Positions 1 through 64,000 of a stretch of DNA of 64,000 bases are shown here, piece after piece. Under the pieces are notes generated by a model that worked only from the letters and a program-made list of their open reading frames with translations, made no database searches and was not told the origin of the DNA. This DNA comes from a virus. Taxonomy: Duplodnaviria > Heunggongvirae > Uroviricota > Caudoviricetes. The stretch is from the IMG/VR virus record IMGVR_UViG_2574180019_000006; one strand, written 5' to 3'. The position numbers and the translations under genes are program-made. Positions within the stretch are counted from its first letter, which is position 1; each line of letters starts with the position of its first letter.

Positions 1-282
1 CAAAGATAGCCTGCTCACCGCAATCTACATCAGACATGTAAAACGTGAGTTCGACCTCGAATACCACAGCGAAGAAGAGCTTAACCTTGTTGACCCACGT
101 CCAAAAGCTGGCGTCATAAGCATAAACGCAGCGCGTAAAAAGCCCACTGACGCGCTGTAACCCTCCAGATCGTATATTGGCGTAGATAGAATCTACGCCT
201 CCTCAAAATAGCTCTCATAGCGTTCTACAGTGATCCTGTCTTATTTTTAGTCATACAGACAAGCAAAGTTGCGCCACAATAA

Positions 283-302
283 ATAGGTATATACTTACTT
301 AT
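283..302. promoter_or_regulatory. Copy of recurrent intergenic palindrome (ataggtatatacttacttat), family TAGGTAAGTA..TACTTACCTA
   Basis: Near-palindromic 20-mer; same family seen at >=12 intergenic positions in window. Confidence 0.35.
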
Positions 303-414
303 AAATTTTGTATATTAAGGCGCTCGTTTCATTCATAACATACCGTTATGCATAGTTGTTTACCTTCTCATTGCTCTTAAAATTTGTATCAAAATAACCA
401 CAAAGGAAAAACAC

Positions 415-1500
415 ATGACTTTGCCATACGGCGTCATTTCTGACTGCCACTACCACAAATGGGATGCGTTCTCCACGACGAACGCAGAGGGACTTAACTC
501 CAGACTTGAAATACAGTTGGAAGCAACGAAAGAAGCAGCCATCGCCATGAAGAAGGCCGGTTGTAAGTACATGTTGGTTGCCGGTGATACATTTCACGTC
601 CGAGGAACTGTGTCCCCTTCTGTTTTGCATTACGTAACTGAAACGTACAAGTGGATTATCAACGAGCTTGATCTGACAGTAGTAATGCTGGCCGGTAATC
701 ACGATCTTGAAACCAACGATTCAGTATATAGCGCCAACGCAGCAGCATCGCTGAGTTCTATCGGCGTGGTAATCGTATGTGGCAAACGCCCACACTCAAT
801 AAAAATTGGTGATGTGACTGTCCACCTGATTAGCTGGCGTAACAATCATGCGGAGCTTATCAGCGATCTGAAAGCATTACGTAAGAGCGTAGAAGGTGAT
901 AATCATGACGTTGTTATCCATACATCCATTAACAAAGCCATTCCAACAATGCCTGACGTCGGTATCGATGCGCAGGAGTTAAAGGATATCGGCTTTCGTC
1001 TCGTGCTTAGTGGGCATTACCACAACCACAAAGAGGTCATTCCTGGAGTTATCAGTGTCGGTGCGCTGACCCATCAAAATTGGGGAGATGTTGGATCTCT
1101 GGCTGGTTACATGATCGTAAACCCGGACGGCAGTTTCAGTCACTACGAAACCAGTGCGCCTAAATTCATTAACCTGGAAGATTATGTTGCCGATGACCAA
1201 ATTCGCGGCAACTACGTGCGTTTCCGCGCCGTAATTGAGAACGATGAAGAAGGCATTAAGTACCAGAACATCCTCAAAACAATGGGTGCAAAAGGTGTCG
1301 TGTGCAACTTCATCCGTAAGTCATCAATGATGGAAGGGACAGCAAGCACAACGGAAACCAGCAAAATCGATAGCCTGGGAGAGTCGGTATCTGCTTATTG
1401 CAAGATTGTCCACGATACTGACGGCGGATTTGATCTGAGCAAGTTGGATATTTTGTGTCAGGAAATCCTCACCGAAGCGGAGAGTTCGGAGGCTGTGTGA
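415..1500 (+). CDS. SbcD/Mre11-family calcineurin-like phosphoesterase (DSB-processing nuclease subunit)
   Basis: Metallophosphatase motifs in order: DCHYH, GDTFH, GNHD, GHYH; immediately upstream of SbcC-like ATPase; RBS aaagga before ATG. Confidence 0.7.
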   Translation: MTLPYGVISDCHYHKWDAFSTTNAEGLNSRLEIQLEATKEAAIAMKKAGCKYMLVAGDTFHVRGTVSPSVLHYVTETYKWIINELDLTVVMLAGNHDLETNDSVYSANAAASLSSIGVVIVCGKRPHSIKIGDVTVHLISWRNNHAELISDLKALRKSVEGDNHDVVIHTSINKAIPTMPDVGIDAQELKDIGFRLVLSGHYHNHKEVIPGVISVGALTHQNWGDVGSLAGYMIVNPDGSFSHYETSAPKFINLEDYVADDQIRGNYVRFRAVIENDEEGIKYQNILKTMGAKGVVCNFIRKSSMMEGTASTTETSKIDSLGESVSAYCKIVHDTDGGFDLSKLDILCQEILTEAESSEAV

Positions 1501-1729
1501 GGCAAAGTCGTTATGGGAGCTTTCGAGACTTTGCCATCACGATGAAAAGACTTGAACGAGGCCAGACGGTGATGTTTCACAAGCCCTACCCGCCACAAGG
1601 AAATCCCGTAGCGTTTTATCTTGGAAGGTTAACCAGAAAAGGCGTATTGAGGCGCAGATCCTTCCCGGCGCATACGGAGTTCAGATTGAAAGAAGGTCAA
1701 AAGCTAACACACGGTATCAAAGGTGTTAT

Positions 1730-3646
1730 ATGAAGTTTTTAAAGCTCCAGGTTGAGAATTTTATGGCTATCGCCAGCGCGGAGGTCGAGTTAGATCAGCG
1801 TGGTTTAGTGCTCATTCAGGGTGTTAATAGTGATGATAGTTCCGCATCAAGTAATGGCTCTGGAAAGTCAACGCTAATGAATAGCCTGATGTGGTGTCTT
1901 TATGGCGAAACAGCTCATGGTGTGAAGGGTGACGATGTGTTGTCTACCGACCATGAAAAGAACTGTCGTGTTGCAGTAACCATCGAGGATGAAGGCAAGA
2001 GATATGCGATCATTCGTCACCGTAAACACAAAGAGTTCAAAAATCGGCTTATCGTTCGTGGTGAAGACGGCGATATGACGAAAGGCAAAGATGCGCTGAC
2101 GCAAGAGTTCGTCGAGCGTCTGATCGGTGCATCTAAAGAGGTTTTCATGGCTTCCATCTATGCGAGCCAAGAAGCTATGCCAGATTTACCTGGAATGTCC
2201 GACAAAAACCTCAAAACCATCGTAGAAGAAGCCGCTGGCGTTGACAGACTGACACGCGCCTACGCTATTGCTCGTGAGCGAGCTAATGCAGCTGCCGCAC
2301 GTATGGATGTGGTTAAAACCAAATTGGAGTCGACAATCTCGACCATTGAGGCAACACAGTCAGAAATTGAGTCAGCGAAAGCCTCCTCTGAATCATGGGA
2401 GCAAGAGCGTTCTAAACGTTATGACGATGCCCTGGCTGGGCTGGCCAGTGCCGAAGTTGAGTTAACGGAAGTTGAACTTGAGATCCGCACTCTTCCCGAA
2501 CAGATCCGTGATACCGAGAAGGCAATCGAAAGTGAGCGCAAAAAGTTAGCCTCAAAAGAAGAACATGACGCCAAGTTGCTCAAAGTTCGTGGTGCGATAA
2601 CTGATATTCGGGCAAGCATCAAAGCTACAGAAAATAGTCAGGCTGATGCAATGAGCCGCGCGCGTAATTTTAAGACCAAAGCAGAAGAGGTTGGTACTAA
2701 AGTGGGATCACCATGCCCTACTTGTGGCAAAGCCTACTGCGAAGAAGATCTATCAACGGTGAAGGAGAATTTCATTGAACAAGCACGTCAGGAAATTGGT
2801 CAGGCGAAGACACTTGCAGAGGCAATGGCTAAACACAAAACGAATCTTGAGAAAGCGTTAAGCATTGAGTCTGCCCTTGTTAAAACGACACCTGATGTAA
2901 CGGCTATCATTGCCCGGATTGAAGAGCTTACGAAACAACTCTCATCTTTGCGTCATCGTGAGAAGGAGGTTGTTGCTATTGAGTCTCTTGTGACTCGTGC
3001 TCGTACTGAGGTCGATCGTATATCAAAAGAGATTAATCCGTTTATTGCTCTTATCGCCAGACACGAAGATAACCTGGTATCCAGTAAGTCTACCTTCAAG
3101 TCCTTAAAAGATGAGTTGAAGGCTATTCAGGAACAAACGTTGCTATTGGAAAAAGCTCGTCAGGTCTACTCTCCTGCCGGGGTGCGTTCTCATATTTTGA
3201 CGTCTGTTACGCCTTTCCTGAATACACGCACTGCCGAGTATCTCAATACGTTGTCTGACGGGAATATTACTGCTGAGTGGTCGACGATGGATGTCACTAA
3301 AAAAGGTGAGTATCGCGACAAATTCAACATTAGTGTGCAGAAGAAAGGTTCAAGTAAGTCGTTCCAGACCCTCTCTGGTGGTGAGAAGCGGAAGGTTCGC
3401 ATTGCGTGTTCTTTGGCATTGCAGGATCTGGTTAGTAACCGGGCGAGTAAAAACATCGATTTGTTTATCGGCGACGAAATTGACGATGCACTCGATACAG
3501 CCGGTCTTGAACGCCTCATGGGTATTCTGGAGTCCAAAGCTCGCGAGCGAGGTACTGTGCTGATTATCTCCCATAAAGAGATGAAGTCATGGTTCCGGGA
3601 AACTATTACGCTGGAAGTTAAAGAGGGGCGCAGCTATGTCGTTTAA
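1730..3646 (+). CDS. SbcC/Rad50-family ATPase
   Basis: N-terminal Walker A GSGKST, long central coiled-coil with CPTCGKAYC zinc-hook-like CxxC, C-terminal ABC signature LSGGEKRKV and Walker B DEIDDALD; 638 aa. Confidence 0.75.
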   Translation: MKFLKLQVENFMAIASAEVELDQRGLVLIQGVNSDDSSASSNGSGKSTLMNSLMWCLYGETAHGVKGDDVLSTDHEKNCRVAVTIEDEGKRYAIIRHRKHKEFKNRLIVRGEDGDMTKGKDALTQEFVERLIGASKEVFMASIYASQEAMPDLPGMSDKNLKTIVEEAAGVDRLTRAYAIARERANAAAARMDVVKTKLESTISTIEATQSEIESAKASSESWEQERSKRYDDALAGLASAEVELTEVELEIRTLPEQIRDTEKAIESERKKLASKEEHDAKLLKVRGAITDIRASIKATENSQADAMSRARNFKTKAEEVGTKVGSPCPTCGKAYCEEDLSTVKENFIEQARQEIGQAKTLAEAMAKHKTNLEKALSIESALVKTTPDVTAIIARIEELTKQLSSLRHREKEVVAIESLVTRARTEVDRISKEINPFIALIARHEDNLVSSKSTFKSLKDELKAIQEQTLLLEKARQVYSPAGVRSHILTSVTPFLNTRTAEYLNTLSDGNITAEWSTMDVTKKGEYRDKFNISVQKKGSSKSFQTLSGGEKRKVRIACSLALQDLVSNRASKNIDLFIGDEIDDALDTAGLERLMGILESKARERGTVLIISHKEMKSWFRETITLEVKEGRSYVV

Positions 3647-4379
3647 ATTAAGCCGCTCGCAGTTTTTGCAGGTATTTGCAGTGATGCAGTCGATAAAACT
3701 GATCAATGGGCATACTTCCAATGGTGCGGCTCCACGTATTCTGTGGAGCAGCAACAATATTGACGGAGTACAATTCGCCGCGTTGCTTGGTCTAATATCC
3801 GAGACACCATTGATGCAAAGTTTGAAATCACTACCACCTGGATGTATTGCGCCGATCCTGATTAATCCTTTTGTTGAGGGGGGATATCTTCCCAACGTCG
3901 GGCCTGGGTTTATTGCATCCCATGAAACTGAAGATCTTAACATTAATAGCGAAGGGTTCTTTGGGGGAATGGGTGCGCATCACTGTATGGCTTTCACGAA
4001 CCTTATTCGACTTGCCAATAAGCGGGTGGATAGTTTGGCATCGCCAGGTGATGCTTTTACTGGTTTCCTTATCCAAAGGAGGGATAAAAAGTACAGTACG
4101 GACAAACTACAGTTTGTTGGTAAGTATGGAGAAATGGTAGAAATCGAACTTCAGCTCCCTCATGTTTTAGCAAACGATAGTGCAGACAGTCGGAGGCTGT
4201 TGGGCATCATGCGTCATTTCATAGCAAGTGGTGTTAAACATGCCGCAGATAAACGTGTCACGCAGGAAAATGAGTATTCAGACTTTGCAAACTATCCCCA
4301 ACCAACGTTGCAAACGGCAATAGTAGCCAATTCGTTGGAGGCGAGATTATTGGAAAACCCTATATGGGGAACATGGTAA
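3636..4379 (+). CDS. hypothetical protein (247 aa)
   Basis: ORF overlapping SbcC-like stop by 11 nt (operon-like coupling); no recognisable motif. Confidence 0.45.
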   Translation: MSFKLSRSQFLQVFAVMQSIKLINGHTSNGAAPRILWSSNNIDGVQFAALLGLISETPLMQSLKSLPPGCIAPILINPFVEGGYLPNVGPGFIASHETEDLNINSEGFFGGMGAHHCMAFTNLIRLANKRVDSLASPGDAFTGFLIQRRDKKYSTDKLQFVGKYGEMVEIELQLPHVLANDSADSRRLLGIMRHFIASGVKHAADKRVTQENEYSDFANYPQPTLQTAIVANSLEARLLENPIWGTW

Positions 4380-4388
4380 GGAGACTAT

Positions 4389-4958
4389 ATGAGTAAAAAA
4401 ATCAGCGTAGTTGGTGTTGATCCCTCAATGAGCAACTTTGGGCTTGCTGTGGGCACTTTAGACCTTGAGACGGACGAACTTGAGATTCACGGCCTTACTC
4501 TTGTTGAGACTAAAGCGGGGAGTAACAAAAAGACCGTTCGTGTGAACAGTGACGATCTGCGCCGAGCCAGTGAAATATGGCGTGTTGCGAAGCCAATCAT
4601 TGATAAGGCAAATATGGTTTTTTGTGAGCTACCGGTTGGGAGCCAAAACTCTCGTTCGCAGACGTCTTACGGTATTTGTATCGGTGTACTTGCGTGTGTG
4701 GATAAGCCATTGATCCAGGTTACTCCAAACGAAATCAAGCATTTTGTCGGCAATAAACTTACTACATCGAAAGAAGAGATTATCCAGTGGGCTACGAAAA
4801 AACACCCTAAAGCACCGTGGCTGCGTCGTAAGCAATCTGGACAGGATGTTCTCGTGAACAAAAACGAACATTTGGCTGATGCGGTGGCTGCCATCCATAC
4901 CGGTATGCAAACAGATCAGTTCCGCCAGGTGCGCGATGTTCTTAAGTCTCTCATTTGA
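4389..4958 (+). CDS. putative RuvC-like Holliday-junction resolvase
   Basis: N-terminus VVGVDPSMSNFGLAV resembles RuvC/A22-type resolvase motif I; strong RBS ggtaaggagac; adjacent to recombination nuclease genes. Confidence 0.4.
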   Translation: MSKKISVVGVDPSMSNFGLAVGTLDLETDELEIHGLTLVETKAGSNKKTVRVNSDDLRRASEIWRVAKPIIDKANMVFCELPVGSQNSRSQTSYGICIGVLACVDKPLIQVTPNEIKHFVGNKLTTSKEEIIQWATKKHPKAPWLRRKQSGQDVLVNKNEHLADAVAAIHTGMQTDQFRQVRDVLKSLI

Positions 4959-4965
4959 TTTCATT

Positions 4966-4986
4966 GATAGGTAAGTGCTTATCTAT
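4966..4986. promoter_or_regulatory. Intergenic palindrome gataggtaagtgcttatctat
   Basis: Member of recurrent palindromic element family, directly after stop of preceding gene. Confidence 0.35.
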
Positions 4987-4992
4987 TAACAT

Positions 4993-5022
4993 GGGCCACT
5001 ATATTTAGTGGCCCTCTTTATT
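4993..5022 (+). terminator. Rho-independent terminator-like hairpin
   Basis: gggccactatatttagtggccc stem-loop followed by tctttattt. Confidence 0.5.
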
Positions 5023-5031
5023 TGGTGATAC

Positions 5032-7347
5032 ATGATAAGCATCGTAAAACGTAACGGCCAAACAGAGCCGTTATCCGAAGAAAAATACAACCGCGTCGTA
5101 ATGTATGGCGTAGAAGGCATTCGTGGTGTAAGCGCATCCGCTGTAGCAATGGGAGCTGCGGCCAGCATTTTTGATGGGATGACCACCAGCCAGTTGCATG
5201 AGGCTTTGGTTAAATCTGCCGCTGATTTGATCTCACCAGAAGCACCAAATTACTCACAGGTGGCTGCCCGCCTGAACATTTTTAAAATCCGCAAAGATGC
5301 CTTCGGTCGTTACGACTATCCGAACTTCTACCAACACATTGTCAAGAACGTTAACAAGGGCGTTTATGACAAGGATTTGCTGACACATTATTCGTTTGAA
5401 GAGATCGAAGAACTCGGCAATTACATTAAGCCTAAACGTGACGATCTTTTTGGCTATGCAGCTACGGTGCAGTTGCAAAGCAAATACCTCGTTCAAAACC
5501 GTGTTACTGGTGAGATTCATGAGGGGCCGCAACATATCTATATGCTGGTAGGCATGTGTCTGTTCCAGAATTGGGAAGACGACTGCGCTGGCAAAACACG
5601 TATGGAGATGGTCAAAGGTTTCTATGACGTTACAAGTACGTTCAAACTGTCTCTGCCCACACCAATCATGGCCGGCGTCCGTACTCCTACCCGTCAGTTC
5701 TCCAGTTGTGTGCTGATTGAGTCTGGCGATAGTCTGAAAGGGATTAGTGCAGCTTCAGCCGCAATTATCGACTACGTTTCACGTCGTGCTGGAATTGGTA
5801 TTGGTTTTGGCCGTATCCGTGCGCTGGGCAGCGAGATCCGCAATGGTGAAGCCACCCATACCGGAGTTATTCCATTCCTGAAGCATTTCCAGACGGCTGT
5901 TAAATCTTGTTCGCAAGGTGGTGTTCGTGGTGGCGCAGCAACAGCGTTTTACCCGATCTGGCATCTTGAAGTTGAAAGTCTGCTGGTGGTGAAAAATAAC
6001 CGTGGTATTGATGAAAACCGCGTTCGCCATCTTGATTACGGCGTCATGAGTAACCGTCTAATGTACCGTCGACTCGTCAGAAGCGAGAACATCACTCTGT
6101 TCAGCCCGCATGATGTGCCTGATATGTACGAAGCCTTCTTCACAGACCAGGAGCTGTTTGAAAAGCTGTACCATAAATACGAAGCCGATGATTCAATTCG
6201 CAAGAAGTCAGTACCTGCCATTGAGCTGTTCTCATCTCTGATGCAGGAACGAGCGTCCACGGGCCGAATTTATATTGCGAACGTCGATCATATTAATGAG
6301 CATGGCGCTTTCATTCCTGCTCTTGCACCTGTCCGCCAGTCAAACCTGTGTATGGAGATCACCCTACCCACCCGTCCACTGGCATTTACCGACGACCCGA
6401 ACGGTGAGATCGCGCTATGCACTTTATCCGCTTTTAACCTCGGAGCCATCCGTTCACTGGAGTCTCTTAAAGAGGTGGCGTTCTATGCCGTTGCTGCACT
6501 GGATTCGTTACTGGATTATCAAGACTATCCGATGGAGGCAGCCGAAGTGCCTGCCAAAGCTCGTCGTAGCTTGGGAATTGGTGTAACCAACTTTGCTTAT
6601 TACCTGGCAAAGAATGGCGTTCGTTATTCTGATACCGCTGGCAATAAACTGGTGCATGAAACGTTCGAAGCTATCCAGTATTACCTTCTTGATGCCAGCT
6701 GCCGACTTGCTGAAGCAAAAGGTGAGTGTGACTGGTTTGAGCAGACCAAATACGCAATTGGTCAGTTGCCGATCGACCATTACCGTTCTTCATTAGACGA
6801 AAGTGGCGAAACCAACTTTGAGTTAAAGATGCCGTGGGAAGAACTGCGTGAACGTATTGCAAAATACGGCCTTCGCAACTCCACACTGACGGCACAAATG
6901 CCATGCGAGACTTCCAGCCAGATCACTAATTCCACCAACGGCATCGAACCGCCTCGTGGCCCGGTGTCGGTGAAATCTTCTAAGGACGGCATCGTTAAGA
7001 TGGTCGTGCCTGAGTTTGAAAAACTGAAGGAACAGTATGAATACCTGTGGGATATGCCGGACAACCGCGGCTATCTGACAAAGGTGGCGATCATCCAGAA
7101 GTTCTTTGACCAGGCTATTTCAGCCAATACCAACTATGACCCTTCTCGCTTTGAAGGCGATAAAGTCCCAATGATGACGCTACTGTCAGATTTGCTTCTC
7201 GCCTACAAGATGGGAGTTAAAACGCTTTACTACCACAACACCAGAGATGGTGCAGGAAAGCGTGATGACGACGAACCGCAGAATCCACTGGCGCAAGCTG
7301 TAGCCGTCGAGCCAGAAGATGAGTGCGACGGAGCCTGCAAAATCTGA
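5032..7347 (+). CDS. nrdA: Ribonucleotide reductase class Ia large subunit
   Basis: 771 aa; N-terminal ATP-cone-like VKRNGQTEPLSEEKY; C-terminal tail ...EDECDGACKI matches NrdA redox-active C-terminus; followed by nrdB. Confidence 0.9.
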   Translation: MISIVKRNGQTEPLSEEKYNRVVMYGVEGIRGVSASAVAMGAAASIFDGMTTSQLHEALVKSAADLISPEAPNYSQVAARLNIFKIRKDAFGRYDYPNFYQHIVKNVNKGVYDKDLLTHYSFEEIEELGNYIKPKRDDLFGYAATVQLQSKYLVQNRVTGEIHEGPQHIYMLVGMCLFQNWEDDCAGKTRMEMVKGFYDVTSTFKLSLPTPIMAGVRTPTRQFSSCVLIESGDSLKGISAASAAIIDYVSRRAGIGIGFGRIRALGSEIRNGEATHTGVIPFLKHFQTAVKSCSQGGVRGGAATAFYPIWHLEVESLLVVKNNRGIDENRVRHLDYGVMSNRLMYRRLVRSENITLFSPHDVPDMYEAFFTDQELFEKLYHKYEADDSIRKKSVPAIELFSSLMQERASTGRIYIANVDHINEHGAFIPALAPVRQSNLCMEITLPTRPLAFTDDPNGEIALCTLSAFNLGAIRSLESLKEVAFYAVAALDSLLDYQDYPMEAAEVPAKARRSLGIGVTNFAYYLAKNGVRYSDTAGNKLVHETFEAIQYYLLDASCRLAEAKGECDWFEQTKYAIGQLPIDHYRSSLDESGETNFELKMPWEELRERIAKYGLRNSTLTAQMPCETSSQITNSTNGIEPPRGPVSVKSSKDGIVKMVVPEFEKLKEQYEYLWDMPDNRGYLTKVAIIQKFFDQAISANTNYDPSRFEGDKVPMMTLLSDLLLAYKMGVKTLYYHNTRDGAGKRDDDEPQNPLAQAVAVEPEDECDGACKI

Positions 7348-7366
7348 CATATGGTGGGGGATATCC

Positions 7367-8705
7367 CATAAGCGCTAACTTAAGGGTTGTGGTATTACGC
7401 CTGATATGATTTAACGTGCCGATGAATTACTCTCACGATAACTGGTCAGCAATTCTGGCCCATATTGGTAAGCCCGAAGAACTGGATACTTCGGCACGTA
7501 ATGCCGGGGCTCTAACCCGCCGCCGCGAAATTCGTGATGCTGCAACTCTGCTACGTCTGGGGCTGGCTTACGGCCCCGGGGGGATGTCATTACGTGAAGT
7601 CACTGCATGGGCTCAGCTCCATGACGTTGCAACATTATCTGACGTGGCTCTCCTGAAGCGGCTGCGGAATGCCGCCGACTGGTTTGGCATACTTGCCGCA
7701 CAAACACTTGCTGTACGCGCCGCAGTTACGGGTTGTACAAGCGGAAAGAGATTGCGTCTTGTCGATGGAACAGCAATCAGTGCGCCCGGGGGCGGCAGCG
7801 CTGAATGGCGACTACATATGGGATATGATCCTCATACCTGTCAGTTCACTGATTTTGAGCTAACCGACAGCAGAGACGCTGAACGGCTGGACCGATTTGC
7901 GCAAACGGCAGACGAGATACGCATTGCTGACCGGGGATTCGGTTCGCGTCCCGAATGTATCCGCTCACTTGCTTTTGGAGAAGCTGATTATATCGTCCGG
8001 GTTCACTGGCGAGGATTGCGCTGGTTAACTGCAGAAGGAATGCGCTTTGACATGATGGGTTTTCTGCGCGGGCTGGATTGCGGTAAGAACGGTGAAACCA
8101 CTGTAATGATAGGCAATTCAGGTAATAAAAAAGCCGGAGCTCCCTTTCCGGCACGTCTCATTGCCGTATCACTTCCTCCCGAAAAAGCATTAATCAGTAA
8201 AACCCGACTGCTCAGCGAGAATCGTCGAAAAGGACGAGTAGTTCAGGCGGAAACGCTGGAAGCAGCGGGCCATGTGCTATTGCTAACATCATTACCGGAA
8301 GATGAATATTCAGCAGAGCAAGTGGCTGATTGTTACCGTCTGCGATGGCAAATTGAACTGGCTTTTAAGCGGCTCAAAAGTTTGCTGCACCTGGATGCTT
8401 TGCGTGCAAAGGAACCTGAACTCGCGAAAGCGTGGATATTTGCTAATCTACTCGCCGCATTTTTAATTGACGACATAATCCAGCCATCGCTGGATTTCCC
8501 CCCCAGAAGTGCCGGATCCGAAAAGAAGAACTAACTCGTTGTGGAGAATAACAAAAATGGTCATCTGGAGCTTACAGGTGGCCATTCGTGGGACAGTATC
8601 CCTGACAGCCTACAAAACGCAATTGAAGAACGCGAGGCATCGTCTTAACGAGGCACCGAGGCGTCGCATTCTTCAGATGGTTCAACCCTTAAGTTAGCGC
8701 TTATG
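7367..8705. mobile_element. IS186 (IS4 family) insertion sequence, ~1339 bp
   Basis: Terminal inverted repeats cataagcgctaacttaagggttg (7367-7389) and caacccttaagttagcgcttatg (8683-8705); flanked by 10-bp direct repeat ggggatatcc (7357-7366 and 8706-8715); encodes 372-aa transposase recognised as IS186. Confidence 0.85.
7416..8534 (+). CDS. insL: IS186 transposase
   Basis: 372-aa ORF filling the IS; N-terminus MNYSHDNWSAILAHIGKPEELDTSARNAGALTRRREIRD recalled as IS186 transposase. Confidence 0.85.
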   Translation: MPMNYSHDNWSAILAHIGKPEELDTSARNAGALTRRREIRDAATLLRLGLAYGPGGMSLREVTAWAQLHDVATLSDVALLKRLRNAADWFGILAAQTLAVRAAVTGCTSGKRLRLVDGTAISAPGGGSAEWRLHMGYDPHTCQFTDFELTDSRDAERLDRFAQTADEIRIADRGFGSRPECIRSLAFGEADYIVRVHWRGLRWLTAEGMRFDMMGFLRGLDCGKNGETTVMIGNSGNKKAGAPFPARLIAVSLPPEKALISKTRLLSENRRKGRVVQAETLEAAGHVLLLTSLPEDEYSAEQVADCYRLRWQIELAFKRLKSLLHLDALRAKEPELAKAWIFANLLAAFLIDDIIQPSLDFPPRSAGSEKKN

Positions 8706-8754
8706 GGGGATATCCCCACCTTCTCTTTGATTTGTAAGCCTTGTTTAAACACAT

Positions 8755-8775
8755 AAGATAACAACTTGTTTAAAC
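8755..8775. promoter_or_regulatory. Palindrome AAACAA-N-TTGTTT upstream of nrdB (operator or 5'-UTR hairpin)
   Basis: ataacaacttgtttaaac ~30 nt upstream of ATG; same motif recurs upstream of many ORFs. Confidence 0.4.
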
Positions 8776-8802
8776 GCACCAAAAAAGAAAAAGGAAAAAC
8801 AC

Positions 8803-9945
8803 ATGTCATATTCAACGTTCCGTTTGGGTGCTAATGATGCAACCAAAGAGCCTATGTTCCTCGGACAATCTGTCAACGTGGCACGTTACGATCAGCAAAA
8901 ATACCGTGATTTTGAAAAGTTGATTGAACGTCAATTGTCTTTCTTCTGGCGGCCGGAAGAAGTTGATATTTCGAGCGATCGTATCGACTTCAACACGAAG
9001 CTGCGGGACCACGAACGTCACATTTTTCTGAGCAATCTCCGTTATCAAACGTTACTCGATTCAGTTCAGGGACGTAGTCCAAATGCAACGCTGCTGCCGC
9101 TTATCTCTATTCCTGAACTGGAAACGTGGGTTGAAACGTGGTCTTTCTCTGAGACTATCCATAGCCGCAGCTACACCCACATTATTCGTGGCATGGTGGA
9201 CGATCCGAGCATTGTTTTTGACGGTATTGTTACGGATGAAGAAATCATCAACCGAGCGATCAGTATCTCTGCTGAATATGACAGGCTTTATGGGATGACC
9301 TGCGAGCGCCAGTCGTTAGGTGAGAAGGAATTTGAGCGTCTGTACGTAAATGAATATGGCTGGGAGCCATACCCTTTGCATCGTCAGCTTTTCCGCACGT
9401 TGGTGTCCATTAATGCGCTTGAGGCGATCCGTTTCTACGTAAGTTTTGCATGTACGTTTGCCTTTGGTGAACGGAAGTTGCTTGAGGGTAACACCAAAAT
9501 TATGCGCTTTATTGCCCGTGATGAAGCTCTGCATTGCGAAGGAACTGAACGCATGATCCGCTTCATGCGTACCGGTCGCGAAGGTTTATTGTGGAAAGAG
9601 ATTGCTGCTGATGAAGAAAACGTCATTTACGACACCATGAAATCAGTCGCCGAACAAGAAATGAACTGGGCAGACTATCTCTTCAAAGACGGTTCGATGA
9701 TTGGTTTAAACGCGGATATTCTCAAAACCTATGTAAAATACCGCACCAATCTGGCTATGAATCGTCTTGGCCTGAAGGCTTTATTTCCAGAAGTTACCAC
9801 TGATCCGCTGGTCTGGATGAACAAGTGGTTGTTAACCGACACACTGCAAATTGCACCACAAGAGGCAGAGCAAAGCACATATCTGGTAGGTCAGATCGAT
9901 TCTACCGTGGATAAGGCTTCTCTAAGCCAGTTTGCAGACCTGTAA
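8803..9945 (+). CDS. nrdB: Ribonucleotide reductase class Ia small subunit
   Basis: 380 aa; near-colinear with E. coli NrdB as recalled ([83 protein letters not shown]). Confidence 0.9.
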
Positions 9946-10022
9946 ACCGATACAAAGCATTATGTGGCCTGGCAACGCTGGGCCACAATGGATCACAAGA
10001 ATTAAGAAGGAGCAAAACTAGC

Positions 10023-10892
10023 ATGAACTTTACCAAACTGACTGACCACCTGAAACTTGCCACCGATCGACTCATTGGATTTAAGCCAGAACCATATGAG
10101 TTGCATGAAGGCCATGGTGTAGCCACTGAAAGTATTTACAAGATGGTCGATCAGTTTCATGAACTCTTCCAGCATCCGAGACGCGTTATGCCGACACCAG
10201 AGCTGCTTCGTCTCCGTGCAAGCCTGATTCATGAAGAAGCTGTAGTGGAAGGTATTCCAGCCGCAATGAATGGGGATATTGAGCAACTGCTGGATGCAAT
10301 GGCCGACTTTTTATACGTTGGTGTTGGTACGATGGTCGCCATCAAAGGTGGTATTTCTACCGGCATGACTTATTACACGCAGGAACAGAGCATTGATCGC
10401 TTTATGCAGACAATTTTTGTGCCTGGTAACACTGTTTTCGATGATATGGCAATGCCATTTCAGGAAGCTCGTGAGGCGTCATGTATGCTCGAAGAGCTGG
10501 CAGATAAACTTGAGAAGAAGACTGTTAAGGATTCTGAGCTGATTCAGGAACTGCGCCGTGTAATGAACAAAATCTATGTGGCGTGCATGATGACTTATCG
10601 ACTGGCTGATTTTCTCGGTATCAATGTCGTCGAGCTGGTTGGCGAAATTCATCGGTCCAACATGACAAAATTATGGCCTGCAGATGCCGAAGAGCGTCGC
10701 CATGCTGTGGCCAACTGCAAATACGACTCTTCTGACCTGGGATTTCGCCATGCTGATGGCACCGATAAGATGATCGGTTTTCGAATTTCCGATGGAAAGA
10801 TTCTGAAGTCTCCAACCTATAGTGATGTCGATTTATCCTCCTTTGTTGAGCAAGCTAAAGCCTCAGCAATGTACGGAATGATCAAAAAATAA
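10023..10892 (+). CDS. putative all-alpha NTP pyrophosphohydrolase (MazG/dimeric-dUTPase-like)
   Basis: Segment IHEEAVVEGIPAAMNGDIEQLLDAMADFLYV fits MazG-type E-E-x2-E ... E-x2-D-x2-D-F-L pattern; nucleotide-metabolism neighbourhood. Confidence 0.4.
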   Translation: MNFTKLTDHLKLATDRLIGFKPEPYELHEGHGVATESIYKMVDQFHELFQHPRRVMPTPELLRLRASLIHEEAVVEGIPAAMNGDIEQLLDAMADFLYVGVGTMVAIKGGISTGMTYYTQEQSIDRFMQTIFVPGNTVFDDMAMPFQEAREASCMLEELADKLEKKTVKDSELIQELRRVMNKIYVACMMTYRLADFLGINVVELVGEIHRSNMTKLWPADAEERRHAVANCKYDSSDLGFRHADGTDKMIGFRISDGKILKSPTYSDVDLSSFVEQAKASAMYGMIKK

Positions 10893-10960
10893 TTGTAGGT
10901 AGTTATCTATCTGTGTATATTGCGCTGGCGCGTTAAATTTCTGAAACAACTATTCGTTTT

Positions 10961-10988
10961 TGGTGGCCTATGGCCACCATTTTTTTAT
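10961..10988 (+). terminator. Rho-independent terminator
   Basis: tggtggcctatggccacca hairpin followed by T7 run. Confidence 0.55.
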
Positions 10989-11036
10989 CTGTCTGGTCTT
11001 GTTCTCTCAATAAATGTAAACTCACGCAATGAATAA

Positions 11037-12167
11037 GTGGTTACTTATCTTTGTGAGGTTTTTGTGTCACTCCTTTTGAATCGTGAGCATACGAACGGTC
11101 AGGTAACAAACGCATCGTATGCAAAAGTTATTGAGACGGTGCTTAAAAGCGGCGTGCAGGCTGATGATCGCACAGGCACTGGTACTTTAAGCACCTGTTA
11201 CGTTCCCTCTTACTACATGCTTACTGGTGGGACTGTGCCGCTTATTTCTGGAAAGGCGGTAAATCTTAAGCCACTGCTTGTCGAACTTGAGTGGTATCTG
11301 AAAGGCACGGGCAACATCCAATTTCTCAAGGATAACGGCGTTAAGATTTGGGATGCATGGGCCGATGAGAATGGCGATTTGGGGCCGGTTTACGGTAAGC
11401 AGTGGCGTCGATGGGAAGATACCCGCATCGTGAGCCATAGTGAATATCTGAGCAAGATCGCTACTTTCCGTGAACGCGGGTACAAAGTCGAGGGATACCT
11501 GGGTATCAGTGAAGATCGCGTAGTGCTGTCCCGTGAAATCGATCAGCTACAGCGTATTGTCGATACACTGCGCACGAACCCTACCGATCGTCGCATCATG
11601 CTTAACGCATGGAACGTAGGCGAGCTTGAGGATATGAAACTGCCACCTTGCCACTTTGTCTTCTCTTTGTGGAGTCGTGAACTGGATTTTGAAACCCGTT
11701 TAACGATGGCAACTGACATTGGTCTTCAACACAGTCGCCTCGGTTACGAGTCTATCTACACCAAGATGCTATACGATCTGGAGATGGACGGCAGTGTTAC
11801 TGAAACTGAACTGGATGAACTTGGAATCCCCAAACGCATCCTCAACTCCTGCCTCGTACAGCGTAGCGTAGACACTTTTGTTGGTATGCCATTCAATATT
11901 GCTGGCTATGGCATTCTCACTCATTTTCTCGCGAAGATTACGGGTCACATGGCCGGTGCATTTGTGCATTTTGGCTTTGACGTGCATTTGTACAACAACC
12001 ACATGGAAGGTGTGTGTGAGCTAATGCAACGACAGGCTCCAGAGCATTCAGATCCGGTCGTTATATTCCCTAATGAATGGTCTGAGCTGGATGATTTCAA
12101 ATGGGACGAGATTCTTATTCTTGGCTATGCCCCTCTACCGTGGATCAAGGTTCCAGTGGCGGTGTGA
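11037..12167 (+). CDS. thyA: Thymidylate synthase (ThyA-like) with two large insertions; true start probably GTG at 11064
   Basis: Conserved ThyA blocks DDRTGTGTLS, WADENGDLGPVYGKQWR, DRRIMLNAWNVGELEDMKLPPCHFVFSLW (catalytic Cys), VDTFVGMPFNIAGYGILTHF, HLYNNHME, GYAPLPWIKVPVAV; ~35-aa and ~60-aa inserts relative to E. coli ThyA. Confidence 0.8.
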   Translation: MVTYLCEVFVSLLLNREHTNGQVTNASYAKVIETVLKSGVQADDRTGTGTLSTCYVPSYYMLTGGTVPLISGKAVNLKPLLVELEWYLKGTGNIQFLKDNGVKIWDAWADENGDLGPVYGKQWRRWEDTRIVSHSEYLSKIATFRERGYKVEGYLGISEDRVVLSREIDQLQRIVDTLRTNPTDRRIMLNAWNVGELEDMKLPPCHFVFSLWSRELDFETRLTMATDIGLQHSRLGYESIYTKMLYDLEMDGSVTETELDELGIPKRILNSCLVQRSVDTFVGMPFNIAGYGILTHFLAKITGHMAGAFVHFGFDVHLYNNHMEGVCELMQRQAPEHSDPVVIFPNEWSELDDFKWDEILILGYAPLPWIKVPVAV

Positions 12168-12168
12168 T

Positions 12169-12582
12169 ATGGCAAGAGGTATGTATGTCTTATGCGAAAT
12201 TGAAGGTGTGCTGGCAAATACCAGCCATCGTAAATCTGTATCTGACTCGGATGCAGGCCAATTCATTGCAGGTGATGAACTCATTTTCCCCACCAGCCGT
12301 ATGTTGCGTGGTTTTGCTCGCTCAGGGGCTGAAGTGGTGCTTATCAGTAGCCGCTCTGAAACTCTTGAAGCGCCCACTAAACGATGGCTGAAAGATTTTG
12401 GTGTTGATTACGACTGGCTTCATCTCGTACCGAATAGCACCAGTTATGAGAAGCATATTAAGCGCACATTAGCGGAGCATAAAGGCGATCTGCTTATCGC
12501 TGCGCTGGTGCACGATCCTCGACTCCGTGCCGCTTTAGCTGACTCTCATCATAGACCGGTCATCTATGAGGTGAGCAAATGA
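12169..12582 (+). CDS. hypothetical protein (possible HAD-like fold, non-canonical)
   Basis: ORF between thyA and DHFR; ATG overlaps thyA stop region; no canonical DxDGT motif. Confidence 0.35.
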   Translation: MARGMYVLCEIEGVLANTSHRKSVSDSDAGQFIAGDELIFPTSRMLRGFARSGAEVVLISSRSETLEAPTKRWLKDFGVDYDWLHLVPNSTSYEKHIKRTLAEHKGDLLIAALVHDPRLRAALADSHHRPVIYEVSK

Positions 12583-13055
12583 AGATGATAGCTGCTGTTG
12601 GCCGTAACTATGAGATCGGCATAGCGAATGAACTGCCCTGGCGTTGTTCTACCGATCTGAAGCTATTTAAGAGACTCACCAAAAACGCCACTGTCGTTAT
12701 GGGGCGTAAAACGATGGAAAGTCTCAAACGCCCTCTTCCAGAGCGTCATAACCTCGTTTTGACGCGCTCTCATGGCTTTGTACCAAATGGATTCTACCCT
12801 GCTGGTGTGGATGATGTGTTGCGATTACCAGAGCCTGTGTGGGTGATTGGCGGGGAACAAATTTACTCGCTATTCATGCCGCATGTTGAAGAGATTTGGC
12901 TCTCCCACATCGGCGTTGATGTGCCAAACGCCGATGCATTCTTCCCGGCAAGCATGATGCGTAATTTAGGCTTTGTGCCTGTTGAAACAGCTTATACCCA
13001 ACGAGCCAGCGAGGAAGAGCCTGGCTTTTCGCAGATCGTATACAGAAGGTCGTAA
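12579..13055 (+). CDS. folA: Dihydrofolate reductase
   Basis: 158 aa; MKMIAAVGRNYEIGIANELPWRCSTDLKLFKRLTKNATVVMGRKTMESL colinear with E. coli FolA N-terminus; RBS gaggtg. Confidence 0.8.
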   Translation: MKMIAAVGRNYEIGIANELPWRCSTDLKLFKRLTKNATVVMGRKTMESLKRPLPERHNLVLTRSHGFVPNGFYPAGVDDVLRLPEPVWVIGGEQIYSLFMPHVEEIWLSHIGVDVPNADAFFPASMMRNLGFVPVETAYTQRASEEEPGFSQIVYRRS

Positions 13056-13699
13056 TGGATTACCGGATTGGGATCACTGGTGCTCAGGGCAGTGGGAAAA
13101 CAACCCTGGCTAAATATATCGACAAACATTACGGAATCCCTTACGTGGATGCTGGTGTCGGAAGTTTGATGAGCCGCCTCGGTGTTCGAGTAGGTGATTC
13201 TATGCCTCTATATGAGCGGCTTCAGATTCAAATGGAAATAGCAAAGCATATAGAGCTACTTACGCGTGGTGCTGAAGGCTTTGTTATCGATCGCACACCT
13301 GCTGATGTTATGGCCTACACGTTGGATTTGGTCGGCCATACAAATGAAGATCGGTGTATTGAGTTAGCCCTCGATATCGAAAAGTTTTGCCACAAAACTG
13401 CTATTTCAAACTTTAACGCCATTGCTGGCCTACGCCCGGGGGTCGCTCTCTCAGAGCGAGATTACTTGCGGTCACAACGAGCATCATTAGACCGTCTGTA
13501 TGTCGCTCGTATTGATGCGTTGATGTGCGGGGAACTGACAAAAATTCACCTGCATCCGCAAAGGGGAGATCTGCAAACCTTCGTCGTTTCCAACCGGTAT
13601 CGCACAGTTGAAGCAAGAGCCAGATCAGTGATGAGAATGCTAGATAACGCTGTAGAAAAGATAGAAAACCGGTTCTGTGGCCGAGTGACCGTTCATTAG
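13055..13699 (+). CDS. P-loop NTPase, putative (deoxy)nucleotide kinase
   Basis: Walker A GITGAQGSGKTT at N-terminus; ATG overlaps upstream stop (TAATG); nucleotide-metabolism context. Confidence 0.5.
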   Translation: MDYRIGITGAQGSGKTTLAKYIDKHYGIPYVDAGVGSLMSRLGVRVGDSMPLYERLQIQMEIAKHIELLTRGAEGFVIDRTPADVMAYTLDLVGHTNEDRCIELALDIEKFCHKTAISNFNAIAGLRPGVALSERDYLRSQRASLDRLYVARIDALMCGELTKIHLHPQRGDLQTFVVSNRYRTVEARARSVMRMLDNAVEKIENRFCGRVTVH

Positions 13700-13760
13700 A
13701 AATTGTTCGCCTCTTCGACATTGCGACAATAAAACTCTCAAAATGGGTTAAGGATAAAAA

Positions 13761-14180
13761 ATGTTTAGTGAAATGTTGCTTGAAGATGAACTGGATCGGA
13801 AAACAACAGAGGCTTTGATTCGTGTAGCGGACGAACATTCCCGGTCGCTTATGAGCGATCGAGAGGCTCGTCTGGCTATTCGTGCCATATTCGAAACTGC
13901 GCAGGGGCTTGTTGGTACACAAGTGGGTGAAGCCATTAACATCGCCATGTCTCAGTTCAGTGAAGGCAGTAAAAAGCCTCTGTTTCCTATGCATTTGATG
14001 CTGGCTGGTGGCACAGTGCTTTATATCTCTGTTTGTCTGGATAGCAACCAAATCAATATTCTCAACACTGTGTCAGGTAAGTGGAAAGATCCGATTGTCT
14101 GTGAAACCAGTGAAGAAACTTTGAAAAAAGCGGCTCAATTTGTACGTAGCGCACTACTTAAGGGCGCTAAGAAGTTGTAA
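13761..14180 (+). CDS. hypothetical protein (139 aa)
   Basis: ORF with RBS aagga 8 nt upstream. Confidence 0.45.
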   Translation: MFSEMLLEDELDRKTTEALIRVADEHSRSLMSDREARLAIRAIFETAQGLVGTQVGEAINIAMSQFSEGSKKPLFPMHLMLAGGTVLYISVCLDSNQINILNTVSGKWKDPIVCETSEETLKKAAQFVRSALLKGAKKL

Positions 14181-14189
14181 GGAGTTCTG

Positions 14190-14747
14190 ATGACAACGAT
14201 TGTTGCAGGCATCGATATCGAGTCTACGGGACTGGATTTCCTTGCTGGTCATAAAATTATTGAAATCGCAATTACCCGCTATGAACTGGAGACACAGAGA
14301 CATATTGATAGTCTGGAGATGCGTTTTAACCCTCGCAGAAACATAGATCCGAAAGCTCAAGCCGTTCATGGCATTTCATTGGAACAGCTCGCAGCTGAAC
14401 CTTTGTTGTCAAATCATGCCAGCGAAATTGGCGCTTATATGGGGGCATGTAGTGTGTGGGTTGCTCATAACGGCGAAGCATTTGATATACCATTTATTCG
14501 ACACGAGTTTTCAGGGTATGGAGTAAGACTGCCAGAAGTTCCTGTTATAGATACTATGTTATCGGGATTGTGGGCCACAGAAGACGGTAAACGTCCCCGC
14601 CTTGAAGAGTTGGCCTTCTCTCTTGGCTTTATATACGATCATGCCAAAGCACATAGTGCCTTATATGACACAAACTTAATGATGCAATGCTTCTTTAAGG
14701 CACGTAATAAGTACGGATTTTTTAAATTACCCTCTGAAATTGTGTAA
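14190..14747 (+). CDS. DnaQ-like 3'-5' exonuclease (DEDDh family)
   Basis: Exo I IDIESTGLD, Exo II VAHNGEAFDIPFI, Exo III HSALYDTNLM; RBS aaggag. Confidence 0.7.
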   Translation: MTTIVAGIDIESTGLDFLAGHKIIEIAITRYELETQRHIDSLEMRFNPRRNIDPKAQAVHGISLEQLAAEPLLSNHASEIGAYMGACSVWVAHNGEAFDIPFIRHEFSGYGVRLPEVPVIDTMLSGLWATEDGKRPRLEELAFSLGFIYDHAKAHSALYDTNLMMQCFFKARNKYGFFKLPSEIV

Positions 14748-14749
14748 AA

Positions 14750-14787
14750 CAAAAGCCTACTTTAAAAAGTTTAAAGTAGGCTTTTTT
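14750..14787 (+). terminator. Rho-independent terminator
   Basis: aaaagcctactttaaa...tttaaagtaggcttttttt perfect hairpin plus T-run. Confidence 0.6.
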
Positions 14788-14904
14788 TAAAGAACAGTCG
14801 CCTTTCAATCATTTCCTGCCTGTATTTAATACTTTTCCGCCTGATAGGTTTAGTCAAAATGCAGCCATCGAAACGCAAATGTAACCAAACAGAAGGAGAC
14901 TTAC

Positions 14905-15714
14905 ATGAGTTCGGTTGAAAATGTAATGACAAATGATGATCTGGACGAGCTGACAGCCATGTTGCAATCACTTGATGAACCAGTAAAAAAAGCTGCACAG
15001 GTTGAAAATACTGATGATATTGACGATCTGCTGCTCGGCCTAGATGCTGGCGTAGCCATGAGTTCTGATGATGTTGCCGAAGAACTGTTCAATGAAGAAA
15101 AAGCAGGTGATTTCAGCTCTGCTTTAAATGAGTTGGAGTTAGCGCATGAGCCTATAAACGTAATTAACGCTGAAAGTGTTGAAGCTGCCGAAAACGAGCC
15201 AGAACAATTGGGATTTATTGAGGTTGAAGAGTGTGTTGAGGTTAATGATGAATTAAAAGTTCAACAGTCAAATGATAGCAATACAAATAAAAAAGCTCGT
15301 ACTGCAAGAGGTCCTCGTTTTACTTTAAGTGATAAAGATGATTCGTTTTTCAATAAAGCGGGCTTAGAAAAAGATATTTTCTTAGACGCTTACGATAACG
15401 CGCCTGTCAAAGCAAAGGATAAGATATTAAACCTTCTTAATTGGTTTAGCGGAGGTCCAGATATTAGTGTTTACACGGTAATTTCCATGAGACACCTTCT
15501 CACAGAAAAGAAGGCTACAAGTAATAGTATTAAGATTGCTTTAATGAGCAATCCAGAAAAACCGTATCCGCTTAACACTGCGTCAACTCAGGCTGGGCAA
15601 ATGATGGCTGTATTTCCAGCGACAGGAATTGCCGTTAGAGACGGTGGAAATCTAACATTGAACGAAGAATCACCGATCGTTAAGAAGTTTGTCGCGGAGT
15701 ACACTATTGGATGA
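14905..15714 (+). CDS. hypothetical protein with strongly acidic N-terminal ~110 aa
   Basis: 269-aa ORF, RBS aaggag; N-terminus rich in D/E (DDLDELTAMLQSLDEP...ENTDDIDDLLLGLD). Confidence 0.5.
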   Translation: MSSVENVMTNDDLDELTAMLQSLDEPVKKAAQVENTDDIDDLLLGLDAGVAMSSDDVAEELFNEEKAGDFSSALNELELAHEPINVINAESVEAAENEPEQLGFIEVEECVEVNDELKVQQSNDSNTNKKARTARGPRFTLSDKDDSFFNKAGLEKDIFLDAYDNAPVKAKDKILNLLNWFSGGPDISVYTVISMRHLLTEKKATSNSIKIALMSNPEKPYPLNTASTQAGQMMAVFPATGIAVRDGGNLTLNEESPIVKKFVAEYTIG

Positions 15715-15866
15715 CGTTCCCCTACTTAAAATAAAGCCCATAGAGAGCTTTATAGTACTGGGTAAGCCAATCACATACCCAGCACCACAAAAACGCGCCA
15801 GAGAGCTTCTCGTTTGCATTTCTGGCGCGTTTTATTTGATTGCCAGACATAAAATCAAATGCAAAA

Positions 15867-15886
15867 ATAGGTATATACTTACCTAT
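15867..15886. promoter_or_regulatory. Intergenic palindrome ataggtatatacttacctat
   Basis: Near-perfect palindrome of recurrent family, 10 nt upstream of MTase start. Confidence 0.35.
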
Positions 15887-15897
15887 CGAGAAAGAAG

Positions 15898-16491
15898 ATG
15901 ATTGCAGCCGAAAAAATCAAACAGCGAAAGCGCGACAACTCTCTTCGTGACCTCTGGAGAACACCTGACTGGCTGTTTTCTGCCATTCAACGTTATCTTG
16001 GAGTGACATTTGATGTTGACGTTGCCTGCAACAAGGACAATGCAAAGCTGCCTAATTTCATAGGCGTTGAGCGTGATGCTTTGAAATCTGAATGGGGACA
16101 GCCAGGTACAATTGCCTTCCTCAATCCACCCTACTCCAAAATCTACCCCTGGATTGATGCGGCTATACGTGAGCAGGCTCGCGGAGTTACAACAGTGATG
16201 CTAATTCCTCAATCCCTAGATACAAAGTGGTATGAGCGTGCAACAGAGTGTGCGAATGAGACGATTATTCTGTCTGGTGGCCGCGTAGCGTTTGTCGAGC
16301 CTGACGTAAATCTGGGTCAGGTAGAAGTAAACATCAACCCAGGTGGCAGTATGCTCGTTGTTTTTCGAGGATTCTGTCAGGACGCTGGGCACTCTATAAG
16401 CAAGATCCCTTTGGACGTCATGAAAAGTCTGGGAGGGTATGATCCTGCGAATGTGATCAGGAAAAAAAGACCATCAAAGAAGGCTGCTTAG
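15898..16491 (+). CDS. DNA N6-adenine methyltransferase (phage Dam-like family)
   Basis: 197 aa; WRTPDWLF N-terminal motif and catalytic FLNPPYS typical of phage N6-adenine MTases. Confidence 0.8.
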   Translation: MIAAEKIKQRKRDNSLRDLWRTPDWLFSAIQRYLGVTFDVDVACNKDNAKLPNFIGVERDALKSEWGQPGTIAFLNPPYSKIYPWIDAAIREQARGVTTVMLIPQSLDTKWYERATECANETIILSGGRVAFVEPDVNLGQVEVNINPGGSMLVVFRGFCQDAGHSISKIPLDVMKSLGGYDPANVIRKKRPSKKAA

Positions 16492-16520
16492 TTTGTTCTG
16501 GCGTCTGTAATTAGCCTGCT

Positions 16521-16565
16521 TCTGTATATATAAATAACTACATATTAATTATTAATATACGGAAG
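16521..16565. repeat. AT-rich palindromic element, copy 1 of 2 (ctgtatatataaata...ttaatatacggaag)
   Basis: ~55-bp element with conserved flanks duplicated at 47571-47625. Confidence 0.5.
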
Positions 16566-16676
16566 AAGGCTGTTTTGTATCAGAGACTCCAGACCTGAAC
16601 ATCACTACAGAATCCACTAGAGCCCCTTCCCAGACGCTTTAAAATCGATTTTATAAACCACTTTAAGGAAACCAAC

Positions 16677-16907
16677 ATGTCATACCCGACTAATGTCGTT
16701 GCGCTCGTAGAGAGCGATTTTCTGGCCCAGGCTCGTGAAATGATGAAAGATCGTGAGCAGGCTTTCAACTTGTACGAATGGGCAATTAAGTGCTTGCATC
16801 TTGGCGAGCATCGCGAACTTGTTGAACAGCTTTTAGGTGAGTTGATCAATGAGGTGTTTGCCTTGAATGTTCAACTACATGGTAGAGAAAATAATCAATC
16901 ACAATGA
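16677..16907 (+). CDS. hypothetical small protein (76 aa)
   Basis: ORF with RBS aaggaa 6 nt upstream of ATG. Confidence 0.4.
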   Translation: MSYPTNVVALVESDFLAQAREMMKDREQAFNLYEWAIKCLHLGEHRELVEQLLGELINEVFALNVQLHGRENNQSQ

Positions 16908-17487
16908 TAGATAAGTACAAACTATTCATAAAGTGAATTGTAAGTGCTAAGATCTGATAGTTTCCAGTCGTAGACTGGAGACTCGACCTGATGGGTGGGG
17001 GTAAGCGTCACTGGCGTCAGGTTTAAAAAAGCTCACTACCAGCGTAGAACTGGTGCCGTTTAGGTGTCGGGGAAGGGGGAACCAAAGTGAGCAGAGACAA
17101 GGGTCACTTTATGATTGTCGAGTCTGGGGTGTTTCGAGAGGTTGAATCCAGTACTCCCCTTCATAAAGTGTGGGAAGATCTCGGTTCTGGGGTGCTGTCA
17201 TCCATAACTTCCCAAGTCTAAGCTGGCAGTAGACTTAGACCATAACTTTTCAGGTTATGAAACGACCAGGTTGGTGAGAGATTTATACTCACCTCCCTGG
17301 GAGAGTATTACCTGAAAAGACAACCTCTCACTTCGTTCGAGGTGAACTTCACTCACTTCGTTCGTTCAGTTCAGGTTTATAAAAACCTGTTCTGGGAAGT
17401 AATTTGTTTATTTTAATAATTATTAACACGCACGCGTGTGCGCACGCGCGAGGAAAAATCGGCGCGGCGCTTGATTCAGGAGTTTAT

Positions 17488-18078
17488 ATGACGACGAAGA
17501 CACCAGCCCGATCGCAAGCAAAAACTCGCAAAAAAGCCAAAAACAAAAATTCTCCCCGCACCAATCCCACAACGCCTGTCGTAGAGTTCAATCCCCAGCT
17601 TAAAACCGTGAAAATCTTCAGTGATGGCTCTTGCCTTAAAAATCCGGGTGGCCCGGGCGGTTACGGTATCGTTCTTCAGTATCGTGGAGAGGAACGCGAG
17701 TTCTCAGATGGTTTTCATAGCACCACCAATAACCGCATGGAGATGATGGGGGCACTTATCGGGCTGGAGCGTTTGAAATATCCATGCAACGTTATTTTGC
17801 ACTCTGATAGCCAGTATCTGAAAAACGGCATGACACAGTGGATGAAATGGTGGAAACGCAATGGATGGATGACTTCTGACAAAAAACCGGTAAAGAATGT
17901 TGATCTGTGGAAGCGTCTGGATGAGGCCGCAAGTCGACATAATGTTCGCTGGAAGTGGGTTAAAGGTCACGCCGGGCATCGTGAAAATGAAATATGTGAT
18001 CGACTCGCGAAGATCGCAGCTTTTTCAGCAGCAGATATGCCTCACAAGAAAGATATTGGTTTTGTTTATAACAAATAG
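17488..18078 (+). CDS. rnhA: Ribonuclease HI with N-terminal basic extension
   Basis: Core [84 protein letters not shown] colinear with E. coli RnhA; ~40-aa Lys/Arg/Thr-rich leader; RBS aggag before ATG 17488. Confidence 0.85.
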
Positions 18079-18226
18079 TAAGTAAGTGTTTACCTATCAT
18101 TTTAAATCATGTATCTTATCGGCGTCAGGATGACAATGTGTCGGTAAGACACAGTTCCAGGATGGAACGAGAAAGGCGGCTGGCAATCGCCAGCCGCAAC
18201 TCTTTCTGACACTGGATGGAGTCCAC

Positions 18227-18721
18227 ATGGCACGTCAAACCTATTTCACTTCTGTAACTAAACGTCCTCGTTCTTTACGTCAAATTTTGGCCGAATTATT
18301 TAGCGGTCGTGTTATGTCACGCCTTGATGAACTAGAGACTACCGTTCGGTTGCTGAATGAACGTTTAGATAATCAAGCGTCAGTTGTTGCGAACGTGGGG
18401 GCGATTGTTGCCTCTGGTTCTTCACGCGAAGCGAAAAATGCACGGCCTTTAGTGAAGGAGAAAAACAACAAGGACAGTTCGAATGGAAAATTTTCAAAGA
18501 AAGAGGCTGAAACCAATGGCCTACGTTCTCATTATAGTTTCACTGGCGACGGTAGCCGTTCCAGCCGGTCAGAGCCTTTTGATGCCGGATTCATCCACCA
18601 CCACACCTTCGTCGACGACAATTACCACCACTCCAGTGGAGCGTCCTGTCACTCTGGATGGGATGGCGGTGGATGCGATACCTCAAGTTCATCCAGTTAC
18701 TCAGGATCATGCTGTGACTAA
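18227..18721 (+). CDS. hypothetical protein; 3' half overlaps next ORF in another frame (extent uncertain)
   Basis: RBS ggatggag upstream; N-terminal half coiled-coil-like, C-terminal half low-complexity G/S/C-rich. Confidence 0.3.
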   Translation: MARQTYFTSVTKRPRSLRQILAELFSGRVMSRLDELETTVRLLNERLDNQASVVANVGAIVASGSSREAKNARPLVKEKNNKDSSNGKFSKKEAETNGLRSHYSFTGDGSRSSRSEPFDAGFIHHHTFVDDNYHHSSGASCHSGWDGGGCDTSSSSSYSGSCCD

Positions 18722-18734
18722 GGCGGTTGTATGA
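18516..18734 (+). CDS. putative secreted/membrane-anchored Thr/Pro-rich protein
   Basis: RBS aagagg 9 nt upstream of ATG 18516; N-terminal signal-like MAYVLIIVSLATVAVPAGQ then TTTPSSTTITTTP linker. Confidence 0.4.
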   Translation: MAYVLIIVSLATVAVPAGQSLLMPDSSTTTPSSTTITTTPVERPVTLDGMAVDAIPQVHPVTQDHAVTKAVV

Positions 18735-18919
18735 ACTGGTTTTCAAATCACTTTGGAAAAATTTGGCTGGCAATTCTTGCCCTCATGGCCGCCGGTTGGG
18801 TATCGAACATTATAAAACTTGTTTGCTCTGGCGATCTCCAGTTTCAGGCTGGCATGACCTTAGCTCGTGTAGTTGGGATTTTTATTTTTCCAGTCGGTTC
18901 GGTACTTGGTTATTTCTGA
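18731..18919 (+). CDS. small membrane protein (62 aa, two predicted TM segments)
   Basis: ATG overlaps upstream stop (ATGA); hydrophobic stretches IWLAILALMAAGWV and VVGIFIFPVGSVLGYF. Confidence 0.4.
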   Translation: MNWFSNHFGKIWLAILALMAAGWVSNIIKLVCSGDLQFQAGMTLARVVGIFIFPVGSVLGYF

Positions 18920-18973
18920 CGGTTGTTAGTGCATATGCATTGACCGTCTTTGCGCAAGCAATTTATTTAACTA

Positions 18974-18990
18974 GAAAACAACTTGTTTTG
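18974..18990. promoter_or_regulatory. Palindrome gaaaacaacttgttttg upstream of TerB-like gene
   Basis: AAACAA-N-TTGTTT family, ~25 nt upstream of ATG followed by aaaaggaaaacacATG. Confidence 0.4.
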
Positions 18991-19012
18991 ACAAATAACA
19001 AAAGGAAAACAC

Positions 19013-19438
19013 ATGTTAGGTTTCTTCAAAAAGAAAACTCGTAAAGCTGTTATCGAAGTCAAAAAAATGGAGAACCGTGATGCGGTTGAGGCCACCGTGT
19101 GGGGCGCGTACATGATCTCCTATGCCGACGGCACATGTGACGCAAAAGAAATTGCCATTCTTGAGAAGACAATTGCAGCTCTGCCTGCGTTTTCTCCGTT
19201 TGCTGGTGAAATTGCCCAAATGAGCGCCAATATCCGTGCTCGTTACGAAGCGTCCCCTCGTTCTGCTAATGCACAGGCTATTCGTGAGCTGTCTGATATT
19301 GCGGGGACTCCAGAGGCGGTCGATGTTTTGTGTCTGTGCCTTGATATTGCCGATCAGGACGGCATTGGTGAACAAGAAGAGCAGGCACTGAAAAAGATCG
19401 CCCAGGCGCTTCAGTTGTCACTGGATGCTTATCTCTAA
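19013..19438 (+). CDS. putative TerB-like domain protein
   Basis: 141 aa; two acidic Asp/Glu-rich helical repeats (YADGTCDAKEIAILEK; DQDGIGEQEEQALKK) resembling TerB/DjlA-N fold; assignment tentative. Confidence 0.35.
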   Translation: MLGFFKKKTRKAVIEVKKMENRDAVEATVWGAYMISYADGTCDAKEIAILEKTIAALPAFSPFAGEIAQMSANIRARYEASPRSANAQAIRELSDIAGTPEAVDVLCLCLDIADQDGIGEQEEQALKKIAQALQLSLDAYL

Positions 19439-19596
19439 TGCTTGAGAGATTCCGGCTTGTGATCGTCATTGCTCTTCTGGTGATGGCGGTTTTGGTGGAT
19501 TTTACGGGAAAGATGATGTCTGTCATTTCTGATGGCGTCCTCATTGGTTTGGCGATCTACTTCGCTTATCCGTTAGTTCGTAAAGCAAAGTGTTAA
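19438..19596 (+). CDS. small hydrophobic membrane peptide (52 aa)
   Basis: Not in ORF track (<60 aa); ATG overlaps upstream stop (TAATG); sequence MLERFRLVIVIALLVMAVLVDF...; followed by terminator. Confidence 0.35.
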   Translation: MLERFRLVIVIALLVMAVLVDFTGKMMSVISDGVLIGLAIYFAYPLVRKAKC

Positions 19597-19599
19597 TGA

Positions 19600-19626
19600 C
19601 AAGGGCCAAATGGCCCTTGTGTTTCG
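19600..19626 (+). terminator. Rho-independent terminator
   Basis: caagggccaaatggcccttg hairpin followed by tgtttcg. Confidence 0.5.
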
Positions 19627-19702
19627 TTGACCGAAATAGAGAGTTTGCACCTTTACGTTTAGCTTGCTCCCCTTTTATGCCACATCACAATAAAGCCAAT
19701 AA

Positions 19703-19720
19703 GAAAACAACTTGTTTAAG
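19703..19720. promoter_or_regulatory. Palindrome gaaaacaacttgtttaag
   Basis: AAACAA-N-TTGTTT family upstream of ORF 19736. Confidence 0.4.
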
Positions 19721-19735
19721 CATTAGGAAAAACAC

Positions 19736-20302
19736 ATGTGCAAGAAATGCAAAGCGATAGCTGATGAACAAAACGCCTTATTCGAAGAAATGGATGCTAA
19801 TGAACTGGTCAAAATGTTAGCCATTCTTCGAGGAATAGAAGACGTTTCCATATTTGAGAGACTGTTTACAATACTTAATTTTAATTCCACCTTTGAAGAG
19901 CCAACTCAGATTGTAGCTTTGGCACACCATTTCGGTGTTCATTACCTTGCTGAAAAAGAGAGAGCTGATAAGTTGCAAGCGACTTTGGATATGGTGAGCG
20001 AGACTCAAGAAACTGATGACGGTAACAAAAGTGAGACGATTATTGCCAGCAAAGATCGTGAAATTGCCGGGCTTAAATCCTCTCTAACGATGTTGATGTC
20101 TGCAATCAACCTTATGTCTTCTAAAGCAGGTTCTAAAATGCCATCACTAAACAGCGACGATCCGATGGCCGTTCGCCAGCTTTTAGGTGCAATGGCCGAC
20201 CAGCTCGACGACACAAAGAGTCGCCTTGAAGACATGATGCGGGAGCTCACGCATCGCCATGACTTGAATAAGCAGCCGCACAAAACGCAATACGCACTCT
20301 AA
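19736..20302 (+). CDS. hypothetical protein (188 aa)
   Basis: ORF preceded by conserved ggaaaaacacATG leader. Confidence 0.45.
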   Translation: MCKKCKAIADEQNALFEEMDANELVKMLAILRGIEDVSIFERLFTILNFNSTFEEPTQIVALAHHFGVHYLAEKERADKLQATLDMVSETQETDDGNKSETIIASKDREIAGLKSSLTMLMSAINLMSSKAGSKMPSLNSDDPMAVRQLLGAMADQLDDTKSRLEDMMRELTHRHDLNKQPHKTQYAL

Positions 20303-20319
20303 TACAGCACCAGTCGACA

Positions 20320-20343
20320 GGGGGCGACAGCCCCCATTTTTAC
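20320..20343 (+). terminator. Rho-independent terminator
   Basis: gggggcgacagccccc hairpin followed by attttta. Confidence 0.5.
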
Positions 20344-20443
20344 GCCTTAAATCTGCTGTAACGCCTATGAATGCAGCTTTTATGCCTTTTCAAGTTTGCG
20401 ATAATTACACCAATCAGAAAACAAATTATTTAATGGTGTAATT

Positions 20444-22129
20444 ATGAATACAGCCCTTTCCATCATCGACGATGCCAGCTCAAACACGGCTATCGACTAT
20501 CGTCAGGAAATGAATGTCATCCACGAAATCGTGGCCGAGTGCGAGAAAGAGATCGCCTTCATGTATCAGGTACACGACTTCGTTTATGGCGACGAACGCC
20601 ACAACATGATTAATCGCCTGCTGAGACTAAACCATCGACCAGATGAAGATCGCTCGCGTTTAAATCGAGGTTGGTTGGATAAAGTCGATCTGGAATGGGT
20701 GAAACAGAATATTTGGGCCGAGTACTGGAGGAAGGTCACGGACATGACTAACGTTTTGCTGATCATGCCAGCTTCCCGTCGAGATGAGTGGCGCGAGCAG
20801 TTTATAGAGGGCAAACAGGAAGTCATCAAAACTGACAGAACCGGCTACCAGATGAAGGTTAAAGAGTTCGTTGGTGTACCGGAGTTCAAAGCAGAAACGG
20901 TCATACCCACGATGCTTAATTTGCTGAATGACAGGCACAAATATCTCTCTGAGCGCGTGTATGGCTTGTTTAAGGCGCTGAGTCCTGCGCACAAGACAAA
21001 TAAGACAAACGGTTTCAGCGAGCGGCTGATAATCGCTGACTGCATTTCTGATTTCTGGCGGGACAGCGTTAGCGTGAACTATCGCAAAGAGGACTACATC
21101 GACGATCTGCGTGTCTTGCTTCATTTCTTCGCGCACAAAGAATTTATTACCATCAACCGCACTGCTGAGGTGCTATCAGCTGCGTATCGGGCAAACGACT
21201 GCCAGACCGGTGACTGGATGAACGTCGATGGAAATCTGATGCGCGTGAAGATGTTCAAGAACGGCAACGTTCACTTTGAAATACATCCTGACGTGGCCTG
21301 GAAGTTGAATGAGGTGCTGGCTTACAGTATGCCTGCTGCAATCCCCGCGCCATGTCGCACCGCGCCAAAAACACGGGCACCAAAGCAGTTCGGGTTAATC
21401 CAGAAGACGATCTCCGTGCCGGTTCGCACTGCGCTTCGTGACGGGCGATTGAGCAAAGACAAAGGCGTATGGTACTTCTCTGATTCAGCTCTCCAGAAGT
21501 CGCAGGTGGAAGAGCTTGAGCGCACACTGAGCTTCATTGGCGGCGTGCAGGAGAAAAAACACTGGCAGTTCCCGTATGACATCGTCCATACGCTAAATAC
21601 GATTGTGGCTACCGGATTAATACCGGATACAAAATCACACCAGTTCTACCCTACCCCACGCTTGATTGCTGAGTACGTTGCCAGAGCCACTGAATTGAAG
21701 CCTGGTGAGAAGCTGCTGGAGCCTCAAGCCGGACGTGGGGATCTTCTGGCCTATATTAACGCCGATCTGGAAGATGTTACCTGCATAGAAATCGCACCTC
21801 TCTTCGCTGATATCCTGCGTGGAAAAGGGTATACGAACACGATTTGCTGCGACTTCATAAAGTGGTCTGAGGACAACGCAGGTTATCAGTTCGACAAAAT
21901 CGTTATGAACCCGCCGTACTCGCTTGGTCGTCATAGAGAGCACACTCTGGCTGCGCTTGGGCATCTGAAAGTCGGCGGGCGTCTTGTAGCAGTATTGCCG
22001 GGCACTGCGCCAATACTGGACTGGATGACGATGGATAATTACGTTTATGCCAGAGGGAAGTCGTTTACCAACGAGTTTGAAGACACAGGGATCACAGTCA
22101 GCGTATACGTTTTCAAACGCGTTAAATGA
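20444..22129 (+). CDS. two-domain protein with C-terminal N6-adenine DNA methyltransferase domain
   Basis: 561 aa; C-terminal AdoMet motif I LEPQAGRGDL and catalytic motif IV VMNPPYS; N-terminal ~380 aa of unknown function. Confidence 0.6.
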   Translation: MNTALSIIDDASSNTAIDYRQEMNVIHEIVAECEKEIAFMYQVHDFVYGDERHNMINRLLRLNHRPDEDRSRLNRGWLDKVDLEWVKQNIWAEYWRKVTDMTNVLLIMPASRRDEWREQFIEGKQEVIKTDRTGYQMKVKEFVGVPEFKAETVIPTMLNLLNDRHKYLSERVYGLFKALSPAHKTNKTNGFSERLIIADCISDFWRDSVSVNYRKEDYIDDLRVLLHFFAHKEFITINRTAEVLSAAYRANDCQTGDWMNVDGNLMRVKMFKNGNVHFEIHPDVAWKLNEVLAYSMPAAIPAPCRTAPKTRAPKQFGLIQKTISVPVRTALRDGRLSKDKGVWYFSDSALQKSQVEELERTLSFIGGVQEKKHWQFPYDIVHTLNTIVATGLIPDTKSHQFYPTPRLIAEYVARATELKPGEKLLEPQAGRGDLLAYINADLEDVTCIEIAPLFADILRGKGYTNTICCDFIKWSEDNAGYQFDKIVMNPPYSLGRHREHTLAALGHLKVGGRLVAVLPGTAPILDWMTMDNYVYARGKSFTNEFEDTGITVSVYVFKRVK

Positions 22130-22149
22130 TAGGTAAATACTTACCTAAT
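22128..22149. promoter_or_regulatory. Intergenic palindrome gataggtaaatacttacctaat
   Basis: Recurrent palindromic element family directly after MTase stop. Confidence 0.35.
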
Positions 22150-22190
22150 TTGTGTAAGAATGTAGTTACTAAACGATAAGAGAAAAACAC

Positions 22191-22895
22191 ATGAACAACC
22201 TCCAGTTAGAGCATTTTAACGTCACAGGCCATTCTGATTTTCCTTTCAAGTTTACATTGAAAGGTTATGCAGAGGATGCGGTAGGCCAGATCATTATTGA
22301 TAAAGGCATCGTTAAGTTTGAGGGGAATTTTGATGAATCCGCGAAAACATTCATAGACTTCGTTGCCAAACGTTGGAGCGAGCAATGGAAAGACCTGGAA
22401 AAGCGCGCTAATGAGTTTGATCGGTTCATGGATGCAATGGATACAGCAAAAGAGGCTCTTGCTGCCGGGACTCCGTTAGATCTGGAGTCACTTTTCAACG
22501 GCGAAGTGGCCTCTGCGATGTTCGCCACCATGTTCGCGGGTGAGTTCGTCCGCAGCGGTGCCAAAAACTACCTTGAGCTGGATTACAACGTCCCTGCAAT
22601 TGGCGACTTCGTCGTTACCATCCAACGCAAAGAAGGTAAGACGCCAGGTGAACGCGTCGCAGAGCTTGAGGCCGTTGTGGAACAGCGTAACGGAGAGTGT
22701 GACCGTTTGATCAACGAGCTTCATGCACTTCGGGAAGAAAGAATATGTGCGGGTAGCAATACACGTAATGCTGCGGATATCTACTTCCAGTTAGTCGAGG
22801 AATGCCAGATTCCACCAGGTGGCTCTCTTGTCGATTACGTCAGACATTTAATGGCGGAAGTTAACTCCAGCCATAAAGATGGTGAGGTGCGCTGA
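22191..22895 (+). CDS. hypothetical protein (234 aa)
   Basis: ORF with conserved gagaaaaacacATG leader. Confidence 0.45.
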   Translation: MNNLQLEHFNVTGHSDFPFKFTLKGYAEDAVGQIIIDKGIVKFEGNFDESAKTFIDFVAKRWSEQWKDLEKRANEFDRFMDAMDTAKEALAAGTPLDLESLFNGEVASAMFATMFAGEFVRSGAKNYLELDYNVPAIGDFVVTIQRKEGKTPGERVAELEAVVEQRNGECDRLINELHALREERICAGSNTRNAADIYFQLVEECQIPPGGSLVDYVRHLMAEVNSSHKDGEVR

Positions 22896-23275
22896 TGTTT
22901 GGCATTGACGCACAGCGTGTAGCCGCTTTTGCAAAAAGCCCTCTTGATAATCCCTTGTCTCGTAGTGAGCAAATGGAGCTGGCAAGGCTTTTTCTTCACA
23001 TTCAAAAACAGGCAGACATTTTCAATAACATGCCTAATCAACCTATTCTGGATGGTCACATCCAGATGGTCATTAACAGTCATGAGAAAGGCTGGGCTGC
23101 AATCGTCCCCTGCACAATTACATACAAGTTGGCGAAAGAGGTTCAAGAGTTTCGAAAAGCCAGTGTCGAATCGGAGGCTACCAAAGCCGCAATAAACACT
23201 CTTATTCGCATGGGGTTCACATGGAACGGTGGAGCCTACTGGCAAGCACCTCACCCCATTTTATCCGGCAATTAG
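22895..23275 (+). CDS. hypothetical protein (126 aa)
   Basis: ATG overlaps upstream stop (ATGA coupling). Confidence 0.45.
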   Translation: MFGIDAQRVAAFAKSPLDNPLSRSEQMELARLFLHIQKQADIFNNMPNQPILDGHIQMVINSHEKGWAAIVPCTITYKLAKEVQEFRKASVESEATKAAINTLIRMGFTWNGGAYWQAPHPILSGN

Positions 23276-23305
23276 ACGCTACAAATCCTTCGGCATGAAT
23301 AAATA

Positions 23306-23340
23306 AAGGCCATAAGTTGTGGCCTTAAATAAATTGTTTT
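23306..23340 (+). terminator. Rho-independent terminator
   Basis: aaaggccataagttgtggcctt hairpin followed by aaataaattgtttt. Confidence 0.45.
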
Positions 23341-23394
23341 CCACCTTTTCTTATTTGTGAAAATAACCACAACTAGAAAACAACGGAGTTAAGA

Positions 23395-24036
23395 ATGTCT
23401 AGTATTTCCGAAGCTCATATGTTCGCCGCTGGCGCTCATGGTGGCGTTGGTCAGAAAAGAAAATATACCGGCGAAGACTACATCAACCACCCGGTTGCGG
23501 TCCGAGAGATTGTTGCATTGCATGACGGAACCGTGGAGATGCAAATCGCGGCGCTTCTGCATGATGTGGTCGAAGACACCCATGTAACCATAGAGATGGT
23601 TCGTGATCACTTCGGTGAGCGCGTAGCTGAAATGGTTCAGGCTCTGACCAACATTGCAAGGCCAGAAGACGGCAATCGAATACAGCGTTTCATCATCAAT
23701 GTCCGGGAGCTGGAGCAAAATCTCGACATGCAGACGCGCATGATCAAGCTGGCTGACCTGCTCGACAATACCTCTTCTATCGTGAGTCGCGATCCCGAGT
23801 TTTCAGCTGTCTACCTCGCAGAGAAAGAACTGATGCTGGACGTACTCTTTCACGGCAAAGAGATTGGTGCCAACGCTGATGTTGTCGAGTACATGGAGAG
23901 GATAGGTATAGAACACCCGTTGCTATTAAGCGCAATGGCGAAAGTCACTGAAGGTATTGCGCTTCTGAAACCGGTACACATCAAACGTTATGAAAAACAC
24001 AAATCGCTGATCTGGAGCGCGTGGGAGGCTGCATGA
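23395..24036 (+). CDS. HD-domain phosphohydrolase, RelA/SpoT-hydrolase-like (putative small alarmone hydrolase)
   Basis: HPVAVREIVALHDG ... AALLHDVVEDT matches the RelA/SpoT HD (p)ppGpp-hydrolase signature; 213 aa, no synthetase domain; RBS acggag. Confidence 0.6.
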   Translation: MSSISEAHMFAAGAHGGVGQKRKYTGEDYINHPVAVREIVALHDGTVEMQIAALLHDVVEDTHVTIEMVRDHFGERVAEMVQALTNIARPEDGNRIQRFIINVRELEQNLDMQTRMIKLADLLDNTSSIVSRDPEFSAVYLAEKELMLDVLFHGKEIGANADVVEYMERIGIEHPLLLSAMAKVTEGIALLKPVHIKRYEKHKSLIWSAWEAA

Positions 24037-24575
24037 AGGTCGAAAAAATAGATGTTCTTTCCTTTGTGCTGACGGATCTGGAACGCCTCGATCCGGTTCG
24101 AGTAATGATTGAAAACTACGAACCTGGTAAGGGAAGAATCACCATCATCTGCTACGGAAAAGCGTGGACTGCGGCTTGGTTTGCTATGGGCGGTGATGAT
24201 GTGCAGACGTTCATTAAGCGGGTCAGCAACGAGTATCTAATCGGCTATTTCGACTCTCAACTGCGAAGCACGGTCGACGATGACAACGATGCAAATCTGC
24301 TTTTCGTGAAGTCAGAAATCATAAAGTTACGAAGAGAGAGAGAAATCGACGCCGTACTGGCTCGTGAAATGTGGGACGAGGCGGAAAACGCCGATGACGT
24401 AAAAGAAAGCTGCTGTTGTTTCGGCGTCGGTAACAAACTGCTGAATCTCTTTGGTGATGATCCGTGGTATGCCGACTGGCCAACGGTACCAAACCCGAAA
24501 TACCAGTATCTGGAACGCATTGTGAACGCGGTACGTGAAGGGCTGAAAGAGTTAGACAAGTTAGAGGCATCGTAA
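24033..24575 (+). CDS. hypothetical protein
   Basis: ATG 24033 preceded by gggagg; overlaps upstream stop. Confidence 0.45.
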   Translation: MKVEKIDVLSFVLTDLERLDPVRVMIENYEPGKGRITIICYGKAWTAAWFAMGGDDVQTFIKRVSNEYLIGYFDSQLRSTVDDDNDANLLFVKSEIIKLRREREIDAVLAREMWDEAENADDVKESCCCFGVGNKLLNLFGDDPWYADWPTVPNPKYQYLERIVNAVREGLKELDKLEAS

Positions 24576-24997
24576 TGAGAGAGAAAATCAAGAACCCGGT
24601 CGTCGTATTGTATAAACGGGAAACCAGCGATTCTTATGCGGTATCCATCACTGATGGAAGCCAGAACATGCACGATGGTCTGCTAATGGCCTCCGTATCT
24701 CCTGATGATTCTGACTACCCTTTCGCCACTTTCGCTATGGTTGGTTACTACATGGCTGCCGAAATTGAGAAGTTGCGTGTTGAGCTGGAGACCGTTAAAC
24801 AGCGGGAAAAGGATCTGTTTATGGAAAATGTTCGACTTAAGTCAGGTATAGCCGGTCTGATACACCTCGGTATTCGATATGCGGATGTTGAGGTCATGAA
24901 AATTGCTGGAGATGCCCAGCTTTCTACTCCATGCACTGACAGCATCATAAACAGCATTGCAGCAGGCATTTTCACCAAAGAGGGGGCAGCACGATGA
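24575..24997 (+). CDS. hypothetical protein (140 aa)
   Basis: TAATG start/stop overlap; RBS agagg. Confidence 0.45.
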   Translation: MREKIKNPVVVLYKRETSDSYAVSITDGSQNMHDGLLMASVSPDDSDYPFATFAMVGYYMAAEIEKLRVELETVKQREKDLFMENVRLKSGIAGLIHLGIRYADVEVMKIAGDAQLSTPCTDSIINSIAAGIFTKEGAAR

Positions 24998-25179
24998 GAA
25001 CACTAGAGGTTCGCGCTGAAGACGTAATCCCTGGTGATGTGCTCATAACATCTAAAGGTCAACAATGTGCGGTTAAATCTTTTTGGATGGAAAATGACAA
25101 AGTGACTCTGTTCGGTACGGATGGTTCCGAAACTGATTATGACTACGACGAATTGCTTGTTGTTGAGAGAGCTGCCTAA
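24994..25179 (+). CDS. hypothetical small protein (61 aa)
   Basis: RBS agaggggg; coupled in operon. Confidence 0.35.
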   Translation: MRTLEVRAEDVIPGDVLITSKGQQCAVKSFWMENDKVTLFGTDGSETDYDYDELLVVERAA

Positions 25180-25832
25180 TGACCACCGTTAACAATAAGA
25201 AATGCTACCCAAGCGAGAAATATCTTAATGAGCTGATCACCAACATTGAGTTTGCTGCAAGGGCACCAGTTGAAGTCGTGAGAGCGATTGCAGCAGAGCT
25301 ACAGAAGCACCGTAAGGCCTATGCCAATACAGCCGCATCTAAGGATGGTTGGATAAGCTGTAGTGAGCGAATGCCTGTAATTGGCGAGCTAAATTGGAGA
25401 ACTAGTTTTCCTTTACTGGTTATGTGTGAGATCGGCGTTATACCTGCTTATTACGGCTTTGTGAGCGTTAATGGTGATAGGCATTATGGCTTTATGGAGA
25501 GTCTTAAATACGGAGACGATAACGGCAACCATCCTCAAACTAATGAATATGGTCTGATTAGCAATGTCACACACTGGATGCCACCACCAGAACGCCGCAG
25601 GAGTCGAACAGTGAATAAAGCAGAGTTATTTCAGAAAATATCGGCTCTCGCGACTGAATGTCACGCTATAGCATCTGAGCTTGATGTTGGCGGTGAACGA
25701 ACCGAGATGTTCGAAATATACAGTGTGCTGCGCAATCTCTGTCGGCGTGGCTACGCTACTCAGGTAGGGCGAATGACTAACCCACTACTCTCATCCTGTG
25801 ATGAGGATGACTCGGATGAGGATGACGAATGA
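25179..25832 (+). CDS. hypothetical protein with acidic C-terminal tail
   Basis: 217 aa, ends ...CDEDDSDEDDE; RBS gagagag. Confidence 0.45.
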   Translation: MTTVNNKKCYPSEKYLNELITNIEFAARAPVEVVRAIAAELQKHRKAYANTAASKDGWISCSERMPVIGELNWRTSFPLLVMCEIGVIPAYYGFVSVNGDRHYGFMESLKYGDDNGNHPQTNEYGLISNVTHWMPPPERRRSRTVNKAELFQKISALATECHAIASELDVGGERTEMFEIYSVLRNLCRRGYATQVGRMTNPLLSSCDEDDSDEDDE

Positions 25833-26212
25833 TGCATAAATCAGTAGCCGGTGAGCTTCAGAAGGAAGTCGATAATACCACTGATCTATTGGACGATATT
25901 TTAAGCATTCTCGCGCTGCTTGAGGCTGGTGATTGGTCAGAACATTGCACTAAAACAGAGCTAGGCGGTCGGCTTGAAAGAGAGATTACACGACTGATTA
26001 GCGATGCCCAAAATGATTTGTCACCTGAGCATCTCCCCTGCGATGTAGTTCTTGTGCCAGGGATGAGGATACACGAAGGCGTCAGAACGAAAACATTATT
26101 AACCGCATTACAGAGAAGAGCCGAACTAAGCTCGCGGATAAAGTTGATGCCATCCAAAATATTTGATGTCGTCAAATTTACGCCATCGCAACATACTGAG
26201 AGAGATAAATGA
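25829..26212 (+). CDS. hypothetical protein (127 aa)
   Basis: Overlapping start/stop with neighbours. Confidence 0.4.
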   Translation: MMHKSVAGELQKEVDNTTDLLDDILSILALLEAGDWSEHCTKTELGGRLEREITRLISDAQNDLSPEHLPCDVVLVPGMRIHEGVRTKTLLTALQRRAELSSRIKLMPSKIFDVVKFTPSQHTERDK

Positions 26213-26841
26213 GCACGGTAGCGAAAGATCTCACAGAAGATATTCTCAATGAAATTATTGCTGGTGCAAATACCTCGCTTGAGCAACTTCTTGCGTTAGC
26301 TCTGAGAGCCGAACGTCGAGACAGAAAACGTTTTTATGAGCGATTGCCAGGGAAGCGACCAGATAGATCGGATGAAGAAGGTTGCGATATAGACTACATG
26401 GAGCCTTCAGAGATTTATCAACTTGGTAAAGATGACGGCTGGAACGCTTATCACGATGCTGTGATGAAGTTGGATGAAAAAGTTAAACCTCTTTCTCGAC
26501 CGGTAGATCACGGTTTCCGCGATAACTGCGAATGCTCTAGTTGCCAGACCACGGCCCGTATTTGTTCCGAATTGACAGATAAGTCCAGCCTAATCTACGA
26601 AGTTAATGTAGGCGGTAATACATGGGTCGAATGCACAAGAGCTGCATACGTAAGAGCAAAAGACAAGGGTGAATTAACCAGAGTTGTTACCCATCACCCA
26701 AATGATGAGCTTAAAGATCACCAGATTAGAGAACTGGTGAACGAGTTGCGGGATATTGCGGTTCAGTACCACGGAGCGCAGCAATTGCGGGAGAAGATTG
26801 CCAGAGCAGTGAACAACTCAATTAGATCAGAAAGTATGTAG
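26209..26841 (+). CDS. hypothetical protein with Cys cluster (CECSSCQTTARIC)
   Basis: 210 aa; RBS gagagag; last gene before left boundary of host-like block. Confidence 0.45.
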   Translation: MSTVAKDLTEDILNEIIAGANTSLEQLLALALRAERRDRKRFYERLPGKRPDRSDEEGCDIDYMEPSEIYQLGKDDGWNAYHDAVMKLDEKVKPLSRPVDHGFRDNCECSSCQTTARICSELTDKSSLIYEVNVGGNTWVECTRAAYVRAKDKGELTRVVTHHPNDELKDHQIRELVNELRDIAVQYHGAQQLREKIARAVNNSIRSESM

Positions 26842-26899
26842 TCAATACAATAAAATGGCCCCATTTGGATGGGGCCGGTAACAACTAGCATTATGGGCG

Positions 26900-27260
26900 C
26901 TGGTTGACGTACTCAATGATCGCTTCGATGATTGCGAACATAGGCGGCACGATTTTGAAAAGTAAGTTAAGCACTATAGGCCTCACTTAGTTTTATCGCA
27001 CCTAGCTGCAAATACCTTTGAGCTTGCCTTTGCAGTTGCAATATCTGTAGTCGCCAGATACTTACGGCACGATTTCGAGTTAAGGTAAGGTTTTAGAGTC
27101 ACCAAAAACCTGGACTTAAATCTTCTTTGAGAACAACGATGTTTAGTAAATGGTCATTATTACCTAGTATGACCACTCAACGTTTCTTGATGAATCCAGT
27201 ACATTCGGTTAATCTTAGCTCAGTCGCCAGATACTTATGGCTCAGGAACAGAGCCGCAAA
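26900..27260. repeat. Non-coding region with three degenerate ~30-40-bp repeats (cggcacgattt(t/c)ga..; agtcgccagatactta(c/t)gg)
   Basis: Units at ~26936-26975, ~27048-27100 and ~27220-27245 share cores by eye; no ORF; lies at junction between phage-like genes and host-like block. Confidence 0.4.
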
Positions 27261-27275
27261 CTCTGTTTCCTTTTA

Positions 27276-27309
27276 AAAAGCCCAGCCTAGTCAACTGGGC
27301 TTTTTAATG
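27276..27309 (+). terminator. Rho-independent terminator
   Basis: aaaagcccagcctagtcaactgggcttttt. Confidence 0.5.
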
Positions 27310-27600
27310 TCTATTTTTAACCCAACATACCCTCAATACTGCAACATCAGTGTCTTGCGAATTAAGATAGTGTGAATAGATTTTTCATGCAAGTGCATAA
27401 GCCTGTGGATAACTCAGGAAGGAAAAAGTGACTTCTGCGCACTTTAGACCGGACAAGGCGTTCGAAAAAGTCAATGGGAAGAAAAAATTTGTTAAAAATA
27501 ACGTTTGTTTGAATTGTATATATTTATGCCTTTCAATAGTTAGCATCTTATTAACATCTTTTTTAAGAGATAGAGTTCAAAAATATATAGCTTCAATATA

Positions 27601-27620
27601 TACTGTATGTGTATACAGTA
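27601..27620. promoter_or_regulatory. LexA (SOS) box
   Basis: tactgtatgtgtatacagta = CTGT-N8-ACAG palindrome matching the LexA operator consensus, 16 nt upstream of the UmuD'-like start with RBS aagagg between. Confidence 0.7.
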
Positions 27621-27636
27621 TTAAGAGGCGAGTATT

Positions 27637-28026
27637 ATGGGCTTCCCTTCTCCTGCGGCGGATTATGTTGAGAGCCGTATTTCTCTTGATCAGCAGATAA
27701 TTAGACATCCTTCAGCGACCTACTTCATGAGAGCGGCTGACAGCCATCATCGTGAGGGAATATTGCAGGGCGCATTGCTGGTGGTCGATTCCTCACTTAC
27801 CCCGGTTGATGGTTCTCTGCTTGTATGCGCTCTGGATGGGGAATATCGCGTAAAAAGATACCGGAAGTATCCACGTCAGCATCTGGAGGATTTAAGAACT
27901 GGTAAGAAGGAAGCATTGCCAAAGGATGACGATGGATGCACGGGCAGCAATGCCGTGTTTGGTGTGATCACTCACATTATCAACGACGCAAGAAGTGGCG
28001 AGTTTGATGATTGTCCCGTGATGTAG
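27637..28026 (+). CDS. UmuD'-like S24 peptidase-family protein (starts at the position equivalent to the UmuD autocleavage product)
   Basis: MGFPSPAADYVESRISLDQQIIRHPSATYF nearly identical to E. coli UmuD residues ~25-55 as recalled; Ser of GDS(M) retained as ADSH and Lys in VKRY; C-terminal third diverged; no umuC follows. Confidence 0.7.
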   Translation: MGFPSPAADYVESRISLDQQIIRHPSATYFMRAADSHHREGILQGALLVVDSSLTPVDGSLLVCALDGEYRVKRYRKYPRQHLEDLRTGKKEALPKDDDGCTGSNAVFGVITHIINDARSGEFDDCPVM

Positions 28027-28037
28027 GAGAACTGATT

Positions 28038-28063
28038 AGGCGGTGCAATGCACCGCCTTTTTA
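28038..28063. terminator. Bidirectional terminator hairpin between UmuD'-like gene and mrp
   Basis: aggcggtgcaatgcaccgcc hairpin with T-run on plus strand; convergent gene ends. Confidence 0.5.
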
Positions 28064-29164
28064 TCACACTGCGCGGAATGCGATTTCGCCAGGTATTACT
28101 TCACCTTGCCAATACATTTGGGCAGCAACGCGATCTGCGAGGTCACGATAAATAGCTGTAAATTCGCTATCTGGACGACTAATAACGGTTGGTGTTCCGT
28201 TATCCAGATCTTCACGAAGAGAGATATGAAGTGGCATTTGGCCTAACAACTGCGTGTTGTATTTCTCGGCCAGTTTCTGTGCGCCACCGGTGCCAAAAAT
28301 TGGCTCGTGATGACCGCAGTTACTGCAAATATGCACACTCATGTTTTCAACGATACCCAGTACCGGCACTTCGACTTTTTCGAACATCACAATGCCTTTC
28401 TTCGCATCGATCAGCGCGATGTCTTGCGGCGTAGTTACCACAACCGCACCAGTTACAGGAATGTTCTGCGCCAGCGTCAACTGAATATCACCAGTGCCCG
28501 GCGGCATATCGAGAACAAGATAGTCCAGATCAGGCCACAATGTTTCCTGCAACATCTGCATTAACGCCTTGCTCGCCATCGGTCCACGCCACACCATTGC
28601 ATTGTCGTCGGTGACCAGATAACCAATAGAGTTGGTTGCCAGGCCATGAGACATGATAGGTGCCATGTGAGTACCGTCAGGTGAGGTTGGACGTTGGTTT
28701 TCCGCGCCCAGCATGGTTGGAATTGATGGACCATAGATATCGGCATCCAAAATACCAACTTTCGCACCTTCAGCAGCCAACGCCAGTGCCAGGTTTACCG
28801 CCGTGGAGGATTTACCCACGCCGCCCTTGCCTGAGCTGACGGCGATAATGTTCTTAACGCCATTAATGCCTGGTTGGTTTTTGACACGCTTAAGCGTGGC
28901 AATGTTGTACGACAGCTTCCAGTCAATAGCCTTTGCGCCAGTGATACGGAGCAGATCACCACTACATTGCTCTTTCAGGTCTTCAAAAGGCTTATTCCAC
29001 ACGAAAGGCATGATTAGTTCGACATGCAGTGTGTCATCCATCAACGCAACATGGTGTAACGCTTTAAGCGTAGTCAGGTTGTGTTTCAGGGTTGGGTGCT
29101 GAAAATTAGCCAGCGTACCGGCTACCATTGCTCTCAGGGCATCCGGCGATTTGGACTCGCTCAT
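28064..29164 (-). CDS. mrp: Mrp/ApbC Fe-S cluster carrier ATPase (ParA/MinD-family)
   Basis: 366 aa; deviant Walker A SGKGGVGKSST, CxxC (CSNCG); near-identical by recall to enterobacterial Mrp/ApbC; divergent from metG as in the E. coli chromosome. Confidence 0.9.
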   Translation of the reverse strand: MSESKSPDALRAMVAGTLANFQHPTLKHNLTTLKALHHVALMDDTLHVELIMPFVWNKPFEDLKEQCSGDLLRITGAKAIDWKLSYNIATLKRVKNQPGINGVKNIIAVSSGKGGVGKSSTAVNLALALAAEGAKVGILDADIYGPSIPTMLGAENQRPTSPDGTHMAPIMSHGLATNSIGYLVTDDNAMVWRGPMASKALMQMLQETLWPDLDYLVLDMPPGTGDIQLTLAQNIPVTGAVVVTTPQDIALIDAKKGIVMFEKVEVPVLGIVENMSVHICSNCGHHEPIFGTGGAQKLAEKYNTQLLGQMPLHISLREDLDNGTPTVISRPDSEFTAIYRDLADRVAAQMYWQGEVIPGEIAFRAV

Positions 29165-29321
29165 CCCGTCTCCTTTATTTTAATTTGCGCAATTGTCGCC
29201 TTGTAGTGTACTCCAGCTACGACATTTAATCATTTATGAGAAATGCTGTTATCACATGGCAGACATAAGGCCATTTTGTTACTATCAAGCCCCTTTTCAC
29301 TACAAAGAAGTAATGCCTACT

Positions 29322-31355
29322 ATGACCCAAGTCGCGAAGAAAATTCTGGTGACGTGCGCGCTGCCGTACGCTAACGGCTCAATCCACCTCGGCCATATGC
29401 TGGAGCACATCCAGGCTGATGTCTGGGTTCGTTACCAGCGAATGCGCGGCCACGAGGTTAATTTCATCTGTGCCGACGATGCCCACGGTACGCCAATCAT
29501 GCTGAAAGCACAGCAGCTTGGTATCACACCGGAACAGATGATTGGCGAAATGAGTCAGGAACATCAGACTGATTTCGCAGGCTTTAACATCAGCTATGAC
29601 AACTATCACTCTACGCACAGCGAAGAGAACCGTCAGTTGTCCGAGCTTATCTATACTCGCCTGAAAGAGAACGGTTTTATTAAAAACCGCACCATCTCTC
29701 AGCTGTACGACCCGGAAAAAGGCATGTTCCTGCCGGACCGTTTTGTAAAAGGCACATGCCCGAAATGTAAAGCGCCGGATCAATACGGCGATAACTGTGA
29801 AGTCTGCGGCGCGACATACAGCCCGACGGAACTGATCGAGCCGAAATCAGTGGTTTCTGGCGCTACCCCGGTAATGCGTGATTCCGAACACTTCTTCTTT
29901 GATCTGCCCTCTTTCAGCGAAATGTTGCAGGCATGGACCCGCAGCGGTGCGTTGCAGGAGCAGGTGGCAAACAAAATGCAGGAGTGGTTTGAATCTGGCC
30001 TGCAACAGTGGGATATCTCCCGTGACGCACCTTACTTCGGTTTTGAAATTCCGAACGCACCGGGCAAATACTTCTACGTCTGGCTGGACGCGCCGATTGG
30101 CTACATGGGTTCCTTCAAGAATCTGTGCGACAAACGCGGCGATACCACCAGCTTCGATGAATACTGGAAGAAAGACTCCACCGCCGAGCTGTACCACTTC
30201 ATCGGTAAAGATATTGTTTACTTCCACAGCCTGTTCTGGCCTGCCATGCTGGAAGGCAGCAACTTCCGCAAGCCGACCAACCTGTTTGTTCACGGCTATG
30301 TGACGGTGAACGGCGCGAAGATGTCCAAGTCTCGCGGCACCTTTATTAAAGCCAGCACCTGGCTGAATCATTTTGACGCCGACAGCCTGCGTTACTACTA
30401 CGCTGCGAAACTCTCTTCGCGCATTGATGATATCGATCTCAATCTGGAAGATTTCGTTCAGCGTGTGAATGCCGATATCGTTAACAAAGTGGTTAACCTG
30501 GCCTCCCGTAATGCAGGCTTTATCAACAAGCGTTTTGACGGCGTGCTGGCAAGCGAACTGGCTGACCCGCAACTGTACAAAACCTTTACTGATGCCGCTG
30601 AAGTGATTGGCGAAGCATGGGAAAGCCGCGAATTTGGTAAAGCTATCCGTGAAATCATGGCATTGGCTGACCTGGCTAACCGCTATGTCGATGAACAGGC
30701 TCCGTGGGTGGTGGCGAAGCAGGAAGGACGCGATGCCGATCTGCAGGCGATTTGCTCTATGGGCATTAACCTGTTCCGCGTGCTGATGACGTACCTGAAG
30801 CCGGTACTGCCGAAACTGACTGAACGTGCAGAAACATTCCTGAATACAGAACTGACCTGGGATGGTATCCAGCAACCGCTGCTGGGCCATAAAGTGAATC
30901 CGTTCAAGGCACTGTATAACCGTATCGATATGAAGCAGGTTGAAGCACTGGTGGAAGCATCTAAAGAAGAAGTGAAAGCAGCTGCCACGCCAGTAACTGG
31001 CCCGCTGGCAGATGATCCGATTCAGGAAACCATCACCTTTGATGACTTCGCCAAAGTTGACCTGCGCGTGGCGCTGATTGAAAACGCAGAGTTTGTAGAA
31101 GGTTCTGACAAACTGCTTCGCCTGACGCTGGATCTCGGTGGTGAAAAGCGTAATGTCTTCTCAGGCATCCGTTCCGCTTATCCAGATCCACAGGCACTGA
31201 TTGGTCGTCACACCATTATGGTGGCTAACCTGGCACCACGTAAAATGCGCTTCGGTATCTCTGAAGGCATGGTGATGGCTGCTGGCCCTGGCGGGAAAGA
31301 TATCTTCCTGTTAAGCCCGGATGTCGGTGCTAAACCTGGCCACCAGGTTAAGTAA
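29322..31355 (+). CDS. metG: Methionyl-tRNA synthetase
   Basis: Starts [30 protein letters not shown] (HIGH motif), KMSKS present, C-terminal tRNA-binding domain; essentially colinear with E. coli MetG as recalled; ORF-track start 29193 is an upstream in-frame extension. Confidence 0.95.
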
Positions 31356-31376
31356 TTAAGCAACCATTCTTCACAA

Positions 31377-31405
31377 TGCCCAGCAATACGCTGGGCATTT
31401 TCATA
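31377..31405 (+). terminator. Rho-independent terminator of metG
   Basis: atgcccagcaatacgctgggcat hairpin followed by tttcat. Confidence 0.5.
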
Positions 31406-31436
31406 TAGACACAACCCCTTCTGACTTTAACAAACC

Positions 31437-31504
31437 CTAAAACAATTTGTTTTCTACCTTTTGTTGATTGAGATAATAAGCCACATAAGAAAACAAATTG
31501 TTTC
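31437..31504. promoter_or_regulatory. Two tandem AAACAA-N-TTGTTT palindromes immediately right of metG
   Basis: taaaacaatttgttttc (31437-31454) and gaaaacaaattgtttc (31489-31504); first phage-type motif after host block. Confidence 0.4.
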
Positions 31505-31516
31505 GGAGTGGTTGAA

Positions 31517-31816
31517 ATGTTGAACATTACCCAAGCCTACCAGGTGGCATTGATCAGTTCATCTCATACATCAGAGGAAGATGCTCGCCGATTCATGATC
31601 GCAAGCAATGAGCTGGATTGGGTTTCACAAATTGACGGCGGTTGTATTGTCCACGCCGGGTTACAGGATGATGTCTGGAAAGAGGACTTGCGTCGATATG
31701 GTATATCCGAAGGCGCAATTGCTAACATTCAGAAAGTACTTGATGTAGGCTTTGACTGTGTACATTTTGATTGTGGTGCGCCGATCGTTGAAGGGCTTGA
31801 GTGCTGGTGTTGGTAG
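31517..31816 (+). CDS. hypothetical protein (~100 aa)
   Basis: ATG 31517 preceded by ggag; ORF track begins at GTG 31508. Confidence 0.4.
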   Translation: MLNITQAYQVALISSSHTSEEDARRFMIASNELDWVSQIDGGCIVHAGLQDDVWKEDLRRYGISEGAIANIQKVLDVGFDCVHFDCGAPIVEGLECWCW

Positions 31817-31947
31817 AGTGTATAAGCGGATCAATGAGTTACGGAAACAGTTAATAATGAGGAGCTTGTAATAAGCTGTATACCCTAGAAAAGCTAGACT
31901 AGGGAATAAAATGACGTGAAACTGGGCGGGACAGTAAATAATTCCGA

Positions 31948-33177
31948 ATGATAATTGAACAAATAACCCCTTGCTCGGAGCTTGGAATGACTGATACCGC
32001 TTTTTCAAAATCGTTACAAAAAGAAGTCGATCCTGAGCAGTACTTGGCGCTAAAGAATTTAGATGACAGCTCGGTTCATGCTATTGCCCGTGACGATATC
32101 ATCTGCCCCATTTGCAAAGTTGGAGGTGGTTCGTTCGTTAGAGCCACTAGGAATGGTGGCTATCACAAGAAGGCGCATTTCAGATTTACCGGTGAAGATG
32201 GTCAAGGCCATCATCCATCATGTGATTTCTATGGAGATAGATTAACATCTGAGGTGAAGCAGCACCTTGTCTCATTCACAAAAGATCGAACAAAGTATTC
32301 GCAGGTAATACGAAAGCTGGTCTGTGCCGGCATACAGGAAGGGATATTTACTCAAGAAAAAATGTGGCAGATGAGGGAATGGTTCTTCAATAAGCGAAAG
32401 GATTCCACATTTGAAATATGGTTAGAAAGCGAGCATTTAGACTGGCTTTATTATATTAGTGGGTTACGTGATGCATATCTAGCATGGACAACTCCTGATA
32501 TTCTACCTTTCGCGCCCATTCAGGTTACTGTCCCTGGTTTTTCTTGGAGGCGTGCGATTGACAAAGAGGTGCTAAGAGTTCACATCAAGACTCTCCAGCA
32601 ATTGCGTGAAATTTCAGTCTCACATAGTGACATTGCTGTAATCTTAGAACACATAAACAATAATCGTGACCGCACAATTCTCGATCCATCGCATTTGGAG
32701 GACGAGATAAGTAAGACCTATAAGCTTACTAGTTTTGTGATGGGCAATTACATTGAGTTTCAGACAAAAACGGTTAGCGACAGAGCATACGGGGAAGCTA
32801 AGTTTCTGGCATTTGCAGCACTTTTGTTGTTCGTGTCAGATTGGGACCTCAACATTGCTATTGGTAAGTTTTCTAAGATTGCCAGAGTGAAGGAGGTTGA
32901 TGACATGCTGGCTGGTAATTTCATTGGTCTTAATCCTTACTTCCGATACGACCTGGCTAATGCAGTGAAGAGATTGCAGGATAACTGGCCGATTGAATAC
33001 CAAGAGTTGGAGCATTGGAATGTTGAGAAATCCATGCGTGACGCATATGAAAAGTGGCGTGCGACAGAGCCTGAATTCGCTCCACCCCTATTGCCAGACT
33101 TGTATATTGCCAAACATGAGAAAGAAGTCGCACAAGACGAGCAAGTCAGGCAGTGGATTAAGAACGGGGATGTTTGA
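31948..33177 (+). CDS. hypothetical protein with N-terminal Cys/His zinc-ribbon-like motif (alternative start 31987)
   Basis: 409-aa ORF; CPICK...HHPSCDF cluster; AT-rich upstream region without the phage-type leader; ggag RBS before ATG 31987. Confidence 0.5.
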   Translation: MIIEQITPCSELGMTDTAFSKSLQKEVDPEQYLALKNLDDSSVHAIARDDIICPICKVGGGSFVRATRNGGYHKKAHFRFTGEDGQGHHPSCDFYGDRLTSEVKQHLVSFTKDRTKYSQVIRKLVCAGIQEGIFTQEKMWQMREWFFNKRKDSTFEIWLESEHLDWLYYISGLRDAYLAWTTPDILPFAPIQVTVPGFSWRRAIDKEVLRVHIKTLQQLREISVSHSDIAVILEHINNNRDRTILDPSHLEDEISKTYKLTSFVMGNYIEFQTKTVSDRAYGEAKFLAFAALLLFVSDWDLNIAIGKFSKIARVKEVDDMLAGNFIGLNPYFRYDLANAVKRLQDNWPIEYQELEHWNVEKSMRDAYEKWRATEPEFAPPLLPDLYIAKHEKEVAQDEQVRQWIKNGDV

Positions 33178-33299
33178 GTGTAATTAGCTTAATCAATCAG
33201 TTGATAATGGCGGTCACAATTTGATTCTTTTCTATAAGAATCCGTTGATCGCCACTACTCCCCTTCCATAGCTGCAATCATACCCTTAAATATCAATAG

Positions 33300-34100
33300 G
33301 TTATGGTTGTTTATACAAATAAGAAAACAACTAAATAACAGATCAACGAAACGTCAACGCTTTCACCCGATTTGGTCTAAAAAATTGACGTTTTCACACA
33401 TCACTTCTTATACCCGTAACTCTACGCAGCAGACAGCGCCACAGCGTCCAATTTTCACCACAGACGACCCAACACACTACCAACAAAAACACACGCTCAA
33501 AATCGCTCCCGTTGCGTTACACAACCATATAAACAACTTATTTTCAGGCATAACAAAACAACTAAATAACACACATGCCATTCCCAAAAACAACCAACCT
33601 CTTTATGGCAGGCTACCGAAAAGACCCACCTCTTCTCCCCAGGCTACCGGACAACCAACCTAACTTTCACAGGCAATCCGAAAACATTCATACGCGCAAT
33701 ACCCACGACACGCCATTCCCCAAACAGCGAAGAAACACCAGAATCACTGAAACCCCAACGAAGCCTGTAACCGCAAGGATTCTCTCAATCCCAAAAGACA
33801 CGAAACATAACAATCACGGGAAATACCATTACCCAATACACGAATAACTACAAAAGCCTTTCACACACTCCAGACAAACAACTCAAACACAATAACGAAA
33901 GGAATCGCCCACCTGCCATTACTCCATACACGGAGAAGAACAATCACCAAAACGACGAGAACACCCCATAGAAGAACCACCGCAAAACGAACGAAACCAC
34001 ATACACCGACAGAGAGAACAACACACCCAATTCACCAACAGAAATAGTCGCCGTATAGAACGTTCTGGAAGGAGTGAGCATTAACGCCTATAGAGAGGTT
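33300..34100. other. ORF-free, strongly strand-asymmetric (A+C-rich, G-poor on plus strand) region with internal short repeats
   Basis: No ORF >=60 aa on minus strand; plus-strand ORFs are low-complexity; repeated aaaacaactaaataaca units; composition visibly skewed. Confidence 0.5.
33590..33670. repeat. ~80-bp repeat R, copy 1 (caaccaacctc...caggctaccg...cccacct...ggctaccgg...aactttc)
   Basis: ~75% identical by eye to copy at 37115-37200. Confidence 0.45.
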
Positions 34101-34246
34101 GAGACAGATAAAAACAACATGTATAGCGAAGAAGCCAGGTATGTATAAGTGGGGAGGGAAGGAGGGGTGTCGCCTCCTTTTTCGTATTTATTCAACTCCT
34201 GATTTTATCCCCCCGTAACACCCCTACGGTCAGCCTTCGGTCCATA

Positions 34247-34385
34247 CAGGGAAAAGGTTGCATCCCGCTACAGAAACGGCTGGGTTGCCTTCGGGGAACG
34301 GCTGGGGATTTTCAGGGAAACGGTCGAGTTGCCTGTGTGGATTTCGGGAAAAGGCTCGATGCCGGTTCAGGAACGGCGGCGTACC
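34247..34385. repeat. Iteron-like tandem array 1: six degenerate ~22-bp units with core (C)AGGGAAA(A/C)GG(C/T)TG
   Basis: cagggaaaaggttgcat / cagaaacggctgggttgc / ggggaacggctgggg / cagggaaacggtcgag / cgggaaaaggctcgatg / caggaacggcggcg in direct orientation. Confidence 0.55.
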
Positions 34386-34710
34386 GGTATAGCGAGAGGG
34401 AGAGTTGCGGCTACCCACCTGTAATGTGCGGGAAGAAGAGAGGCGCTCACGTAGGCGGACTTGCTTACCGCTGGATTCCCTCTGAATGCCCAGCTACAGC
34501 GTAATTGTGCCAGACAGCCAACGGGGCACAATCGATTTCAGTAGGTTTTTGGGGAGAGGATTACTCTGCCACCAGCCACTTTCGGCCACTAAATCAGAAT
34601 AATGTAAAAAGTGTACTCGGTACTGAACCTGAAAACTCACTGCCAAAACCACATTCACCGGAATAAAATCCTTTTTCGCCTGTGCGTTATTGCGATAATA
34701 ACACCAACAA

Positions 34711-34727
34711 GTAAACAACATGTTTAG
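34711..34727. promoter_or_regulatory. Palindrome gtaaacaacatgtttag
   Basis: AAACAA-N-TTGTTT family upstream of ORF 34758. Confidence 0.4.
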
Positions 34728-34757
34728 ACGTTATATAAACGAAGTGAGGATGAAGAG

Positions 34758-34976
34758 ATGATTAAGATGCCTGTGACGGTTGAGGTGTGGGGCGTGGATT
34801 CCCTGGCTGAGTGTCTGGATGCAGTGGGGCCGGAGTTGTACCGCAAGTTGTGGTCGTTCGTCCCGGCAGAAGGGGAATCGCCCAAAGGGAAGGATATCTG
34901 GCACCTGCTGAGTGAAGATGAAAAGCGGGAGCTGGTGGACGCGGTACACAGCGAGTTCCCGGGCGACGAAGATTAA
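34758..34976 (+). CDS. hypothetical small protein (72 aa)
   Basis: RBS gaggatgaagag; preceded by conserved palindrome. Confidence 0.4.
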   Translation: MIKMPVTVEVWGVDSLAECLDAVGPELYRKLWSFVPAEGESPKGKDIWHLLSEDEKRELVDAVHSEFPGDED

Positions 34977-35114
34977 GAGTGAGGCCACCAGCACGGTGGC
35001 TTTTGTCGCTATTAACCTCCGGGCAGCGCAGCACCGTAACGATATACTTTGTGGCCGTTTTCTTACTGGTATTATTTACGCAATTCAGAAAACAACATGT
35101 TTAAGGATTGCGTT

Positions 35115-35444
35115 ATGTTTGCAAATATCGACATCAACCAAATCAAGAAAATGACTCAAAAAGAGTTTGACCAGTTTTATGAGTTAGAAGGTTGGTCTTC
35201 CACGCTGATCAATTCGCGCTGGGTGCTTGAGCTGATGACTCGTGATGATGCTCCTGCTTTGATTATTTGCGACCTGGGTGAAGATGCTGACTTTATGGAT
35301 ATGAGCGAATTTTGTGTGGACACATACAACCGCAGCCAGAAGTACTACTTCACATGCGATAGCGAGAATGACGTTATTTCTAAGGTCTATCTTCACCTCG
35401 TCCAGCATTGGGACGTTCAGGAGTTTCTTGAAGTATTCGAGTAA
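35115..35444 (+). CDS. hypothetical protein (~109 aa)
   Basis: ATG 35115 with RBS aagga 7 nt upstream; ORF track starts at TTG 35049; upstream promoter-like ttgtgg-N-tatttacgc and palindrome 35088-35105. Confidence 0.4.
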   Translation: MFANIDINQIKKMTQKEFDQFYELEGWSSTLINSRWVLELMTRDDAPALIICDLGEDADFMDMSEFCVDTYNRSQKYYFTCDSENDVISKVYLHLVQHWDVQEFLEVFE

Positions 35445-35597
35445 CCCCAACCAAAGCCAGCATTGCTGGCTTAATTTCTCTATAGCCGCAGGGAAGAACC
35501 TGCATATCGCTCATGCGCCTGATCAATATGCTTTGTAGCCGTTTTCTTACTGGTATTATTTACGCCATTGAGAAAACAAGTTGTTTACGGAGTTGTA

Positions 35598-35909
35598 ATG
35601 AAAAAATCATTGGTTCTTGGTCTGGACAAAGACCAGAAGAGAAAAGAGAAGCCTGCGCTGGTTGCTCAATTAACTTTGCTGGACATCGTTGCCAATGGAA
35701 CCTCTATTCGTCTGTTCCGTGAAACAGCGGTGTCTTTCGATAAAAACACCTTTACTCGTTATGTAATGAATGTTCGTCGCCAGCGTGGAAAAGGCTGGGT
35801 GGCATTTCAAAGAATGTGGCCGGAACATCAGCTCGAACTGGCTTTGATGGAAGTTAACCGCGTGGCCCAGCAAGAGATTCAGAGAGCATCAGTGATGGCA
35901 ATAGCCTGA
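35598..35909 (+). CDS. hypothetical protein (~103 aa)
   Basis: ATG 35598 with RBS acggag; ORF track starts at TTG 35568; upstream ~45-bp block duplicated from 35051-35090 plus palindrome 35572-35588. Confidence 0.45.
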   Translation: MKKSLVLGLDKDQKRKEKPALVAQLTLLDIVANGTSIRLFRETAVSFDKNTFTRYVMNVRRQRGKGWVAFQRMWPEHQLELALMEVNRVAQQEIQRASVMAIA

Positions 35910-35943
35910 TAATGTGCAAGTGGCAATTAGTCGACAGTACGAC

Positions 35944-35973
35944 AGCCCCGCCATCCTTACGGGGCTTTTTTGT
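35944..35973 (+). terminator. Rho-independent terminator
   Basis: agccccgccatccttacggggct hairpin followed by tttttgt. Confidence 0.6.
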
Positions 35974-35976
35974 ATT

Positions 35977-35992
35977 GTAAGTATATACTTAC
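35977..35992. promoter_or_regulatory. Perfect palindrome gtaagtatatacttac
   Basis: Recurrent palindromic element family; identical 16-mer at 56623-56638. Confidence 0.4.
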
Positions 35993-36035
35993 GATCATAG
36001 AATATAAAAATAACCAAAACACTACGGAGAGTGAA

Positions 36036-36431
36036 ATGACCGTTAAACGCGAAAAACTGACAGTTGATGTTTACTATGCCTCTGAAACCGCCGAAGGTAA
36101 GAATGTGGCAAAAATTACCGTTGTTACGTACAACACCGAAACTGGTGCCGAAGTCCAGGCCAGTACGATCGTTCGTAAAGGTGATGCCTCCGGCGGCGAG
36201 TACGCGACTCAATACCAGTCCATTCTCGATGCAACTGACCCGCTGCTGCTGAAAATCGAGAACTACTTCCGCCAGGTTGATGAAGAGGTGTTTGAAACCA
36301 TGATGAATATGGTTAACACCGTATTCGCCTCCAGCCTGAATACCAACACTACCTGGATTGGTCAGTACGGCCTGCGCATTACCTCTGGCATTCCTGCCGA
36401 CACCTTAATCCCTGAAAGCGTATTCGCTTAA
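36036..36431 (+). CDS. hypothetical protein (~131 aa)
   Basis: ATG 36036 preceded by acggagag; followed by terminator ggcgcgtaaaccgcgcc-tttt. Confidence 0.45.
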   Translation: MTVKREKLTVDVYYASETAEGKNVAKITVVTYNTETGAEVQASTIVRKGDASGGEYATQYQSILDATDPLLLKIENYFRQVDEEVFETMMNMVNTVFASSLNTNTTWIGQYGLRITSGIPADTLIPESVFA

Positions 36432-36548
36432 TCCTCTTTAAATGGCGCGTAAACCGCGCCATTTTATTAAGCCCGATAACAATTTGTTTTCTGCCTTATC
36501 TGATTTGTGAAAATGATTTCACTGAAGCAACTTAATAAGGAAACCATC

Positions 36549-36923
36549 ATGGGACTTGATATCTATATCGAGACACAGCCTAAAAACGATCTGAATAACG
36601 AGGCATCCAGAAAGCAGGTTGCTTACTTCCGTAAGTTCAATGCGCTCGTTGGGTGGATGGAGCGCAACGTAGGTGAAGTCGAAAATTGTGAGCTTTTAGA
36701 ATTAACGATGAATGACATTTGTTTTCTGAAGGCTCATTTGATGCACATAAACGAAAGTAATTGCGAAGAGTACTTGCCTACCCGGGAAGGTTTTTTCTTC
36801 GGCAGTCAGGAGTACGATGAAGGTTACTGGCATGATGTGGGGCAGTTGAAAGAGCTTGTGGAAGATCTGATTAAGAACCACGACTTTCACAATAACAGAC
36901 TGACCTTCTGCGCCTGGTGGTAA
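36549..36923 (+). CDS. hypothetical protein (~124 aa)
   Basis: ATG 36549 with RBS aaggaaacc; palindrome gataacaatttgttttc at 36475-36491. Confidence 0.45.
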   Translation: MGLDIYIETQPKNDLNNEASRKQVAYFRKFNALVGWMERNVGEVENCELLELTMNDICFLKAHLMHINESNCEEYLPTREGFFFGSQEYDEGYWHDVGQLKELVEDLIKNHDFHNNRLTFCAWW

Positions 36924-36925
36924 AT

Positions 36926-37069
36926 ATGGGCGATTTCAAGAAACGCCTGAAGGAAAGAGCCGAGATGGTCAGAAAGCAAAACGCCTCTTCTGTCATCAGA
37001 TACGCAAGGCAGTTTAGTCGCAACAACAAATCAGTTGAGGAAAAGATCCTTAGCGTAATCGTGCGATAA
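36926..37069 (+). CDS. hypothetical small basic protein (47 aa)
   Basis: Not in ORF track; ATG 3 nt after upstream stop; followed by hairpin aggccatcagcattggtggcct. Confidence 0.3.
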   Translation: MGDFKKRLKERAEMVRKQNASSVIRYARQFSRNNKSVEEKILSVIVR

Positions 37070-37114
37070 TTATTAAGGCCATCAGCATTGGTGGCCTTAA
37101 ATGACCATCTTGTT

Positions 37115-37200
37115 TCCCGCAGGCTAAAAACACCAACCTCTTACCTCCAGGCAACCGACAAACCCACCTGTTCCCGTCCGGCTACCGCAACTTTCCACTT
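37115..37200. repeat. ~80-bp repeat R, copy 2
   Basis: Matches 33590-33670 by eye (caccaacctctt...caggcaaccga...cccacct...ggctaccgc..aactttcc). Confidence 0.45.
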
Positions 37201-37273
37201 TGACGCCTTATTCGTACAACGATAATTAACACCAACAAGAAAACAATTTGTTATTTACGATAAGGAATTAATC

Positions 37274-37756
37274 ATGAATTTTATCGCTACTGTAAACGCA
37301 CCCGCACATGGCAATATCGCTGTAACGTTCTCTGACATTGAAAAACGAGTACTTGGTGCATGGCGCGACAATGAGACGGTAGAACTGTCAGCACAAGAAA
37401 AATGCATTATTGCACGCGACATCATTGGCAATCGTCGTTACTCGCGGGTATTTGAGAAAGCGTATGTGGTAAATTCTGGATTCGGAACGTTCGTCTTTCC
37501 GGTGCGCTCCGGGCGATTCTGCCAGTCCAAGCTGATTGAGTTCGCTACGCAGATTTCTTTCTGGATTAAAACTCAATCGTCGTTCAAATTTTCCGACGAT
37601 GAAGCAGTATCGCAGGGGATGCGGATCGCCAACAATGCAATTAAATGCAAAAACATTACGTATACCGCTGGCGTTGATACATGGAAACTGTTTTGCGCTA
37701 ACTTTATGCTGAATGTATACGCAAGCAACCGCATCCACATCCTTGATGGCGTGTAA
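37274..37756 (+). CDS. hypothetical protein (160 aa)
   Basis: ORF with palindrome gaaaacaatttgttat 20 nt upstream; terminator agagggccagaaacggccctttctc after stop. Confidence 0.45.
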   Translation: MNFIATVNAPAHGNIAVTFSDIEKRVLGAWRDNETVELSAQEKCIIARDIIGNRRYSRVFEKAYVVNSGFGTFVFPVRSGRFCQSKLIEFATQISFWIKTQSSFKFSDDEAVSQGMRIANNAIKCKNITYTAGVDTWKLFCANFMLNVYASNRIHILDGV

Positions 37757-37805
37757 CTGAGAAGAGGGCCAGAAACGGCCCTTTCTCTATAGCCACCAGC
37801 TGCCG

Positions 37806-37925
37806 CAGGGAAATTTTCAGAAACGGCGAGGAACGTATTCATGAGCCGACGGGGAACGGCCAGGATTTTTTCGGGAAACGGCTGCATTTGCCTTTGTGTA
37901 GAAAAAACATCGGGAAGCTGGTGGA
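37806..37925. repeat. Iteron-like tandem array 2 (agggaaatttt / agaaacggcgagg / ggggaacggccagg / cgggaaacggctgcat / gggaagctggtgg)
   Basis: Same GGGAAACGG-type core as array at 34247-34385, direct orientation, ~3.5 kb apart; single related unit also at ~35497-35513. Confidence 0.5.
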
Positions 37926-37929
37926 ATCC

Positions 37930-38360
37930 AACCAGCGGTTGTCGGACAGGTGAGCGGGGAAAATTATGATGACTTTCGTCACCTGAGACATCCAGATTTC
38001 TTTCGTAGCATAATCACATACGTGATTAAGTGGTGTGATTATGTGAAAAATCACGCGCACATAATACGCGAGCGGATACGGAACAAAACAAAATGCCGAT
38101 CCGCGCCGACAAATAAACGCGGATCATAAAGCAAGACTAAAAGCCAATGATTAACTATGCGCTATAACGCGTTTTAAGCGCGTTAATGTGTTAAGTAATG
38201 GGTATGTACTGGCAAGGATATAAAAGCGCGTCTATGGCGTTATTTTGGCGCTTATTTTTATGTTGTTGGAGTGAGTTAAAGACAATAAAAAACGCGCCAT
38301 CAATGGCGCGTTATTGTGGAAGTATTGGAAACGAAAAAAGCGCCCATAGTGGGCGCTCGA
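37930..38360. other. AT-rich non-coding region with multiple GC-cored hairpins (gcgccatcaatggcgc, gcgcccatagtgggcgc, acgcgttttaagcgcgt)
   Basis: No ORF; at least four related palindromes (another copy at ~38838-38855); upstream end of minus-strand gene block. Confidence 0.4.
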
Positions 38361-38362
38361 TT

Positions 38363-38593
38363 TTATTTGTGTAAACTGATTTTAAATCCCATTTCTACGA
38401 ACGCTTTTAACATTAAAAATATATCAGCGTCGTTCACGTCTGCTTTTTTTCGCTCCTGGTCGCTCAATAAGTCAATTTTGCGCGTCGTTTCATCTATAAG
38501 CTCGACTACACGCCCAGCGTAACCAGCGATCCCAGCGATGCGATTAACATAATATTCATTATGGACGTTAACGCCAGCGATAAGAACAAACAT
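38363..38593 (-). CDS. hypothetical protein (76 aa)
   Basis: Minus-strand ORF, last gene of minus-strand block. Confidence 0.4.
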   Translation of the reverse strand: MFVLIAGVNVHNEYYVNRIAGIAGYAGRVVELIDETTRKIDLLSDQERKKADVNDADIFLMLKAFVEMGFKISLHK

Positions 38594-38614
38594 GATTAAG
38601 CTCCTTAAAAAAAA

Positions 38615-38818
38615 TTAAATAGAATTTTGAAGTTTTCCGATTAATGCGCTTAAGCGTAAGTATTCACGTTTGCGCTTGCAATCTCGCTTGCTGTTAAGCA
38701 AATCAGAAAACGTAAAATTTAATTGGTCGCGTTGCGCGATCAAATCGTCGATTAATTCCAGTTTATAAGCGCGATAATTTGCGCGATATTCTGCGCGGAT
38801 CTTGTCATAGCTGACCAT
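38615..38818 (-). CDS. hypothetical protein (~67 aa)
   Basis: Internal ATG at 38818 preceded by aaggag; ORF track extends to 38863 through an upstream hairpin. Confidence 0.4.
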   Translation of the reverse strand: MVSYDKIRAEYRANYRAYKLELIDDLIAQRDQLNFTFSDLLNSKRDCKRKREYLRLSALIGKLQNSI

Positions 38819-38866
38819 CTTTAAAGCTCCTTTAAAGCGCCCATTGTGGGCGCTTGATTCCATTAA

Positions 38867-39526
38867 TTACGCTTTAAAAGCATCAGCTAAATAATTGTAG
38901 AAATCATTCTTGATAAAGCGATATTGCTGTGTACCAGCTTTGGCGCTCCCAGCTCCTTTGACTTTTTCAACAAGTCCGAGACGTTCGCAAAGATTGATCA
39001 ACTGGTTGGCTTGAGTATAGCCAGCGTCCAATTTAATTTCACACGCTTTTTTAGCTTCATTCATTAAATCGAAAACAGCGCCATTGGTGAACGTGTCGAT
39101 CTCGTCGTTAATCATATCGATTAAAGCGAATACACGAGATCCAGACATATCAGCGATGGAATAAATGCATTTACCAGATTTAATTGATTTAACCAGATAA
39201 ACCAGTTTTTCCAGAGAATAACTATTAGTCATTGCATCACGAAAAAATACTTCTGGCGCTTGTTTGCTTGCTTTAATCGCATAGTAGAAAACAGAGCACA
39301 ATTTTTCGTCTTCTACAGCGTTTACAACGTTGTTGATGAAGTAAGCTAGTTTAGTGGTCGCAGCTTGCATATTTGCTTTGTCTGCTTTGGTGTGCGTACC
39401 ATTTTTATAATGTTCGTTATATGTTTGAGTTGCCAGATCTGCTTTTTCGCGCAGCTCGTCGGATACAATAGATGCAGCTTCAATGATGGACTTTTTAGAA
39501 ATGATAATGTTAGCCATGATGGACAT
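38867..39526 (-). CDS. hypothetical protein (~216 aa)
   Basis: Minus-strand ORF; probable start at second ATG (39517) 8 nt after aagg. Confidence 0.5.
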   Translation of the reverse strand: MSIMANIIISKKSIIEAASIVSDELREKADLATQTYNEHYKNGTHTKADKANMQAATTKLAYFINNVVNAVEDEKLCSVFYYAIKASKQAPEVFFRDAMTNSYSLEKLVYLVKSIKSGKCIYSIADMSGSRVFALIDMINDEIDTFTNGAVFDLMNEAKKACEIKLDAGYTQANQLINLCERLGLVEKVKGAGSAKAGTQQYRFIKNDFYNYLADAFKA

Positions 39527-39812
39527 CCTTACGAAAAATTAAAATGAATTTATTTTTTACTGTCGTTAGCTAGCTCGCTTTCGACGAGTTCAATTATCGA
39601 TACGTGAAAAAAGATTGCAAGTATTTTTTTTAAATTTTCTGCAGGGATGAAAGTCCTAGAAATAAAAGCGAGATCGTCGAAGGTGTTCCCTAAATAAATA
39701 ATCAATTCGGGCCTTTAACCTTATATATTTATACGGAGTGGCATCGAAAGAGTTTTAAATGAATGGCATGTAAAATAATAACCGGACTTAGCCGGTTATT
39801 ACCCTTATAGAT

Positions 39813-40337
39813 TTAAAATGGAAGGATTCGTTCAACCCAATCGAAGAAAACAAGTATTTTTCTGCCGTCTTCTAACTTAAGAGTGACCTGGCAAGCATCA
39901 ACGCCTCTTGACACCCCTTCTATTTCACGACCGTCTGTCATGTAGACCCTTATAGATTGGTCGTTTTGATAAGCCTTGCGACATATCGCAAAAAAGTCAC
40001 GGCGTGATGGCTGATTGTCAACATAGTCTGGATGTATTGTTAGCCTACCTTTGAACTCGCGAGCAATGTCATCGATTACACCTGATTCAATTGTGCTAAT
40101 GCGCTCAAGTGGGAGTCTTATACGATTTTCTTTATCATATGGAATCGGGCATAAATCTAGCTTATTGCGTGAAGGCATTGTCCCCTGAACGTACATGCAA
40201 AACACCTGACCGTCTTCAAGCGTGACTCTTACAGGAATGTTGTTCTTCCGCCAGAACATAAGTATGTTCTCAGCATGTTCGTAGTCTCGCGGCCAGACTT
40301 CAGCCGGTATGCCGTAGGTGATGTCCAATGTTCTCAT
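39813..40337 (-). CDS. hypothetical protein (174 aa), AT-rich cassette
   Basis: ATG overlaps stop of upstream gene (ATGA); RBS aagag; internal duplicated beta-rich segments (VRVTLEDGQVF / VTLKLEDGRKI). Confidence 0.5.
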   Translation of the reverse strand: MRTLDITYGIPAEVWPRDYEHAENILMFWRKNNIPVRVTLEDGQVFCMYVQGTMPSRNKLDLCPIPYDKENRIRLPLERISTIESGVIDDIAREFKGRLTIHPDYVDNQPSRRDFFAICRKAYQNDQSIRVYMTDGREIEGVSRGVDACQVTLKLEDGRKILVFFDWVERILPF

Positions 40338-40948
40338 TCTGATACTCTTAGAGGTGTTTTCAGCAATCCAAATTTAAATTCTTTATTACCAACGACCAAG
40401 AAGGGGACTTCAACATAGATTTTTTTATCGACGGATTTAGAGTTCGCTGTTTTCTTGATGTCGCGAACGATACGTTTTGTTGTGTTTTCATCAATAAACA
40501 ATACCTTCCCACTGGTATTCCCTTCAGTCTTAGCATAAGTGACAATAGGTTCTTCATTGCCAACTCTGATGTTCACTTGGCAACCCGTTGTAGCCATTTC
40601 ATCACAATAGAGTGTACCGTCTTGAATTTCTAAAACAATTCCAGATGGCTTCATGGCCTCGTTAGAGCTTACATTAGCGTTTTCTGGTACTGCGGTCCCG
40701 TTAATTTGCAACCGTAATCTTTCTGTTCCTGCATGAAGTATTGTTTCTTCTGCGTTATCTGAGAATCTATACCAGACTGGTTGAATCAGACCTCGTGATT
40801 TGTATTTTAGTACGTCTTCAGAAGTATACATGCTGTACGTTTTTTGCATGTCAGAGACGAAATCTGATAATGCGTTGGCGGAAAACGCCGGGAGGCATAT
40901 ACAAGCAAGGAGTAACGAAAGTTTCATTTTCATATCATGATAATCCAA
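40334..40948 (-). CDS. putative secreted or lipoprotein (~200 aa), AT-rich cassette
   Basis: N-terminal MKMKLSLLLACICLPAFSA signal-like segment (possible lipobox LLAC or SPase I site AFSA); ORF track begins at TTG. Confidence 0.5.
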   Translation of the reverse strand: MDYHDMKMKLSLLLACICLPAFSANALSDFVSDMQKTYSMYTSEDVLKYKSRGLIQPVWYRFSDNAEETILHAGTERLRLQINGTAVPENANVSSNEAMKPSGIVLEIQDGTLYCDEMATTGCQVNIRVGNEEPIVTYAKTEGNTSGKVLFIDENTTKRIVRDIKKTANSKSVDKKIYVEVPFLVVGNKEFKFGLLKTPLRVSE

Positions 40949-41437
40949 TTATTTAACATCACACTTTCTAAGTTTTTCTATTTGTTCTAATTTTTCATGA
41001 TCATCATTTAGATTTCCTTTGACTATCTCCGTTTCAAGTTTGCTGATTAGCATGTTAAGTGCGTTGTAGTTATTGCATTTTACTTTGTAGGCGTAGTATG
41101 ACCTTGTCCCTGGTTTTTGTACACCCATATCATTAAAGTTAGAGCTTAAAGTATAACCTTCAAGTTCAACCCCTTTTATTGTTGGAAGAATTATATTTAA
41201 TGGTTCTAATTTAAATGGGTAGATATAAATATGTGATATGAAGTACTCTTCTGAAGAGATTTTCTTCATGTCTTTTGTGATTGAAACTGAATATTTACGG
41301 TCCCGAGCGATATAAAATTTTGTACATTTGTACGGCTCTAAGTTGAATAGATAATATCTGTCTTTAAAAAGAACATCTTTTCCATGTGATATTTTATGTC
41401 GTAAAGAGTTAATTATTTTGTTTATAGAAATACTCAT
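40949..41437 (-). CDS. hypothetical protein (162 aa), AT-rich cassette
   Basis: Tightly packed with neighbours; Lys/Asn/Ile-rich composition. Confidence 0.5.
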   Translation of the reverse strand: MSISINKIINSLRHKISHGKDVLFKDRYYLFNLEPYKCTKFYIARDRKYSVSITKDMKKISSEEYFISHIYIYPFKLEPLNIILPTIKGVELEGYTLSSNFNDMGVQKPGTRSYYAYKVKCNNYNALNMLISKLETEIVKGNLNDDHEKLEQIEKLRKCDVK

Positions 41438-41582
41438 CTACAGTATCCGACCTTAGTTATCAATTGAAAAGCCTACAAATATCGTTCAGCCAATCAAGAA
41501 ATTTTTTCAGCCGGAGGTATGTACTTCAAAAAATGTGATGAATGTCACATGCAGGTGCTCTCATACACCTGCATGTAGACTA

Positions 41583-42182
41583 TTAATCATTCAATAATCT
41601 ATATTTTCTTTTGATTAAATCTTCACCTTTTTTGGTGAACACAAAACCAAATTGCGATTTTTTGTTCAGCCTAAGGACTCTGTTATCCAACGCATCGGTT
41701 GATGGAATCAATGTTTGATCATCTATCCAATTAAGTAGCGTAAGAAAGTTCAGCAGCCTCAACGTTGTTGTGCGAAGCTCTTTCGATATATTTTCAATGC
41801 TGGCAATTCGTCTTTCTTTTTTCTCAGGTGGTACAGATAATTGTTCTTGAGGTTTCGTGGGTAGATAATCAATTTCGTTTGCTGAATCGAATGATATGTG
41901 TGGCGTAATTTTGCTAAAAAAGCCTTTCGCTGACTCACTTGATAATAAACCAGACCTATTCATATCGTTTGTTATTCTGTACAGGAGTGGACTGTGTTTC
42001 ATTTCAGGATAACGTTGATAAAAGTTAAGCAATTCAAAAGCAGCATTAGCACCAACAAGAAAATCAGAAGGATCGCTGACTTTCCAGAAAGAATGATTTT
42101 TCTTAGCGCCAGTGGTGTCAACAAATGATAATTCTTTTAACCAACTCATGATGTGCTCCTTTCTAACAAGTGAGCACATCAT
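41583..42182 (-). CDS. hypothetical protein (~188 aa from ATG 42149), AT-rich cassette
   Basis: Strong RBS aaggag 6 nt before ATG 42149. Confidence 0.5.
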   Translation of the reverse strand: MMCSLVRKEHIMSWLKELSFVDTTGAKKNHSFWKVSDPSDFLVGANAAFELLNFYQRYPEMKHSPLLYRITNDMNRSGLLSSESAKGFFSKITPHISFDSANEIDYLPTKPQEQLSVPPEKKERRIASIENISKELRTTTLRLLNFLTLLNWIDDQTLIPSTDALDNRVLRLNKKSQFGFVFTKKGEDLIKRKYRLLND

Positions 42183-42214
42183 AGAATTAGTAGATAGGGG
42201 GTAAATATGAAATG

Positions 42215-42493
42215 TTACGGCAACCTGCTCAGTATTTCCTCTAGATCTTTTTTTGTCATATTGGAGTTCTCATAGATGCGCATGATTTTCTCACGCGTCT
42301 TAGCGGAAACCCCAACGGCAGATGTGACTTTGTCAAATTCAGCCATAGTCATCGTCTCCAGAATGGCATTGATAACTTCAGCCTTAGACATCTTGATTTT
42401 TTTCTCTTTGAGTTTTATTTGAAATTTTCCAAGTTTTTCATTGGCCTTATCAGACAATGCCACTTGGCAATAAGTTGTTTTCTTTTCGCTCAT
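42215..42493 (-). CDS. hypothetical protein (92 aa)
   Basis: Starts 2 nt after helicase stop (coupled). Confidence 0.4.
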   Translation of the reverse strand: MSEKKTTYCQVALSDKANEKLGKFQIKLKEKKIKMSKAEVINAILETMTMAEFDKVTSAVGVSAKTREKIMRIYENSNMTKKDLEEILSRLP

Positions 42494-42495
42494 AA

Positions 42496-44055
42496 CTAAT
42501 CTCGTTTCAGAACTCCAAAATCGAATGCGCCATCAACAGGCAATACACCTTCTGCAAAGCCAGGTGTGGTGTCGATGATGTGTTTTCGCTCATAAGAGTG
42601 AGACAACAGGTATTTGTTGCTAATGTCAATGAAATCAGTGATAAAACACACGTTTGCCTGATTCTTCTTGGCTCGTAAGCCACGACCGACACGTTGTCTC
42701 ATTTCAACTTCTGCTTTCCCACCACCAGCAAGAATGACCGCACCAACGCTTGGCACATCAACACCGACATCCAGAATAGTCGAGCCTATTAAAACATCTA
42801 TGTCGCCAGACGCTAAACTGTTCAGCTTTGCTTGCCTTGTCGACTGGTTCGATTCCCCATAAATGAAGTCAACTCTAAGGCCGGACTCTTTCATCATTTC
42901 CATCAGGATTTGCCCGTGGCGTTTAAGACGAACCAGAGTCATACAATTGAGAGAATGTTGCTTATAGAGCAATGCTTCGCGAACAATGGCCTCATTACGT
43001 CCCAAATTATACACGATCCCCAACTGATAAGCCTTTTGGTAGGCAGTGCTCATACCTACTCTAAAATTGAGGTGTTTGTTGGCAAGTTCTGCCTTGATTC
43101 TGGTCTCGTCCGGCTTGTAGGCAACTTTATGATAAAGGAAGTATGGCTTTGCCAGAATGCCTCTATCAATCAGGTACTTTTCCGTGACTTTTATTTCAAT
43201 TCGCCCGGCCACTGCCATCAGACGCATGTTGGCTTCCGTAGAATCCTTCATGAACGGCGTTGCCGTAAGCGCCAGGCGATAGTCTGCGTTCGCACATAAT
43301 CTGGCAATGTCATAGAAATTAGAGCCTGAAGACTCATGCGCCTCTTCCAGAATAAGAAGAGAGACACTTGAAAGGAAGCGTTTCACCAAGTCCCGACGTT
43401 TGAGGTGGTAGCTCTTCTTATCTGGAGTTGCATCGCGTGGTGGTTCTTCAAGGAAACTTGCCAGAGTTTGAACTGTAGCGACGTTGATATGTCGTGATAC
43501 CTGGAACTCACCCGAGCCAATGACTCCAACCTTTTGGTCTTTTAACCACGGTTCGCCATTTTCGGCGCGGTAGTCGATGGATCTCTGGAAGTTTTCGGCC
43601 ATCTGAAACATCAGAACAGAGCGGGTTGTTAAAAATAATGTCATTCGACCGATACGTGCAGCTGCTTTGCAGGCAACATTAGATTTCCCGCCACCAGTAG
43701 CGATCTGCGCAATCATCATTCCCTCTCGAACCAGTGTTTCCACAGTCTGATCCTGATATGCATAATCAGGATTGTATGGGAATGGGTTGACCGCCGGATT
43801 TGGCTTTCCAAGCGCCGGAGCTTTGTCTTTGCGGATATGAACACATTTGATGCCCGCCTTGTTCAAGTTCGCCGCTACAGGCTTGGCAAAGCCAGCAGGG
43901 AACGAGTTTTTACTCCAGTTGAACATCGTGCTTGTGCCCTTCCAGTCGCCAGTCTCGACTTCGTAGCTCAACATCTGTTGCACCAGTTGCTTTACCTTGT
44001 CATCTGCGCCAGAAATAAGTGCATTTACTGCGTTAGATACAATCCGAACAGTCAT
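42496..44055 (-). CDS. Superfamily 2 DNA/RNA helicase (DEAH-like)
   Basis: Motif I ATGGGKS, motif II LEEAHE, motif III TATP, motif VI QRVGRGLR; 519 aa; RBS aaggaaagagg. Confidence 0.75.
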   Translation of the reverse strand: MTVRIVSNAVNALISGADDKVKQLVQQMLSYEVETGDWKGTSTMFNWSKNSFPAGFAKPVAANLNKAGIKCVHIRKDKAPALGKPNPAVNPFPYNPDYAYQDQTVETLVREGMMIAQIATGGGKSNVACKAAARIGRMTLFLTTRSVLMFQMAENFQRSIDYRAENGEPWLKDQKVGVIGSGEFQVSRHINVATVQTLASFLEEPPRDATPDKKSYHLKRRDLVKRFLSSVSLLILEEAHESSGSNFYDIARLCANADYRLALTATPFMKDSTEANMRLMAVAGRIEIKVTEKYLIDRGILAKPYFLYHKVAYKPDETRIKAELANKHLNFRVGMSTAYQKAYQLGIVYNLGRNEAIVREALLYKQHSLNCMTLVRLKRHGQILMEMMKESGLRVDFIYGESNQSTRQAKLNSLASGDIDVLIGSTILDVGVDVPSVGAVILAGGGKAEVEMRQRVGRGLRAKKNQANVCFITDFIDISNKYLLSHSYERKHIIDTTPGFAEGVLPVDGAFDFGVLKRD

Positions 44056-44100
44056 AAACCTCTTTCCTTAGTGCCTTTTGTATGTTATTTGGCTATTATA

Positions 44101-44121
44101 ATAAGTAAGTGATTACTTAAT
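44101..44121. promoter_or_regulatory. Palindrome ataagtaagtgattacttaat in divergent promoter region
   Basis: Recurrent palindromic element family between divergently transcribed helicase and ParB-like genes. Confidence 0.35.
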
Positions 44122-44818
44122 GGATTGTAGCAATAAAATGGATGTAAAAATCACGATTTTGCAGGTTGATGTTGCCAACCTTCGCCCGAATACCTGGAAC
44201 ACCAATTCGGTTGGTGCGCAGAATTTTGAAAAACTGAAAGGTTCTATCGAAAAATTGGGCTTTTTTAAGCCAATTTTGGCTCGTGAACTTGAAGATGGAT
44301 TTTTTGAAATCCTCGGCGGCGAACATCGCTGGCGTGCCGCTATTGAGCAAGGAATTTCAACGGTTCCGGTGCTTTCTGTGGGCAAAATTAGCGATGTCGT
44401 AGCTAAACAGATGTCACTGGTGGACAACGAGCGATACGGTGAAGACGACCAAATCGCATTGCAACGCTTCATTGAAGAAATTCAGTCAGAGCTTGACTAT
44501 CAACTGTCTGAAATCGCCCCGTATGACGACGAAATCTCGATGGTTTTAGCAAAAGAGGCGGCAATCGACCTTGAAGCACTGGAGGCGTTGTCTCGTGGTA
44601 GTGATGAGCCTGTCGATACCGACAAACGAGAGAAAACCGAACGTGTGGGTGCGGAACATCAGACCATGCGCTTCAAAGTAACTTTCGATGCGTCAGATCG
44701 TGTTGCAGAAACCATAAAAAACATCATCAAAGAGCAGGCTATTAACACCGGTAATGAAATGGAGAACGCTGGTGAGGCTCTGGTGTGGCTGGTTGACTAC
44801 TACAAGGAGCGTATGTAA
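44120..44818 (+). CDS. ParB-like N-terminal nuclease-domain protein 1
   Basis: ParBc motif region ILGGEHRWRAAIEQG; 232 aa. Confidence 0.6.
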   Translation: MDCSNKMDVKITILQVDVANLRPNTWNTNSVGAQNFEKLKGSIEKLGFFKPILARELEDGFFEILGGEHRWRAAIEQGISTVPVLSVGKISDVVAKQMSLVDNERYGEDDQIALQRFIEEIQSELDYQLSEIAPYDDEISMVLAKEAAIDLEALEALSRGSDEPVDTDKREKTERVGAEHQTMRFKVTFDASDRVAETIKNIIKEQAINTGNEMENAGEALVWLVDYYKERM

Positions 44819-45486
44819 TGACCAAAAAGTTTGAAATCGTATATCGCGACCCGGCAGATCTTATTCCCTATGAGATGAATGCCAAAAAGCATGATGAACA
44901 GCAGATCCGAGATCTAGCCGCAGCCATTAAAAAGCGCGGATTTGACCAGCCAATTACGGTCGATAAGAACGACGTAATTATTACTGGCCACGGCCGCCGT
45001 GAGGCTGCAATTTTTGCTGGACTTGAGCGCGTACCGGTTATTGTTCGCGATGATCTCAGTGATGACGAGGTTCGTGCGAAGCGCCTTGAAGATAACCGAC
45101 TTGCCAGCATTGATTACGATGCAATTAAGCTACAGAAAGAGCTTGAGTCGCTTGTTCTGGACGATATCGAGGTTTTCGGCTTTGAAGAGCGTGAGTTGAA
45201 TGTTCTCGTTGGCAGTATGACAGAAGAAATGGACACCGACTCGCTAGTTATCGATCTTGGCGAAGAAACTAAACGACAGAAGGATGAACACACCGAGATC
45301 AGTCGTGAAGTTGCAGCGGAAGAAGTACGTGTTGTCGACGTATTGGGCTTTAAAACGCTCCCTGCTGGCTCTGCCATTGTTGTTGGTGATTTGCTTGCCC
45401 ACATGGAAGAAATGACGGGAGAAAGCGGGGTAGACGCATTTGTGGCATATGCGGAGAAGATCTCTTCCGGGGAGATGGCTGCATGA
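44818..45486 (+). CDS. ParB-like N-terminal nuclease-domain protein 2
   Basis: ITGHGRREAAIFAGLERVPVIV ParBc motif; RBS aaggagcg. Confidence 0.65.
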   Translation: MTKKFEIVYRDPADLIPYEMNAKKHDEQQIRDLAAAIKKRGFDQPITVDKNDVIITGHGRREAAIFAGLERVPVIVRDDLSDDEVRAKRLEDNRLASIDYDAIKLQKELESLVLDDIEVFGFEERELNVLVGSMTEEMDTDSLVIDLGEETKRQKDEHTEISREVAAEEVRVVDVLGFKTLPAGSAIVVGDLLAHMEEMTGESGVDAFVAYAEKISSGEMAA

Positions 45487-46121
45487 GCAAATACATCATC
45501 AACGTATCGTTTCAGACACGCGTAAATAAAACCACGCGCACGTTGGAAATCGCTGAGTCGTTCGGGCTTGGCCTGGACGAAAAAGAGTGGACGCTTTACG
45601 ACAATCTGGAGCTGGAAGTGAAGCAGGGCGATGTGGTGTACATTACCGGCCAATCCGGTTCCGGCAAATCCGTTGTGCTGCGCGAGCTGCAACACCAGAT
45701 GAAGGATGAAGGGCTATCTGTGGCCTCCATCGATGATTTTACCTTCGATAATGAGGTTAACGTCATTGACCAACTGGGCAAAACTACCAGTGATGCGCTT
45801 GGGTTGTTATCTATGGCTGGTCTGAACGATGCATATCTGTTTGTTCGCAAGCCTTCTGAAATGTCAGACGGTCAGAAATATCGTCTCAAGATTGCCAAAC
45901 TGATTGAGTCAGGCGCTAAAGTGTGGGCTGCTGACGAGTTCGGCGCTGTTCTCGACCGTGTAACCGCTCAGGTTGTGGCATCTAACCTCCAGCGTGCCGC
46001 TCGAAAGGTTGGTGCGACGGTAATGGTGGCGACGACTCACGAAGACCTGAAGAACGCGCTGCGCCCGGATATGCAGATCACCAAGCACTACAAAGAACGC
46101 GTGAAGGTGGAATATGCCTGA
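45483..46121 (+). CDS. ABC-type ATPase (stand-alone nucleotide-binding domain)
   Basis: Walker A GQSGSGKS, signature-like MSDGQKYR, Walker B WAADEFGAVLD, H-loop ATTHED. Confidence 0.6.
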   Translation: MSKYIINVSFQTRVNKTTRTLEIAESFGLGLDEKEWTLYDNLELEVKQGDVVYITGQSGSGKSVVLRELQHQMKDEGLSVASIDDFTFDNEVNVIDQLGKTTSDALGLLSMAGLNDAYLFVRKPSEMSDGQKYRLKIAKLIESGAKVWAADEFGAVLDRVTAQVVASNLQRAARKVGATVMVATTHEDLKNALRPDMQITKHYKERVKVEYA

Positions 46122-46368
46122 TTTGAAGATCGTAGAGCTGAAGCCATCGAAAGAGACTGATAACAACAACGTGGAAGTCATCCGCCTGCTGGAAGAAGCA
46201 CTTCAGCACGCCAGAGAAGGAAAAAGCCAGAGCCTGGCGCTGTTGATGATCAACAACGACGGCAGTGTTCTTGATTGCTGGCATAACGGCGGGCGCCCGT
46301 ATGTCATGGTAGGGGCGATGGAGTCTCTTCGCCTGGATTTCATCAATGCCAATATCGAGCGCAGGTGA
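46114..46368 (+). CDS. hypothetical protein (84 aa)
   Basis: RBS gaaggtgg; operon-coupled. Confidence 0.4.
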   Translation: MPDLKIVELKPSKETDNNNVEVIRLLEEALQHAREGKSQSLALLMINNDGSVLDCWHNGGRPYVMVGAMESLRLDFINANIERR

Positions 46369-46373
46369 TCGAG

Positions 46374-47264
46374 ATGGCAGATATCATCATCAAACGCTAC
46401 CGCCCTGAAGAGTTTCCGCGTCATCTGGACTTTCTGGAGCGAATGACTGTCACAAAGGGAACTGTAGAGGACTGGCACGCTCTTAAATCGCTTCACTACA
46501 AAACAGACGGCAAACCTTTCGCGCCAACATACTATCGCTGCGAACTGGATGACCGTCTGGTGGGCGTCGTGGTTATGGCTTACCCGAAACTTCTGCTGGC
46601 ACCTCGCCATCGCATGTTTCCTAAGTTGAAACCAACTACCAATACCACCGTGGCTAACCAGTACTGGGGCCGGTACGTGAATAACAACTTTGCGGTGATC
46701 AGCCGCTCAGTTGTGGATACTCAGTACCGTGGCGTAGGCGTCTCTTATCGAATGATTAACCTGGTTAGCAGGATGCATGACCGGCCAATCATTGAGATCC
46801 AGTCATCGATGAGCAAATACAATCCCTTCGCCATGAAAGCAGGGTTTAAGTTCATCCGCCCTGAGCGACCGAAGAGCTATGAAAGTGCACTGCGTGTGTT
46901 CCAGCGCCATTTCCGCTCCGACCCGGGTGATAACGAGGCGATCGTCAAAGAGTTGTTCGCTATGAGCGAGTCTCGTCGTCGCCGTGCACTGCGTGATCTG
47001 GTGGCGGACTACCACAAGAACAGTTCCCTGGCAAAAGCTGGGCGGAATCGTGGCACGACGATTCAGGACATTGCCGACAGTCTGGTGGACGAGGCCAGCA
47101 TTGTGAAGCTGCTCAAGGACATTCACAACCTGAGCTTTACGTCTCCGTTGTATGGTGTGTATCGAAACCCTGACTTTGGTCGTCGACTGCCTGACACGCT
47201 GCCACTGCTGGCATTCGACAAACAACCTTTGGATAAACCGTTAGAAATTGCTTTACCGGCATAA
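46374..47264 (+). CDS. putative GNAT-family acetyltransferase-like protein
   Basis: Motif A-like VVDTQYRGVGVSYRMINLV and motif B-like NPFAMKAGFKFI; ATG 46374 after aggtga (ORF track starts at GTG 46365). Confidence 0.45.
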   Translation: MADIIIKRYRPEEFPRHLDFLERMTVTKGTVEDWHALKSLHYKTDGKPFAPTYYRCELDDRLVGVVVMAYPKLLLAPRHRMFPKLKPTTNTTVANQYWGRYVNNNFAVISRSVVDTQYRGVGVSYRMINLVSRMHDRPIIEIQSSMSKYNPFAMKAGFKFIRPERPKSYESALRVFQRHFRSDPGDNEAIVKELFAMSESRRRRALRDLVADYHKNSSLAKAGRNRGTTIQDIADSLVDEASIVKLLKDIHNLSFTSPLYGVYRNPDFGRRLPDTLPLLAFDKQPLDKPLEIALPA

Positions 47265-47273
47265 GGATTTGCC

Positions 47274-47540
47274 ATGACGTTAACCGATAAACAAAAGGAC
47301 ATCATCAAAACGCTCAATCTCGGTTATGAGCGAGGTCATCTACTTGACCTGGACGAATTGCTTGAAGTTTTGCCGTACAAGACAACCAAGCAAAGTATCC
47401 AGTTCTCAATTCGCGCTCTGATAAAAAAGGGGCTGGTGGAGAAAGGGCATACGCGCCAACGCAGTGACAATCGCTATCACCGCCGAACTCTTGGGTTAAC
47501 TACTTTAGGTCGAGCCAAAGCGAAGTTACTGGTGATGTAA
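47274..47540 (+). CDS. hypothetical small protein, possible winged-helix DNA-binding
   Basis: 88 aa; RBS aaggatt. Confidence 0.35.
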   Translation: MTLTDKQKDIIKTLNLGYERGHLLDLDELLEVLPYKTTKQSIQFSIRALIKKGLVEKGHTRQRSDNRYHRRTLGLTTLGRAKAKLLVM

Positions 47541-47570
47541 TCGGTCTGGGAGCTTATTTAAAGACCTGTT

Positions 47571-47625
47571 TCTGTATATATAAATAATAAGTAACTTATT
47601 AAATATATACGGAAGCAGGCTTCGT
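47571..47625. repeat. AT-rich palindromic element, copy 2 of 2
   Basis: ttctgtatatataaataa...ttattaaatatatacggaagcaggct; conserved flanks shared with 16521-16565. Confidence 0.5.
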
Positions 47626-47680
47626 AAGACATGCCAGACCTAATTAAACACCCCAGAAAACAAGTTGGTTAGCAGATGCA

Positions 47681-47698
47681 GTAAACAAGTTGTTTTAG
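47681..47698. promoter_or_regulatory. Palindrome gtaaacaagttgttttag upstream of terminase small subunit
   Basis: AAACAA-N-TTGTTT family; a second half-degenerate copy at 47657-47671. Confidence 0.4.
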
Positions 47699-47735
47699 AG
47701 CGCATGGACGCGCTCTGTGTGTTTTAGAGGGATCT

Positions 47736-48368
47736 ATGACGGTCGAAAAAGACGAGGTAAAAACTCGCCTGACACCAGCGGAGTGGGCCGAAGCTGAAGC
47801 CAAATGGACGTCAGGCGAATATACACTCTCAAAGCTGGAGGAAGAGTACGGCATTCGTCGTGAAACACTCTCCAGACATTTCAAAAAGCGAGGATTAGAG
47901 AAAGGCGCGGACTCTGTTGGGAAGATGGTTCGTGAGTCTCTTAAATCTGACGCAGAGCTTCGCGCTAAAGCCCGTGCGGAAAAGATAGAAGAACGTCGTA
48001 CACGTTATGACGGCTGGGCGTATGCGTTGGGGCAGATGGTGATGGTCGAAGTCACTACGGCCAAACGTGAGGGTAAGCCTTTAGGGGCGATTGAGGATTC
48101 TCTCAAGAGCTTACAGAGAGCCAGTAATACCCTTGCAAAATGCTTTGAAGTTTCGTCCAAAGCATTGGGCATGGATCATGCGGAAAATGACGAGGAAGAA
48201 ATTCCGAACCTGGTATTTGGTGAGCTTACGCCTTCCCAGGTGGCGAAATTACGTCAGGAAGACGACGAGCCTGAAATCATCGATGACGAATTGCTTGAGA
48301 CGTTGGAAGAAGAAGCTCTAAGCGAATTTGATGCGACAGATGATGGAAGTGAAGGGGAGGACGAATAA
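47736..48368 (+). CDS. putative terminase small subunit
   Basis: 210 aa immediately upstream of and overlapping terminase large subunit; N-terminal HTH-like region, acidic C-terminus. Confidence 0.5.
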   Translation: MTVEKDEVKTRLTPAEWAEAEAKWTSGEYTLSKLEEEYGIRRETLSRHFKKRGLEKGADSVGKMVRESLKSDAELRAKARAEKIEERRTRYDGWAYALGQMVMVEVTTAKREGKPLGAIEDSLKSLQRASNTLAKCFEVSSKALGMDHAENDEEEIPNLVFGELTPSQVAKLRQEDDEPEIIDDELLETLEEEALSEFDATDDGSEGEDE

Positions 48369-49624
48369 TGGCAATCCCGTCCTCGCTCAGTCTTGTGCAA
48401 CTGCATTCTGGACAGATGAAAGTCTTCCAGTCTCCGCATCGATTTAAAGTTGTTTGTGCTGGTCGACGCTGGGGAAAATCCCGGTTGTCGATCTCCACTA
48501 TTATTCGTGCGGCGGCAAAGGAAAAAAAGCAAAGGGTCTGGTATGTCGCTCCTACTTACCAGATGGCTCGCCAGATTTTGTGGGACGATCTACAGGAAGT
48601 TCTGCCTCGTAAGTGGGTTAGGAAAAAGAACGACACCACGATGACAATCGTGTTGAAGAACGGTTCGGAGATCGCCCTCAAAGGTGCTGATAAGCCTGAC
48701 ACTCTGCGCGGCGTAGCGTTGCATTTTGTAGTGCTTGATGAATTTCAGGATATGAAGGCTGACACCTGGTACAAGGTGTTACGACCTACTCTTTCATCGA
48801 CACGCGGCGGTGCACTGATCATTGGTACGCCAAAAGGCTTCTCGGAATTTCACAAACTGTGGACTATAGGCCAGAACGTAGAGCTGCAAAGAAAGGGACA
48901 GTGGAAGAGCTGGCAGTTTGTAACTGCCGATTCTCCGTTTGTGCCTACGGCGGAAATTGAAGCTGCTAAGAACGATATGGACCCCAAATCGTTCGCTCAG
49001 GAGTACCTGGCCAGCTTTGAGAACATGTCCGGGCGCGTTTACTACCCGTTCGATCGTAACGTGCATGTAAAACCGCTTCAGTTCAACCCTCGGTTGCCTA
49101 TATGGGTAGGGCAGGACTTCAACATTGACCCGATGTCTTCAGTAATTTTGCAACCTCAGCCAAATGGTGAGCTATGGGCAATTGATGAATTGGTGCTCTT
49201 TTCCTCTAACACGGCAGAAGTTTGTGATGAGCTTGAGAGACGCTTCTGGCGCTGGAAATCACAGGTAACGGTATTTCCAGATCCGGCAGGTGCTTATCGC
49301 CAACATGCTCGTGGGGAGTCTGACGTAGACATATTCAAAGAGAAGGGATTCTTACGTGTCGATTATTCGAAAAAGCACCCGCCAATTGCGGATCGTGTTA
49401 ATGCTGTTAACCGAATGCTGATGTCCGCATCTGGAGATATCCGGCTGTATATCGATCCGAAGTGCAAGCATTTGATTGATTCACTGGAAAAAGTCATCTA
49501 CAAGCCTGGAACACGAGATATGGATAAGACAGGTGGCATTGAGCATAGTGCAGACGCATTGGGCTATCCAGTACATCGTAGGTATCCAGTCAAAAACCGT
49601 GTTATTCTTGGTGGTTCTCGATAG
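48368..49624 (+). CDS. Terminase large subunit
   Basis: Walker A-like VVCAGRRWGKS, Walker B-like HFVVLDEFQD, C-terminal nuclease-like Asp-rich region; followed by portal. Confidence 0.8.
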   Translation: MAIPSSLSLVQLHSGQMKVFQSPHRFKVVCAGRRWGKSRLSISTIIRAAAKEKKQRVWYVAPTYQMARQILWDDLQEVLPRKWVRKKNDTTMTIVLKNGSEIALKGADKPDTLRGVALHFVVLDEFQDMKADTWYKVLRPTLSSTRGGALIIGTPKGFSEFHKLWTIGQNVELQRKGQWKSWQFVTADSPFVPTAEIEAAKNDMDPKSFAQEYLASFENMSGRVYYPFDRNVHVKPLQFNPRLPIWVGQDFNIDPMSSVILQPQPNGELWAIDELVLFSSNTAEVCDELERRFWRWKSQVTVFPDPAGAYRQHARGESDVDIFKEKGFLRVDYSKKHPPIADRVNAVNRMLMSASGDIRLYIDPKCKHLIDSLEKVIYKPGTRDMDKTGGIEHSADALGYPVHRRYPVKNRVILGGSR

Positions 49625-49639
49625 GTAAGTAGTTATCTA
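49621..49639. promoter_or_regulatory. Palindrome ataggtaagtagttatcta between terminase and portal
   Basis: Recurrent palindromic element family. Confidence 0.35.
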
Positions 49640-49650
49640 AGGTTATTCAA

Positions 49651-51225
49651 ATGGAATTGAACGACAAACAAATTAAGGATCTGGTGGCGCGACGCCACCC
49701 GGAATACGAAAAGAAAAAAGAACATTGGGACTTCCTCGCCAGCACTTACGCTGGCGGGCGTGGTTGGTTTACAGACAATATCTTTCGTTACTTTAAAGAG
49801 GGAGATCAGGAGTTTAAGGAGCGAGTTGAACGTGCTTATCGCTTCAACCACACTCGTGAGGTGGTAAACCTCATCAACAAATATCTCTTTAAAGAAGACA
49901 TTCATAGAAATATCGAAGAGGCACCAGAGCAGATCCGCAATTTCTGGAAACGTGCGACTCGCCAGAATGCCTCTATTGACTCATTTATGGCCGCTATTGA
50001 TTTGCAGTCGTCTATTTACGGTCGCATATGGGTTGTTGTCGATAGCACGATGAGTGGTGATGTTGAGTCAGTAGCTGACGAGAAAAAGAAAGATGCTCGC
50101 GCCTACGCCTACTGGATTTCACCTCAGCAAATGCTGGATGTGGCATGGGACGACGACGGGAATATGTTGTGGGCGTTAATTGTGGAAGTCGCTCGTGATG
50201 ACGCAGATCCTTTTACTTCTACAGGTCAGGAATACCAACGTTATCGTCTGTGGGCACAAAACGAGTGGTATCTGTTCCGTGAGGAAGTGAAGAAGGGCGC
50301 TGGTGGAGCAGGTCGCCGTCAGGCAAAAGTTATTTTAGAGGATAGCGGTGAGCATAATCTCGGCGTAGTTCCTGTGTTTCCTGTTGATTGTATTGGAGAA
50401 AGTGAATCACCGTATTTCAGCCCATCGTTGATCGATGATATCGCTTATCTTGATCGTGCGGTTGCAAACTATCTGTCAAACCTTGATGCCATTATTCAGG
50501 ATCAGACATTTAGCCAGTTGGCTATACCGGTACAGTCGCTTTTACCTGGTGATGAAAACCACACTAAAGTGCTTGAAATGGGCACAAAGCGAGTCTTCAC
50601 CTACGATTCTGAAGGTGGAAACCAGCCGTTTTATCTGTCACCAGACCCGAAACAAGCTCAGATGATCATCACTACGATTAAGACGGTGATTAACGAAATC
50701 TACCATTCAGTTGGTGTAGCTGGTGAGCGAACGAAGCAGGACAACGCACAGGGAATCGATAATTCATCTGGTGCCGCAAAAATGTATGACTTCCAGCGTG
50801 TAAATAGCTTGCTTGTCACAAAAGCAGAGCGTCTGGAAAGGGCTGAACGCCAAATCATGCTACTGGTTGCGAAATGGATGGGGGCAGATCTGGACGAAGA
50901 CCACTCTTTAATTGCGTATCCAGAAAGTTTCGATATTCGTGGCCTTACTGATGAATTTTCTGTTGCCGAGAAACTGTCATTACTTCAGGCACCGGACTCT
51001 GTACGTCGTCACCAGATGGAAATGCTTATTGAGAAGATTTTCCCGAACATTACTGAGGCGATGAAAAAGGAATTTGATAAAGATCTCTTGAATTTTCCTC
51101 CAAAAAATGATCTAAATACCCTTGAAAATAAGTCAGTACTTACTTATGATCGTGGTACAGCCCAAGAAAGCGGGCAAGATCAACCCCGAGGGAATGGGGA
51201 CTCATCTACTCAAGAGAACGAGTGA
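49651..51225 (+). CDS. putative portal protein
   Basis: 524-aa ORF directly downstream of terminase large subunit, upstream of scaffold and capsid genes; assignment by synteny and size. Confidence 0.6.
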   Translation: MELNDKQIKDLVARRHPEYEKKKEHWDFLASTYAGGRGWFTDNIFRYFKEGDQEFKERVERAYRFNHTREVVNLINKYLFKEDIHRNIEEAPEQIRNFWKRATRQNASIDSFMAAIDLQSSIYGRIWVVVDSTMSGDVESVADEKKKDARAYAYWISPQQMLDVAWDDDGNMLWALIVEVARDDADPFTSTGQEYQRYRLWAQNEWYLFREEVKKGAGGAGRRQAKVILEDSGEHNLGVVPVFPVDCIGESESPYFSPSLIDDIAYLDRAVANYLSNLDAIIQDQTFSQLAIPVQSLLPGDENHTKVLEMGTKRVFTYDSEGGNQPFYLSPDPKQAQMIITTIKTVINEIYHSVGVAGERTKQDNAQGIDNSSGAAKMYDFQRVNSLLVTKAERLERAERQIMLLVAKWMGADLDEDHSLIAYPESFDIRGLTDEFSVAEKLSLLQAPDSVRRHQMEMLIEKIFPNITEAMKKEFDKDLLNFPPKNDLNTLENKSVLTYDRGTAQESGQDQPRGNGDSSTQENE

Positions 51226-51246
51226 TAAGTAACAAAAGGAATTTTT

Positions 51247-52134
51247 ATGAATCTGTGGCAAATGCTTTTGGCCCGTCGTGGTCTGATGGATGTCGCTGAA
51301 GCGCATGAGCGTGGAGGCGCTGGCGGTGTAGCTGCTGATAATGAGCAGAGCACACAAGATCCTGACAAACAGGGTGAACAAAAAGAGCAGCCGAAGGGCG
51401 ATGACGAATACGCTGGCATGACTCAGGAAGAGTTACTGGCCGAACTTCGTAAAACCAAGAAAGCTGGTGCTGAACTGCTGAAGGAGAACATGAAGCGCAA
51501 AGAGAAAGAGCGCACATTGGCCGATCAGCTTGCTCAGTACGGTGATATCGACCCGGCGCGTGCTCGCCAGCTTTTAGAAGCTGAACAGGCCGCAGAAAAT
51601 GCACGTCGTGAGGCGGAGCAAGCTGAACTGGAGCGTCGTGGTGAGTTCGATGCTGTTAAAAAACAGATGATCGAAGCACACCAGGCAGAGCTGGCACAGC
51701 GTGACGAACGTTATACAGCACTGGAAAGTGAAAACGCATCACTGAAATCTCAATTAGTCGAGATGACCGTGGGCGCTTCCTTCAGTAACTCTCTCTTCCT
51801 ACGTGACAAAGTTCTGATGACCCCGGCAAAAGCCCGCGTGATCTACGGTTCTCATTTTGAAGTGGGTGAAGACGGTAGCGTAGTGGGTTATGACAAACCG
51901 GCAGGTCATAAAGAACGAGCTGTTCTGGTTGACGGTGAAGGTAAGCCGTTGCCGTTTGAATCCGCGATTGAACGCATTGTGCGGGCAGATCCGGAAGCTG
52001 ACGCATTGATGCGTAGCGAAGCCAAGCAGGGTGTAGGCTCACATTCCAAATCGACCTACACAATATCCCAACCGAAGAACAAGTCGACTATGGATAAGTT
52101 GGCCTCCGGTCTGGGGAAAATTGGACTTAAGTAA
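51247..52134 (+). CDS. putative scaffolding protein
   Basis: 295 aa; long charged coiled-coil-like central region; located between portal and major capsid genes. Confidence 0.5.
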   Translation: MNLWQMLLARRGLMDVAEAHERGGAGGVAADNEQSTQDPDKQGEQKEQPKGDDEYAGMTQEELLAELRKTKKAGAELLKENMKRKEKERTLADQLAQYGDIDPARARQLLEAEQAAENARREAEQAELERRGEFDAVKKQMIEAHQAELAQRDERYTALESENASLKSQLVEMTVGASFSNSLFLRDKVLMTPAKARVIYGSHFEVGEDGSVVGYDKPAGHKERAVLVDGEGKPLPFESAIERIVRADPEADALMRSEAKQGVGSHSKSTYTISQPKNKSTMDKLASGLGKIGLK

Positions 52135-52159
52135 CATCTAAATCAAAGGGAATTGATAG

Positions 52160-53035
52160 ATGCCATTACTGCGTGAAGAAGCTGAAAAGCTGTCTAACAA
52201 CGAACTCGAACAGGGTGTGATCGAAACCATCATTGATCGCGATGACCTGTTTGCCATCCTGCCTTTTATGAAAATTAATTCAAAGGCATATCTGTACAAC
52301 CGTGAAAAAACGCTGAGCGAAGCTACTTTCATTGATGTGAACGACACCATCACCGAAGGTGCAGCAACCTTCGAAGAGAAAGTTGCGAAGCTGCGCATTC
52401 TGGCTGGCGACGTTGACGTCGACAAATTCCTGGCTACCACTATGGCTGATACCAACAACCAGCTGGCTATCCAGGTTCGTCAGAAAGTCAAAGGTCTGGC
52501 TCGTGCCTTCCGTCGCAATCTGATTGTTGGCGACTCCACCACTAACAACAAAGCCTTCGACGGCATTCCACGCCTGATGCACGCAGATCAGAAGATCGAC
52601 ATTGCAGGTGCATCTATGACTTTCTCCATGTTCGACGAACTGGTCGATGCGGTGAAAGATCTTGGTGCTGACTGCATCATGATGCGTTCTGAGCATCTTC
52701 GCGCATATCGTGCGCTGCTGCGAACTGTAAACGTAGGCCCGTCCGAAATCATGATGGAAAACTTCGGTCGACCAATGCTGTGCCATAACGGCGTTCCGTT
52801 TATCGTAAACGACTTCATTCCGACCGATGCTGGCAAAGCAAGCATCTACTGCCTGCATCTGTCAGAAGAGAACGGCGTTACTGGTCTGTATGGCGGCGAC
52901 AACGCAGGTATCGTTGTTGAAAACATTGGTACTGTACAGAACAAAGATGCAGTACGTACCCGTGTGAAGTGGTACTGCTCTCTGGCGAATAAGCACGATA
53001 AGGCTATCGCTGCACTGACCAATGTAAAAATTTAA
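52160..53035 (+). CDS. putative major capsid protein (HK97-fold size class)
   Basis: 291 aa following scaffold; RBS aaaggg; followed by palindrome and strong terminator. Confidence 0.6.
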   Translation: MPLLREEAEKLSNNELEQGVIETIIDRDDLFAILPFMKINSKAYLYNREKTLSEATFIDVNDTITEGAATFEEKVAKLRILAGDVDVDKFLATTMADTNNQLAIQVRQKVKGLARAFRRNLIVGDSTTNNKAFDGIPRLMHADQKIDIAGASMTFSMFDELVDAVKDLGADCIMMRSEHLRAYRALLRTVNVGPSEIMMENFGRPMLCHNGVPFIVNDFIPTDAGKASIYCLHLSEENGVTGLYGGDNAGIVVENIGTVQNKDAVRTRVKWYCSLANKHDKAIAALTNVKI

Positions 53036-53069
53036 TCAGTGTTGTAGATAAGTAATTATCTATGTTTAA

Positions 53070-53097
53070 GGGTGGGCTATACGCCCACCCTTTTTGT
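53070..53097 (+). terminator. Rho-independent terminator after capsid gene
   Basis: gggtgggctatacgcccaccc hairpin followed by tttttgt. Confidence 0.6.
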
Positions 53098-53108
53098 AGG
53101 AGCAAGAA

Positions 53109-54029
53109 ATGCCAGAACAAAAGATGAAGATTACGGAAGAGGCATTTTCGGATTTTACGGGGCATATGTGCCGCGCCGGATTTACCAATTCTATCTCCGA
53201 TGAACCTTTAACCGAGCGGCAACAAAGTCAGCTATCTGCTTGTTTGCAGGCGGTTCCCTTCTCCCAATCCGTAAACATAACTCCGGCTTCACCATCAGTT
53301 TTGGTTGGGAAAACTGTTCAACTTAGTGCAGGTATTAGTATGGGTAAGAGTGCCAGTTCATTTACCTGGAAGTCAGCCAATGATCAAATTGCAACCGTTA
53401 ACGGCACTGGATTAGTAACTGGCGTAGCCCCAGGCAAAGTAAAAATTACTGCAACTGATCAGGAAACCCAGCTTTCCGCTTCAGTGGAAGTCACCGTAAA
53501 TCCGGTAGCCGTTAAATCCGTAACGGTAACGCCAGACTCAACCTCTGTTGAGAAAGGGAAATCAGTCAGTCTGAAAGCGAATGTTCAGCCGTCAAATGCG
53601 ACGAATAAGGCAGTTACCTGGTCTTCCAAAAATGAAGACAAGGCAACGGTAGACCAGAGCGGGAACGTTACTGGTGTAGAAGTTGGCACTGCGACGATTG
53701 AGATCGTTTCCCAAGATGGCAGCAAAAAGGCAACTGCAACGGTGGAAGTAACTGCGCCTGTTGTGGCTGTTACCGGCGTCGAAATCGACCCAAATAGCAC
53801 AACCGTTGAGGCAAACAAAACTGTTCAGCTGACCGCAAATGTCGAGCCGGCAGGAGCCACAAATAAAACCGTTACTTGGGAATCCAAAAATACCGAGTTT
53901 GCAACGGTGGACAGCGAAACCGGTGTTGTAACTGGTGTTGCGGCTGGTACTGCCACAATCGAGGTTACTACCCAAGATGGTAGCCACAAAGCGACAGCGA
54001 CCGTAGAGGTCACTGCCGCACAGGAATAA
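53109..54029 (+). CDS. Ig-like (Big_2-type) domain virion protein, putative head decoration
   Basis: Three tandem ~85-aa repeats of pattern VTV.P.S..V..GK.V.L.A.V.P..ATNK.VTW.SKN...ATVD..G.VTGV..GTATIE. Confidence 0.6.
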   Translation: MPEQKMKITEEAFSDFTGHMCRAGFTNSISDEPLTERQQSQLSACLQAVPFSQSVNITPASPSVLVGKTVQLSAGISMGKSASSFTWKSANDQIATVNGTGLVTGVAPGKVKITATDQETQLSASVEVTVNPVAVKSVTVTPDSTSVEKGKSVSLKANVQPSNATNKAVTWSSKNEDKATVDQSGNVTGVEVGTATIEIVSQDGSKKATATVEVTAPVVAVTGVEIDPNSTTVEANKTVQLTANVEPAGATNKTVTWESKNTEFATVDSETGVVTGVAAGTATIEVTTQDGSHKATATVEVTAAQE

Positions 54030-54073
54030 CCGATATTGGGCGGCGAAAGCCGCCCAAGAGGAGAGAAAGCGTT

Positions 54074-54508
54074 ATGAAACCAGCAAAAATTGTTTTATTA
54101 GAACCGCAATTTTCCGGTTATTCGGGAATGCTGTGTGGCGTTCAGTTCGAGAACGGGGTATCCGTAGCGGAGTTGCCTTTTATCGATCAGCAAAGGATTT
54201 GTGCCTCAATGCGAGCATCAACAGTCGAGGGCAAAAATGTTTCTCCGTCTGCCGCATACAGTGATCGTGGCGAGTTGACCGCAGACCTGATTACCGAGCC
54301 AGCAGCACCTGGCATTGTGCCAATGAAACGTGGGACACCAGATGAACCGGCCAAACAGATCCAGACTTTCACACGAGAAGAGTTGGAGTCAATTGCAGAC
54401 AATGAAGGCATTGCCGGTCTACGTGTGATTGGTAATCAGGTTGGTGTCAAAGCGAAAGGAATTGTCGAGATGATTGAAGGCATCCTGAAAGCACAAGGCG
54501 GTGAGTAA
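54074..54508 (+). CDS. hypothetical virion protein (144 aa)
   Basis: Position in head/connector module; RBS gaggagag. Confidence 0.4.
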   Translation: MKPAKIVLLEPQFSGYSGMLCGVQFENGVSVAELPFIDQQRICASMRASTVEGKNVSPSAAYSDRGELTADLITEPAAPGIVPMKRGTPDEPAKQIQTFTREELESIADNEGIAGLRVIGNQVGVKAKGIVEMIEGILKAQGGE

Positions 54509-55341
54509 TGGCGCAGATCGACTCGTATCGTAGCGGTGAAGCTGTTTCCCTTTCATTTGCCTTCAACGTGCTGGATATCGAATCTGCTACCTACACAGTA
54601 AAGGACAGCACCGGGGCTATTCTCGTTGATGGCGAGCCGCTAGAAATTACCAGCGGTCAAATGTCGATTCCGGTTGTCGTGTCGGCTGAATATAACCAGC
54701 TCTCTGAGAAAGAGCGAGATCTGCGGTACGTCATTGTGAAGGCTGTTGCATCGGGTCTGACGCATGAAGAGCGGCAAATGTATGTTCTGCTGAATAGTTT
54801 TGAACTGTCGATACCAGAACAGTCGTTTGCAACTGTCGCTGATGCTCAAATGCAGGCGATCGATATGCTGAATGGGGACACTTTGCTGTCGGATGGTGAA
54901 GGCTTAATGCGCAAGCGTCTCATTGAGGCTACCAGACGAATTAAAACTTTACCGTTCTCAATCCGCAAAATTCTACGTATCGACTTTGACCGATACGATC
55001 GCCCTCAAAATATGCTGAATGTGTATGACATTCCGTGGGGAGCAGATGGAGCGTACCGGCATGATTTAGTCGATTGGGAAAAGATGACGCAGGAGAAGTT
55101 TGAAGAGTTCCCTGACTACTTCAAAGAAGCGTTGATGCTTGCCGTTGTCAACGAAGCGTGTGAGATCGCAAATGGCAATGATGTAGCCGCAGCACGAGAG
55201 GATGGCATTTTGTCAGAGTCCATCGGTGAAACAACCAACATGTACCGTACCGGTAAAGCTGCAAACGTGCATGTGGCTCGTAGTACCTGGCGCTTGCTGG
55301 TCAGTTACATCAACAACCGTATGATTGTTCGCCGTGCGTAA
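54508..55341 (+). CDS. hypothetical head-tail connector-region protein (277 aa)
   Basis: ATG overlaps upstream stop; synteny. Confidence 0.4.
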   Translation: MAQIDSYRSGEAVSLSFAFNVLDIESATYTVKDSTGAILVDGEPLEITSGQMSIPVVVSAEYNQLSEKERDLRYVIVKAVASGLTHEERQMYVLLNSFELSIPEQSFATVADAQMQAIDMLNGDTLLSDGEGLMRKRLIEATRRIKTLPFSIRKILRIDFDRYDRPQNMLNVYDIPWGADGAYRHDLVDWEKMTQEKFEEFPDYFKEALMLAVVNEACEIANGNDVAAAREDGILSESIGETTNMYRTGKAANVHVARSTWRLLVSYINNRMIVRRA

Positions 55342-55420
55342 CGCCAGTCGCATTATTTACTTTTGGTCGAAAGGGTTTTTGGCCAGTAATGAGAGCGACC
55401 GACAACAACAGGGAGAGAGC

Positions 55421-55765
55421 ATGAATATTTCATGGCAAACAGAAATTGCGATCTACCGCTTTGGCGCAAAGAACGTTTACGGCGAGGCGCAATTACAATT
55501 CGTCAGGAAGACGAATGTCGGCGTGGTTAAGTTCGAACAGAGTAATGAGAAATCGTCAGTTCGTGCTGATAGCTCTGGTAGTCGTGGTAAGGCGAGTCTG
55601 GAGCTGTTTGATGCTGTGTTAGTTGTCCCTTTAGAAGCGGCTGTACAACTTGATGATGTGCTGATCCTTGAAGGTCAAAAATTAAAGGTGTCCAGTGTTC
55701 ATCGCCGCTGGGGGCTACGAGGAAGACCTGGGCATCTTGAAGTGGGGGCGAATATATGGGTCTGA
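55421..55765 (+). CDS. hypothetical head-tail joining protein (~114 aa)
   Basis: ATG 55421 preceded by gggagagagc; ORF track starts at TTG 55325. Confidence 0.4.
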   Translation: MNISWQTEIAIYRFGAKNVYGEAQLQFVRKTNVGVVKFEQSNEKSSVRADSSGSRGKASLELFDAVLVVPLEAAVQLDDVLILEGQKLKVSSVHRRWGLRGRPGHLEVGANIWV

Positions 55766-56229
55766 AATACGATGCGCATCAGTTCAAACGTGCGGGGAAT
55801 AGACTCAATAACAGCCAGAAAGCATTTAAGCGATATCTTATTCGGGACATGGAAAAGCTGGCGCGTTTGGTTGAGCGTCTCAGCCGTGCAATGGCCCCGC
55901 TGGAAACCGGATCTCTGGAGACAGCCATCTTTGCCAGGGTGATTAAAGAAGGTTATTCAGGGCTGCGCATTGAGCTTTCTGTGTCTGGAGCAAAACCACG
56001 TCAGGGGCATCCGGGCGTAGAAGTCGGTGACTATGCTAAGTACATGGAGCTGGGTAAATACCGACTCGGTTATCTTTCTCGAATGAAGAACGTGACAAAC
56101 CCACCAATTGCCGGTGTTAAACCTCGTGTTGGGCCACACTTTCTGGAAAGAGCGGTGGAAATTAGCGAGAAGCAGTTCTCAGAAGCGATTCTTGAGGCTG
56201 CAAGAAAAGCCGGTTTTACGAGAGGTTAA
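55756..56229 (+). CDS. hypothetical tail-completion-region protein (157 aa)
   Basis: Overlaps upstream stop; synteny. Confidence 0.4.
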   Translation: MGLKYDAHQFKRAGNRLNNSQKAFKRYLIRDMEKLARLVERLSRAMAPLETGSLETAIFARVIKEGYSGLRIELSVSGAKPRQGHPGVEVGDYAKYMELGKYRLGYLSRMKNVTNPPIAGVKPRVGPHFLERAVEISEKQFSEAILEAARKAGFTRG

Positions 56230-56230
56230 T

Positions 56231-56614
56231 GTGTTTATCGAAGCGTTTGCAAGTTTGATGCAGAAGGCAAAGATTGGCACGGTCGGGACTGACATTTTCT
56301 GTCACTACTTGCCTGCCAATGTGAAATCTGGCGTCCTGCTTATTAACCCAAATACCGGTATCAGCATCGATCATGAGCTACAGGGCTTTTATCACGAATC
56401 ATTCACAATCATTGTGCGTGGTTCGTCAATTACTACGACGGTTGAGAAAGCCAATAAAATCATTGAGATGTTTCCAGTAGAGGAAACGGAATCTGGTGGT
56501 GTTTATTTTCGACTTGTACGACCGATGGCGATGCCAATCATTTATCCCAAAAATGATGGGGCATTAATAGAAGCAGGCATTCCTGTTGAATTTGCTGGCT
56601 ATTTATTGAATTAA
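56231..56614 (+). CDS. hypothetical tail-terminator-region protein (~128 aa, GTG start)
   Basis: GTG 56231 preceded by gagagg; ORF track extension 56108 overlaps previous gene. Confidence 0.35.
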   Translation: MFIEAFASLMQKAKIGTVGTDIFCHYLPANVKSGVLLINPNTGISIDHELQGFYHESFTIIVRGSSITTTVEKANKIIEMFPVEETESGGVYFRLVRPMAMPIIYPKNDGALIEAGIPVEFAGYLLN

Positions 56615-56621
56615 CTCAATT

Positions 56622-56639
56622 GGTAAGTATATACTTACT
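56622..56639. promoter_or_regulatory. Palindrome ggtaagtatatacttact upstream of major tail gene
   Basis: Core identical to 35977-35992. Confidence 0.4.
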
Positions 56640-56688
56640 ATTAGCGCAATGAATGCGTAGAATTAACGGAAAAAGGAGTTTTCCATCA

Positions 56689-57435
56689 ATGTCTAATACC
56701 CATGTAAAAAACATCAAACTTGGTGCCTGTAAGGTGTCGTTTGGTGGTGTGGATTTGGGTTACACCAAAGGTGGTGTTCAGGTTGAAATCGCAACCGAAA
56801 CGCTGAAAGTGACCGTAGACCAGCTGGGCCAGACCACGATCTCCGAGCTGATCCAGGGCCGCAACATCACCATTACTGCGCCGCTGGCTGAATCCGTGTT
56901 GAAAAACATGGTCGATCTGATGCCAGGTTCCACGCTGAGTTCTGGCGAAGATACCGTAACCATCACGTCTGCGCAGGGAGTGAACCTGATCGACGTTGCG
57001 AAAGAGTTGGTGCTGACCCCGCAGGATGCGACGGATTATATTCTGACCATCCCTAAAGCAGCAACCGCGGGTAACTTCACCATGACCTACCAGTCTGACG
57101 ACGTTCGCGTGTTCTCAGTTGAGTTTTCCGCTTACCCGGACGACGCTGGCGTGTTGGGGAAAATGAGCCTCCCAAAGCCGGTTGAGAGCGTCACGCTGAC
57201 CCCGTCTTCACCGACCGTAAAAGTGGGCACTAAAGTTCAATTGAGCGCAACCTTCACCCCGGCCGATGCAACCAATAAGACTGGCGTGTGGAGCTCTGAT
57301 GCGACTGATAAAGCGACCGTAGATCAGAACGGACTGGTAACTGGTAAAGCTGTCGGTTCAGCCAATATCACCTTCACAACTAATGACGGTGCCAAGAAGG
57401 CGACCAAAGCCGTCTCTGTAACTGCCGCAAGCTAA
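56689..57435 (+). CDS. Major tail protein with C-terminal Ig-like (Big_2) domain (lambda gpV-like architecture)
   Basis: ATG 56689 with RBS aaaaggag; C-terminal VTLTPSSPTVKVGTKVQLSATFTPADATNKTGVWSSDATDKATVDQNGLVTGKAVGSANITF Ig-like repeat; precedes chaperone and tape measure. Confidence 0.7.
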   Translation: MSNTHVKNIKLGACKVSFGGVDLGYTKGGVQVEIATETLKVTVDQLGQTTISELIQGRNITITAPLAESVLKNMVDLMPGSTLSSGEDTVTITSAQGVNLIDVAKELVLTPQDATDYILTIPKAATAGNFTMTYQSDDVRVFSVEFSAYPDDAGVLGKMSLPKPVESVTLTPSSPTVKVGTKVQLSATFTPADATNKTGVWSSDATDKATVDQNGLVTGKAVGSANITFTTNDGAKKATKAVSVTAAS

Positions 57436-57496
57436 ATTGTGATAACCCAAGAGGCCCATGGATGGGCCTCTGTATGAGTTTAAAAGGATTTAAACC

Positions 57497-57814
57497 ATGA
57501 CCAAATTACTCGATCTCGACTCCATTCTGCCGCCGAAAAAAAGCATCAAATTTGGTGGCAAAGAATATCCCATCGTTGAAATGACCGTCGGCCTCTTTGT
57601 TTCCATCAAGCAGATGGAAGGCAAAGATCTCATGAACATGTCTCCTGTTGAGCAAGTGACAGCTTATGCAGATCTGGTTCGTAAGGTTATCCCTTCAGTA
57701 CCTGACGAAGTTCTTGAAAAACTGACTGTTCCGCAACTCCAGCAGATCTTCACCTTCGCTATGGAAGTGATTGATGAAGAAAACGAAAAAGCGGCTGGCG
57801 AAGGGGCAAAGTAA
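57497..57814 (+). CDS. Tail assembly chaperone (gpG-like)
   Basis: 105 aa, acidic C-terminus, between major tail and tape measure genes. Confidence 0.55.
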   Translation: MTKLLDLDSILPPKKSIKFGGKEYPIVEMTVGLFVSIKQMEGKDLMNMSPVEQVTAYADLVRKVIPSVPDEVLEKLTVPQLQQIFTFAMEVIDEENEKAAGEGAK

Positions 57815-58164
57815 TTTCCCGCGATGAATCCGGGACAAGGACCGTCTCAATAGATCTCGGATTCTATTTCAGTCGTGTAGTTGCTCACTACGCCGTGTCG
57901 CCATTAGAGCTACTGAACGTTCCTCTCACGATGTTCTGGATGCTCAGTCGCAATATAGACCGTCTGCGTGCGGAAGAGGATGTCCGCAACTTACAAGTCG
58001 CTCGTGCGTCCCAGGCGGATGGCGAGGCTGTGAAGGCGTTCATGGAGGGTTTGCAACTCAGGATTGGAAGACCAGTCGTAACAGATAAAGTCTACGATCC
58101 AAGCCAGGATAAGGCAGACCCTGACGCCAAAGAGCAACTGATGCAAATATTTGGCAGAGGATGA
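57778..58164 (+). CDS. -1 frame extension for putative gpGT-like frameshift product
   Basis: Frame -1 relative to chaperone is open from 57778 to 58164; overlap window contains GAAAAAG (57785-57791); ends 8 nt before tape-measure ATG. Confidence 0.4.
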   Translation, partial: RKRKSGWRRGKVISRDESGTRTVSIDLGFYFSRVVAHYAVSPLELLNVPLTMFWMLSRNIDRLRAEEDVRNLQVARASQADGEAVKAFMEGLQLRIGRPVVTDKVYDPSQDKADPDAKEQLMQIFGRG

Positions 58165-58171
58165 CAAGGGA

Positions 58172-61100
58172 ATGTCACAAAACGTAGAGTTTATCCTGTC
58201 GCTGGAAGACAAACAGTTTACAGCGTCAATCGATCGTGCGGGGAAACTGCTTACTCGATTTGGTGAGCAGGTAACAAAGCCTGCTCAAAAAATCCAAACC
58301 TTTGAACGCTCTTTGGGTTCGGTCGCCCGTATCATTGGCGTTCTGGAAAGCAAGCTCGATTCTACGGCAGATAAACTACAGGATGTAGCTGCCGGTTTTG
58401 AGCTTGCTTCAGATGCTACGCGTAAAATGCGTGGCAACATCACCAGCCTCAATTCTGGTCTTAAAGCCCTGATTGAGCGCGTCGATACGACAACTTCTTC
58501 AGTAGATAAACTCACCGCGTCATTACGTAAAGTGCAATCAGAGCTAAATGATTTCTCTGATTGGGCGACCTATGCAAGCAAAAGCGCAAGCCGCTTTGGT
58601 ACGGAGGTCAAAGAAGCCTCTGCGTCCGTGAGTGGCATGAATACGCGCCTTAATACCACGACGAAGCGACTCAGTAATTGGGGTGTCACAACGAGTCAGG
58701 CTGCCGAGGGACTGAAAAAGGTTCGTGAGCAGATGGACGAAGTTATCGGACGTCAGCAACTGATTAGCAAGCCGGTACGCGTTCGTACATCTGGAAGTGG
58801 CGATGGTGGTAGCGGGCGGCGTAGCGGCGCTTCTGGCCATAGCGGTAAAAGTAACGAAGGAGGTATGTTCTCTGGCCTTCGTGGCAACATTTTCCTGCTT
58901 GGCGAGATCGGAGATGCAGCCAGAACGGTTACTGACATCATGTTTGGGTGGCAGAAGCCTATTGTTGAAGCTGCGGCCGAAATGGAACGTATGCGGGTGA
59001 TGCTTCGAGGGTTGAATAAGGAGAAGTCCAACCCTGGCCAGGCTGCCGCCGATGACATGAAGTACATCGTAGACATGGCTCAAAATGCGCCGTTCGCGAT
59101 GCAGGCGTTAACAGATTCCTTCGTGAAGTTTCGTTCTGCTGGCTTAGATCCAACCGATGGTTCTCTGAAGGCGCTGGTGGACTCCGTTGCTCGTTTTGGT
59201 GGTGATAGTGAGCTGTTGAAACGTGCGGCTGTGGCCGTTCAGCAGATGTCCGGTAAGGGCGTTGTGTCAATGGAAGAGCTACGTCAGCAATTAGGTGAAG
59301 CCGTTCCTAACGCGATGCAGGCAATGGCAGACGCCGCAGGCATCACTATGGGGGAACTGACTAAAGCCGTTGCCAGCGGTACGGTTGAGGCAAAACAGGC
59401 GTTGTCTCTGATGTTTGTTGGTCTGCGTGCGGAGAATGAGAACGCAGCGAAAGACATGATGCAAACCTACACAGGTGCGCTGGCGCAACTTCAGACGTCA
59501 TTCACGTTATTTGCTGATCGGGTTGGTCAGGCCGGATATCTGGATTCTCTATCGAAGGGGATGAAAGAACTGGCTTCAATCATGAATAGCGCCGAAGGGA
59601 TTTCGTTTGCCAATTCTTTAGGTTCGGGGTTAACAACGGCAATCGATGGGTTGCGTCAGCTTGCTCAATGGTTAGCAAAGAACCAAGAGCTGGTAATTAA
59701 TCTCGGTAAGATCGTGGCCGCGATGGTTGCGTTCAAACTGATGCGAGCAGGGATCATGGGGGTAGTTGGCGCTGGGAGCCAGATGGTTAGCACCTTTGCC
59801 ACGATGGCGACCGCCATACAGACTCCATTTAACCTCGGCGCTACAGCAGTAACTCGATTCAATCGTGCGGCACGTATGGGGCTGGCTCCGATCCCCTCTC
59901 TTATTTTCGCCATCCGTGGGGCGATTACGGGGCTTAAAGGCGCTTTTGCTGGATTAACGGCGTTCATTGCAGCAAACCCTATAGGGGCAGCATTTACAGT
60001 TGCCACAGTAGCTGTTGCTGGCCTAATCACGTACATGACCATGCTCCGCAGCGAAACTTCAAAGGTCGTTGACGAGATTAGGAAAATACCAGAGGCGATG
60101 ACGGCGGCCAAACGTGCACAGATGGCGGAGTATAAAGCGCGTCTTGAGCAACAAATCACGCAAAAGGAACAAGAGTTAAAATCTGGCGAAAAGGTGGTTT
60201 ATGGGCCGGGTATGGCCGGAACTACAGTAAAGATTAATCAGGATGAACGTAAGCGTATAGAAAATGAGCTAAATGACCTTCGTAAGAAACGCGATAAAAC
60301 TACTGGGGCAATTGAACGCGGAGACATTGCCGTAGCCAAACGTCTTGCAAAAGATGCGGCAGAATCACAGATAGAGAAAATACGGGAAGAGAATAGAGAC
60401 TTTGCGGCAACATTCGCTAAAGCTCGTCAAGAGGCTCTGGAGAAGATCCAAAAAATCAATGATGACGATTCACTTTCTGATGACGAAAAGAACAAGCTAT
60501 TGGCACCGTTACGTGAAACGGTAAACAAAAGCTATCTGGAGCCTGCGCAAAAACTGGTTGATTCACTTTCTTCTCGTAAGAATGCGACCGAGAAGCAAAT
60601 TGCGACTCTTAATGATCAGCTTGAAAAAGCCAAAAAGGATGGAAATACCGAGCAGATCCAGAAACTGCAAGGCAGTATTCGTGGTTATCAGGAGCATTTG
60701 GAAGCCGTTGCTCAGGAGCTGACTCAGGCAGAGTTCGAGAGAGATAACGCGGCCAAAACTGGTAAGGGCGTAATGTCAAACCAGGGGACTGTTCTTGGGT
60801 TAGGTACAACTGATAAAGCTGCTCAGAAGGCGTTGGCGCAATATATGCGAAACCAGATGGATTCTGCGACTTATCAGCGTACTTTGCCTGACGGCACTCC
60901 GATGATGGACTTCGAAGGTAAGCCGATTATTGGGCCTAAACAACTCAAGACGCAGCTTAATTTGCAGAAAGCATCCAGTGCCAGCTCTCTGGAGAAAATG
61001 AGCGATGAAGAGCGTGCCGCAGCCATTGCTGCACTGACTAAAGCTCGTGAACAGGATGCAGCAGCTGCCGAGAAAGCAGCCCAACGATCAGCTAACGCCT

Positions 61101-62749
61101 CGCAGCGTGCGGCCAAGAAGGAACAGGCAGCGCAACAGAAACTGGCAGCCGGATACCAGAAGGCTCTGGACAAAGCCGATCAGCTTATGGGGCAAATGGG
61201 TGAAAGCTCTAAGGCTACGGTATCGTTTGATCAGTCTCTTCGTGATACAACGAAATCGCTGACAGATTTGGCTAATGCGGTTCCTAACGAGTTCATCACT
61301 CAAGAGATGATCGACAAGGCGAAAAAACGTCTTGAAGACCTCAAAAATGCGACACCTGAATATCGCGAGATGTTTAATCGCCGCAATGTTGAGCAGATGA
61401 TCTCCACTTGGGCACCGGAGGCGGATTCCATTATTAGTGCTGGCTATACGCCGTCTCGCGAAGAGAAAGTTGCTGATTTCGAAGACACCTACAACCGCAA
61501 TCTCAAAGCGTTGATAGAACTTCGTGATAAGGCGTCTGATCCTAAAGTTGTGGCGCTTTATACAAAGAAAATCAATCAACTGATTGCTGCTGGCAATACC
61601 GCGCTTATTAAAGAGACGGGGACTGCGACGCAGAAGTTGGCACTGGAATACGAAAACCTGGCAGAGCAGATCGAAAGCACCTGGACTGATTTGTTTAGTG
61701 GCTTAACTGATGTCCTGACTGATTTCGTTATTAACGGGAAGATGAGCTTCTCCAGCCTATCTCAGTCCATTTTGAAAGATATCACCAATATGGTCGTGAA
61801 GTCGCAGATCACGCTGCCTCTAATGAACATGTTGGGGATGGGAACCACCGCAGCTGGTAGTTCACAGAGTGGTAATTTGCTGACCGGGGTTGCTTCCGCC
61901 GTTGCCAATCAAGGGGTACGAATGGGCAACACTGTTAACGGCGACAAGTCGGTAGGAGAAGCCACGAAGGAGACGTCCAGTTCGGTAACTGGATTGGGGC
62001 AAACAACACAGCAGACCACCAGCGCAATTGGCACAGCAACAAATGCGATTGGTAGCTGGGTATCGGGGCTATTTGATAGCACCGAAGCCAAAGATGCTGA
62101 GACAAAAGCCGTGAAGGACTCCATCTTCTCGATGCAGAACCTCAGCTCTGTTACCGGCGCGCTGTCTGCCGCGTTTGCAATGCTTGGAGCTAATGCTTCC
62201 GGCTCTGGTAATAAGTGGTTGAGTTTTGGAGCAACGGTTGCATCTGGTCTTGTTTCAGCTTGGGCTGGCGGTGGATTCGATGGATTGATGTCCGGTTCTT
62301 CTGGCTCAACTTCCGGGTTCAACAATCTGACCAGTTCTGCTGCCGATGGCACGAATGGTATTCCTGCAATTCCGAAGTTTGCAAATGGTGGCATATTCGG
62401 AAAAGACGGCGTGATCCCGCTCCGGGCATACCAGAAAGGCGGTATTGCTAACTCGCCTCAATTAGCGTTGTTTGGGGAAGGTTCTATGAATGAGGCGTAT
62501 GTTCCATTGCCTGATGGCCGAACAATCCCTGTAACGCTCAGTACCGATGGTATGAGTGGAGGCGGAAATGTTCTTTCTCCTGTATCAATTGAGATCAACG
62601 TCCATAGTGACGGTAGCACGACAGAATCCGGCGATACAGAAAGCATATGGAACAATGCCGCTCAACGGATGAAAGCAATCGCGCTTGAGACTATCGCTCA
62701 AGAGAAACGCCCTGGCGGATCACTCAACCCAAACACTCAACGTAACTAA
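58172..62749 (+). CDS. Tail tape measure protein
   Basis: ~1525 aa from ATG 58172 (ORF track TTG 58151); long alpha-helical Ala/Gln/Lys-rich sequence with central hydrophobic segment and Gly-rich C-terminal region. Confidence 0.85.
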   Translation: MSQNVEFILSLEDKQFTASIDRAGKLLTRFGEQVTKPAQKIQTFERSLGSVARIIGVLESKLDSTADKLQDVAAGFELASDATRKMRGNITSLNSGLKALIERVDTTTSSVDKLTASLRKVQSELNDFSDWATYASKSASRFGTEVKEASASVSGMNTRLNTTTKRLSNWGVTTSQAAEGLKKVREQMDEVIGRQQLISKPVRVRTSGSGDGGSGRRSGASGHSGKSNEGGMFSGLRGNIFLLGEIGDAARTVTDIMFGWQKPIVEAAAEMERMRVMLRGLNKEKSNPGQAAADDMKYIVDMAQNAPFAMQALTDSFVKFRSAGLDPTDGSLKALVDSVARFGGDSELLKRAAVAVQQMSGKGVVSMEELRQQLGEAVPNAMQAMADAAGITMGELTKAVASGTVEAKQALSLMFVGLRAENENAAKDMMQTYTGALAQLQTSFTLFADRVGQAGYLDSLSKGMKELASIMNSAEGISFANSLGSGLTTAIDGLRQLAQWLAKNQELVINLGKIVAAMVAFKLMRAGIMGVVGAGSQMVSTFATMATAIQTPFNLGATAVTRFNRAARMGLAPIPSLIFAIRGAITGLKGAFAGLTAFIAANPIGAAFTVATVAVAGLITYMTMLRSETSKVVDEIRKIPEAMTAAKRAQMAEYKARLEQQITQKEQELKSGEKVVYGPGMAGTTVKINQDERKRIENELNDLRKKRDKTTGAIERGDIAVAKRLAKDAAESQIEKIREENRDFAATFAKARQEALEKIQKINDDDSLSDDEKNKLLAPLRETVNKSYLEPAQKLVDSLSSRKNATEKQIATLNDQLEKAKKDGNTEQIQKLQGSIRGYQEHLEAVAQELTQAEFERDNAAKTGKGVMSNQGTVLGLGTTDKAAQKALAQYMRNQMDSATYQRTLPDGTPMMDFEGKPIIGPKQLKTQLNLQKASSASSLEKMSDEERAAAIAALTKAREQDAAAAEKAAQRSANASQRAAKKEQAAQQKLAAGYQKALDKADQLMGQMGESSKATVSFDQSLRDTTKSLTDLANAVPNEFITQEMIDKAKKRLEDLKNATPEYREMFNRRNVEQMISTWAPEADSIISAGYTPSREEKVADFEDTYNRNLKALIELRDKASDPKVVALYTKKINQLIAAGNTALIKETGTATQKLALEYENLAEQIESTWTDLFSGLTDVLTDFVINGKMSFSSLSQSILKDITNMVVKSQITLPLMNMLGMGTTAAGSSQSGNLLTGVASAVANQGVRMGNTVNGDKSVGEATKETSSSVTGLGQTTQQTTSAIGTATNAIGSWVSGLFDSTEAKDAETKAVKDSIFSMQNLSSVTGALSAAFAMLGANASGSGNKWLSFGATVASGLVSAWAGGGFDGLMSGSSGSTSGFNNLTSSAADGTNGIPAIPKFANGGIFGKDGVIPLRAYQKGGIANSPQLALFGEGSMNEAYVPLPDGRTIPVTLSTDGMSGGGNVLSPVSIEINVHSDGSTTESGDTESIWNNAAQRMKAIALETIAQEKRPGGSLNPNTQRN

Positions 62750-62791
62750 CTATCGACTGCCCCGACCGGGGCGGTCTCACAAGGATGTGAG

Positions 62792-63127
62792 ATGGAAAGA
62801 CAAACGTTTAATTGGTATCCAGATTACGAATCTGAAAAGAGCGTAAAACCGAATGTAACGGTACTTAATTTTGGTGATGACTACGAGCAGCGACAGGCTC
62901 AAGGTCTTAATCGTATTAAAGAAGAATGGTCGTTAACCTTTACCAGATCATACAACGAAATTAATGCAATCGATGACTTCCTGACTGAGCGAGCAGGCGT
63001 TGAGTCGTTCTATTGGGTTAATCCAAGAGGAAAACGGATTGTAGTTGTATGTGACAGTCATACGGTCAAGCGATATCAGGGGTACTGTGTCTTAACTGCT
63101 ACATTCAGACAAGTATTTGAGGCTTAA
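62792..63127 (+). CDS. Minor tail protein, lambda gpM-like
   Basis: 111 aa; FNWYPDYE...LNFGDDYEQRQAQGLN...SLTF...ESFYW...RYQGY resembles lambda gpM as recalled; directly after tape measure. Confidence 0.7.
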   Translation: MERQTFNWYPDYESEKSVKPNVTVLNFGDDYEQRQAQGLNRIKEEWSLTFTRSYNEINAIDDFLTERAGVESFYWVNPRGKRIVVVCDSHTVKRYQGYCVLTATFRQVFEA

Positions 63128-63133
63128 GCATCT

Positions 63134-63159
63134 GGATAAGTAAGTACTAATTTACTATC
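63134..63159. promoter_or_regulatory. Palindrome-family element ggataagtaagtactaatttact
   Basis: Recurrent palindromic element family. Confidence 0.3.
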
Positions 63160-63209
63160 ATTGTGGCGTTGACAGGATGTTAGCGCCTACTTATTTCAAG
63201 GATGAAACA

Positions 63210-63908
63210 ATGGGAATTAAAGCTGATATTCAGAGCTTATCTCCCTCTGCACTCATTGAGTTGTTCGTACTGGATATGTCGAACACAACTTCAGGGGGGA
63301 AGCTATTCTTCCACGCCGGAACAAACGAACTGATGCAACCGGTCGTCTGGCAAGGAGTGACATACGAGCCGTGGCCAATCAAAGCATCAGGCTTTGACAA
63401 AACTGGCCAGGGAACGTTGCCACGTCCAAAAATTCAGGTATCGAACTTTGCCGGAACCGTCTCTGCGGAAGTTCAGGCGAACGACGATCTTGTTGGCTGC
63501 CGCATTATTCGCAAGATGACGCTGGCTCGCTTCCTCGATGCCGTTAATTTTAAAGACGGTAATCCAACAGCAGATCCAAACCAACATTTCCCGGATGAAA
63601 TGTGGTTTATCGAACAGAAAACGCTCGAAACTCATCAGGTTGTCGAGTTTGAGTTGTCCAGTGTGTTCGATTTGATGGGGGTGCAACTGCCGTATCGTCA
63701 GATCATTAAAAACACCTGCCCGTGGAAATACCGAGGGCCAGAATGCGGCTATACCGGTCCATATTTCGACAAAAATAACCAGCAGACGTCTATGTCTGGT
63801 GCTGATTACTGCACAAAACGTTATGACGCCTGTAATGCGCGTCGGAATTATTTTGCCAACGGAGTGATCCATTTTGGCGGGTTTATTGGAGCTACGCGAT
63901 ATGGGTAA
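63210..63908 (+). CDS. Minor tail protein, lambda gpL-like
   Basis: WQGVTYEPWPIKASGFDKTGQGTLPRPKIQVSNF, ARFLDAVNFKDGNPTADPNQ, NTCPWKYRGPECGYTGP, NGVIHFGGFIGA colinear with lambda gpL as recalled; ATG 63210 with RBS aagga. Confidence 0.8.
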   Translation: MGIKADIQSLSPSALIELFVLDMSNTTSGGKLFFHAGTNELMQPVVWQGVTYEPWPIKASGFDKTGQGTLPRPKIQVSNFAGTVSAEVQANDDLVGCRIIRKMTLARFLDAVNFKDGNPTADPNQHFPDEMWFIEQKTLETHQVVEFELSSVFDLMGVQLPYRQIIKNTCPWKYRGPECGYTGPYFDKNNQQTSMSGADYCTKRYDACNARRNYFANGVIHFGGFIGATRYG

Positions 63909-63939
63909 TAAAGCAATCCCTGAGCTTGGCTCTGATGTT

Positions 63940-64000
63940 ATGCAGCAAATCTATCTCTGCGCCATAAATCGCTACCCTAATGAAGCGTGTGGCTTTCTGG
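63940..64000 (+). CDS. Partial (5' end only) tail tip protein, lambda gpK-like; alternative start 63901
   Basis: Translation MQQIYLCAINRYPNEACGFL matches the N-terminal JAB/MPN-like start of gpK-family proteins; truncated by window end. Confidence 0.45.
   Translation, partial: MQQIYLCAINRYPNEACGFL

Follow-up and report, generated by a model that had tools for sequence, protein, structure and literature searches.

We identified a stand-alone, single-domain hydrolase of the RSH type, a small alarmone hydrolase (SAH) with an HD active site, on a part of an SSU5-like Escherichia coli phage-plasmid of roughly 110 kb. Its orthologue in Salmonella phage SSU5, PaSpo, has been described before and is in experimental use; the assignment is correct and not new, and RefSeq already annotates the protein as an HD-domain protein. 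The gene very probably encodes a Mn2+-dependent 3'-pyrophosphohydrolase of the RSH family, a PaSpo-subfamily SAH and the E. coli phage-plasmid orthologue of SSU5 PaSpo, with a biological role that we infer. In the following, the window is the whole stretch of 64,000 nucleotides that was analysed; coordinates of the features are listed in Table 1.

The gene and its phage-plasmid context

The ORF of the SAH gene has 213 codons, with an ATG start, a TGA stop and bounds exactly as listed in Table 1. It is followed by a 180-aa ORF with similarity to the C-terminal part of PHROG 3451, for which newer RefSeq records use the name 'phiTE_072 family protein'. The 119-bp spacer upstream of SAH contains a hairpin that has a terminator-like score on the minus strand only. 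This hairpin is also present in the sister phage-plasmid Cyrano and is therefore located outside the SAH cassette described below. No plus-strand sigma-70 promoter was detected by a scan of the spacer, and no Rfam matches for structured RNA were found across the whole window. An antisense ORF opposite SAH (23389..23718, 109 aa, TTG start) was also observed and was regarded as the antisense shadow that a coding region commonly casts.

A sequence-only reading of this DNA had proposed that the SAH is borne by a mobile element. This was borne out by the surrounding genes, as the host is an SSU5-like phage-plasmid in which terminase, portal, capsid and tape-measure genes occupy the 39-64 kb part of the window. 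The 4-kb neighbourhood of SAH was 99.8% identical to pLAU-OXA1, a 111.7-kb circular plasmid, similar to many further non-mobilizable E. coli plasmids of 105-115 kb, and 86% identical to Salmonella phage SSU5. Within this neighbourhood, the SAH gene is part of a co-directional run of small 'ea'-type early/accessory genes, and a gene for a 561-aa DUF4942 DNA methyltransferase is located upstream of it.

Table 1. Features of the SAH gene and its surroundings (positions in the window)
Feature	Position	Strand	Evidence or remark
SAH CDS, 213 aa, orthologue of PaSpo of Salmonella phage SSU5 (SSU5_099)	23395..24036	+	ORF, profile matches, identity, model, dN/dS
Shine-Dalgarno GGAG, 6 nt 5' of the SAH ATG	23385..23388	+	direct reading of the sequence
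K21-R22-K23-Y24, basic substrate-phosphate-binding motif	23455..23466	+	HMMER alignment to 3nr1_A, conservation
H32, first metal-binding histidine, in YINHP	23488..23490	+	aligns with MESH1 H35
AALLHDVVEDT, residues 52-62: metal-binding HD dyad H56-D57 and catalytic ED pair E60-D61	23548..23580	+	
K118-L-A-D121-L-L-D-N125: fourth metal ligand D121, and N125	23746..23769	+	MESH1 D122/N126
Residues 153-213: insertion (~157-174) and basic terminal helix (190-213)	23851..24033	+	alignment, model, charge count
Downstream ORF, 180 aa	24033..24575	+	ATG overlaps the SAH stop by 4 nt (ATGA)
Hairpin, 7-bp, G+C-rich (AAGGCCAT...ATGGCCTT), in the spacer upstream of SAH	23306..23326	no strand	
Cassette, 1,205 bp, SAH and downstream 180-aa ORF	23370..24574	+	in the window and SSU5, absent from Cyrano

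Hydrolase domain, active site and fold

Profile matches of the SAH were far beyond chance. Residues 8-135 matched Pfam HD_4 (E=1.2e-18; score 67.8 bits, gathering cut-off 27.2), the protein matched PHROG 990, 'metal-dependent phosphohydrolase' (E=2.9e-55), and the NCBIfam family TIGR00691 (spoT_relA) was matched only over model positions 1-123 of 687, i.e. over the hydrolase domain alone (E=1.4e-24). All 22 PDB chains detected at E<1e-4 were SpoT, Rel, RelA, MESH1 or small alarmone hydrolases. These matches agree with the earlier claim that the HD signature H...AALLHDVVEDT is that of a (p)ppGpp hydrolase domain. The accompanying claim that a synthetase domain is absent also stands: synthetase, TGS and ACT domains were not found in the 213-aa protein, its matches are confined to the HD region, and HD and HD_4 were the only significant families.

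In alignments with MESH1 and SpoT/Rel, the comparison that the sequence-only reading had suggested, all Mn-binding and catalytic residues of the SAH were aligned, and none of the Mn-binding residues was missing; across 79 homologues these residues were invariant or nearly so. The HMMER alignment to human MESH1 (3nr1_A, the chain numbering of which is one behind UniProt) paired R22-K23 with R24-K25, H56-D57 with H61-D62 and E60-D61 with E65-D66, and likewise N125 with N126; the metal-binding H...HD...D tetrad (H32, H56, D57 and D121) is complete and corresponds to H35, H61, D62 and D122 of MESH1. Conservation was assessed in an alignment of the 79 homologues, which extended down to 43% identity. 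Twelve residues were invariant in this alignment (R22, Y24, Y29, H32, P33, H56, E60, D61, T62, K118, D121 and N125), and K21, K23 and D57 were conserved in at least 90% of the sequences.

The AlphaFold2 model of the SAH, for which the same 79-homologue alignment was the input, was all-helical, with a mean pLDDT of 96.9 and a pTM of 0.92. The best 50 Foldseek matches in PDB were all RSH hydrolase domains (MESH1, SAH, Rel, SpoT or RelA), led by MESH1, P. aeruginosa SAH, C. glutamicum RelH and the hydrolase domains of Rel and SpoT. Superposition of MESH1 3nr1_A on the model gave a target-normalised TM score of 0.82 and an rmsd of 2.4 Å. Human and Drosophila MESH1 (3nr1, 3nqw, 5vxa) have the same single-domain RSH hydrolase fold and identical metal ligands, ED pair and RK motif; however, they are only ~26-28% identical to the SAH, lack both the 157-174 insertion and the basic C-terminal helix, and are eukaryotic enzymes with NADPH phosphatase activity. 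Fold and active site are also shared with P. aeruginosa SAH (6yvc), C. glutamicum RelH (7qod) and the B. caccae (p)ppApp hydrolase Aph1 (7smg), which differ in being 22-27% identical and in being encoded by chromosomal housekeeping or immunity genes, not by phage cargo.

The best structural matches included MESH1 complexes with NADPH (5vxa) and PAPS (9chy), and SAH promiscuity is reported in PMC9765508. It could thus be argued that the physiological substrate is another 3'- or 2'-phosphorylated nucleotide, e.g. NADPH or PAPS, as reported for MESH1. We consider this very improbable, as the in-cell neutralisation of five toxSASs by the SSU5 orthologue (see below) already demonstrates activity on their products, and we found no literature evidence that PaSpo proteins of bacteria or phages turn over NADPH or PAPS.

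Orthology to PaSpo of phage SSU5

The SAH and SSU5_099 (YP_006906731) have equal length (213 aa) and could be aligned without gaps, with 186 of the 213 residues identical (87%). SSU5_099 occupies the same position in SSU5 as the SAH gene in the window, with conserved gene order. A tblastn search of SSU5 detected a single RSH-HD gene, SSU5_099, at one place in the record, and because it is the sole such gene we took SSU5_099 to be the published PaSpo^SSU5. The SSU5 SAH was classed as PaSpo by Jimmy et al. 2020 (PMC7229694). Given the 87% identity and the synteny, the protein described here would belong to the same subfamily (PaSpo; Atkinson 2011; Jimmy 2020).

The two elements are both SSU5-like phage-plasmids, and in both of them the SAH gene has a DUF4942 methyltransferase gene upstream and an overlapping ORF downstream, the latter being 87% identical between the window and SSU5 (SSU5_100). 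They differ in their hosts, Salmonella for SSU5 and E. coli for the element studied here, and the two SAH proteins differ by 27 substitutions, 17 of which are in residues 153-213, outside the catalytic core. Comparison of the two genes gave dS = 0.33, dN = 0.061 and dN/dS = 0.185, and the SAH gene is therefore maintained by purifying selection. By region, the dN/dS between the window and SSU5 was 0.11 over the first 152 residues and rose to 0.29 in residues 153-213.

This C-terminal part contains the features that set the phage-plasmid proteins apart. Both the insertion at ~157-174 and the helix at 190-213 were present in the phage-plasmid clade and absent, according to the alignment, from SAH homologues of ~170-180 aa from other contexts. 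The model has helices at residues 161-170, 175-189 and 193-212 of this part, and the 190-213 segment contains 5 K/R vs 2 D/E residues.

Functional data on PaSpo are from studies of toxSAS toxins. SSU5 PaSpo neutralised all five validated toxSASs (CapRel, PhRel2, FaRel2, PhRel and FaRel) in plasmid co-expression experiments in E. coli (PMC7229694, Table 1). Its co-expression from pMG25-paSpo enables the purification of CapRel^SJ46 (PMC9712102) and was also used for the purification of FaRel2, for which leaky expression suffices; the authors of the FaRel2 study state that PaSpo removes the tRNA modification (bioRxiv 10.1101/2024.07.05.602228). Removal of the 3'-pyrophosphate from the tRNA CCA end was demonstrated in vitro for two other SAHs, MESH1 and ATfaRel, and ATfaRel restores the aminoacylation of pyrophosphorylated tRNA (bioRxiv 10.1101/2021.04.30.441581). 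Neither an in vitro assay of PaSpo^SSU5 or of the E. coli variant nor an infection experiment with PaSpo^SSU5 was found in our literature search. ATfaRel, the antitoxin of C. marina FaRel, and the SAH of phage PVP-SE1 are likewise stand-alone proteins, and each is active against every toxSAS class (PMC7229694); they differ from the protein described here in belonging to the PbcSpo, and not the PaSpo, subfamily, and ATfaRel further differs in forming an operon with its toxSAS, whereas the SAH in the window is an orphan.

A two-gene accessory cassette and its distribution

In a blastn comparison with Cyrano, homology ended at position 23369 and resumed at 24575, and this break defines the bounds of the two-gene cassette. 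The block of SSU5 that matched positions 23296-24557 was 86.8% identical (blastn). In PLSDB, we detected the DUF4942 marker on 205 Escherichia plasmids and the SAH gene on 49, i.e. about one quarter of E. coli SSU5-like plasmids contain SAH and about three quarters do not. The corresponding numbers (SAH gene/DUF4942 marker) were 39/47 for Salmonella, 41/81 for Enterobacter and 14/24 for Citrobacter plasmids. In complete E. coli genomes, SAH was present in 44 of 5,426, always on a plasmid and never on the chromosome, and the E. coli plasmids that contained it were only phage-plasmids of roughly 105-115 kb. SAH is an accessory, dispensable gene despite purifying selection; it is dispensable because of its presence on only 49 vs 205 Escherichia plasmids and because of the existence of deletion-fusion and HD-to-HG variants.

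Several such variants were observed. One E. coli homologue (P0009, 231 aa, 62% identical), located on contigs of up to 113 kb, a size expected of phage-plasmids, has the sequence AALLHGVIEDT, with Gly in place of Asp in the HD dyad, and also possesses a differing 18-residue C-terminal tail. As judged from its sequence, this protein is probably catalytically dead or altered. In four further sequences, P0012-P0014 (206 aa; P0012 is from Enterobacter hormaechei) and P0010 of E. coli (186 aa), SAH has been destroyed by deletion and fusion to another gene. In P0012, an Ea22-like N-terminus similar to ORF 22191 of the window is joined to SAH from approximately residue 75, and in P0010 an AAA_28 ATPase N-terminus similar to ORF 13055 of the window is joined to SAH from 'EDTHV'. 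Both P0012 and P0010 lack H32 and an intact HD dyad.

In the E. coli/Salmonella clade, SAH and the downstream ORF are co-inherited. We considered whether the downstream ORF is an obligate partner of SAH as a general rule and rejected this idea, as Klebsiella-type relatives have either a dissimilar downstream gene or DUF4942 directly downstream. In Klebsiella-type SSU5-like elements, an SAH with 52% identity precedes the DUF4942 gene, and the neighbours differ. In one such relative, a divergent SSU5-like element (a 110.6-kb Logan contig, SRR31304528), a Tad2-like gene (PF11195, anti-Thoeris; L005:2563-2877) was found ~2 kb upstream of a 43%-identical SAH. Such an arrangement suggests that the SAH region is a collector of accessory and anti-defence genes. 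Another observation concerns PHROG 3451, a 287-aa profile, positions 13-101 of which are matched by ORF 22191 (22191-22895) and positions 105-282 by the downstream ORF (24033-24575). In other phages a single protein comprises both parts; in the window they are split by the rest of ORF 22191, ORF 22895 and SAH, which is evidence of mosaic recombination in the 'ea' region.

The 4-nt overlap of SAH with its downstream neighbour resembles the organisation of toxin-antitoxin operons, and PbcSpo-subfamily SAHs do serve as antitoxins (PMC7229694). The SAH might thus be viewed as the type IV antitoxin of a toxSAS module on its own element, comparable to Cellulomonas marina ATfaRel. However, PHROG 3451, the family of the downstream ORF, is one of the 'ea' region of phages, and this ORF is not kept beside SAH in the Klebsiella-type relatives. 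The flanking ORFs contain no RelA_SpoT synthetase domain (PF04607) and gave no PADLOC hit, and the annotation of the near-identical pLAU-OXA1 includes no RSH synthetase. We therefore rejected an element-borne toxSAS partner, and an antitoxin role of this kind is extremely improbable.

Proposed function and alternatives

Based on established knowledge of RSH enzymes, the SAH would strip the 3'-diphosphate from (p)ppGpp or (p)ppApp in a Mn2+-dependent reaction, and may also remove the pyrophosphate from pyrophosphorylated 3'-CCA ends of tRNA, as MESH1 and ATfaRel do in vitro. In E. coli cells, its orthologue SSU5 PaSpo covers two toxic chemistries, that of FaRel, which makes (pp)pApp, and that of CapRel, PhRel, PhRel2 and FaRel2, which pyrophosphorylate tRNA. 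The orphan accessory cassette, located in the early, non-structural region, may protect replication of the element against abortive-infection toxins of the CapRel type, and might additionally dampen host alarmone pools. We favour counter-defence against CapRel/PhRel-type abortive infection as the putative biological role. The suggestion of the sequence-only reading that nucleotide-based defences are countered fits the in-cell toxSAS neutralisation by the 87%-identical SSU5 protein (PMC7229694, Table 1). CapRel homologues are reported from E. coli and Salmonella prophages and from strains of Enterobacter and Klebsiella (PMC9712102), and these CapRel-bearing genera (Escherichia, Salmonella, Enterobacter and Klebsiella) also host SSU5-like elements. 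Our literature search found no report of a phage SAH acting as counter-defence in infection and no study of SSU5 that deals with phage-plasmids and ppGpp.

CapRel-type systems are often located on rival prophages such as SJ46. A tentative extension of the counter-defence reading, which we regard as possible but somewhat doubtful, is that the 157-174 insertion and the basic C-terminal helix (190-213) are an adaptation to pyrophosphorylated tRNA acceptor ends, that the cassette provides broad-spectrum counter-defence for establishment and replication in Enterobacteriaceae armed with CapRel-type systems, and that its patchy occurrence tracks local host defences.

A different main role for the SAH would be a reset of the stringent response, in which host (p)ppGpp is degraded and a growth-permissive state for replication or lytic development is maintained, independently of toxSAS defence. 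The catalytic site is the same as that of the (p)ppGpp hydrolases SpoT, Rel and MESH1, the nrdAB, thymidylate synthase and DHFR genes of the element fit a metabolic takeover, and the stringent response can restrict phage. Phages are known to counter (p)ppGpp with unrelated proteins: synthesis by RelA/SpoT is inhibited by the portal protein Gp8 (Nat Commun 2026, PMC13483052 / bioRxiv 10.64898/2026.01.27.700999), and the MazG-like phage protein Atd1 depletes (p)ppGpp (bioRxiv 10.1101/2022.06.09.495361). Like the SAH, Atd1 is a phage-encoded enzyme, and it acts against defence by reducing alarmone levels (same reference); however, it has a MazG all-alpha NTP pyrophosphatase fold and no HD domain, and is an analogue and not a homologue. 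The functional data that we found for PaSpo are limited to toxSAS neutralisation, including that of toxSASs that make no alarmone; measurements of (p)ppGpp hydrolysis or of host alarmone levels were not found for PaSpo, and a stringent-response reset as the main role appears rather unlikely. Dampening of the stringent response is compatible with the counter-defence reading, and the two are not mutually exclusive.

The gene might also be a lysogenic-conversion trait which protects the carrier from (p)ppApp-synthetase toxins of competitors, such as T6SS Tas1-type effectors, MuF polymorphic toxins or exported alarmone synthetases. FaRel, which the SSU5 orthologue neutralises, produces (pp)pApp (PMC7229694), the (p)ppApp hydrolases 7smg and 6yvc are among the homologues of the SAH, and SAHs are described as immunity proteins against such toxins in PMC9765508, PMC12226406 and PMC12691689. 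On the other hand, such a toxin or delivery system was not found nearby, and the position of SAH among early-type 'ea' genes has the flavour of the lytic cycle. A role of this kind is improbable.

Phage-borne SAHs, including SSU5 PaSpo, have already been described and used as laboratory tools against toxSAS toxins, and the identification of the enzyme itself adds little. The new detail is modest and involves the 1.2-kb two-gene cassette, its confinement to phage-plasmids, its frequent absence, and the destruction of some copies by deletion or active-site mutation. If the SAH is a natural counter-defence against CapRel-type immunity, it would provide a clean case of enzymatic reversal of a tRNA-targeting abortive-infection toxin, and would be relevant to the host range of phage-plasmids by which resistance genes, e.g. 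blaCTX-M-15, are disseminated.

Additional genes of the element

Positions 1-19500 of the window are occupied by a nucleotide-metabolism and DNA-processing block, which includes nrdA/nrdB, thymidylate synthase, DHFR (12579-13055), Dam methylase, RNase H, TerB, an RNase T-type exonuclease and an AAA_28 kinase-like ORF. A weak HAD_PNKP-like ORF was detected at 12073-12582. In pLAU-OXA1, an ISEcp1-blaCTX-M-15 unit (L001:2542-5737) is inserted between the TerB/DUF3927 genes and a 188-aa ORF, ~4 kb upstream of SAH; the window does not contain this insertion at the corresponding site (19438-19736).

The window also contains a divergent gene pair, an apbC/mrp-type Fe-S carrier ATPase gene (28064-29164, minus strand) and metG (29193-31355, plus strand), the latter coding for a full-length methionyl-tRNA synthetase (tRNA-synt_1g, E=4e-166, and tRNA_bind). 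Both genes are annotated likewise in pLAU-OXA1. It is curious that one element combines a tRNA synthetase with a hydrolase that may repair the 3' ends of tRNA. Outside the window, pLAU-OXA1 encodes a DUF1778/GNAT pair (L008:30785-31583), which we take to be a member of the TacA/TacT-type family of tRNA-acetylating toxin-antitoxin systems. If so, the pair would represent a second function related to the tRNA acceptor end on the same element.

Follow-up and report, generated by a model that had tools for sequence, protein, structure and literature searches.

The 64,000-nucleotide stretch of viral DNA analysed here (the window) is part of one SSU5-like E. coli phage-plasmid, an element of about 112 kb that can exist both as a virus and as a plasmid. 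The element carries host-derived copies of apbC (mrp) and metG, and carrier strains therefore own a second metG; this had been suggested by a sequence-only reading of the window and is borne out here. The explanation that best accounts for the observations overall, and which we consider probable, is that an ancient captured block resides in the phage-plasmid, most likely as a selected auxiliary housekeeping module. Annotated copies of both genes already exist in hundreds of public plasmids; a literature search returned no paper tying SSU5-like phage-plasmids to metG, MetRS or apbC.

Identity of the element

A single circular 111,954-bp plasmid matches window positions 4651–7367 and 8704–52986 at 99.95–100% identity. 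Genes for terminase, portal, capsid and ParB are all present on the window or the matching circular plasmids, which identifies the element as an SSU5-like phage-plasmid. SSU5-supergroup phage-plasmids of Enterobacteriaceae were described by Pfeifer et al. 2021 (PMC7969092). Members include Escherichia phage Cyrano (pLF82), pECOH89 and PhiR41_1, from which the window does not differ as an element: it shares with them its form, that of an approximately 110-kb circular plasmid, as well as structural genes of siphovirus type, ParB partition genes, nrdAB, thyA, dfrA51 and rnhA. A terminase/portal query matched 758 PLSDB records of the supergroup. Virions have been demonstrated for the relative Cyrano (PMC9928086); relatives have been deposited as phages (four phage records with the block), and the PhiR41_1 record gives K-12 MG1655 as host.

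Both flanks of the apbC–metG block had been assigned to one element, and this assignment holds: beside the whole-plasmid matches, the 7-kb neighbourhood of the block is unbroken across 70 complete E. coli genomes as well as in phage records. The same junctions recur in many independent complete assemblies and in phage records, which excludes an assembly chimera. That two independent phage-like elements lie either side of an ordinary chromosomal mrp–metG locus, as nothing but the block's position between phage-type genes would suggest, is refuted and has virtually no probability, since the window is collinear with the ~112-kb circular plasmid, yehE and yehF, which adjoin the locus on the chromosome, are missing, and in a metG-less relative the backbone homology runs on past the slot.

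The earlier argument for a single element drew on motifs repeated on both flanks, and here the details stood in part. AAACAA-N-TTGTTT occurs exactly at 18976, 19705, 31440, 31491, 35574 and 47683 (six observed versus 0.24 expected), and exact copies of TAGGTAAGTA lie at 15876(−), 22138(−) and 49622(+) (three versus 0.02). The sites claimed at 8755 and 4966 proved to be one-mismatch copies (at 8759 and 4968, respectively), and exact and one-mismatch searches found no copy of TAGGTAAGTA near 35977. The argument points in the right direction and is weak evidence beside the whole-plasmid matches.

Layout of the block and its cargo slot

The features of the region are collected in Table 1. As first read, mrp and metG are divergent, share a host-like intergenic region and lie between blocks of phage-type genes. 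The host-derived portion, put at about 4 kb in that reading, is 3.3 kb: 27400–28026 holds humD, a P1-type gene and not a chromosomal one. The K-12 match forms one HSP (window 28068–31356, 88.9% nucleotide identity) bounded by the stop codons of mrp and metG. In the metG-less plasmid BHD6, homology to the window stops at 28026 and restarts at 31434, with a DUF4145 gene in between; cargo of this humD–DUF5983 slot in relatives comprises the DUF4145 gene, a type I R-M system with DUF262, and ydfZ. The left border gene humD is 84–88% identical at the nucleotide level to humD of P1, P7, D6, SJ46 and RCS47, and is preceded by a promoter-like site (27576–27604); its homologue CYRAN_98 rises in LF82 transcriptomes.

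Table 1. Features of the apbC–metG block and its borders (positions in the window)
Feature	Position	Strand	Basis and remarks
LexA (SOS) box TACTGTATGTGTATACAGTA	27603–27622	+	Read from sequence; overlaps humD promoter
humD, UmuD'-like S24 peptidase	27637–28026	+	PF00717; backbone/P1-type gene, left border of slot
Likely bidirectional terminator, G+C-rich hairpin with T-runs on both sides	28038–28058	.	Between humD and apbC stop; terminator scan; fold −18.6 kcal/mol
apbC/mrp, Fe-S cluster carrier P-loop NTPase, 366 aa	28064–29164	−	PF10609; RefSeq name apbC
Divergent apbC–metG intergenic region, 157 nt	29165–29321	.	metG-proximal conserved block TTTGTTACTATCAAGCCCCTTTTCACTA retained
metG, full-length methionyl-tRNA synthetase, 677 aa	29322–31355	+	Pfam domains, motifs, structure match
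metG terminator hairpin, then TTTTCAT	31375–31399	+	RNA fold −17.6 kcal/mol; right-end alignment
Backbone resumes; two leader-motif copies (31440–31452, 31491–31503) before DUF5983 gene	31434–31516	+	BHD6 homology resumes at 31434; motif matches
DUF5983 gene, backbone, right border of slot	31517–31816	+	PF19419; annotated in relatives

The block resembles the chromosomal mrp(apbC)–metG locus of Enterobacteriaceae in its two genes, their divergent order, a homologous intergenic region and the position of the metG terminator, the sequence of which differs; unlike that locus, it is cut back to the gene ends, the chromosomal flanks are gone, and identity to K-12 is reduced as given above. An alignment across Escherichia, Citrobacter and Salmonella shows the intergenic region to be homologous to the chromosomal one with the metG-proximal block conserved, and in all seven other phage-plasmid alleles (7/7) it is 99.4–100% identical to the window. 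No tRNA genes were found in the window and no Rfam matches between 26 and 36 kb.

The encoded MetRS and ApbC

The MetRS matches PF09334 (E = 3e-166; residues 8–397 on profile positions 1–390 of 391), PF19303 (the anticodon domain, residues 416–539) and PF01588 (the C-terminal tRNA_bind domain, residues 581–674). HLGH, KMSKS and the zinc-knuckle cysteines Cys146/149/159/162 are all kept, and residues 1–552 match solved E. coli MetRS structures (E = 0). Identity to the K-12 protein extends to 666 of the 677 residues (98.4%), and a comparison with five Escherichia lineages found no fixed residue specific to the phage-plasmid. Because it carries no such change, the protein looks canonical, like an ordinary Escherichia-type enzyme of the bacterial dimeric class I kind, and from its identity to K-12 MetRS it is predicted to aminoacylate tRNAMet and tRNAfMet. 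ApbC matches PF10609, the NUBPL-type P-loop NTPase domain, over the whole profile length (E = 2e-102) and is 94% identical to K-12 Mrp at the amino acid level. Its catalytic core is kept, including the deviant Walker A motif GKGGVGKS and a CXXC cluster-binding motif (CSNC at residue 280), and it shows 15 fixed lineage-specific changes.

Distribution

At a threshold of at least 95% identity, the block was found in 214 records among 5,426 complete E. coli genomes, every one a plasmid and none a chromosome. Chromosomal-type metG accounted for 5,425 records across the same 5,426 genomes, and it coexists with the block in every genome bar at most one. In PLSDB, about 180–184 plasmids carry the block, against 186 plasmids assigned to the Escherichia sublineage (terminase/portal at least 95%), and MetRS at 95% amino acid identity or more occurs in 205 records. 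None of the Klebsiella and Salmonella relatives examined carries the block; it is peculiar to the Escherichia sublineage of SSU5-like phage-plasmids, where it is a near-core trait and not a one-off. At least one close relative is without the block (lost, or never had), and one PLSDB copy has a transposase under the match; on account of these two exceptions the block is dispensable for propagation.

Origin and age of the captured block

The block consists of apbC/mrp and metG with the divergent promoter region between them and the metG terminator, and is an old capture from an enterobacterial chromosome. The genes had been taken for essentially identical to Escherichia chromosomal alleles, which does not fit the 88.9% nucleotide identity to K-12 (metG 94.7%, apbC 82.7%); the best metG match in any chromosome of the 5,426 complete E. 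coli genomes reached 94.9%. Such near-identity would imply that the DNA was taken from E. coli recently; distances at 4-fold degenerate sites contradict this as well. For metG the distance to K-12 is 0.195, about that between K-12 and other Escherichia species, and for apbC it is 0.52, like that between E. coli and Salmonella. Gene order, an intergenic region in the chromosomal arrangement and the 98.4% identical MetRS would fit a recent E. coli chromosomal capture, or a chimera of a phage-like contig with the chromosomal mrp–metG locus, but these nucleotide identities and the recurrence of the same junctions in at least 70 independently assembled circular plasmids and four phage records refute both and leave them practically nil in probability.

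Phage-plasmid alleles form separate clades in neighbour-joining trees (bootstrap 86% for metG, 100% for apbC), and GC3 of apbC has dropped by 10 points on the phage-plasmid, from about 0.62 to 0.52. Informative sites divide between E. coli-like and Citrobacter-like states at 79:73 in apbC, 8:24 in the intergenic region and 191:47 in metG, and the 'Citrobacter-type' intergenic segment is present also in one Escherichia species. A clear mosaic of two donors is one possible reading of these splits, yet both trees place the phage-plasmid with or beside Escherichia. Given these tree positions, the GC3 drop in apbC and the Escherichia species with the 'Citrobacter-type' segment, there may have been a single old capture, with apbC decaying faster than metG. 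No donor for apbC emerged among the best 80 GTDB species representatives (ApbC at most 95% amino acid, apbC at most 83.5% nucleotide identity). Loci of E. fergusonii and of the type genome of E. coli lay outside the set compared, so that the comparison of metG donors does not extend to E. fergusonii. Recent gene conversion from E. coli donors was also rejected: sliding windows of eight phage-plasmid alleles against K-12 never exceeded 99% identity, and the most E. coli-like tract of the window allele (30850–31250) has best chromosomal matches of only about 95.5%.

Selection and expression

Both genes are intact and free of stops in all eight phage-plasmid alleles (8/8), with dS up to 0.35 within the clade. 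Segregating codons in these alleles are 199 synonymous-only versus 10 amino-acid-changing in metG, and 64 versus 1 in apbC; pairwise dN/dS is 0.00–0.037 overall and 0.00–0.01 for metG in most pairs. Purifying selection on the element is thus at least as strong as that on the chromosomal copies. Codon bias in metG is kept (ENC 39–41 and GC3 0.60, versus 37.6 and 0.63 in K-12). Recombination does take place in the 3' half of metG, where plasmids that are almost identical elsewhere differ by dense SNP tracts, and some of the low dN/dS of metG could be imported through recombination with unsampled Escherichia chromosomes; no chromosomal source for an imported apbC was found among the species compared.

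Hairpins stand at both ends of the block, together with the conserved metG-proximal promoter block (29265–29321). In LF82 lysogens, normalised counts were 92 for the apbC homologue and 16 for MetRS, with structural genes and element background at about 7–10; apbC thus lies at about 9 times and metG at about 1.6 times the element background in this single data set from an overnight LB culture, in which chromosomal cross-mapping is possible. Cyrano is present at about 5.5 copies per chromosome.

Proposed role and alternatives

We propose that both proteins would do canonical work, with MetRS charging tRNAMet and tRNAfMet while ApbC delivers Fe-S clusters, and that apbC and metG would be expressed from their own retained signals. 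Retention may reflect a benefit to the element from an extra supply under its own control, a suggestion that we advance tentatively. Such a benefit might be felt during lytic growth or host stress, through sustained translation initiation, or in the lysogen. There is a smaller chance that apbC–metG is an actively selected module for takeover or against shutdown: with a MetRS and an Fe-S carrier of its own, encoded on a multicopy replicon, the phage-plasmid would keep tRNAMet and tRNAfMet charged while the host throttles translation through methionine limitation, stringent-response or persister entry, or a defence acting on Met-tRNA charging. If so, induction and lytic growth would be secured, chromosomal metG tolerance mutations could be masked, and this would be the first temperate phage with a host-type essential aminoacyl-tRNA synthetase (aaRS) as a near-core gene for such a purpose.

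Selection might instead act on apbC, with metG kept mainly through the common divergent control region. The expression difference in LF82 fits this, as do the 15 fixed changes in ApbC, suggestive of adaptation to the element; we nevertheless judge it unlikely, metG itself being very strongly constrained (dN/dS 0.00–0.01 in most pairs) and retaining its codon bias. It is very unlikely that the block is a neutral passenger, hitchhiking in a variable region with no function on the element. Although the slot hosts unrelated cargo in relatives and the lysogen metG transcript level is low, a dS of up to 0.35 would predict many replacements and frameshifts under neutrality, against the 199:10 and 64:1 codon ratios and 8/8 intact alleles seen, and against MetRS at 95% identity or more in 205 PLSDB records.

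Resistance or immunity is the usual role of a second aaRS gene on a mobile element. The phage-plasmid also has dfrA51, which encodes a trimethoprim-resistant DHFR (PMC12217456). Both would fit a MetRS variant that an inhibitor or toxin no longer affects. We give this an equally low probability, as the phage-plasmid MetRS has no fixed specific substitution relative to Escherichia chromosomal alleles, a result that leaves room for resistance through dosage alone. A still lower probability goes to the block being mainly a homology arm, at which the element would recombine with the host chromosome to integrate, be mobilised or undergo gene conversion. About 2 kb at 94–95% identity to host metG and the SNP tracts in its 3' half would suit such a substrate, but 214 of 214 copies at or above 95% identity lie on plasmids and none on a chromosome in 5,426 genomes, no tract reaches 99% identity to any E. 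coli chromosome, and the protein-level constraint is left unexplained.

Comparison with other mobile synthetases and significance

Plasmids carry second aaRS genes that give resistance or immunity in the case of mupA (an IleRS) and of AgnB2, the LeuRS of pAgK84. What they have in common with the present block is an extra essential aaRS on a mobile replicon; the difference is that functional positions in those enzymes are not those of the sensitive host form, whereas the phage-plasmid MetRS has no lineage-specific residue. Huge or jumbo phages also encode aaRSs, for example Microcystis phage MaAM05, and place a viral synthetase beside the host's own, as the window element does. Their enzymes (MaAM05 and uncultured phages of more than 600 kb) are divergent, at 24–29% identity here, and their genomes exceed 200 kb; by contrast, the phage-plasmid MetRS is host-type (98% at the amino acid level) and belongs to a temperate element of about 110 kb. 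Two further phage MetRS records were set aside as parallels: the contig of Acinetobacter 'phage' MD-2021a is chromosomal DNA (neighbours dcd, pfs and emrB), and the Pseudomonas phage Y5 record is UNVERIFIED and without annotation. With phage morons and auxiliary metabolic genes the block shares host derivation and a location in a variable region, together with putative promoter and terminator signals of its own, and the apbC homologue is listed as a Cyrano moron (PMC9928086). It differs from them in that its cargo is an essential translation enzyme, not a virulence, defence or metabolic function, and in being near-universal in its sublineage.

The block offers a clean case of an essential and seemingly redundant gene on a mobile element in which purifying selection is not relaxed, which would imply some benefit to the element. 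Some 4% of the complete E. coli genomes (214/5,426) own a second copy of metG, on a replicon that is multicopy and can be transmitted as a virus. The gene is a typing locus in some MLST schemes. Antibiotic-tolerance mutations, moreover, recur in metG (e.g. PMC11004401). Variant calling, typing and tolerance phenotypes could all be influenced by a paralogue at 94–95% identity that goes unnoticed. SSU5-like elements with the second metG also spread CTX-M-15 and dfrA51.

Element and distribution of the apbC–metG block

The 7-kb neighbourhood of the apbC (mrp)–metG block matched a circular 111,954-bp E. coli plasmid at 100% identity and many other plasmids, pLAU-OXA1 among them, at 97–98%, and the window was collinear with the circular plasmid over 4651–7367 and 8704–52986 at 99.95–100% identity. 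The matching plasmids encode terminase, portal, major capsid and ParB partition genes together with nrdAB, thyA, dfrA51 and rnhA, and close relatives appear in databases as phage records (Cyrano, CMS-2020a and PhiR41_1). Cyrano (pLF82) makes siphovirus particles and is maintained at ~5.5 copies per chromosome (PMC9928086). From the plasmid matches, the phage and partition genes and the phage-deposited relatives, the element is an SSU5-supergroup phage-plasmid that owns both flanks of the block, in agreement with the sequence-only reading, which had assigned the flanks to one element. Assembly chimerism is excluded by the recurrence of the neighbourhood in circular plasmids (97–100%) and in phage records; two elements surrounding a chromosomal mrp–metG locus are excluded by the collinearity of the window with a single circular plasmid.

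In PLSDB, 186 records carry the terminase/portal of this sublineage (at least 95% identity); the block was present in 180 records at no less than 80% cover and in 184 within a 95–99% identity band. The wider supergroup comprises 758 PLSDB records, including Klebsiella (305), Enterobacter (91), Yersinia (62) and Salmonella (49), across which megablast did not find the block beyond the Escherichia sublineage. By tblastn, near-identical plasmid-borne MetRS was essentially restricted to these Escherichia and Shigella elements, the remaining full-length plasmid matches being megaplasmids or mis-assigned replicons, and among 50,697 phage records only the four phage-plasmid records held a host-type MetRS in credible phage context. 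Two candidate parallels were rejected: the Acinetobacter phage MD-2021a contig (CAKLQF020000011.1), which carries the chromosomal genes dcd, pfs, mrp, emrB and dcyD, and Pseudomonas phage Y5 (OQ572407.1), a record flagged UNVERIFIED and without annotation.

The block is missing from the related plasmid BHD6 (NZ_CP141793.1), which is homologous to the window up to 28026 and again from 31434. In the Klebsiella and Salmonella relatives, the slot was defined as the interval between conserved upstream genes and a conserved 1.6–1.9-kb unannotated stretch. Because cargo differs among relatives, the block sits in a variable accessory slot, which acts as a hot spot for accessory or defence genes. The chromosome-derived sequence has been cut back to the gene ends.

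Features of the block and of the equivalent slot in relatives (window genes located by ORF scan and by the RefSeq annotation that matching records carry)
Feature	Coordinates	Strand	Remarks
humD	27637–28026	+	
Hairpin	28038–28058		adjoins apbC stop
apbC/mrp	28064–29164	-	
metG	29322–31355	+	
Hairpin	31375–31399		3' of metG; chromosomal terminator position, different sequence
Slot, BHD6	6544–7287 of locus		DUF4145 gene
Slot, Klebsiella relative	4517–12527 of locus		type I R-M system and DUF262 gene
Slot, Salmonella relative	9620–9823 of locus		host-like ydfZ; also small ORFs
pCP53-113k	1–718 of locus		type I R-M gene and Pol III theta homologue, directly upstream of humD

Divergence, age and origin

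Although mrp and metG had been described from sequence alone as essentially identical to Escherichia chromosomal alleles, blastn returned a single K-12 HSP at only 88.9% identity (window 28068–31356), whose ends fall exactly on the mrp and metG stop codons. Nucleotide identity to K-12 was 94.7% for metG and 82.7% for apbC; protein identity was 98.4% for MetRS and 94% for ApbC. When 5,426 complete E. coli genomes were queried with metG, matches fell into two classes: 214 records at 95% identity or more, all plasmids, and 5,425 of chromosomal type (90–95%, maximum 94.9%). Carriers thus hold two metG genes, a chromosomal copy beside that of the element, and the phage-plasmid allele lies on no chromosome of the collection. 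A role for the block as a homology arm fails on the same distribution.

Divergence at 4-fold degenerate sites was measured on codon alignments without gaps to GTDB species representatives, a set that lacked E. fergusonii.

Distances at 4-fold degenerate sites
Comparison	metG	apbC
Phage-plasmid vs K-12	0.195	0.52
K-12 vs other Escherichia species	0.18–0.24	0.27–0.32
K-12 vs Citrobacter/Salmonella	0.38–0.40	0.46–0.49
Within phage-plasmid clade, three most divergent pairs	0.20–0.235	0.11–0.14

In NJ trees, the phage-plasmid metG alleles formed one clade inside Escherichia (86% bootstrap), its crown matching the genus in depth; the apbC clade (100%) had a long stem beside Escherichia and a shallow crown. 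Informative sites agree with the trees, with 191 E. coli-like and 47 Citrobacter-like sites in metG and 79 and 73, respectively, in apbC. Two histories are possible. The block may have been acquired once, long ago, from a chromosome of the early Escherichia lineage, after which apbC would have decayed faster than metG; the fall in apbC GC3 from ~0.62 to 0.52 and the retained codon bias of metG (GC3 0.60, ENC ~40) support this history. Alternatively, the block may be a mosaic in which an Escherichia allele later overwrote metG. Recent conversion by an E. coli donor is ruled out.

Among the eight phage-plasmids whose alleles are compared below, the flanking backbone (humD, 95.6–97.7% identity) and metG (94.7–97.9%) have diverged to a similar extent, so the capture is older than the diversification of the sublineage. 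The window differs from pLAU-OXA1 by 0–3 SNPs per 500 bp over most of the backbone, apart from a few other local peaks. In the 3' half of metG the count rises to 8, 15 and 30 per 500 bp. This stretch (30000–31400) is a recombination tract, and metG recombines among phage-plasmids; only six records in the E. coli collection matched the tract at 99% or more, the one listed being a plasmid.

Selection and proposed role

The block MetRS is full length (677 aa), has PF09334 as well as an anticodon and a C-terminal tRNA-binding domain, and retains HLGH, KMSKS and the four zinc-knuckle cysteines; solved E. coli MetRS chains match it at E=0. The window allele has four private substitutions (T361A, A505T, A556T and A668V). 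ApbC (366 aa) has a NUBPL-type P-loop domain, a GKGGVGKS Walker A and a CSNC motif.

Both ORFs are intact in all eight phage-plasmid alleles, in which segregating codons are synonymous-only versus amino-acid-changing at 199 to 10 in metG and 64 to 1 in apbC; on these tallies and intact ORFs, a passenger explanation fails. Pairwise dN/dS (0.00–0.037) is not above that of chromosomal alleles (~0.02). No MetRS residue was both fixed across the phage-plasmids and missing from Escherichia chromosomes, and a resistance-type explanation fails accordingly. ApbC has 15 such residues, with clusters at 4–69 and 296–350 and an unchanged P-loop core.

In overnight LB cultures of LF82, normalised counts were ~148 for humD, 92 for the apbC homologue, 16 for MetRS and ~7–10 for structural genes (supplementary table); the apbC homologue was named as a Cyrano moron, at 9 times background (PMC9928086). 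Taken together, the analyses show that MetRS and ApbC are intact, canonical and under strong constraint, and that they are encoded beside the host copies on a replicon that is multicopy and transmissible in virions. The two proteins probably act as an auxiliary housekeeping module, which would buffer Met-tRNA charging and Fe–S delivery to the element's benefit. The block falls among the auxiliary genes of host origin on phages and plasmids, a group that includes aaRS genes. Hundreds of public records already annotate the metG and apbC genes of these elements, and one published supplementary table includes them; discussion of them was not found in literature searches or in the text of selected phage-plasmid papers.

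Other features of the window

Upstream of humD, a near-consensus LexA box (TACTGTATGTGTATACAGTA, 27603–27622) lies on its promoter, and ~800 bp (26842–27636) without an annotated gene contain GTCGCCAGATACTTA twice, at ~27051 and ~27223; this stretch is also a SNP hot spot relative to pLAU-OXA1 (37 differences at 26501–27000). Unrelated phage-plasmids of the P1 family (P1, P7, D6, SJ46 and RCS47) carry humD genes 84–88% identical in nucleotides to that of the window, a likeness that suggests exchange between phage-plasmid families.

The motif AAACAA-N-TTGTTT occurs in 15 copies (at most 1 mismatch; 8759–47683), all on the + strand and distributed to the left and right of the metG block. It belongs to a longer conserved unit, in which a -10-like GATAAT/TATTAT is followed after ~12 nt by AGAAAACAANNTGTTT, with an RBS and start codon 10–60 nt downstream at most sites; the units look like a family of backbone promoter/leader or operator sites. 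TAGGTAAGTA, the left half of the imperfect palindrome TAGRTAAGTA-NN-TAYCTA and often preceded by TGA or CGA, occurs on both strands throughout the window (292, 4968, 15876, 22130–22147, 49622, 53045 and others).

A 1.6-kb stretch without an annotated gene (33178–34776) is A- and C-rich, differs markedly in composition between strands (GC skew -0.30, AT skew +0.31 at 33001–34000) and contains three tandem 31-nt units (33588–33679) and an unannotated 90-aa ORF preceded by a leader motif (33575–33847); BHD6 and the Salmonella and Klebsiella relatives have 1.6–1.9-kb annotation gaps at the equivalent position. Between nrdA and nrdB, ~1.35 kb absent from the closest plasmid match (7368–8703) codes for a 372-aa protein (MPMNYSHDNWSAILAHIGKPEELD...), a putative IS186/IS4-family transposase. 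pLAU-OXA1 carries an ISEcp1-blaCTX-M-15 insertion (10757–13541 of its locus, L001), and the window has none at the equivalent backbone position, ~19625.

Follow-up and report, generated by a model that had tools for sequence, protein, structure and literature searches.

A stand-alone humD gene behind a predicted LexA operator on an SSU5-type phage-plasmid of Escherichia coli

RESULTS

Organization of the humD locus

Analysis of the window, by which we mean the whole 64,000-nucleotide stretch of DNA under study, revealed a short gene that lies between a predicted LexA operator and a transcription terminator. The features of the locus, all of them on the plus strand, are the following:

27576..27604, plus strand: predicted sigma-70-like promoter (-35 TTCAAA, 17-nt spacer, -10 TATACT; 9 of 12 positions match the consensus)
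27601..27620, plus strand: putative LexA operator (SOS box) TACTGTATGTGTATACAGTA, with 2 mismatches to the 20-nt consensus, assigned from sequence only
27623..27628, plus strand: Shine-Dalgarno sequence AAGAGG, read from the sequence, 8 nt 5′ of the ATG
27637..28026, plus strand: humD coding sequence with an ATG start, 129 amino acids and a stop codon; a UmuD′-sized member of the S24/UmuD fold family
27991..28023, plus strand: HumD-specific C-terminal tail RSGEFDDCPVM (residues 119-129), missing from UmuD
28038..28066, plus strand: intrinsic terminator, with a hairpin at 28038-28058 (9-bp stem with 7 G-C pairs, 3-nt loop) and a T run

The window was scanned for LexA operators with the 20-nt consensus TACTGTATATATATACAGTA. 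The box TACTGTATGTGTATACAGTA was the sole site of the 64-kb window within 3 mismatches of this consensus, and no match was obtained in any of 100 dinucleotide-preserving shuffles of the window (0/100). The looser core CTGT-N8-ACAG occurred 3 times against 0.78 expected, and for this reason only the full box can be considered informative. A gap of 16 nt separates the box (27601-27620) from the open reading frame; the distance from the box to the ATG, box included, is 36 nt here and 39 nt in both K-12 umuDC and P1 humD. The box is identical in the sister plasmid pTW10722_119, in the records of P1 and phiKO2 the corresponding position is annotated as bound by LexA, and an operator of this type is kept 5′ of the gene in eight other homologs. 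The LexA box that the original prediction had placed in front of this open reading frame is thus borne out at the level of sequence matching, and we infer that this copy of humD is under LexA control.

The promoter scan was weak when taken alone, since it returned 3 sites against 2.2 expected. The predicted -10 element TATACT overlaps the LexA box by 4 nt, and such a placement of the promoter relative to the operator would correspond to a typical repression geometry. The terminator sits between the convergent genes humD and apbC, and the N15 and phiKO2 records mark a terminator at the equivalent relative position. Altogether, the succession of promoter, operator, ribosome binding site, open reading frame and terminator indicates that humD is a self-contained monocistronic cassette. 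No divergent open reading frame lies beside humD in the window, where just a promoter-like site was seen on the minus strand (27624-27595). A search at the Rfam gathering threshold and a tRNA scan detected no known RNA family or tRNA gene in the whole window, including the 800-bp gap upstream of humD.

The gene product belongs to the HumD family

The protein matched the NCBIfam equivalog NF051876, the 'HumD family translesion DNA polymerase' model, with 221.7 bits against a cut-off of 120, and the alignment placed residues 1-129 of the protein on positions 1-129 of the 129 of the profile. RefSeq contains a 100%-identical copy that already bears this name. Among phage genomes, identity reached 92-93% with the proteins of P1 and P7, 69-74% with N15 gp26 and phiKO2 gp23, and 45-50% with homologs from Hafnia and Aeromonas phages. 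The score with the UmuD subfamily model NF007621 / PRK10276 was 88 bits, which is below its cut-off of 110 and leaves the protein outside that subfamily. It is therefore close to certain that the gene is the ortholog of humD and encodes an ordinary, already-annotated member of the HumD family.

A stand-alone humD preceded by a LexA box is not new but a known phage gene. In the P1 entry AF234172, the annotation of humD reads 'DNA repair; functionally complements E. coli UmuD′', a further feature is labelled 'LexA binding site in the regulatory region of lxr and humD', and humD has been termed a LexA-regulated SOS gene (PMC9603915).

With regard to the structure, the UmuD′ chain 1umu of the PDB was matched with E = 1.7e-23, residues 2-118 of the query being aligned with residues 1-114 of the 116 of the chain. 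AlphaFold2, run from 98 close homologs that were all at least 67% identical, gave a mean pLDDT of 48 and a pTM of 0.40; the low pLDDT probably stems from an alignment of close homologs that is too shallow. Judged by alignment, the UmuD′ fold of HumD is settled by the match to the solved UmuD′.

The protein begins at the UmuD′ N-terminus and its gene has no umuC partner

Alignment with UmuD and UmuD′ showed that the first residue of the open reading frame after the methionine is the equivalent of UmuD Gly25, where UmuD′ begins, and that HumD residues 2-12 (GFPSPAADYVE) match UmuD residues 25-35 at 100%, in line with the UmuD′-like N-terminus that had been predicted. An in-frame TAA is located at 27622-27624, 4 codons 5′ of the ATG. 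A longer HumD N-terminus is therefore impossible, and an N-terminally extended form of the protein was ruled out. The product has the size of UmuD′, and both the N-terminal arm and the cleavage site are absent from it. The proposal of a stand-alone gene for a protein that is born in the UmuD′ form proved correct, and it is also the textbook description of HumD.

Consistent with the predicted lack of a umuC partner, a tblastn search of the window with K-12 UmuC as query found no umuC (best E = 4.1). In addition, the annotation of the entire 111,954-bp plasmid that matches the window at more than 99.9% identity lists no Y-family polymerase. HumD is not in an operon with a umuC-type gene; what follows it is the terminator and then the convergent apbC.

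The Ser/Lys dyad is present in this copy but drifts across the family

Ser36 and Lys73 of HumD align with Ser60 and Lys97 of UmuD. The serine motif of HumD is ADSH, compared to GDSM in UmuD, and it carries a one-residue deletion. Three hallmarks of UmuD, namely the Cys24-Gly25 self-cleavage site, the arm and the G-D-S-M motif, are thus not found in HumD. At the nucleophile position, 120 family clusters plus the query showed serine in 75 cases, threonine in 44 and alanine in 2, and the preceding aspartate was variable. Distant homologs have tyrosine or glutamine at this position, and three have methionine or arginine at the position of the lysine. Because serine alternates with threonine in close relatives, tyrosine and glutamine occur in distant ones and the lysine drifts to methionine or arginine, protease chemistry is probably dispensable. 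According to these alignments, the dyad is present in this HumD without being a constraint on the family, as would fit a protein that has nothing to cleave. The retained Ser/Lys dyad context of the original prediction stands only loosely: Ser36 and Lys73 are aligned, but the motif is ADSH and not GDSM and the positions drift across the family.

The presence of Ser36 and Lys73 in this copy, the match of the protein to the Pfam S24 peptidase domain (PF00717, Peptidase_S24; E = 1.5e-9) and the automatic naming of relatives as 'LexA family transcriptional regulator' by several sources could suggest that HumD is an S24 protease or repressor which cleaves itself and responds to RecA filaments, in the manner of a LexA/CI-like induction sensor. 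An SOS-linked induction sensor had indeed been among the roles first proposed. The data contradict this proposal, which we regard as very improbable. The LexA model TIGR00498 gave 28.5 bits, below the cut-off of 110.95, with a match limited to profile positions 90-166, and the LexA-type N-terminal winged-helix DNA-binding domain is absent from HumD, which places the protein outside the LexA family. With no DNA-binding domain, this 129-residue protein begins past the cleavage site, and a Cys-Gly or Ala-Gly cleavage site is absent from it. Furthermore, relatives with threonine, tyrosine or glutamine at the nucleophile, next to an aspartate that is not conserved, argue against a sensor that works by self-cleavage.

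The divergent C-terminus carries a conserved acidic tail

Identity between HumD and UmuD was 79% for residues 2-30, 42% for residues 31-75, 14% for residues 76-107, where HumD carries a 4-residue insertion relative to UmuD, and 36% for residues 108-118. These last two values, followed by an 11-residue tail without UmuD counterpart, confirm that the C-terminal third is divergent, as had been noted. The divergent C-terminus is the normal HumD sequence and no sign of decay.

Across the 120 clusters, conservation of the tail segment EFDDCPVM (residues 122-129) ranged from 80 to 98%, and from 90 to 98% for residues 122-128. The tail is kept even in the Hafnia and Aeromonas phage homologs that are 45-50% identical to HumD, the most distant forms being EFDDNPCM and EWDDLPVI. 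Such strong conservation of a segment that UmuD′ is missing suggests that HumD may do something beyond what UmuD′ does. In the literature that was searched, which did not include the two primary papers, no discussion of the HumD tail was found.

Counted from the C-terminus, EFDDCPVM is in register with DFDDDIPF, the tip of E. coli SSB: both show [D/E]-F-D-D from position -7 to -4 and end in a hydrophobic residue, with a proline at -2 in HumD and at -1 in SSB. This likeness concerns a motif of 9 residues that was matched post hoc and checked at the sequence level, and it is a long shot that residues 122-129 would be a short linear motif mimicking the acidic C-terminal tip of SSB. Literature searches for SSB-tip mimicry, or for any connection of UmuD with the tail of SSB, gave nothing relevant to HumD. 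If the mimicry were real, a HumD-UmuC complex could dock on, or compete for, the many proteins of repair and replication that recognise the tip of SSB, and the phage-plasmid could thereby gain a private route to recruit translesion synthesis.

humD is intact and under purifying selection

Relative to P1 humD, DNA identity was 85%, and the substitution rates were dS 0.87 and dN 0.038, which gives a dN/dS of 0.044. Comparison with the sister plasmid pTW10722_119 gave 8 differences over 701 bp; all 8 fall inside the open reading frame, 7 of the 8 are synonymous, and promoter, operator, ribosome binding site and terminator are identical between the two. With an intact reading frame and a dN/dS of 0.044 relative to P1, which denotes purifying selection, humD is not a remnant.

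The alternative, that humD is what recombination left of a umuDC operon, a 5′-truncated and decaying piece, had been raised in the form of a mosaic remnant of umuD. Real humD remnants are known: P22-like phages such as BTP1 have a stop codon and a frameshift in the gene, and Stx and lambdoid phages contain unannotated pieces that cover just residues 45-128. The present copy, in contrast, is full length against the HumD family model. Moreover, it shows a dN/dS of 0.044 over a dS of 0.87, it is equipped with an operator, a ribosome-binding site and a terminator of its own, its start point is the same in homologs of only 45% identity, and about 630 plasmid records hold a copy that is at least 90% identical. 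The selection and conservation data have already refuted the remnant reading, to which we give practically no credence.

Among P22-like phages, BTP1, ST-35 and BIS08P22 have a humD pseudogene that is disrupted by a stop codon and a frameshift. The LexA box is still intact in the BTP1 copy (601-976 of the stretch examined), which was the one inspected.

humD is probably variable cargo of an SSU5-type phage-plasmid

By nucleotide similarity, the window is part of an E. coli phage-plasmid of the SSU5 type, a siphovirus. With 20 kb of its structural genes as query, identity amounted to 81% with SSU5, over 81% of the query length, and to 94-98% with the E. coli phages CMS-2020a, PhiR41_1 and Cyrano. 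The identical plasmid encodes RepB, ParB, dnaE, recA, nrdAB, thyA, DfrA51 and CTX-M-15, and it also has terminase, portal, capsid, tape-measure and tail genes. In NZ_JBSTRI010000003.1, which is the same phage-plasmid, the element's own dnaE and RecA genes lie outside the window (3194-5557; 10477-11550), and the dnaE gene, for the DNA polymerase III alpha subunit, is interrupted by an HNH endonuclease gene. The plasmid pPRO_A-1374-6M-A_2 is otherwise more than 99.9% identical and is missing about 1.3 kb of the window (7368-8703); this segment contains an open reading frame of 372 amino acids (7416-8534, plus strand), inserted between nrdA and nrdB, whose product presumably is an IS4-family transposase, IS186-like.

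Within this element, humD is placed between the 800-bp non-coding gap and a captured apbC-metG pair. The segment comprising humD and apbC was present in E. coli members but, among the matches listed, neither in SSU5 nor in the Klebsiella relatives; the segment therefore appears to be variable cargo. The apbC (minus strand) and metG (plus strand) genes at 28064-31355 are a diverged copy, about 90% identical, of the chromosomal apbC-metG. The chromosomal pair was found in 5426/5426 E. coli genomes and the version of the window at 223 plasmid places, which means that the phage-plasmid bears a second copy of the essential methionyl-tRNA synthetase gene.

The family to which humD belongs comprises 570 protein clusters at 90% identity, mostly from Enterobacteriaceae. 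A humD match was obtained in 774 of 5426 complete E. coli genomes, and 703 of the 817 places where it occurred were on plasmids.

DISCUSSION

A proposed role for HumD

The reading that we favour, with a probability of about three in four, is that humD is a LexA-controlled monocistronic cargo gene whose product partners the UmuC of the host without RecA-mediated processing. In an undamaged cell, host LexA would sit on the operator that overlaps the -10 element and keep humD off. After DNA damage, RecA filaments would promote LexA self-cleavage and humD would be transcribed. Because it begins where cleavage of UmuD creates the UmuD′ N-terminus, HumD would not need RecA-mediated cleavage, and a HumD dimer could join host UmuC, which SOS induces simultaneously, and so form a translesion polymerase resembling Pol V. 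Lesion bypass would then begin earlier than the slow step from UmuD to UmuD′ allows, and the element would replicate damaged DNA better.

From this analysis we infer that HumD partners host UmuC and that the element benefits; complementation of UmuD′ is on record only for the P1 protein, which is 92% identical. The original prediction that HumD modulates host translesion synthesis through UmuC or RecA filaments holds in so far as such an activity is reported for P1 HumD, and it would extend to this copy by homology. McLenigan and colleagues (1999) reportedly observed that P1 HumD complements UmuD′ strongly only from a high-copy plasmid, and they are said to have merely speculated on why P1 needs HumD. 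It is because complementation was reportedly strong only at high copy that our estimate for the mechanism is not higher.

The conserved tail and the drift of the catalytic positions also bear on another explanation, according to which HumD would be mainly a modulator and no polymerase subunit, binding RecA filaments or forming heterodimers with host UmuD. It could then damp recombination, make the SOS or UmuD checkpoint act earlier or later, or provide an input to the decision between lysis and lysogeny, and the conserved acidic tail could be a contact that UmuD′ is without. Several observations would fit: few parts of the family are as conserved as EFDDCPVM, which UmuD is missing; the catalytic positions drift as the remainder of the protein stays under strong purifying selection; phiKO2 pairs humD divergently with dinI, which encodes a RecA-filament binder, through one LexA site; P1 humD is paired with a second LexA-regulated gene, lxr; and this type of phage-plasmid has its own recA and dnaE outside the window. 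Against this, the sole experiment on record in this family showed complementation of UmuD′, and over its first 30 residues HumD has 79% identity with UmuD′, as fits a common partner. We therefore consider a role as modulator unlikely, though it deserves more weight than any of the other alternatives to the partnership with host UmuC.

HumD has been named and characterised in P1 since the 1990s, and as a discovery the present gene carries little weight. What the analysis adds is a view of how the cassette of LexA box and humD is spread over temperate elements that are unrelated to one another, namely myoviruses of the P1 type, linear prophages of the N15 type, lambdoid and P22-like phages and, in the present case, siphovirus phage-plasmids of the SSU5 type. 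Certain relatives of this plasmid carry CTX-M-15 and DfrA51, so that an SOS-induced mutagenesis helper travels with resistance-bearing elements. The drift of the catalytic dyad amounts to a natural experiment, indicating that UmuD′ function probably has no need for protease chemistry. Finally, the conserved acidic tail offers a cheap, testable handle on why phages carry humD.

Comparison with known systems

The closest known system is HumD of P1 and P7, which like the protein described here has 129 residues, starts at the equivalent of Gly25, ends in the C-terminal tail and has no umuC partner. The surroundings differ, because in P1 humD lies between the divergent LexA-regulated lxr and the phd-doc addiction module. 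At the DNA level, the window becomes similar to P1 a few bases ahead of the LexA box and ceases to be so at the stop codon, and tblastn found none of the P1 neighbours Lxr, Hot, Phd and Doc in the window. The dS of 0.87 between the two humD genes indicates that the transfer was not recent. A second similarity to P1 was seen further upstream, where positions 27385-27487 are 76% identical to the P1 upfN/upfO region, which is annotated with two predicted DnaA boxes. The stretch contains a perfect DnaA box, TGTGGATAA, whose first base is 27404; the window as a whole has only 2 such boxes. In P1, hot and lxr separate the piece with the DnaA boxes from the LexA box; the window is without both genes.

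The same arrangement recurs in other phages. In the eight other stand-alone homologs, which were those of P1, N15, phiKO2, HK639 and Enterobacter, Hafnia and Aeromonas phages plus the BTP1 pseudogene, the start was in every case (8/8) at the equivalent of Gly25, and the sequence TACTG-N10-CAG was found 34-64 nt upstream. N15 gp26, phiKO2 gp23 and the UmuD-like proteins of HK639 and of Enterobacter, Hafnia and Aeromonas phages are stand-alone, UmuD′-sized cargo of the 'moron' type. Their genes have the LexA box, an own terminator and the conserved tail in common with humD of the window; the proteins are 45-74% identical to it, and some have threonine, tyrosine or glutamine in place of the serine and methionine or arginine in place of the lysine. 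These genes are placed after tail-fibre genes or beside integrase or partition genes. In phiKO2 (281-984 of the stretch examined), a single LexA site lies between humD and the divergent dinI, the position taken by lxr in P1. Phage Oslo, in contrast, carries a full-length umuD followed by umuC.

Two further groups show what sets HumD apart. The plasmid-borne umuD-type genes (MucA/ImpA/RumA class, by annotation 'umuD' of conjugative plasmids) encode S24/UmuD homologs that are 38-48% identical to HumD. Their alignments end at query residue 115-120, so that they lack the tail, and unlike HumD these proteins are annotated as autoproteolytic subunits, that is, as full-length precursors. E. coli UmuD/UmuD′, the accessory subunit of Pol V (1umu, 1i4v, 8gmt), has, as far as the sequence indicates, the same fold as HumD, and the geometry of the LexA operator is common to both. 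UmuD has a 24-residue N-terminal arm, the Cys24-Gly25 site and a place in an operon with umuC, and HumD is without all three; as it lacks the arm and the cleavage site, HumD would have no RecA-dependent activation step.

Follow-up and report, generated by a model that had tools for sequence, protein, structure and literature searches.

Single-gene anti-phage cargo is carried at hotspots in prophages and satellites, as with the P2/P4 hotspot genes and the PD-T4, PD-T7 and PD-lambda genes. Gabija, by comparison, uses two proteins: GajA, an OLD-family ATPase-TOPRIM nuclease, and GajB, a UvrD helicase. The anti-Gabija phage proteins Gad1 and Gad2, which are ~300–400 aa long and carried by mobile elements, inhibit this system, and the PDB contains Gad1 in complex with GajAB. 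Two further counterparts, SSU5_107 (YP_006906739.1) of phage SSU5 and WP_000132517.1 of the Salmonella Typhi plasmid pHCM2, belong to the same family as the gene analyzed here and occupy the same position. Neither has a described function. SSU5_107 is 57% identical to our protein, and the pHCM2 copy shares ~84% nucleotide identity with our gene.

The gene resembles P2/P4 and PD-type cargo in that it stands alone between conserved flanks, at a site where cargo is interchangeable, and has homologs in defense islands and prophage accessory regions. It differs from them in having no PADLOC v2 model match and no known effector domain. Gabija is the commonest immediate neighbor of the family, but the protein lacks ATPase, TOPRIM and helicase motifs, and most Gabija loci do without it. 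The family is like Gad1 and Gad2 in length, in being borne by mobile elements and in its connection to Gabija. Unlike them, it is mainly chromosomal and sits beside intact Gabija. It matches no PDB chain by sequence or structure.

We analyzed a 64,000-nt stretch of viral DNA (IMGVR_UViG_2574180019_000006), referred to here as the window, which is an E. coli phage-plasmid of the SSU5/pHCM2 type. Its ORF list contains a 409-aa ORF at 31948..33177 (+), which the initial annotation singled out as a zinc-ribbon-like protein of unknown function. The features of the locus are as follows.

31508..31816, plus strand: DUF5983 C-terminal-domain gene, the conserved left flank of the slot, with two leader palindromes 5' of it
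31817..31970, plus strand: lineage-specific AT-rich filler at the left cassette edge, without AAACAAnnTGTTT and holding the sigma-70-like site at 31928–31955
31948..31986, plus strand: 13 extra codons of the longer ORF, unconserved in any relative
31977..31980, plus strand: Shine-Dalgarno GGAG, read directly from the sequence
31987..33177 (stop codon included), plus strand: gene proper, a stand-alone PHROG 12525 protein
32005..32040, plus strand: N-terminal motif S7...E13-x-D15-x-x-Q18, all four residues invariant
32104..32115, plus strand: first predicted zinc knuckle, C40-P-I-C43, both Cys invariant
32176..32187, plus strand: strand H64-F65-R66-F67 between the ligand pairs, F65 and F67 invariant, H64 and R66 at least 90% conserved
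32209..32223, plus strand: second ligand pair, H75-H-P-S-C79, H75 and C79 invariant
32809..32844, plus strand: hydrophobic core helix LAFxALLLFVSxW of the predicted all-alpha C-terminal domain, A275, L279 and L281 invariant
32914..32937, plus strand: signature loop G-N-x-I-G-L-N-P, N311, G314 and L315 invariant
33190..34183, plus strand: A/C-rich, G-poor non-coding block (A 38%, C 28%, G 15%), the conserved right flank

The ORF exists and the gene is real, but the first 13 codons fall outside the conserved gene. All homologs and PHROG 12525 start at ORF residue 14 (MTDTAF). Nucleotide homology with the pHCM2, Kluyvera, Klebsiella and Pectobacterium copies is seen only from 31971–31987 onward, and the GGAG lies 6 nt before ATG 31987. 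Because these three lines agree, the conserved start is placed at ATG 31987, giving a gene of 396 aa, annotated in RefSeq as 1191 bp. The 13 extra codons are unconserved in relatives and ATG 31948 has no ribosome-binding site, so this segment is most likely an untranslated leader. The 396-aa protein occurs in identical copies on 227 public contigs.

The match to PHROG 12525 spans the whole protein (E 4.3e-209; ORF residues 14–408 against profile positions 1–396 of 399). We found 86 homologs in a set of 5.8 billion proteins and 215 clusters at 50% identity. A profile search of 1.84 billion representatives showed that nearly all full-length homologs are ~360–400 aa, with one architecture and no added domains; domain fusions therefore offer no clue to function. 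The initial annotation had pointed to an N-terminal CPICK...HHPSCDF cluster and proposed checking its conservation. C40, C43, H75 and C79 are retained in all 35 homologs compared, down to 25% identity, and both the CPxC knuckle and the H75-x3-C79 pair are far from chance. The C2HC site is thus read as a metal site, predicted to bind zinc. The invariant S7/E13/D15/Q18 motif possibly marks a catalytic or interaction site, and the G-N-x-I-G-L-N-P loop served as a search pattern for related loci.

The description as zinc-ribbon-like is borne out by the invariant C2HC site and a beta-rich N-terminal domain, with no annotated family matched. The CPxC knuckle, the H-x3-C pair, the short beta strands that these flank and the beta-rich predicted N-terminal domain recall zinc-ribbon and treble-clef modules. 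The protein departs from such modules in its C2HC ligands, in the 31 residues between the pairs, which include the HFRF strand, and in a helical remainder with no detectable relative. In the AlphaFold2 model (pLDDT 87.2, pTM 0.79), four short strands lie between the ligand pairs at residues 48–67 (pLDDT 72–87), and curated zinc-ribbon Pfam models score below threshold. As modeled, the architecture is a beta-rich N-terminal domain followed by an all-alpha C-terminal domain, a predicted fold not seen before. No structural relatives of the model were found in the PDB or BFVD, and PDB sequence searches, with the single sequence and with a profile, returned nothing usable.

Pfam and NCBIfam gave no family match for the protein. 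PADLOC-DB v2.0.0 gave no significant match, the only one being 30 residues by chance (E 0.007). Neither a recognizable effector domain (nuclease, NADase, pore, protease or ATPase) nor a helix-turn-helix, WYL or other regulator domain was detected in the protein.

Several specific identities were considered. A Gabija component, GajA or GajB, is excluded by the lack of Pfam or PADLOC matches to an ABC/AAA_15 ATPase, TOPRIM or UvrD helicase core. GajC, known from type II Gabija (PMC13069673), has a split MazF-like fold and takes the place of GajA next to GajB; our model has no MazF-like PDB match, and neighboring Gabija loci retain GajA. Gad1 and Gad2 share neither sequence nor fold similarity with the protein. 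The features of an HNH or His-Me finger nuclease, a beta-beta-alpha metal fold with a catalytic His and an Asn/His flanked by CxxC pairs, are not present. DefensePredictor systems DS-33 and DS-37 have been reported on Salmonella SSU5-type phage-plasmids, but a two-gene GNAT system (DS-33) and a single gene of 1392 bp, ~463 aa (DS-37), do not fit a stand-alone 396-aa protein. Neither family peptides nor three WP accessions occur in the supplements of the DefensePredictor paper, which carry no sequences. A conserved two-gene operon was rejected, the ~200-aa upstream neighbors in Xanthomonas, Sphingobium and Patiriisocius being mutually unrelated. The 387-aa downstream neighbor in one group of loci is not a paralog. 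In the literature, we found no paper connecting Gabija to a zinc-ribbon accessory gene.

The gene occupies a slot between the DUF5983 gene and the A/C-rich block. The initial annotation placed it at the edge of a block of captured host genes. That block is real, the window metG being 94–94.7% identical to chromosomal E. coli metG, but the DUF5983 gene stands between. The slot is empty in PhiR41_1, and Cyrano and other plasmids hold other cargo there. Alternative cargo includes small acidic proteins; among the occupants are an acidic coiled-coil protein and a 61-aa protein whose match to the T7 RecBCD inhibitor gp5.9 lies below threshold. Among 220 metG-bearing E. coli phage-plasmids, 36 carry the gene at 99% identity or more and 184 lack it. 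Relatives without it retain the same flanking genes.

The window copy lies beside the mrp-metG block, whereas the SSU5 and pHCM2 copies do not. In pHCM2 the order is the same, from the DUF5983 gene through the family gene, after a 9-nt gap, to the A/C-rich block. In SSU5 the family gene lies directly 5' of the same block. Since SSU5 and pHCM2 share this arrangement and both lack mrp-metG, the gene's position within the SSU5 group is an old one, with no link to the capture of mrp-metG. The suggestion of separate acquisition therefore survives only in part: the slot is a variable cassette site, but its occupation by this family is old in the group and independent of host-gene capture.

The A/C-rich block is closed by a strong intrinsic terminator at 34156–34183 and is kept in Cyrano, PhiR41_1, SSU5 and pHCM2, whether the gene is present or absent. 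An Rfam scan of 27000–38000 gave no match inside it. By comparison with these relatives, the long non-coding region is a conserved backbone element. It had been called the longest non-coding region in the window. This holds, from 33178 to ~34757 (~1.6 kb), if the low-complexity ORFs at 33307–33663 and 33575–33847 are discounted; under a mechanical rule that counts every ORF of 90 aa or more, 37888–38866 is the longest gap instead.

These flanks bear on whether the gene is an ordinary housekeeping gene of SSU5-type phages or plasmids, acting in replication or partition or as a virion component, which we regard as very improbable. Its location directly 5' of a conserved non-coding block whose repeated motifs could be a cis-acting site would suit such a role, as would its conservation in SSU5 and pHCM2. 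The gene is dispensable, however: it is absent from the 184 plasmids above and from Cyrano and PhiR41_1, both viable phages, with the block retained. The majority of the family is also found in chromosomal, non-phage islands, and PHROG 12525 has no assigned functional category.

The region directly upstream is specific to this lineage: the E. coli copy has a 150-nt upstream region of its own. The initial annotation had noted that the ORF starts in AT-rich sequence without the phage-type leader motif, and both observations hold. The stretch 31817–31986 has 39.4% GC against 46.5% for the whole window. It contains no copy of the leader palindrome AAACAAnnTGTTT, which occurs six times nearby, at 31440 and 31491 (5' of the preceding ORF), 34112, 34713, 35090 and 35574. 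A sigma-70-like site, GGGACA-16-GATAAT, lies at 31928–31955; the match is weak, and the search returned fewer such sites than shuffled sequence did. In the window the gene is probably transcribed from a weak constitutive promoter of its own. Together with the missing repressor-type leader palindrome, such a promoter fits expression in the plasmid-prophage state.

We then considered where homologs reside, as raw neighbor counts over 54 GTDB species-level loci. The initial annotation had proposed looking for a defense-island context, and the outcome was strongly positive. Gabija lies within 10 kb in 26 of the 54 loci, and GajA or GajB lies within 260 nt in 22, although among the loci next to Gabija many are alphaproteobacterial islands related to one another and, after clustering at 60% identity, Gabija is found in 5 of 17 family clusters. 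The Gabija neighbors represent four PADLOC subfamilies in at least five arrangements. A complete Hachiman system lies 56 nt upstream of the family gene in two species loci, and a SIR2-type Lamassu 138 nt upstream in one. Altogether, Gabija, Hachiman or Lamassu directly adjoins the gene in ~46% of species-level loci.

Individual loci follow the same pattern. The Sphingobium homolog adjoins Gabija in an integrase island, the Bradyrhizobium homolog adjoins Shedu and Gabija, and the Patiriisocius homolog adjoins a reverse transcriptase and SLATT gene pair with Gabija close by. PDC-S02 and HD-CE/HATPase are further neighbors of homologs. The Gabija-linked relatives are only ~27–33% identical to the window protein. 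Closer relatives, at 49–51% identity, occur in Klebsiella, in the early-right accessory region that separates O/P from Q in a lambdoid prophage, and in Yersinia, in an integrative element between a Cap4-nuclease Lamassu and a TraI_2 relaxase. ArdC lies a few genes off in the Yersinia element, on the far side of Lamassu. Save for this one Lamassu neighbor, the enterobacterial clade consists of solo genes, and a tblastn search of the window for Gabija, Hachiman and Lamassu proteins detected none of these systems.

Because its homologs lie in defense islands, often beside Gabija, the gene is a good candidate for a role in immunity or counter-immunity. Our leading reading, held tentatively and somewhat short of probable, is that it is a self-contained immune-conflict module carried as accessory cargo, most likely for anti-phage defense. 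The protein would protect the lysogen, and hence the phage-plasmid, from competing phages and other mobile DNA. A nucleic-acid or protein cue would be detected by the zinc domain, and the helical domain would serve as the effector or as a scaffold for assembly. The protein may work with, or back up, helicase-nuclease systems that sense DNA ends. Counting against this reading, neither a recognizable effector domain nor a structural analog hinting at the chemistry was found, PADLOC v2 has no model for the family, and the Gabija link comes through distant relatives.

The main rival, which we consider somewhat unlikely, is a counter-defense protein or immune modulator that binds or neutralizes DNA-end-sensing helicase/SMC-nuclease systems such as Gabija, Lamassu and Hachiman. 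On a mobile element it would shield replication or packaging intermediates of the element itself from the host's systems; beside such systems in chromosomes it would be an optional brake against autoimmunity. The adjacency to four Gabija subfamilies, Hachiman and Lamassu is unusually specific, and the gaps are always ~30–250 nt, which suggests a separate transcription unit. Lone copies in phage-plasmids, in the lambdoid early-right region and in an integrative element, a protein with no recognizable effector domain, and slot alternatives that include the 61-aa and acidic coiled-coil proteins all speak for a modulator. The pHCM2 copy is embedded in an array of small early-type genes that run in the same direction. 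This array and the small acidic slot cargo suit counter-defense as well as defense.

The distribution of the family argues against this rival. Only 4 of 50,697 phage records carry it, all phage-plasmids and none virulent, and 27 loci were found among 2.9 million IMG/VR viral contigs. Most members are chromosomal, in non-phage islands, and are common beside intact Gabija, whose benefit a constitutive inhibitor would cancel. A length of ~380 aa and a spread across Proteobacteria, Cyanobacteria and Bacteroidota are atypical of anti-defense proteins, and no PDB entry shows sequence or fold similarity.

Regulators of the BrxR/CapW type accompany many different defense systems. A DNA-binding regulator, whose zinc domain reads DNA and controls neighboring accessory or defense genes, would explain a separate transcription unit beside several unrelated systems. 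The predicted zinc-binding N-terminal domain, with weak zf-Di19 Pfam matches in 8 of 35 members, is consistent with this. We nevertheless judge it quite improbable. The gene is often convergent with or downstream of the neighboring system, an uncommon arrangement for a dedicated regulator, and the protein has none of the usual regulator domains. The phage-plasmid copy has no partner system nearby, and relatives without the gene keep its flanking genes.

We also weighed a narrower proposal, unlikely in our view, in which the family, with a new fold and a C2HC zinc sensor, is a new optional partner of the DNA-end-sensing systems Gabija (foremost), Hachiman and Lamassu. Its role would be that of a guard, detecting phage inhibitors of these systems and triggering a back-up, or else that of a portable brake with which mobile elements such as SSU5/pHCM2 phage-plasmids coexist with them. 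If this is true, the family would represent a new class of accessory module, exchanged among unrelated defense systems and mobile elements.

The gene has long gone unannotated in S. Typhi pHCM2, in phage SSU5 and in ~16% of metG-bearing E. coli phage-plasmids. SSU5-type phage-plasmids have been reported to be poor in known defense systems (bioRxiv 10.1101/2025.09.12.675607). If the gene serves defense, it would be an additional single-protein system, one with a new fold, and would mean that these phage-plasmids carry immune cargo missed by current tools. Should its role instead be to modulate Gabija, Lamassu or Hachiman, this would account for the coexistence of large plasmid-like phages with systems directed against replicating foreign DNA, and would offer a way into the regulation of these systems. 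The recurrent siting beside four Gabija subfamilies, in varied arrangements, is a specific genomic signal that can be tested cheaply.

The initial annotation placed a 409-aa ORF at 31948..33177 (+). That ORF is present in the window, but its start is wrong, and the conserved gene runs from ATG 31987 and encodes 396 aa. The PHROG 12525 profile covers residues 14-408 of the longer ORF (E 4e-209), and full-length homologues, about 370-408 aa long, all begin with MTDTAF, MTETAF or a similar N-terminus. Nucleotide homology to the copies from S. Typhi pHCM2, SSU5, Klebsiella phage-plasmids, Kluyvera and the chromosome of a Pectobacterium has its left limit at 31971-31987, and these copies have no homology to 31817-31970. 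GGAG lies 6 nt 5′ of ATG 31987; ATG 31948 has no ribosome-binding site. The start is assigned from this alignment, the homologue N-termini, the homology limits and the ribosome-binding site. RefSeq also annotates the 1191-bp version, and 227 public contigs encode the identical 396-aa protein. It belongs to PHROG 12525, an uncharacterised family.

The stretch before the gene had been described as AT-rich and lacking the phage-type leader, and this description holds. GC content is 39.4% in the 170 nt upstream versus 46.5% window-wide, one weak sigma-70-like site is found (31928-31955), and the palindrome AAACAAnnTGTTT is absent. Across both strands of the window AAACAAnnTGTTT has 20 matches versus 3.5 expected; it resembles a promoter or operator common to a phage-plasmid regulon. 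Its positions include:
31440, 31491: before the ORF preceding the gene
34112, 34713, 35090, 35574: before downstream small ORFs
18976, 19705, 47683: further copies
Many small + strand ORFs have the palindrome in front, and a repeated 77-nt leader encloses it at 35031-35107 and 35515-35591 (84% identical).

The window region matches SSU5-group Escherichia phage-plasmids CMS-2020a, Cyrano and PhiR41_1, as well as 366 plasmid records. Two features precede the gene:
28064-31355: mrp/apbC (- strand) and metG (+ strand), captured host block
31508-31816 (+): DUF5983-domain ORF, 102 aa (C-terminal domain match, E 1.6e-10), separating metG from the gene
The neighbouring host-gene block noted earlier is real and an established part of this phage-plasmid lineage, since metG, a second methionyl-tRNA synthetase gene, shares 94-94.7% identity with its chromosomal E. 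coli counterpart, this copy is found on 220 plasmids (5,426 complete E. coli genomes scanned), and mrp and metG are kept in the CMS-2020a, Cyrano and PhiR41_1 group. SSU5 and pHCM2 lack mrp-metG.

Between the DUF5983 gene and the non-coding block that follows our gene lies a genuine variable cargo slot. Homology to Cyrano and PhiR41_1 ends exactly at the DUF5983 stop codon (31816) and restarts at 33190-33201. PhiR41_1 has an empty site here, Cyrano carries a 244-aa acidic coiled-coil protein (6463-7197 of its locus, L001), and other E. coli plasmids carry a 61-aa protein, in some cases joined by one of 186 aa:
754-939 and 1101-1661 of comparison locus L105: 61-aa and 186-aa alternative cargo
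The 61-aa protein has a sub-threshold match to the T7 gp5.9 RecBCD inhibitor (E 0.005, 17 residues). The 186-aa protein looks membrane-embedded, judging from several hydrophobic stretches in its translation; exclusion proteins are often membrane-embedded. None of the 61-, 186- and 244-aa proteins has a PADLOC match. The 396-aa gene itself is present in only 36 of the 5,426 E. coli genomes, always on ~110-kb plasmids and at least 99% identical. It is dispensable for the phage-plasmid, which speaks against a housekeeping role and leaves that reading highly improbable.

The arrangement of DUF5983 gene, 396-aa gene and non-coding block is old. In pHCM2, a DUF5983 gene (domain match E 2.8e-21) is followed after a 9-nt gap by the gene and then by the same block. 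In SSU5, the 57%-identical orthologue SSU5_107 lies immediately 5′ of this block; SSU5_107 and the pHCM2 orthologue, WP_000132517.1, are uncharacterised. Because both elements have the gene at the same block without mrp-metG, its presence is unrelated to the host-gene capture. The separate acquisition proposed in the initial annotation thus stands as far as the slot is variable, but the position is ancestral and unconnected with mrp-metG, and a better description is that the gene was retained, or acquired again, at an ancestral hotspot.

The block after the gene contains the following features:
33178-34183 (+): A/C-rich, G-poor block, ~1 kb (A 38%, C 28%, G 15%; GC skew -0.30)
about 33208-33254: conserved 5′ hairpin
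33588-33679: three imperfect ~31-nt tandem units
34156-34183: strong intrinsic terminator closing the block
CCATTMCYC motifs recur within it. The block's nucleotide sequence is conserved in Cyrano, SSU5, pHCM2 and, with a partial deletion, PhiR41_1. It has no Rfam match and may serve as a cis-acting site, a Rho-loading (rut-like) zone or a long non-coding RNA. The ORFs that annotations of relatives place in it (e.g. CYRAN_103) look spurious. Just past the terminator, 34249-34382 (+) is GC-rich and holds two 37-nt direct repeats (GGGAAAAGG...ACGGC...). Similar GGGAAAAGG/CAGGGAAACGG motifs occur at the equivalent SSU5 place, and the repeats could be iteron-like or protein-binding sites.

The N-terminal Cys/His cluster picked out at the outset was confirmed in an alignment of 35 homologues ranging from 77% down to 25% identity. 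All four ligands, C40 and C43 (CPxC) and H75 and C79 (H-x3-C), are invariant, with an HFRF strand between the two pairs. By all sequence criteria, the protein is a predicted metal binder. An N-terminal S7/E13/D15/Q18 motif is likewise invariant, and the C-terminal signatures are LAFxALLLFVSxW and GNxIGLNP. AlphaFold2 with the homologue alignment gives a model (pLDDT 87.2, pTM 0.79) in which a beta-rich region of ~100 N-terminal residues precedes an all-alpha domain. Pfam, NCBIfam and PADLOC return no match above noise, the sole recurring weak domain signal being zf-Di19 (8/35 members). PDB sequence searches with the single protein and with a profile find nothing above chance, and the best Foldseek hits have E 0.4 (PDB) and 0.27 (BFVD) at TM about 0.1. 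When 1.84 billion representatives were searched with a profile, 215 clusters emerged, all of the same stand-alone size except fragments and none with a fused domain. Lacking sequence matches, structural matches and fusions, the family is, on this modelling, an orphan whose fold is confidently predicted without a detectable relative. The fold yields no mechanism, since nothing similar has been solved.

Family loci were scanned using one genome per species, giving 56 loci in Alpha-, Beta- and Gammaproteobacteria and Cyanobacteria. Neighbouring ORFs were called with a crude caller and clustered, and representatives were typed with PADLOC and Pfam; GajA, GajB, HamB and LmuB were placed by tblastn. 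Counts rest on the 54 loci with a family match. The defence-island context raised for homologues in the initial annotation was borne out: Gabija lies within 10 kb of the gene at 26 loci, and GajA or GajB within 260 nt at 22, these being raw counts to which related islands of alphaproteobacteria contribute many of the loci. At two loci a complete Hachiman (HamA plus HamB) lies 56 nt upstream and SIR2-type Lamassu 138 nt upstream at one. After clustering of the family at 60% identity, Gabija accompanies 5/17 clusters and Hachiman 1/17. Distant members were also looked up singly. The Bradyrhizobium member has Shedu plus Gabija alongside, the Sphingobium member sits in an integrase island with Gabija, and the Patiriisocius member neighbours a reverse transcriptase plus SLATT, with Gabija near. 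Elsewhere, the Xanthomonas member is in an island carrying two integrases, and the Pseudomonas member follows umuDC at the cargo end of a P2-like prophage.

The Gabija neighbours span four PADLOC model pairs (00093/00111, 00099/00147, 00102/00148 and 04168/04173) in at least five arrangements, including GajA-GajB before the gene, the gene before GajA-GajB, and convergent layouts. The largest 60%-identity cluster alone has two Gabija subfamilies in three arrangements, and also Lamassu. The intervening gaps measure about 30-250 nt, and no partner gene is conserved among the neighbours, both of which indicate a separate portable unit, not a fixed operon member. The convergent orientations also speak against a DNA-binding regulator, which we consider improbable.

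In several alphaproteobacterial islands, more conserved proteins without a Pfam or PADLOC match directly flank the family member (387 aa, 24 nt downstream; 257, 274 and 282 aa upstream):
about 11170-12333 in loci L027, L044, L050, L051: flanking proteins without match
about 7292-9937 in loci L031, L032, L035, L038: flanking proteins without match
These may be additional island genes; the same islands hold an integrase and a PDC-S02/YhcG-like nuclease. The Pectobacterium brasiliense chromosomal copy (L013-L015, 6869-8000; 77% identical to the window protein) lies after ychF, with about 1.1 kb lacking any called gene before it and a 170-aa opposite-strand ORF behind it. This locus is a small islet among housekeeping genes, with no integrase in view.

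Gabija-linked relatives are about 30% identical to the window protein, and tblastn finds no Gabija, Hachiman or Lamassu in the window. A Klebsiella relative (49% identity) is solo in a lambdoid prophage between O/P/ParB-HTH genes and Q, adjoining a Panacea-domain gene and a pyocin module. In Yersinia, a relative (51%) and a Cap4-nuclease Lamassu are 800 nt apart on an integrative element that also has ArdC, CbtA and a TraI_2 relaxase. Viral copies are rare, with 4 among 50,697 phage records, each of them a phage-plasmid, and 27 among 2.9 million IMG/VR contigs.

The evidence shows a genuine, conserved gene whose family lies within immune islands and, in raw locus counts, markedly favours Gabija. 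We infer that the protein takes part in phage-host or element-host conflict. A self-contained defence function is the reading we lean towards, at slightly short of an even chance, because the family is mainly chromosomal, in islands beside intact defence systems, and almost absent from phages; its size, breadth of distribution and stand-alone architecture are typical of single-gene defences; and in the window the gene has its own upstream region without a repressor-type leader. Its main rival is that the protein modulates or inhibits helicase-nuclease systems. This would account for an association specific to Gabija, Lamassu and Hachiman, for copies standing alone on mobile elements, for the missing effector domain and for the small acidic proteins that are fellow cargo in the slot; we regard it as somewhat unlikely.

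The window protein has no detectable similarity to any PDB entry, and the PDB includes complexes of the anti-Gabija protein Gad1 with GajAB. A Gabija component and an HNH nuclease were ruled out, and the MazF-like 'GajC' of type II Gabija (PMC13069673) is different. According to a phage-plasmid survey (bioRxiv 10.1101/2025.09.12.675607), known defence systems are few in the SSU5 group; those it names in Salmonella elements are DS-33, DS-37 and HEC-06. DefensePredictor DS-33 is a two-gene GNAT system, unlike the stand-alone window protein, and DS-37 is about 463 aa, unlike its 396 aa (PMC13092281). Family peptides and accessions are absent from the DefensePredictor supplements (PMC13092281), which carry no sequences.

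We place the gene, as a candidate, among mobile-element cargo immunity genes. With members on E. coli phage-plasmids as well as on pHCM2 and SSU5, a fold without detectable relative, an invariant predicted zinc site and recurrent pairing with Gabija, the family is a credible candidate for a new immune-conflict protein family, its function being predicted.
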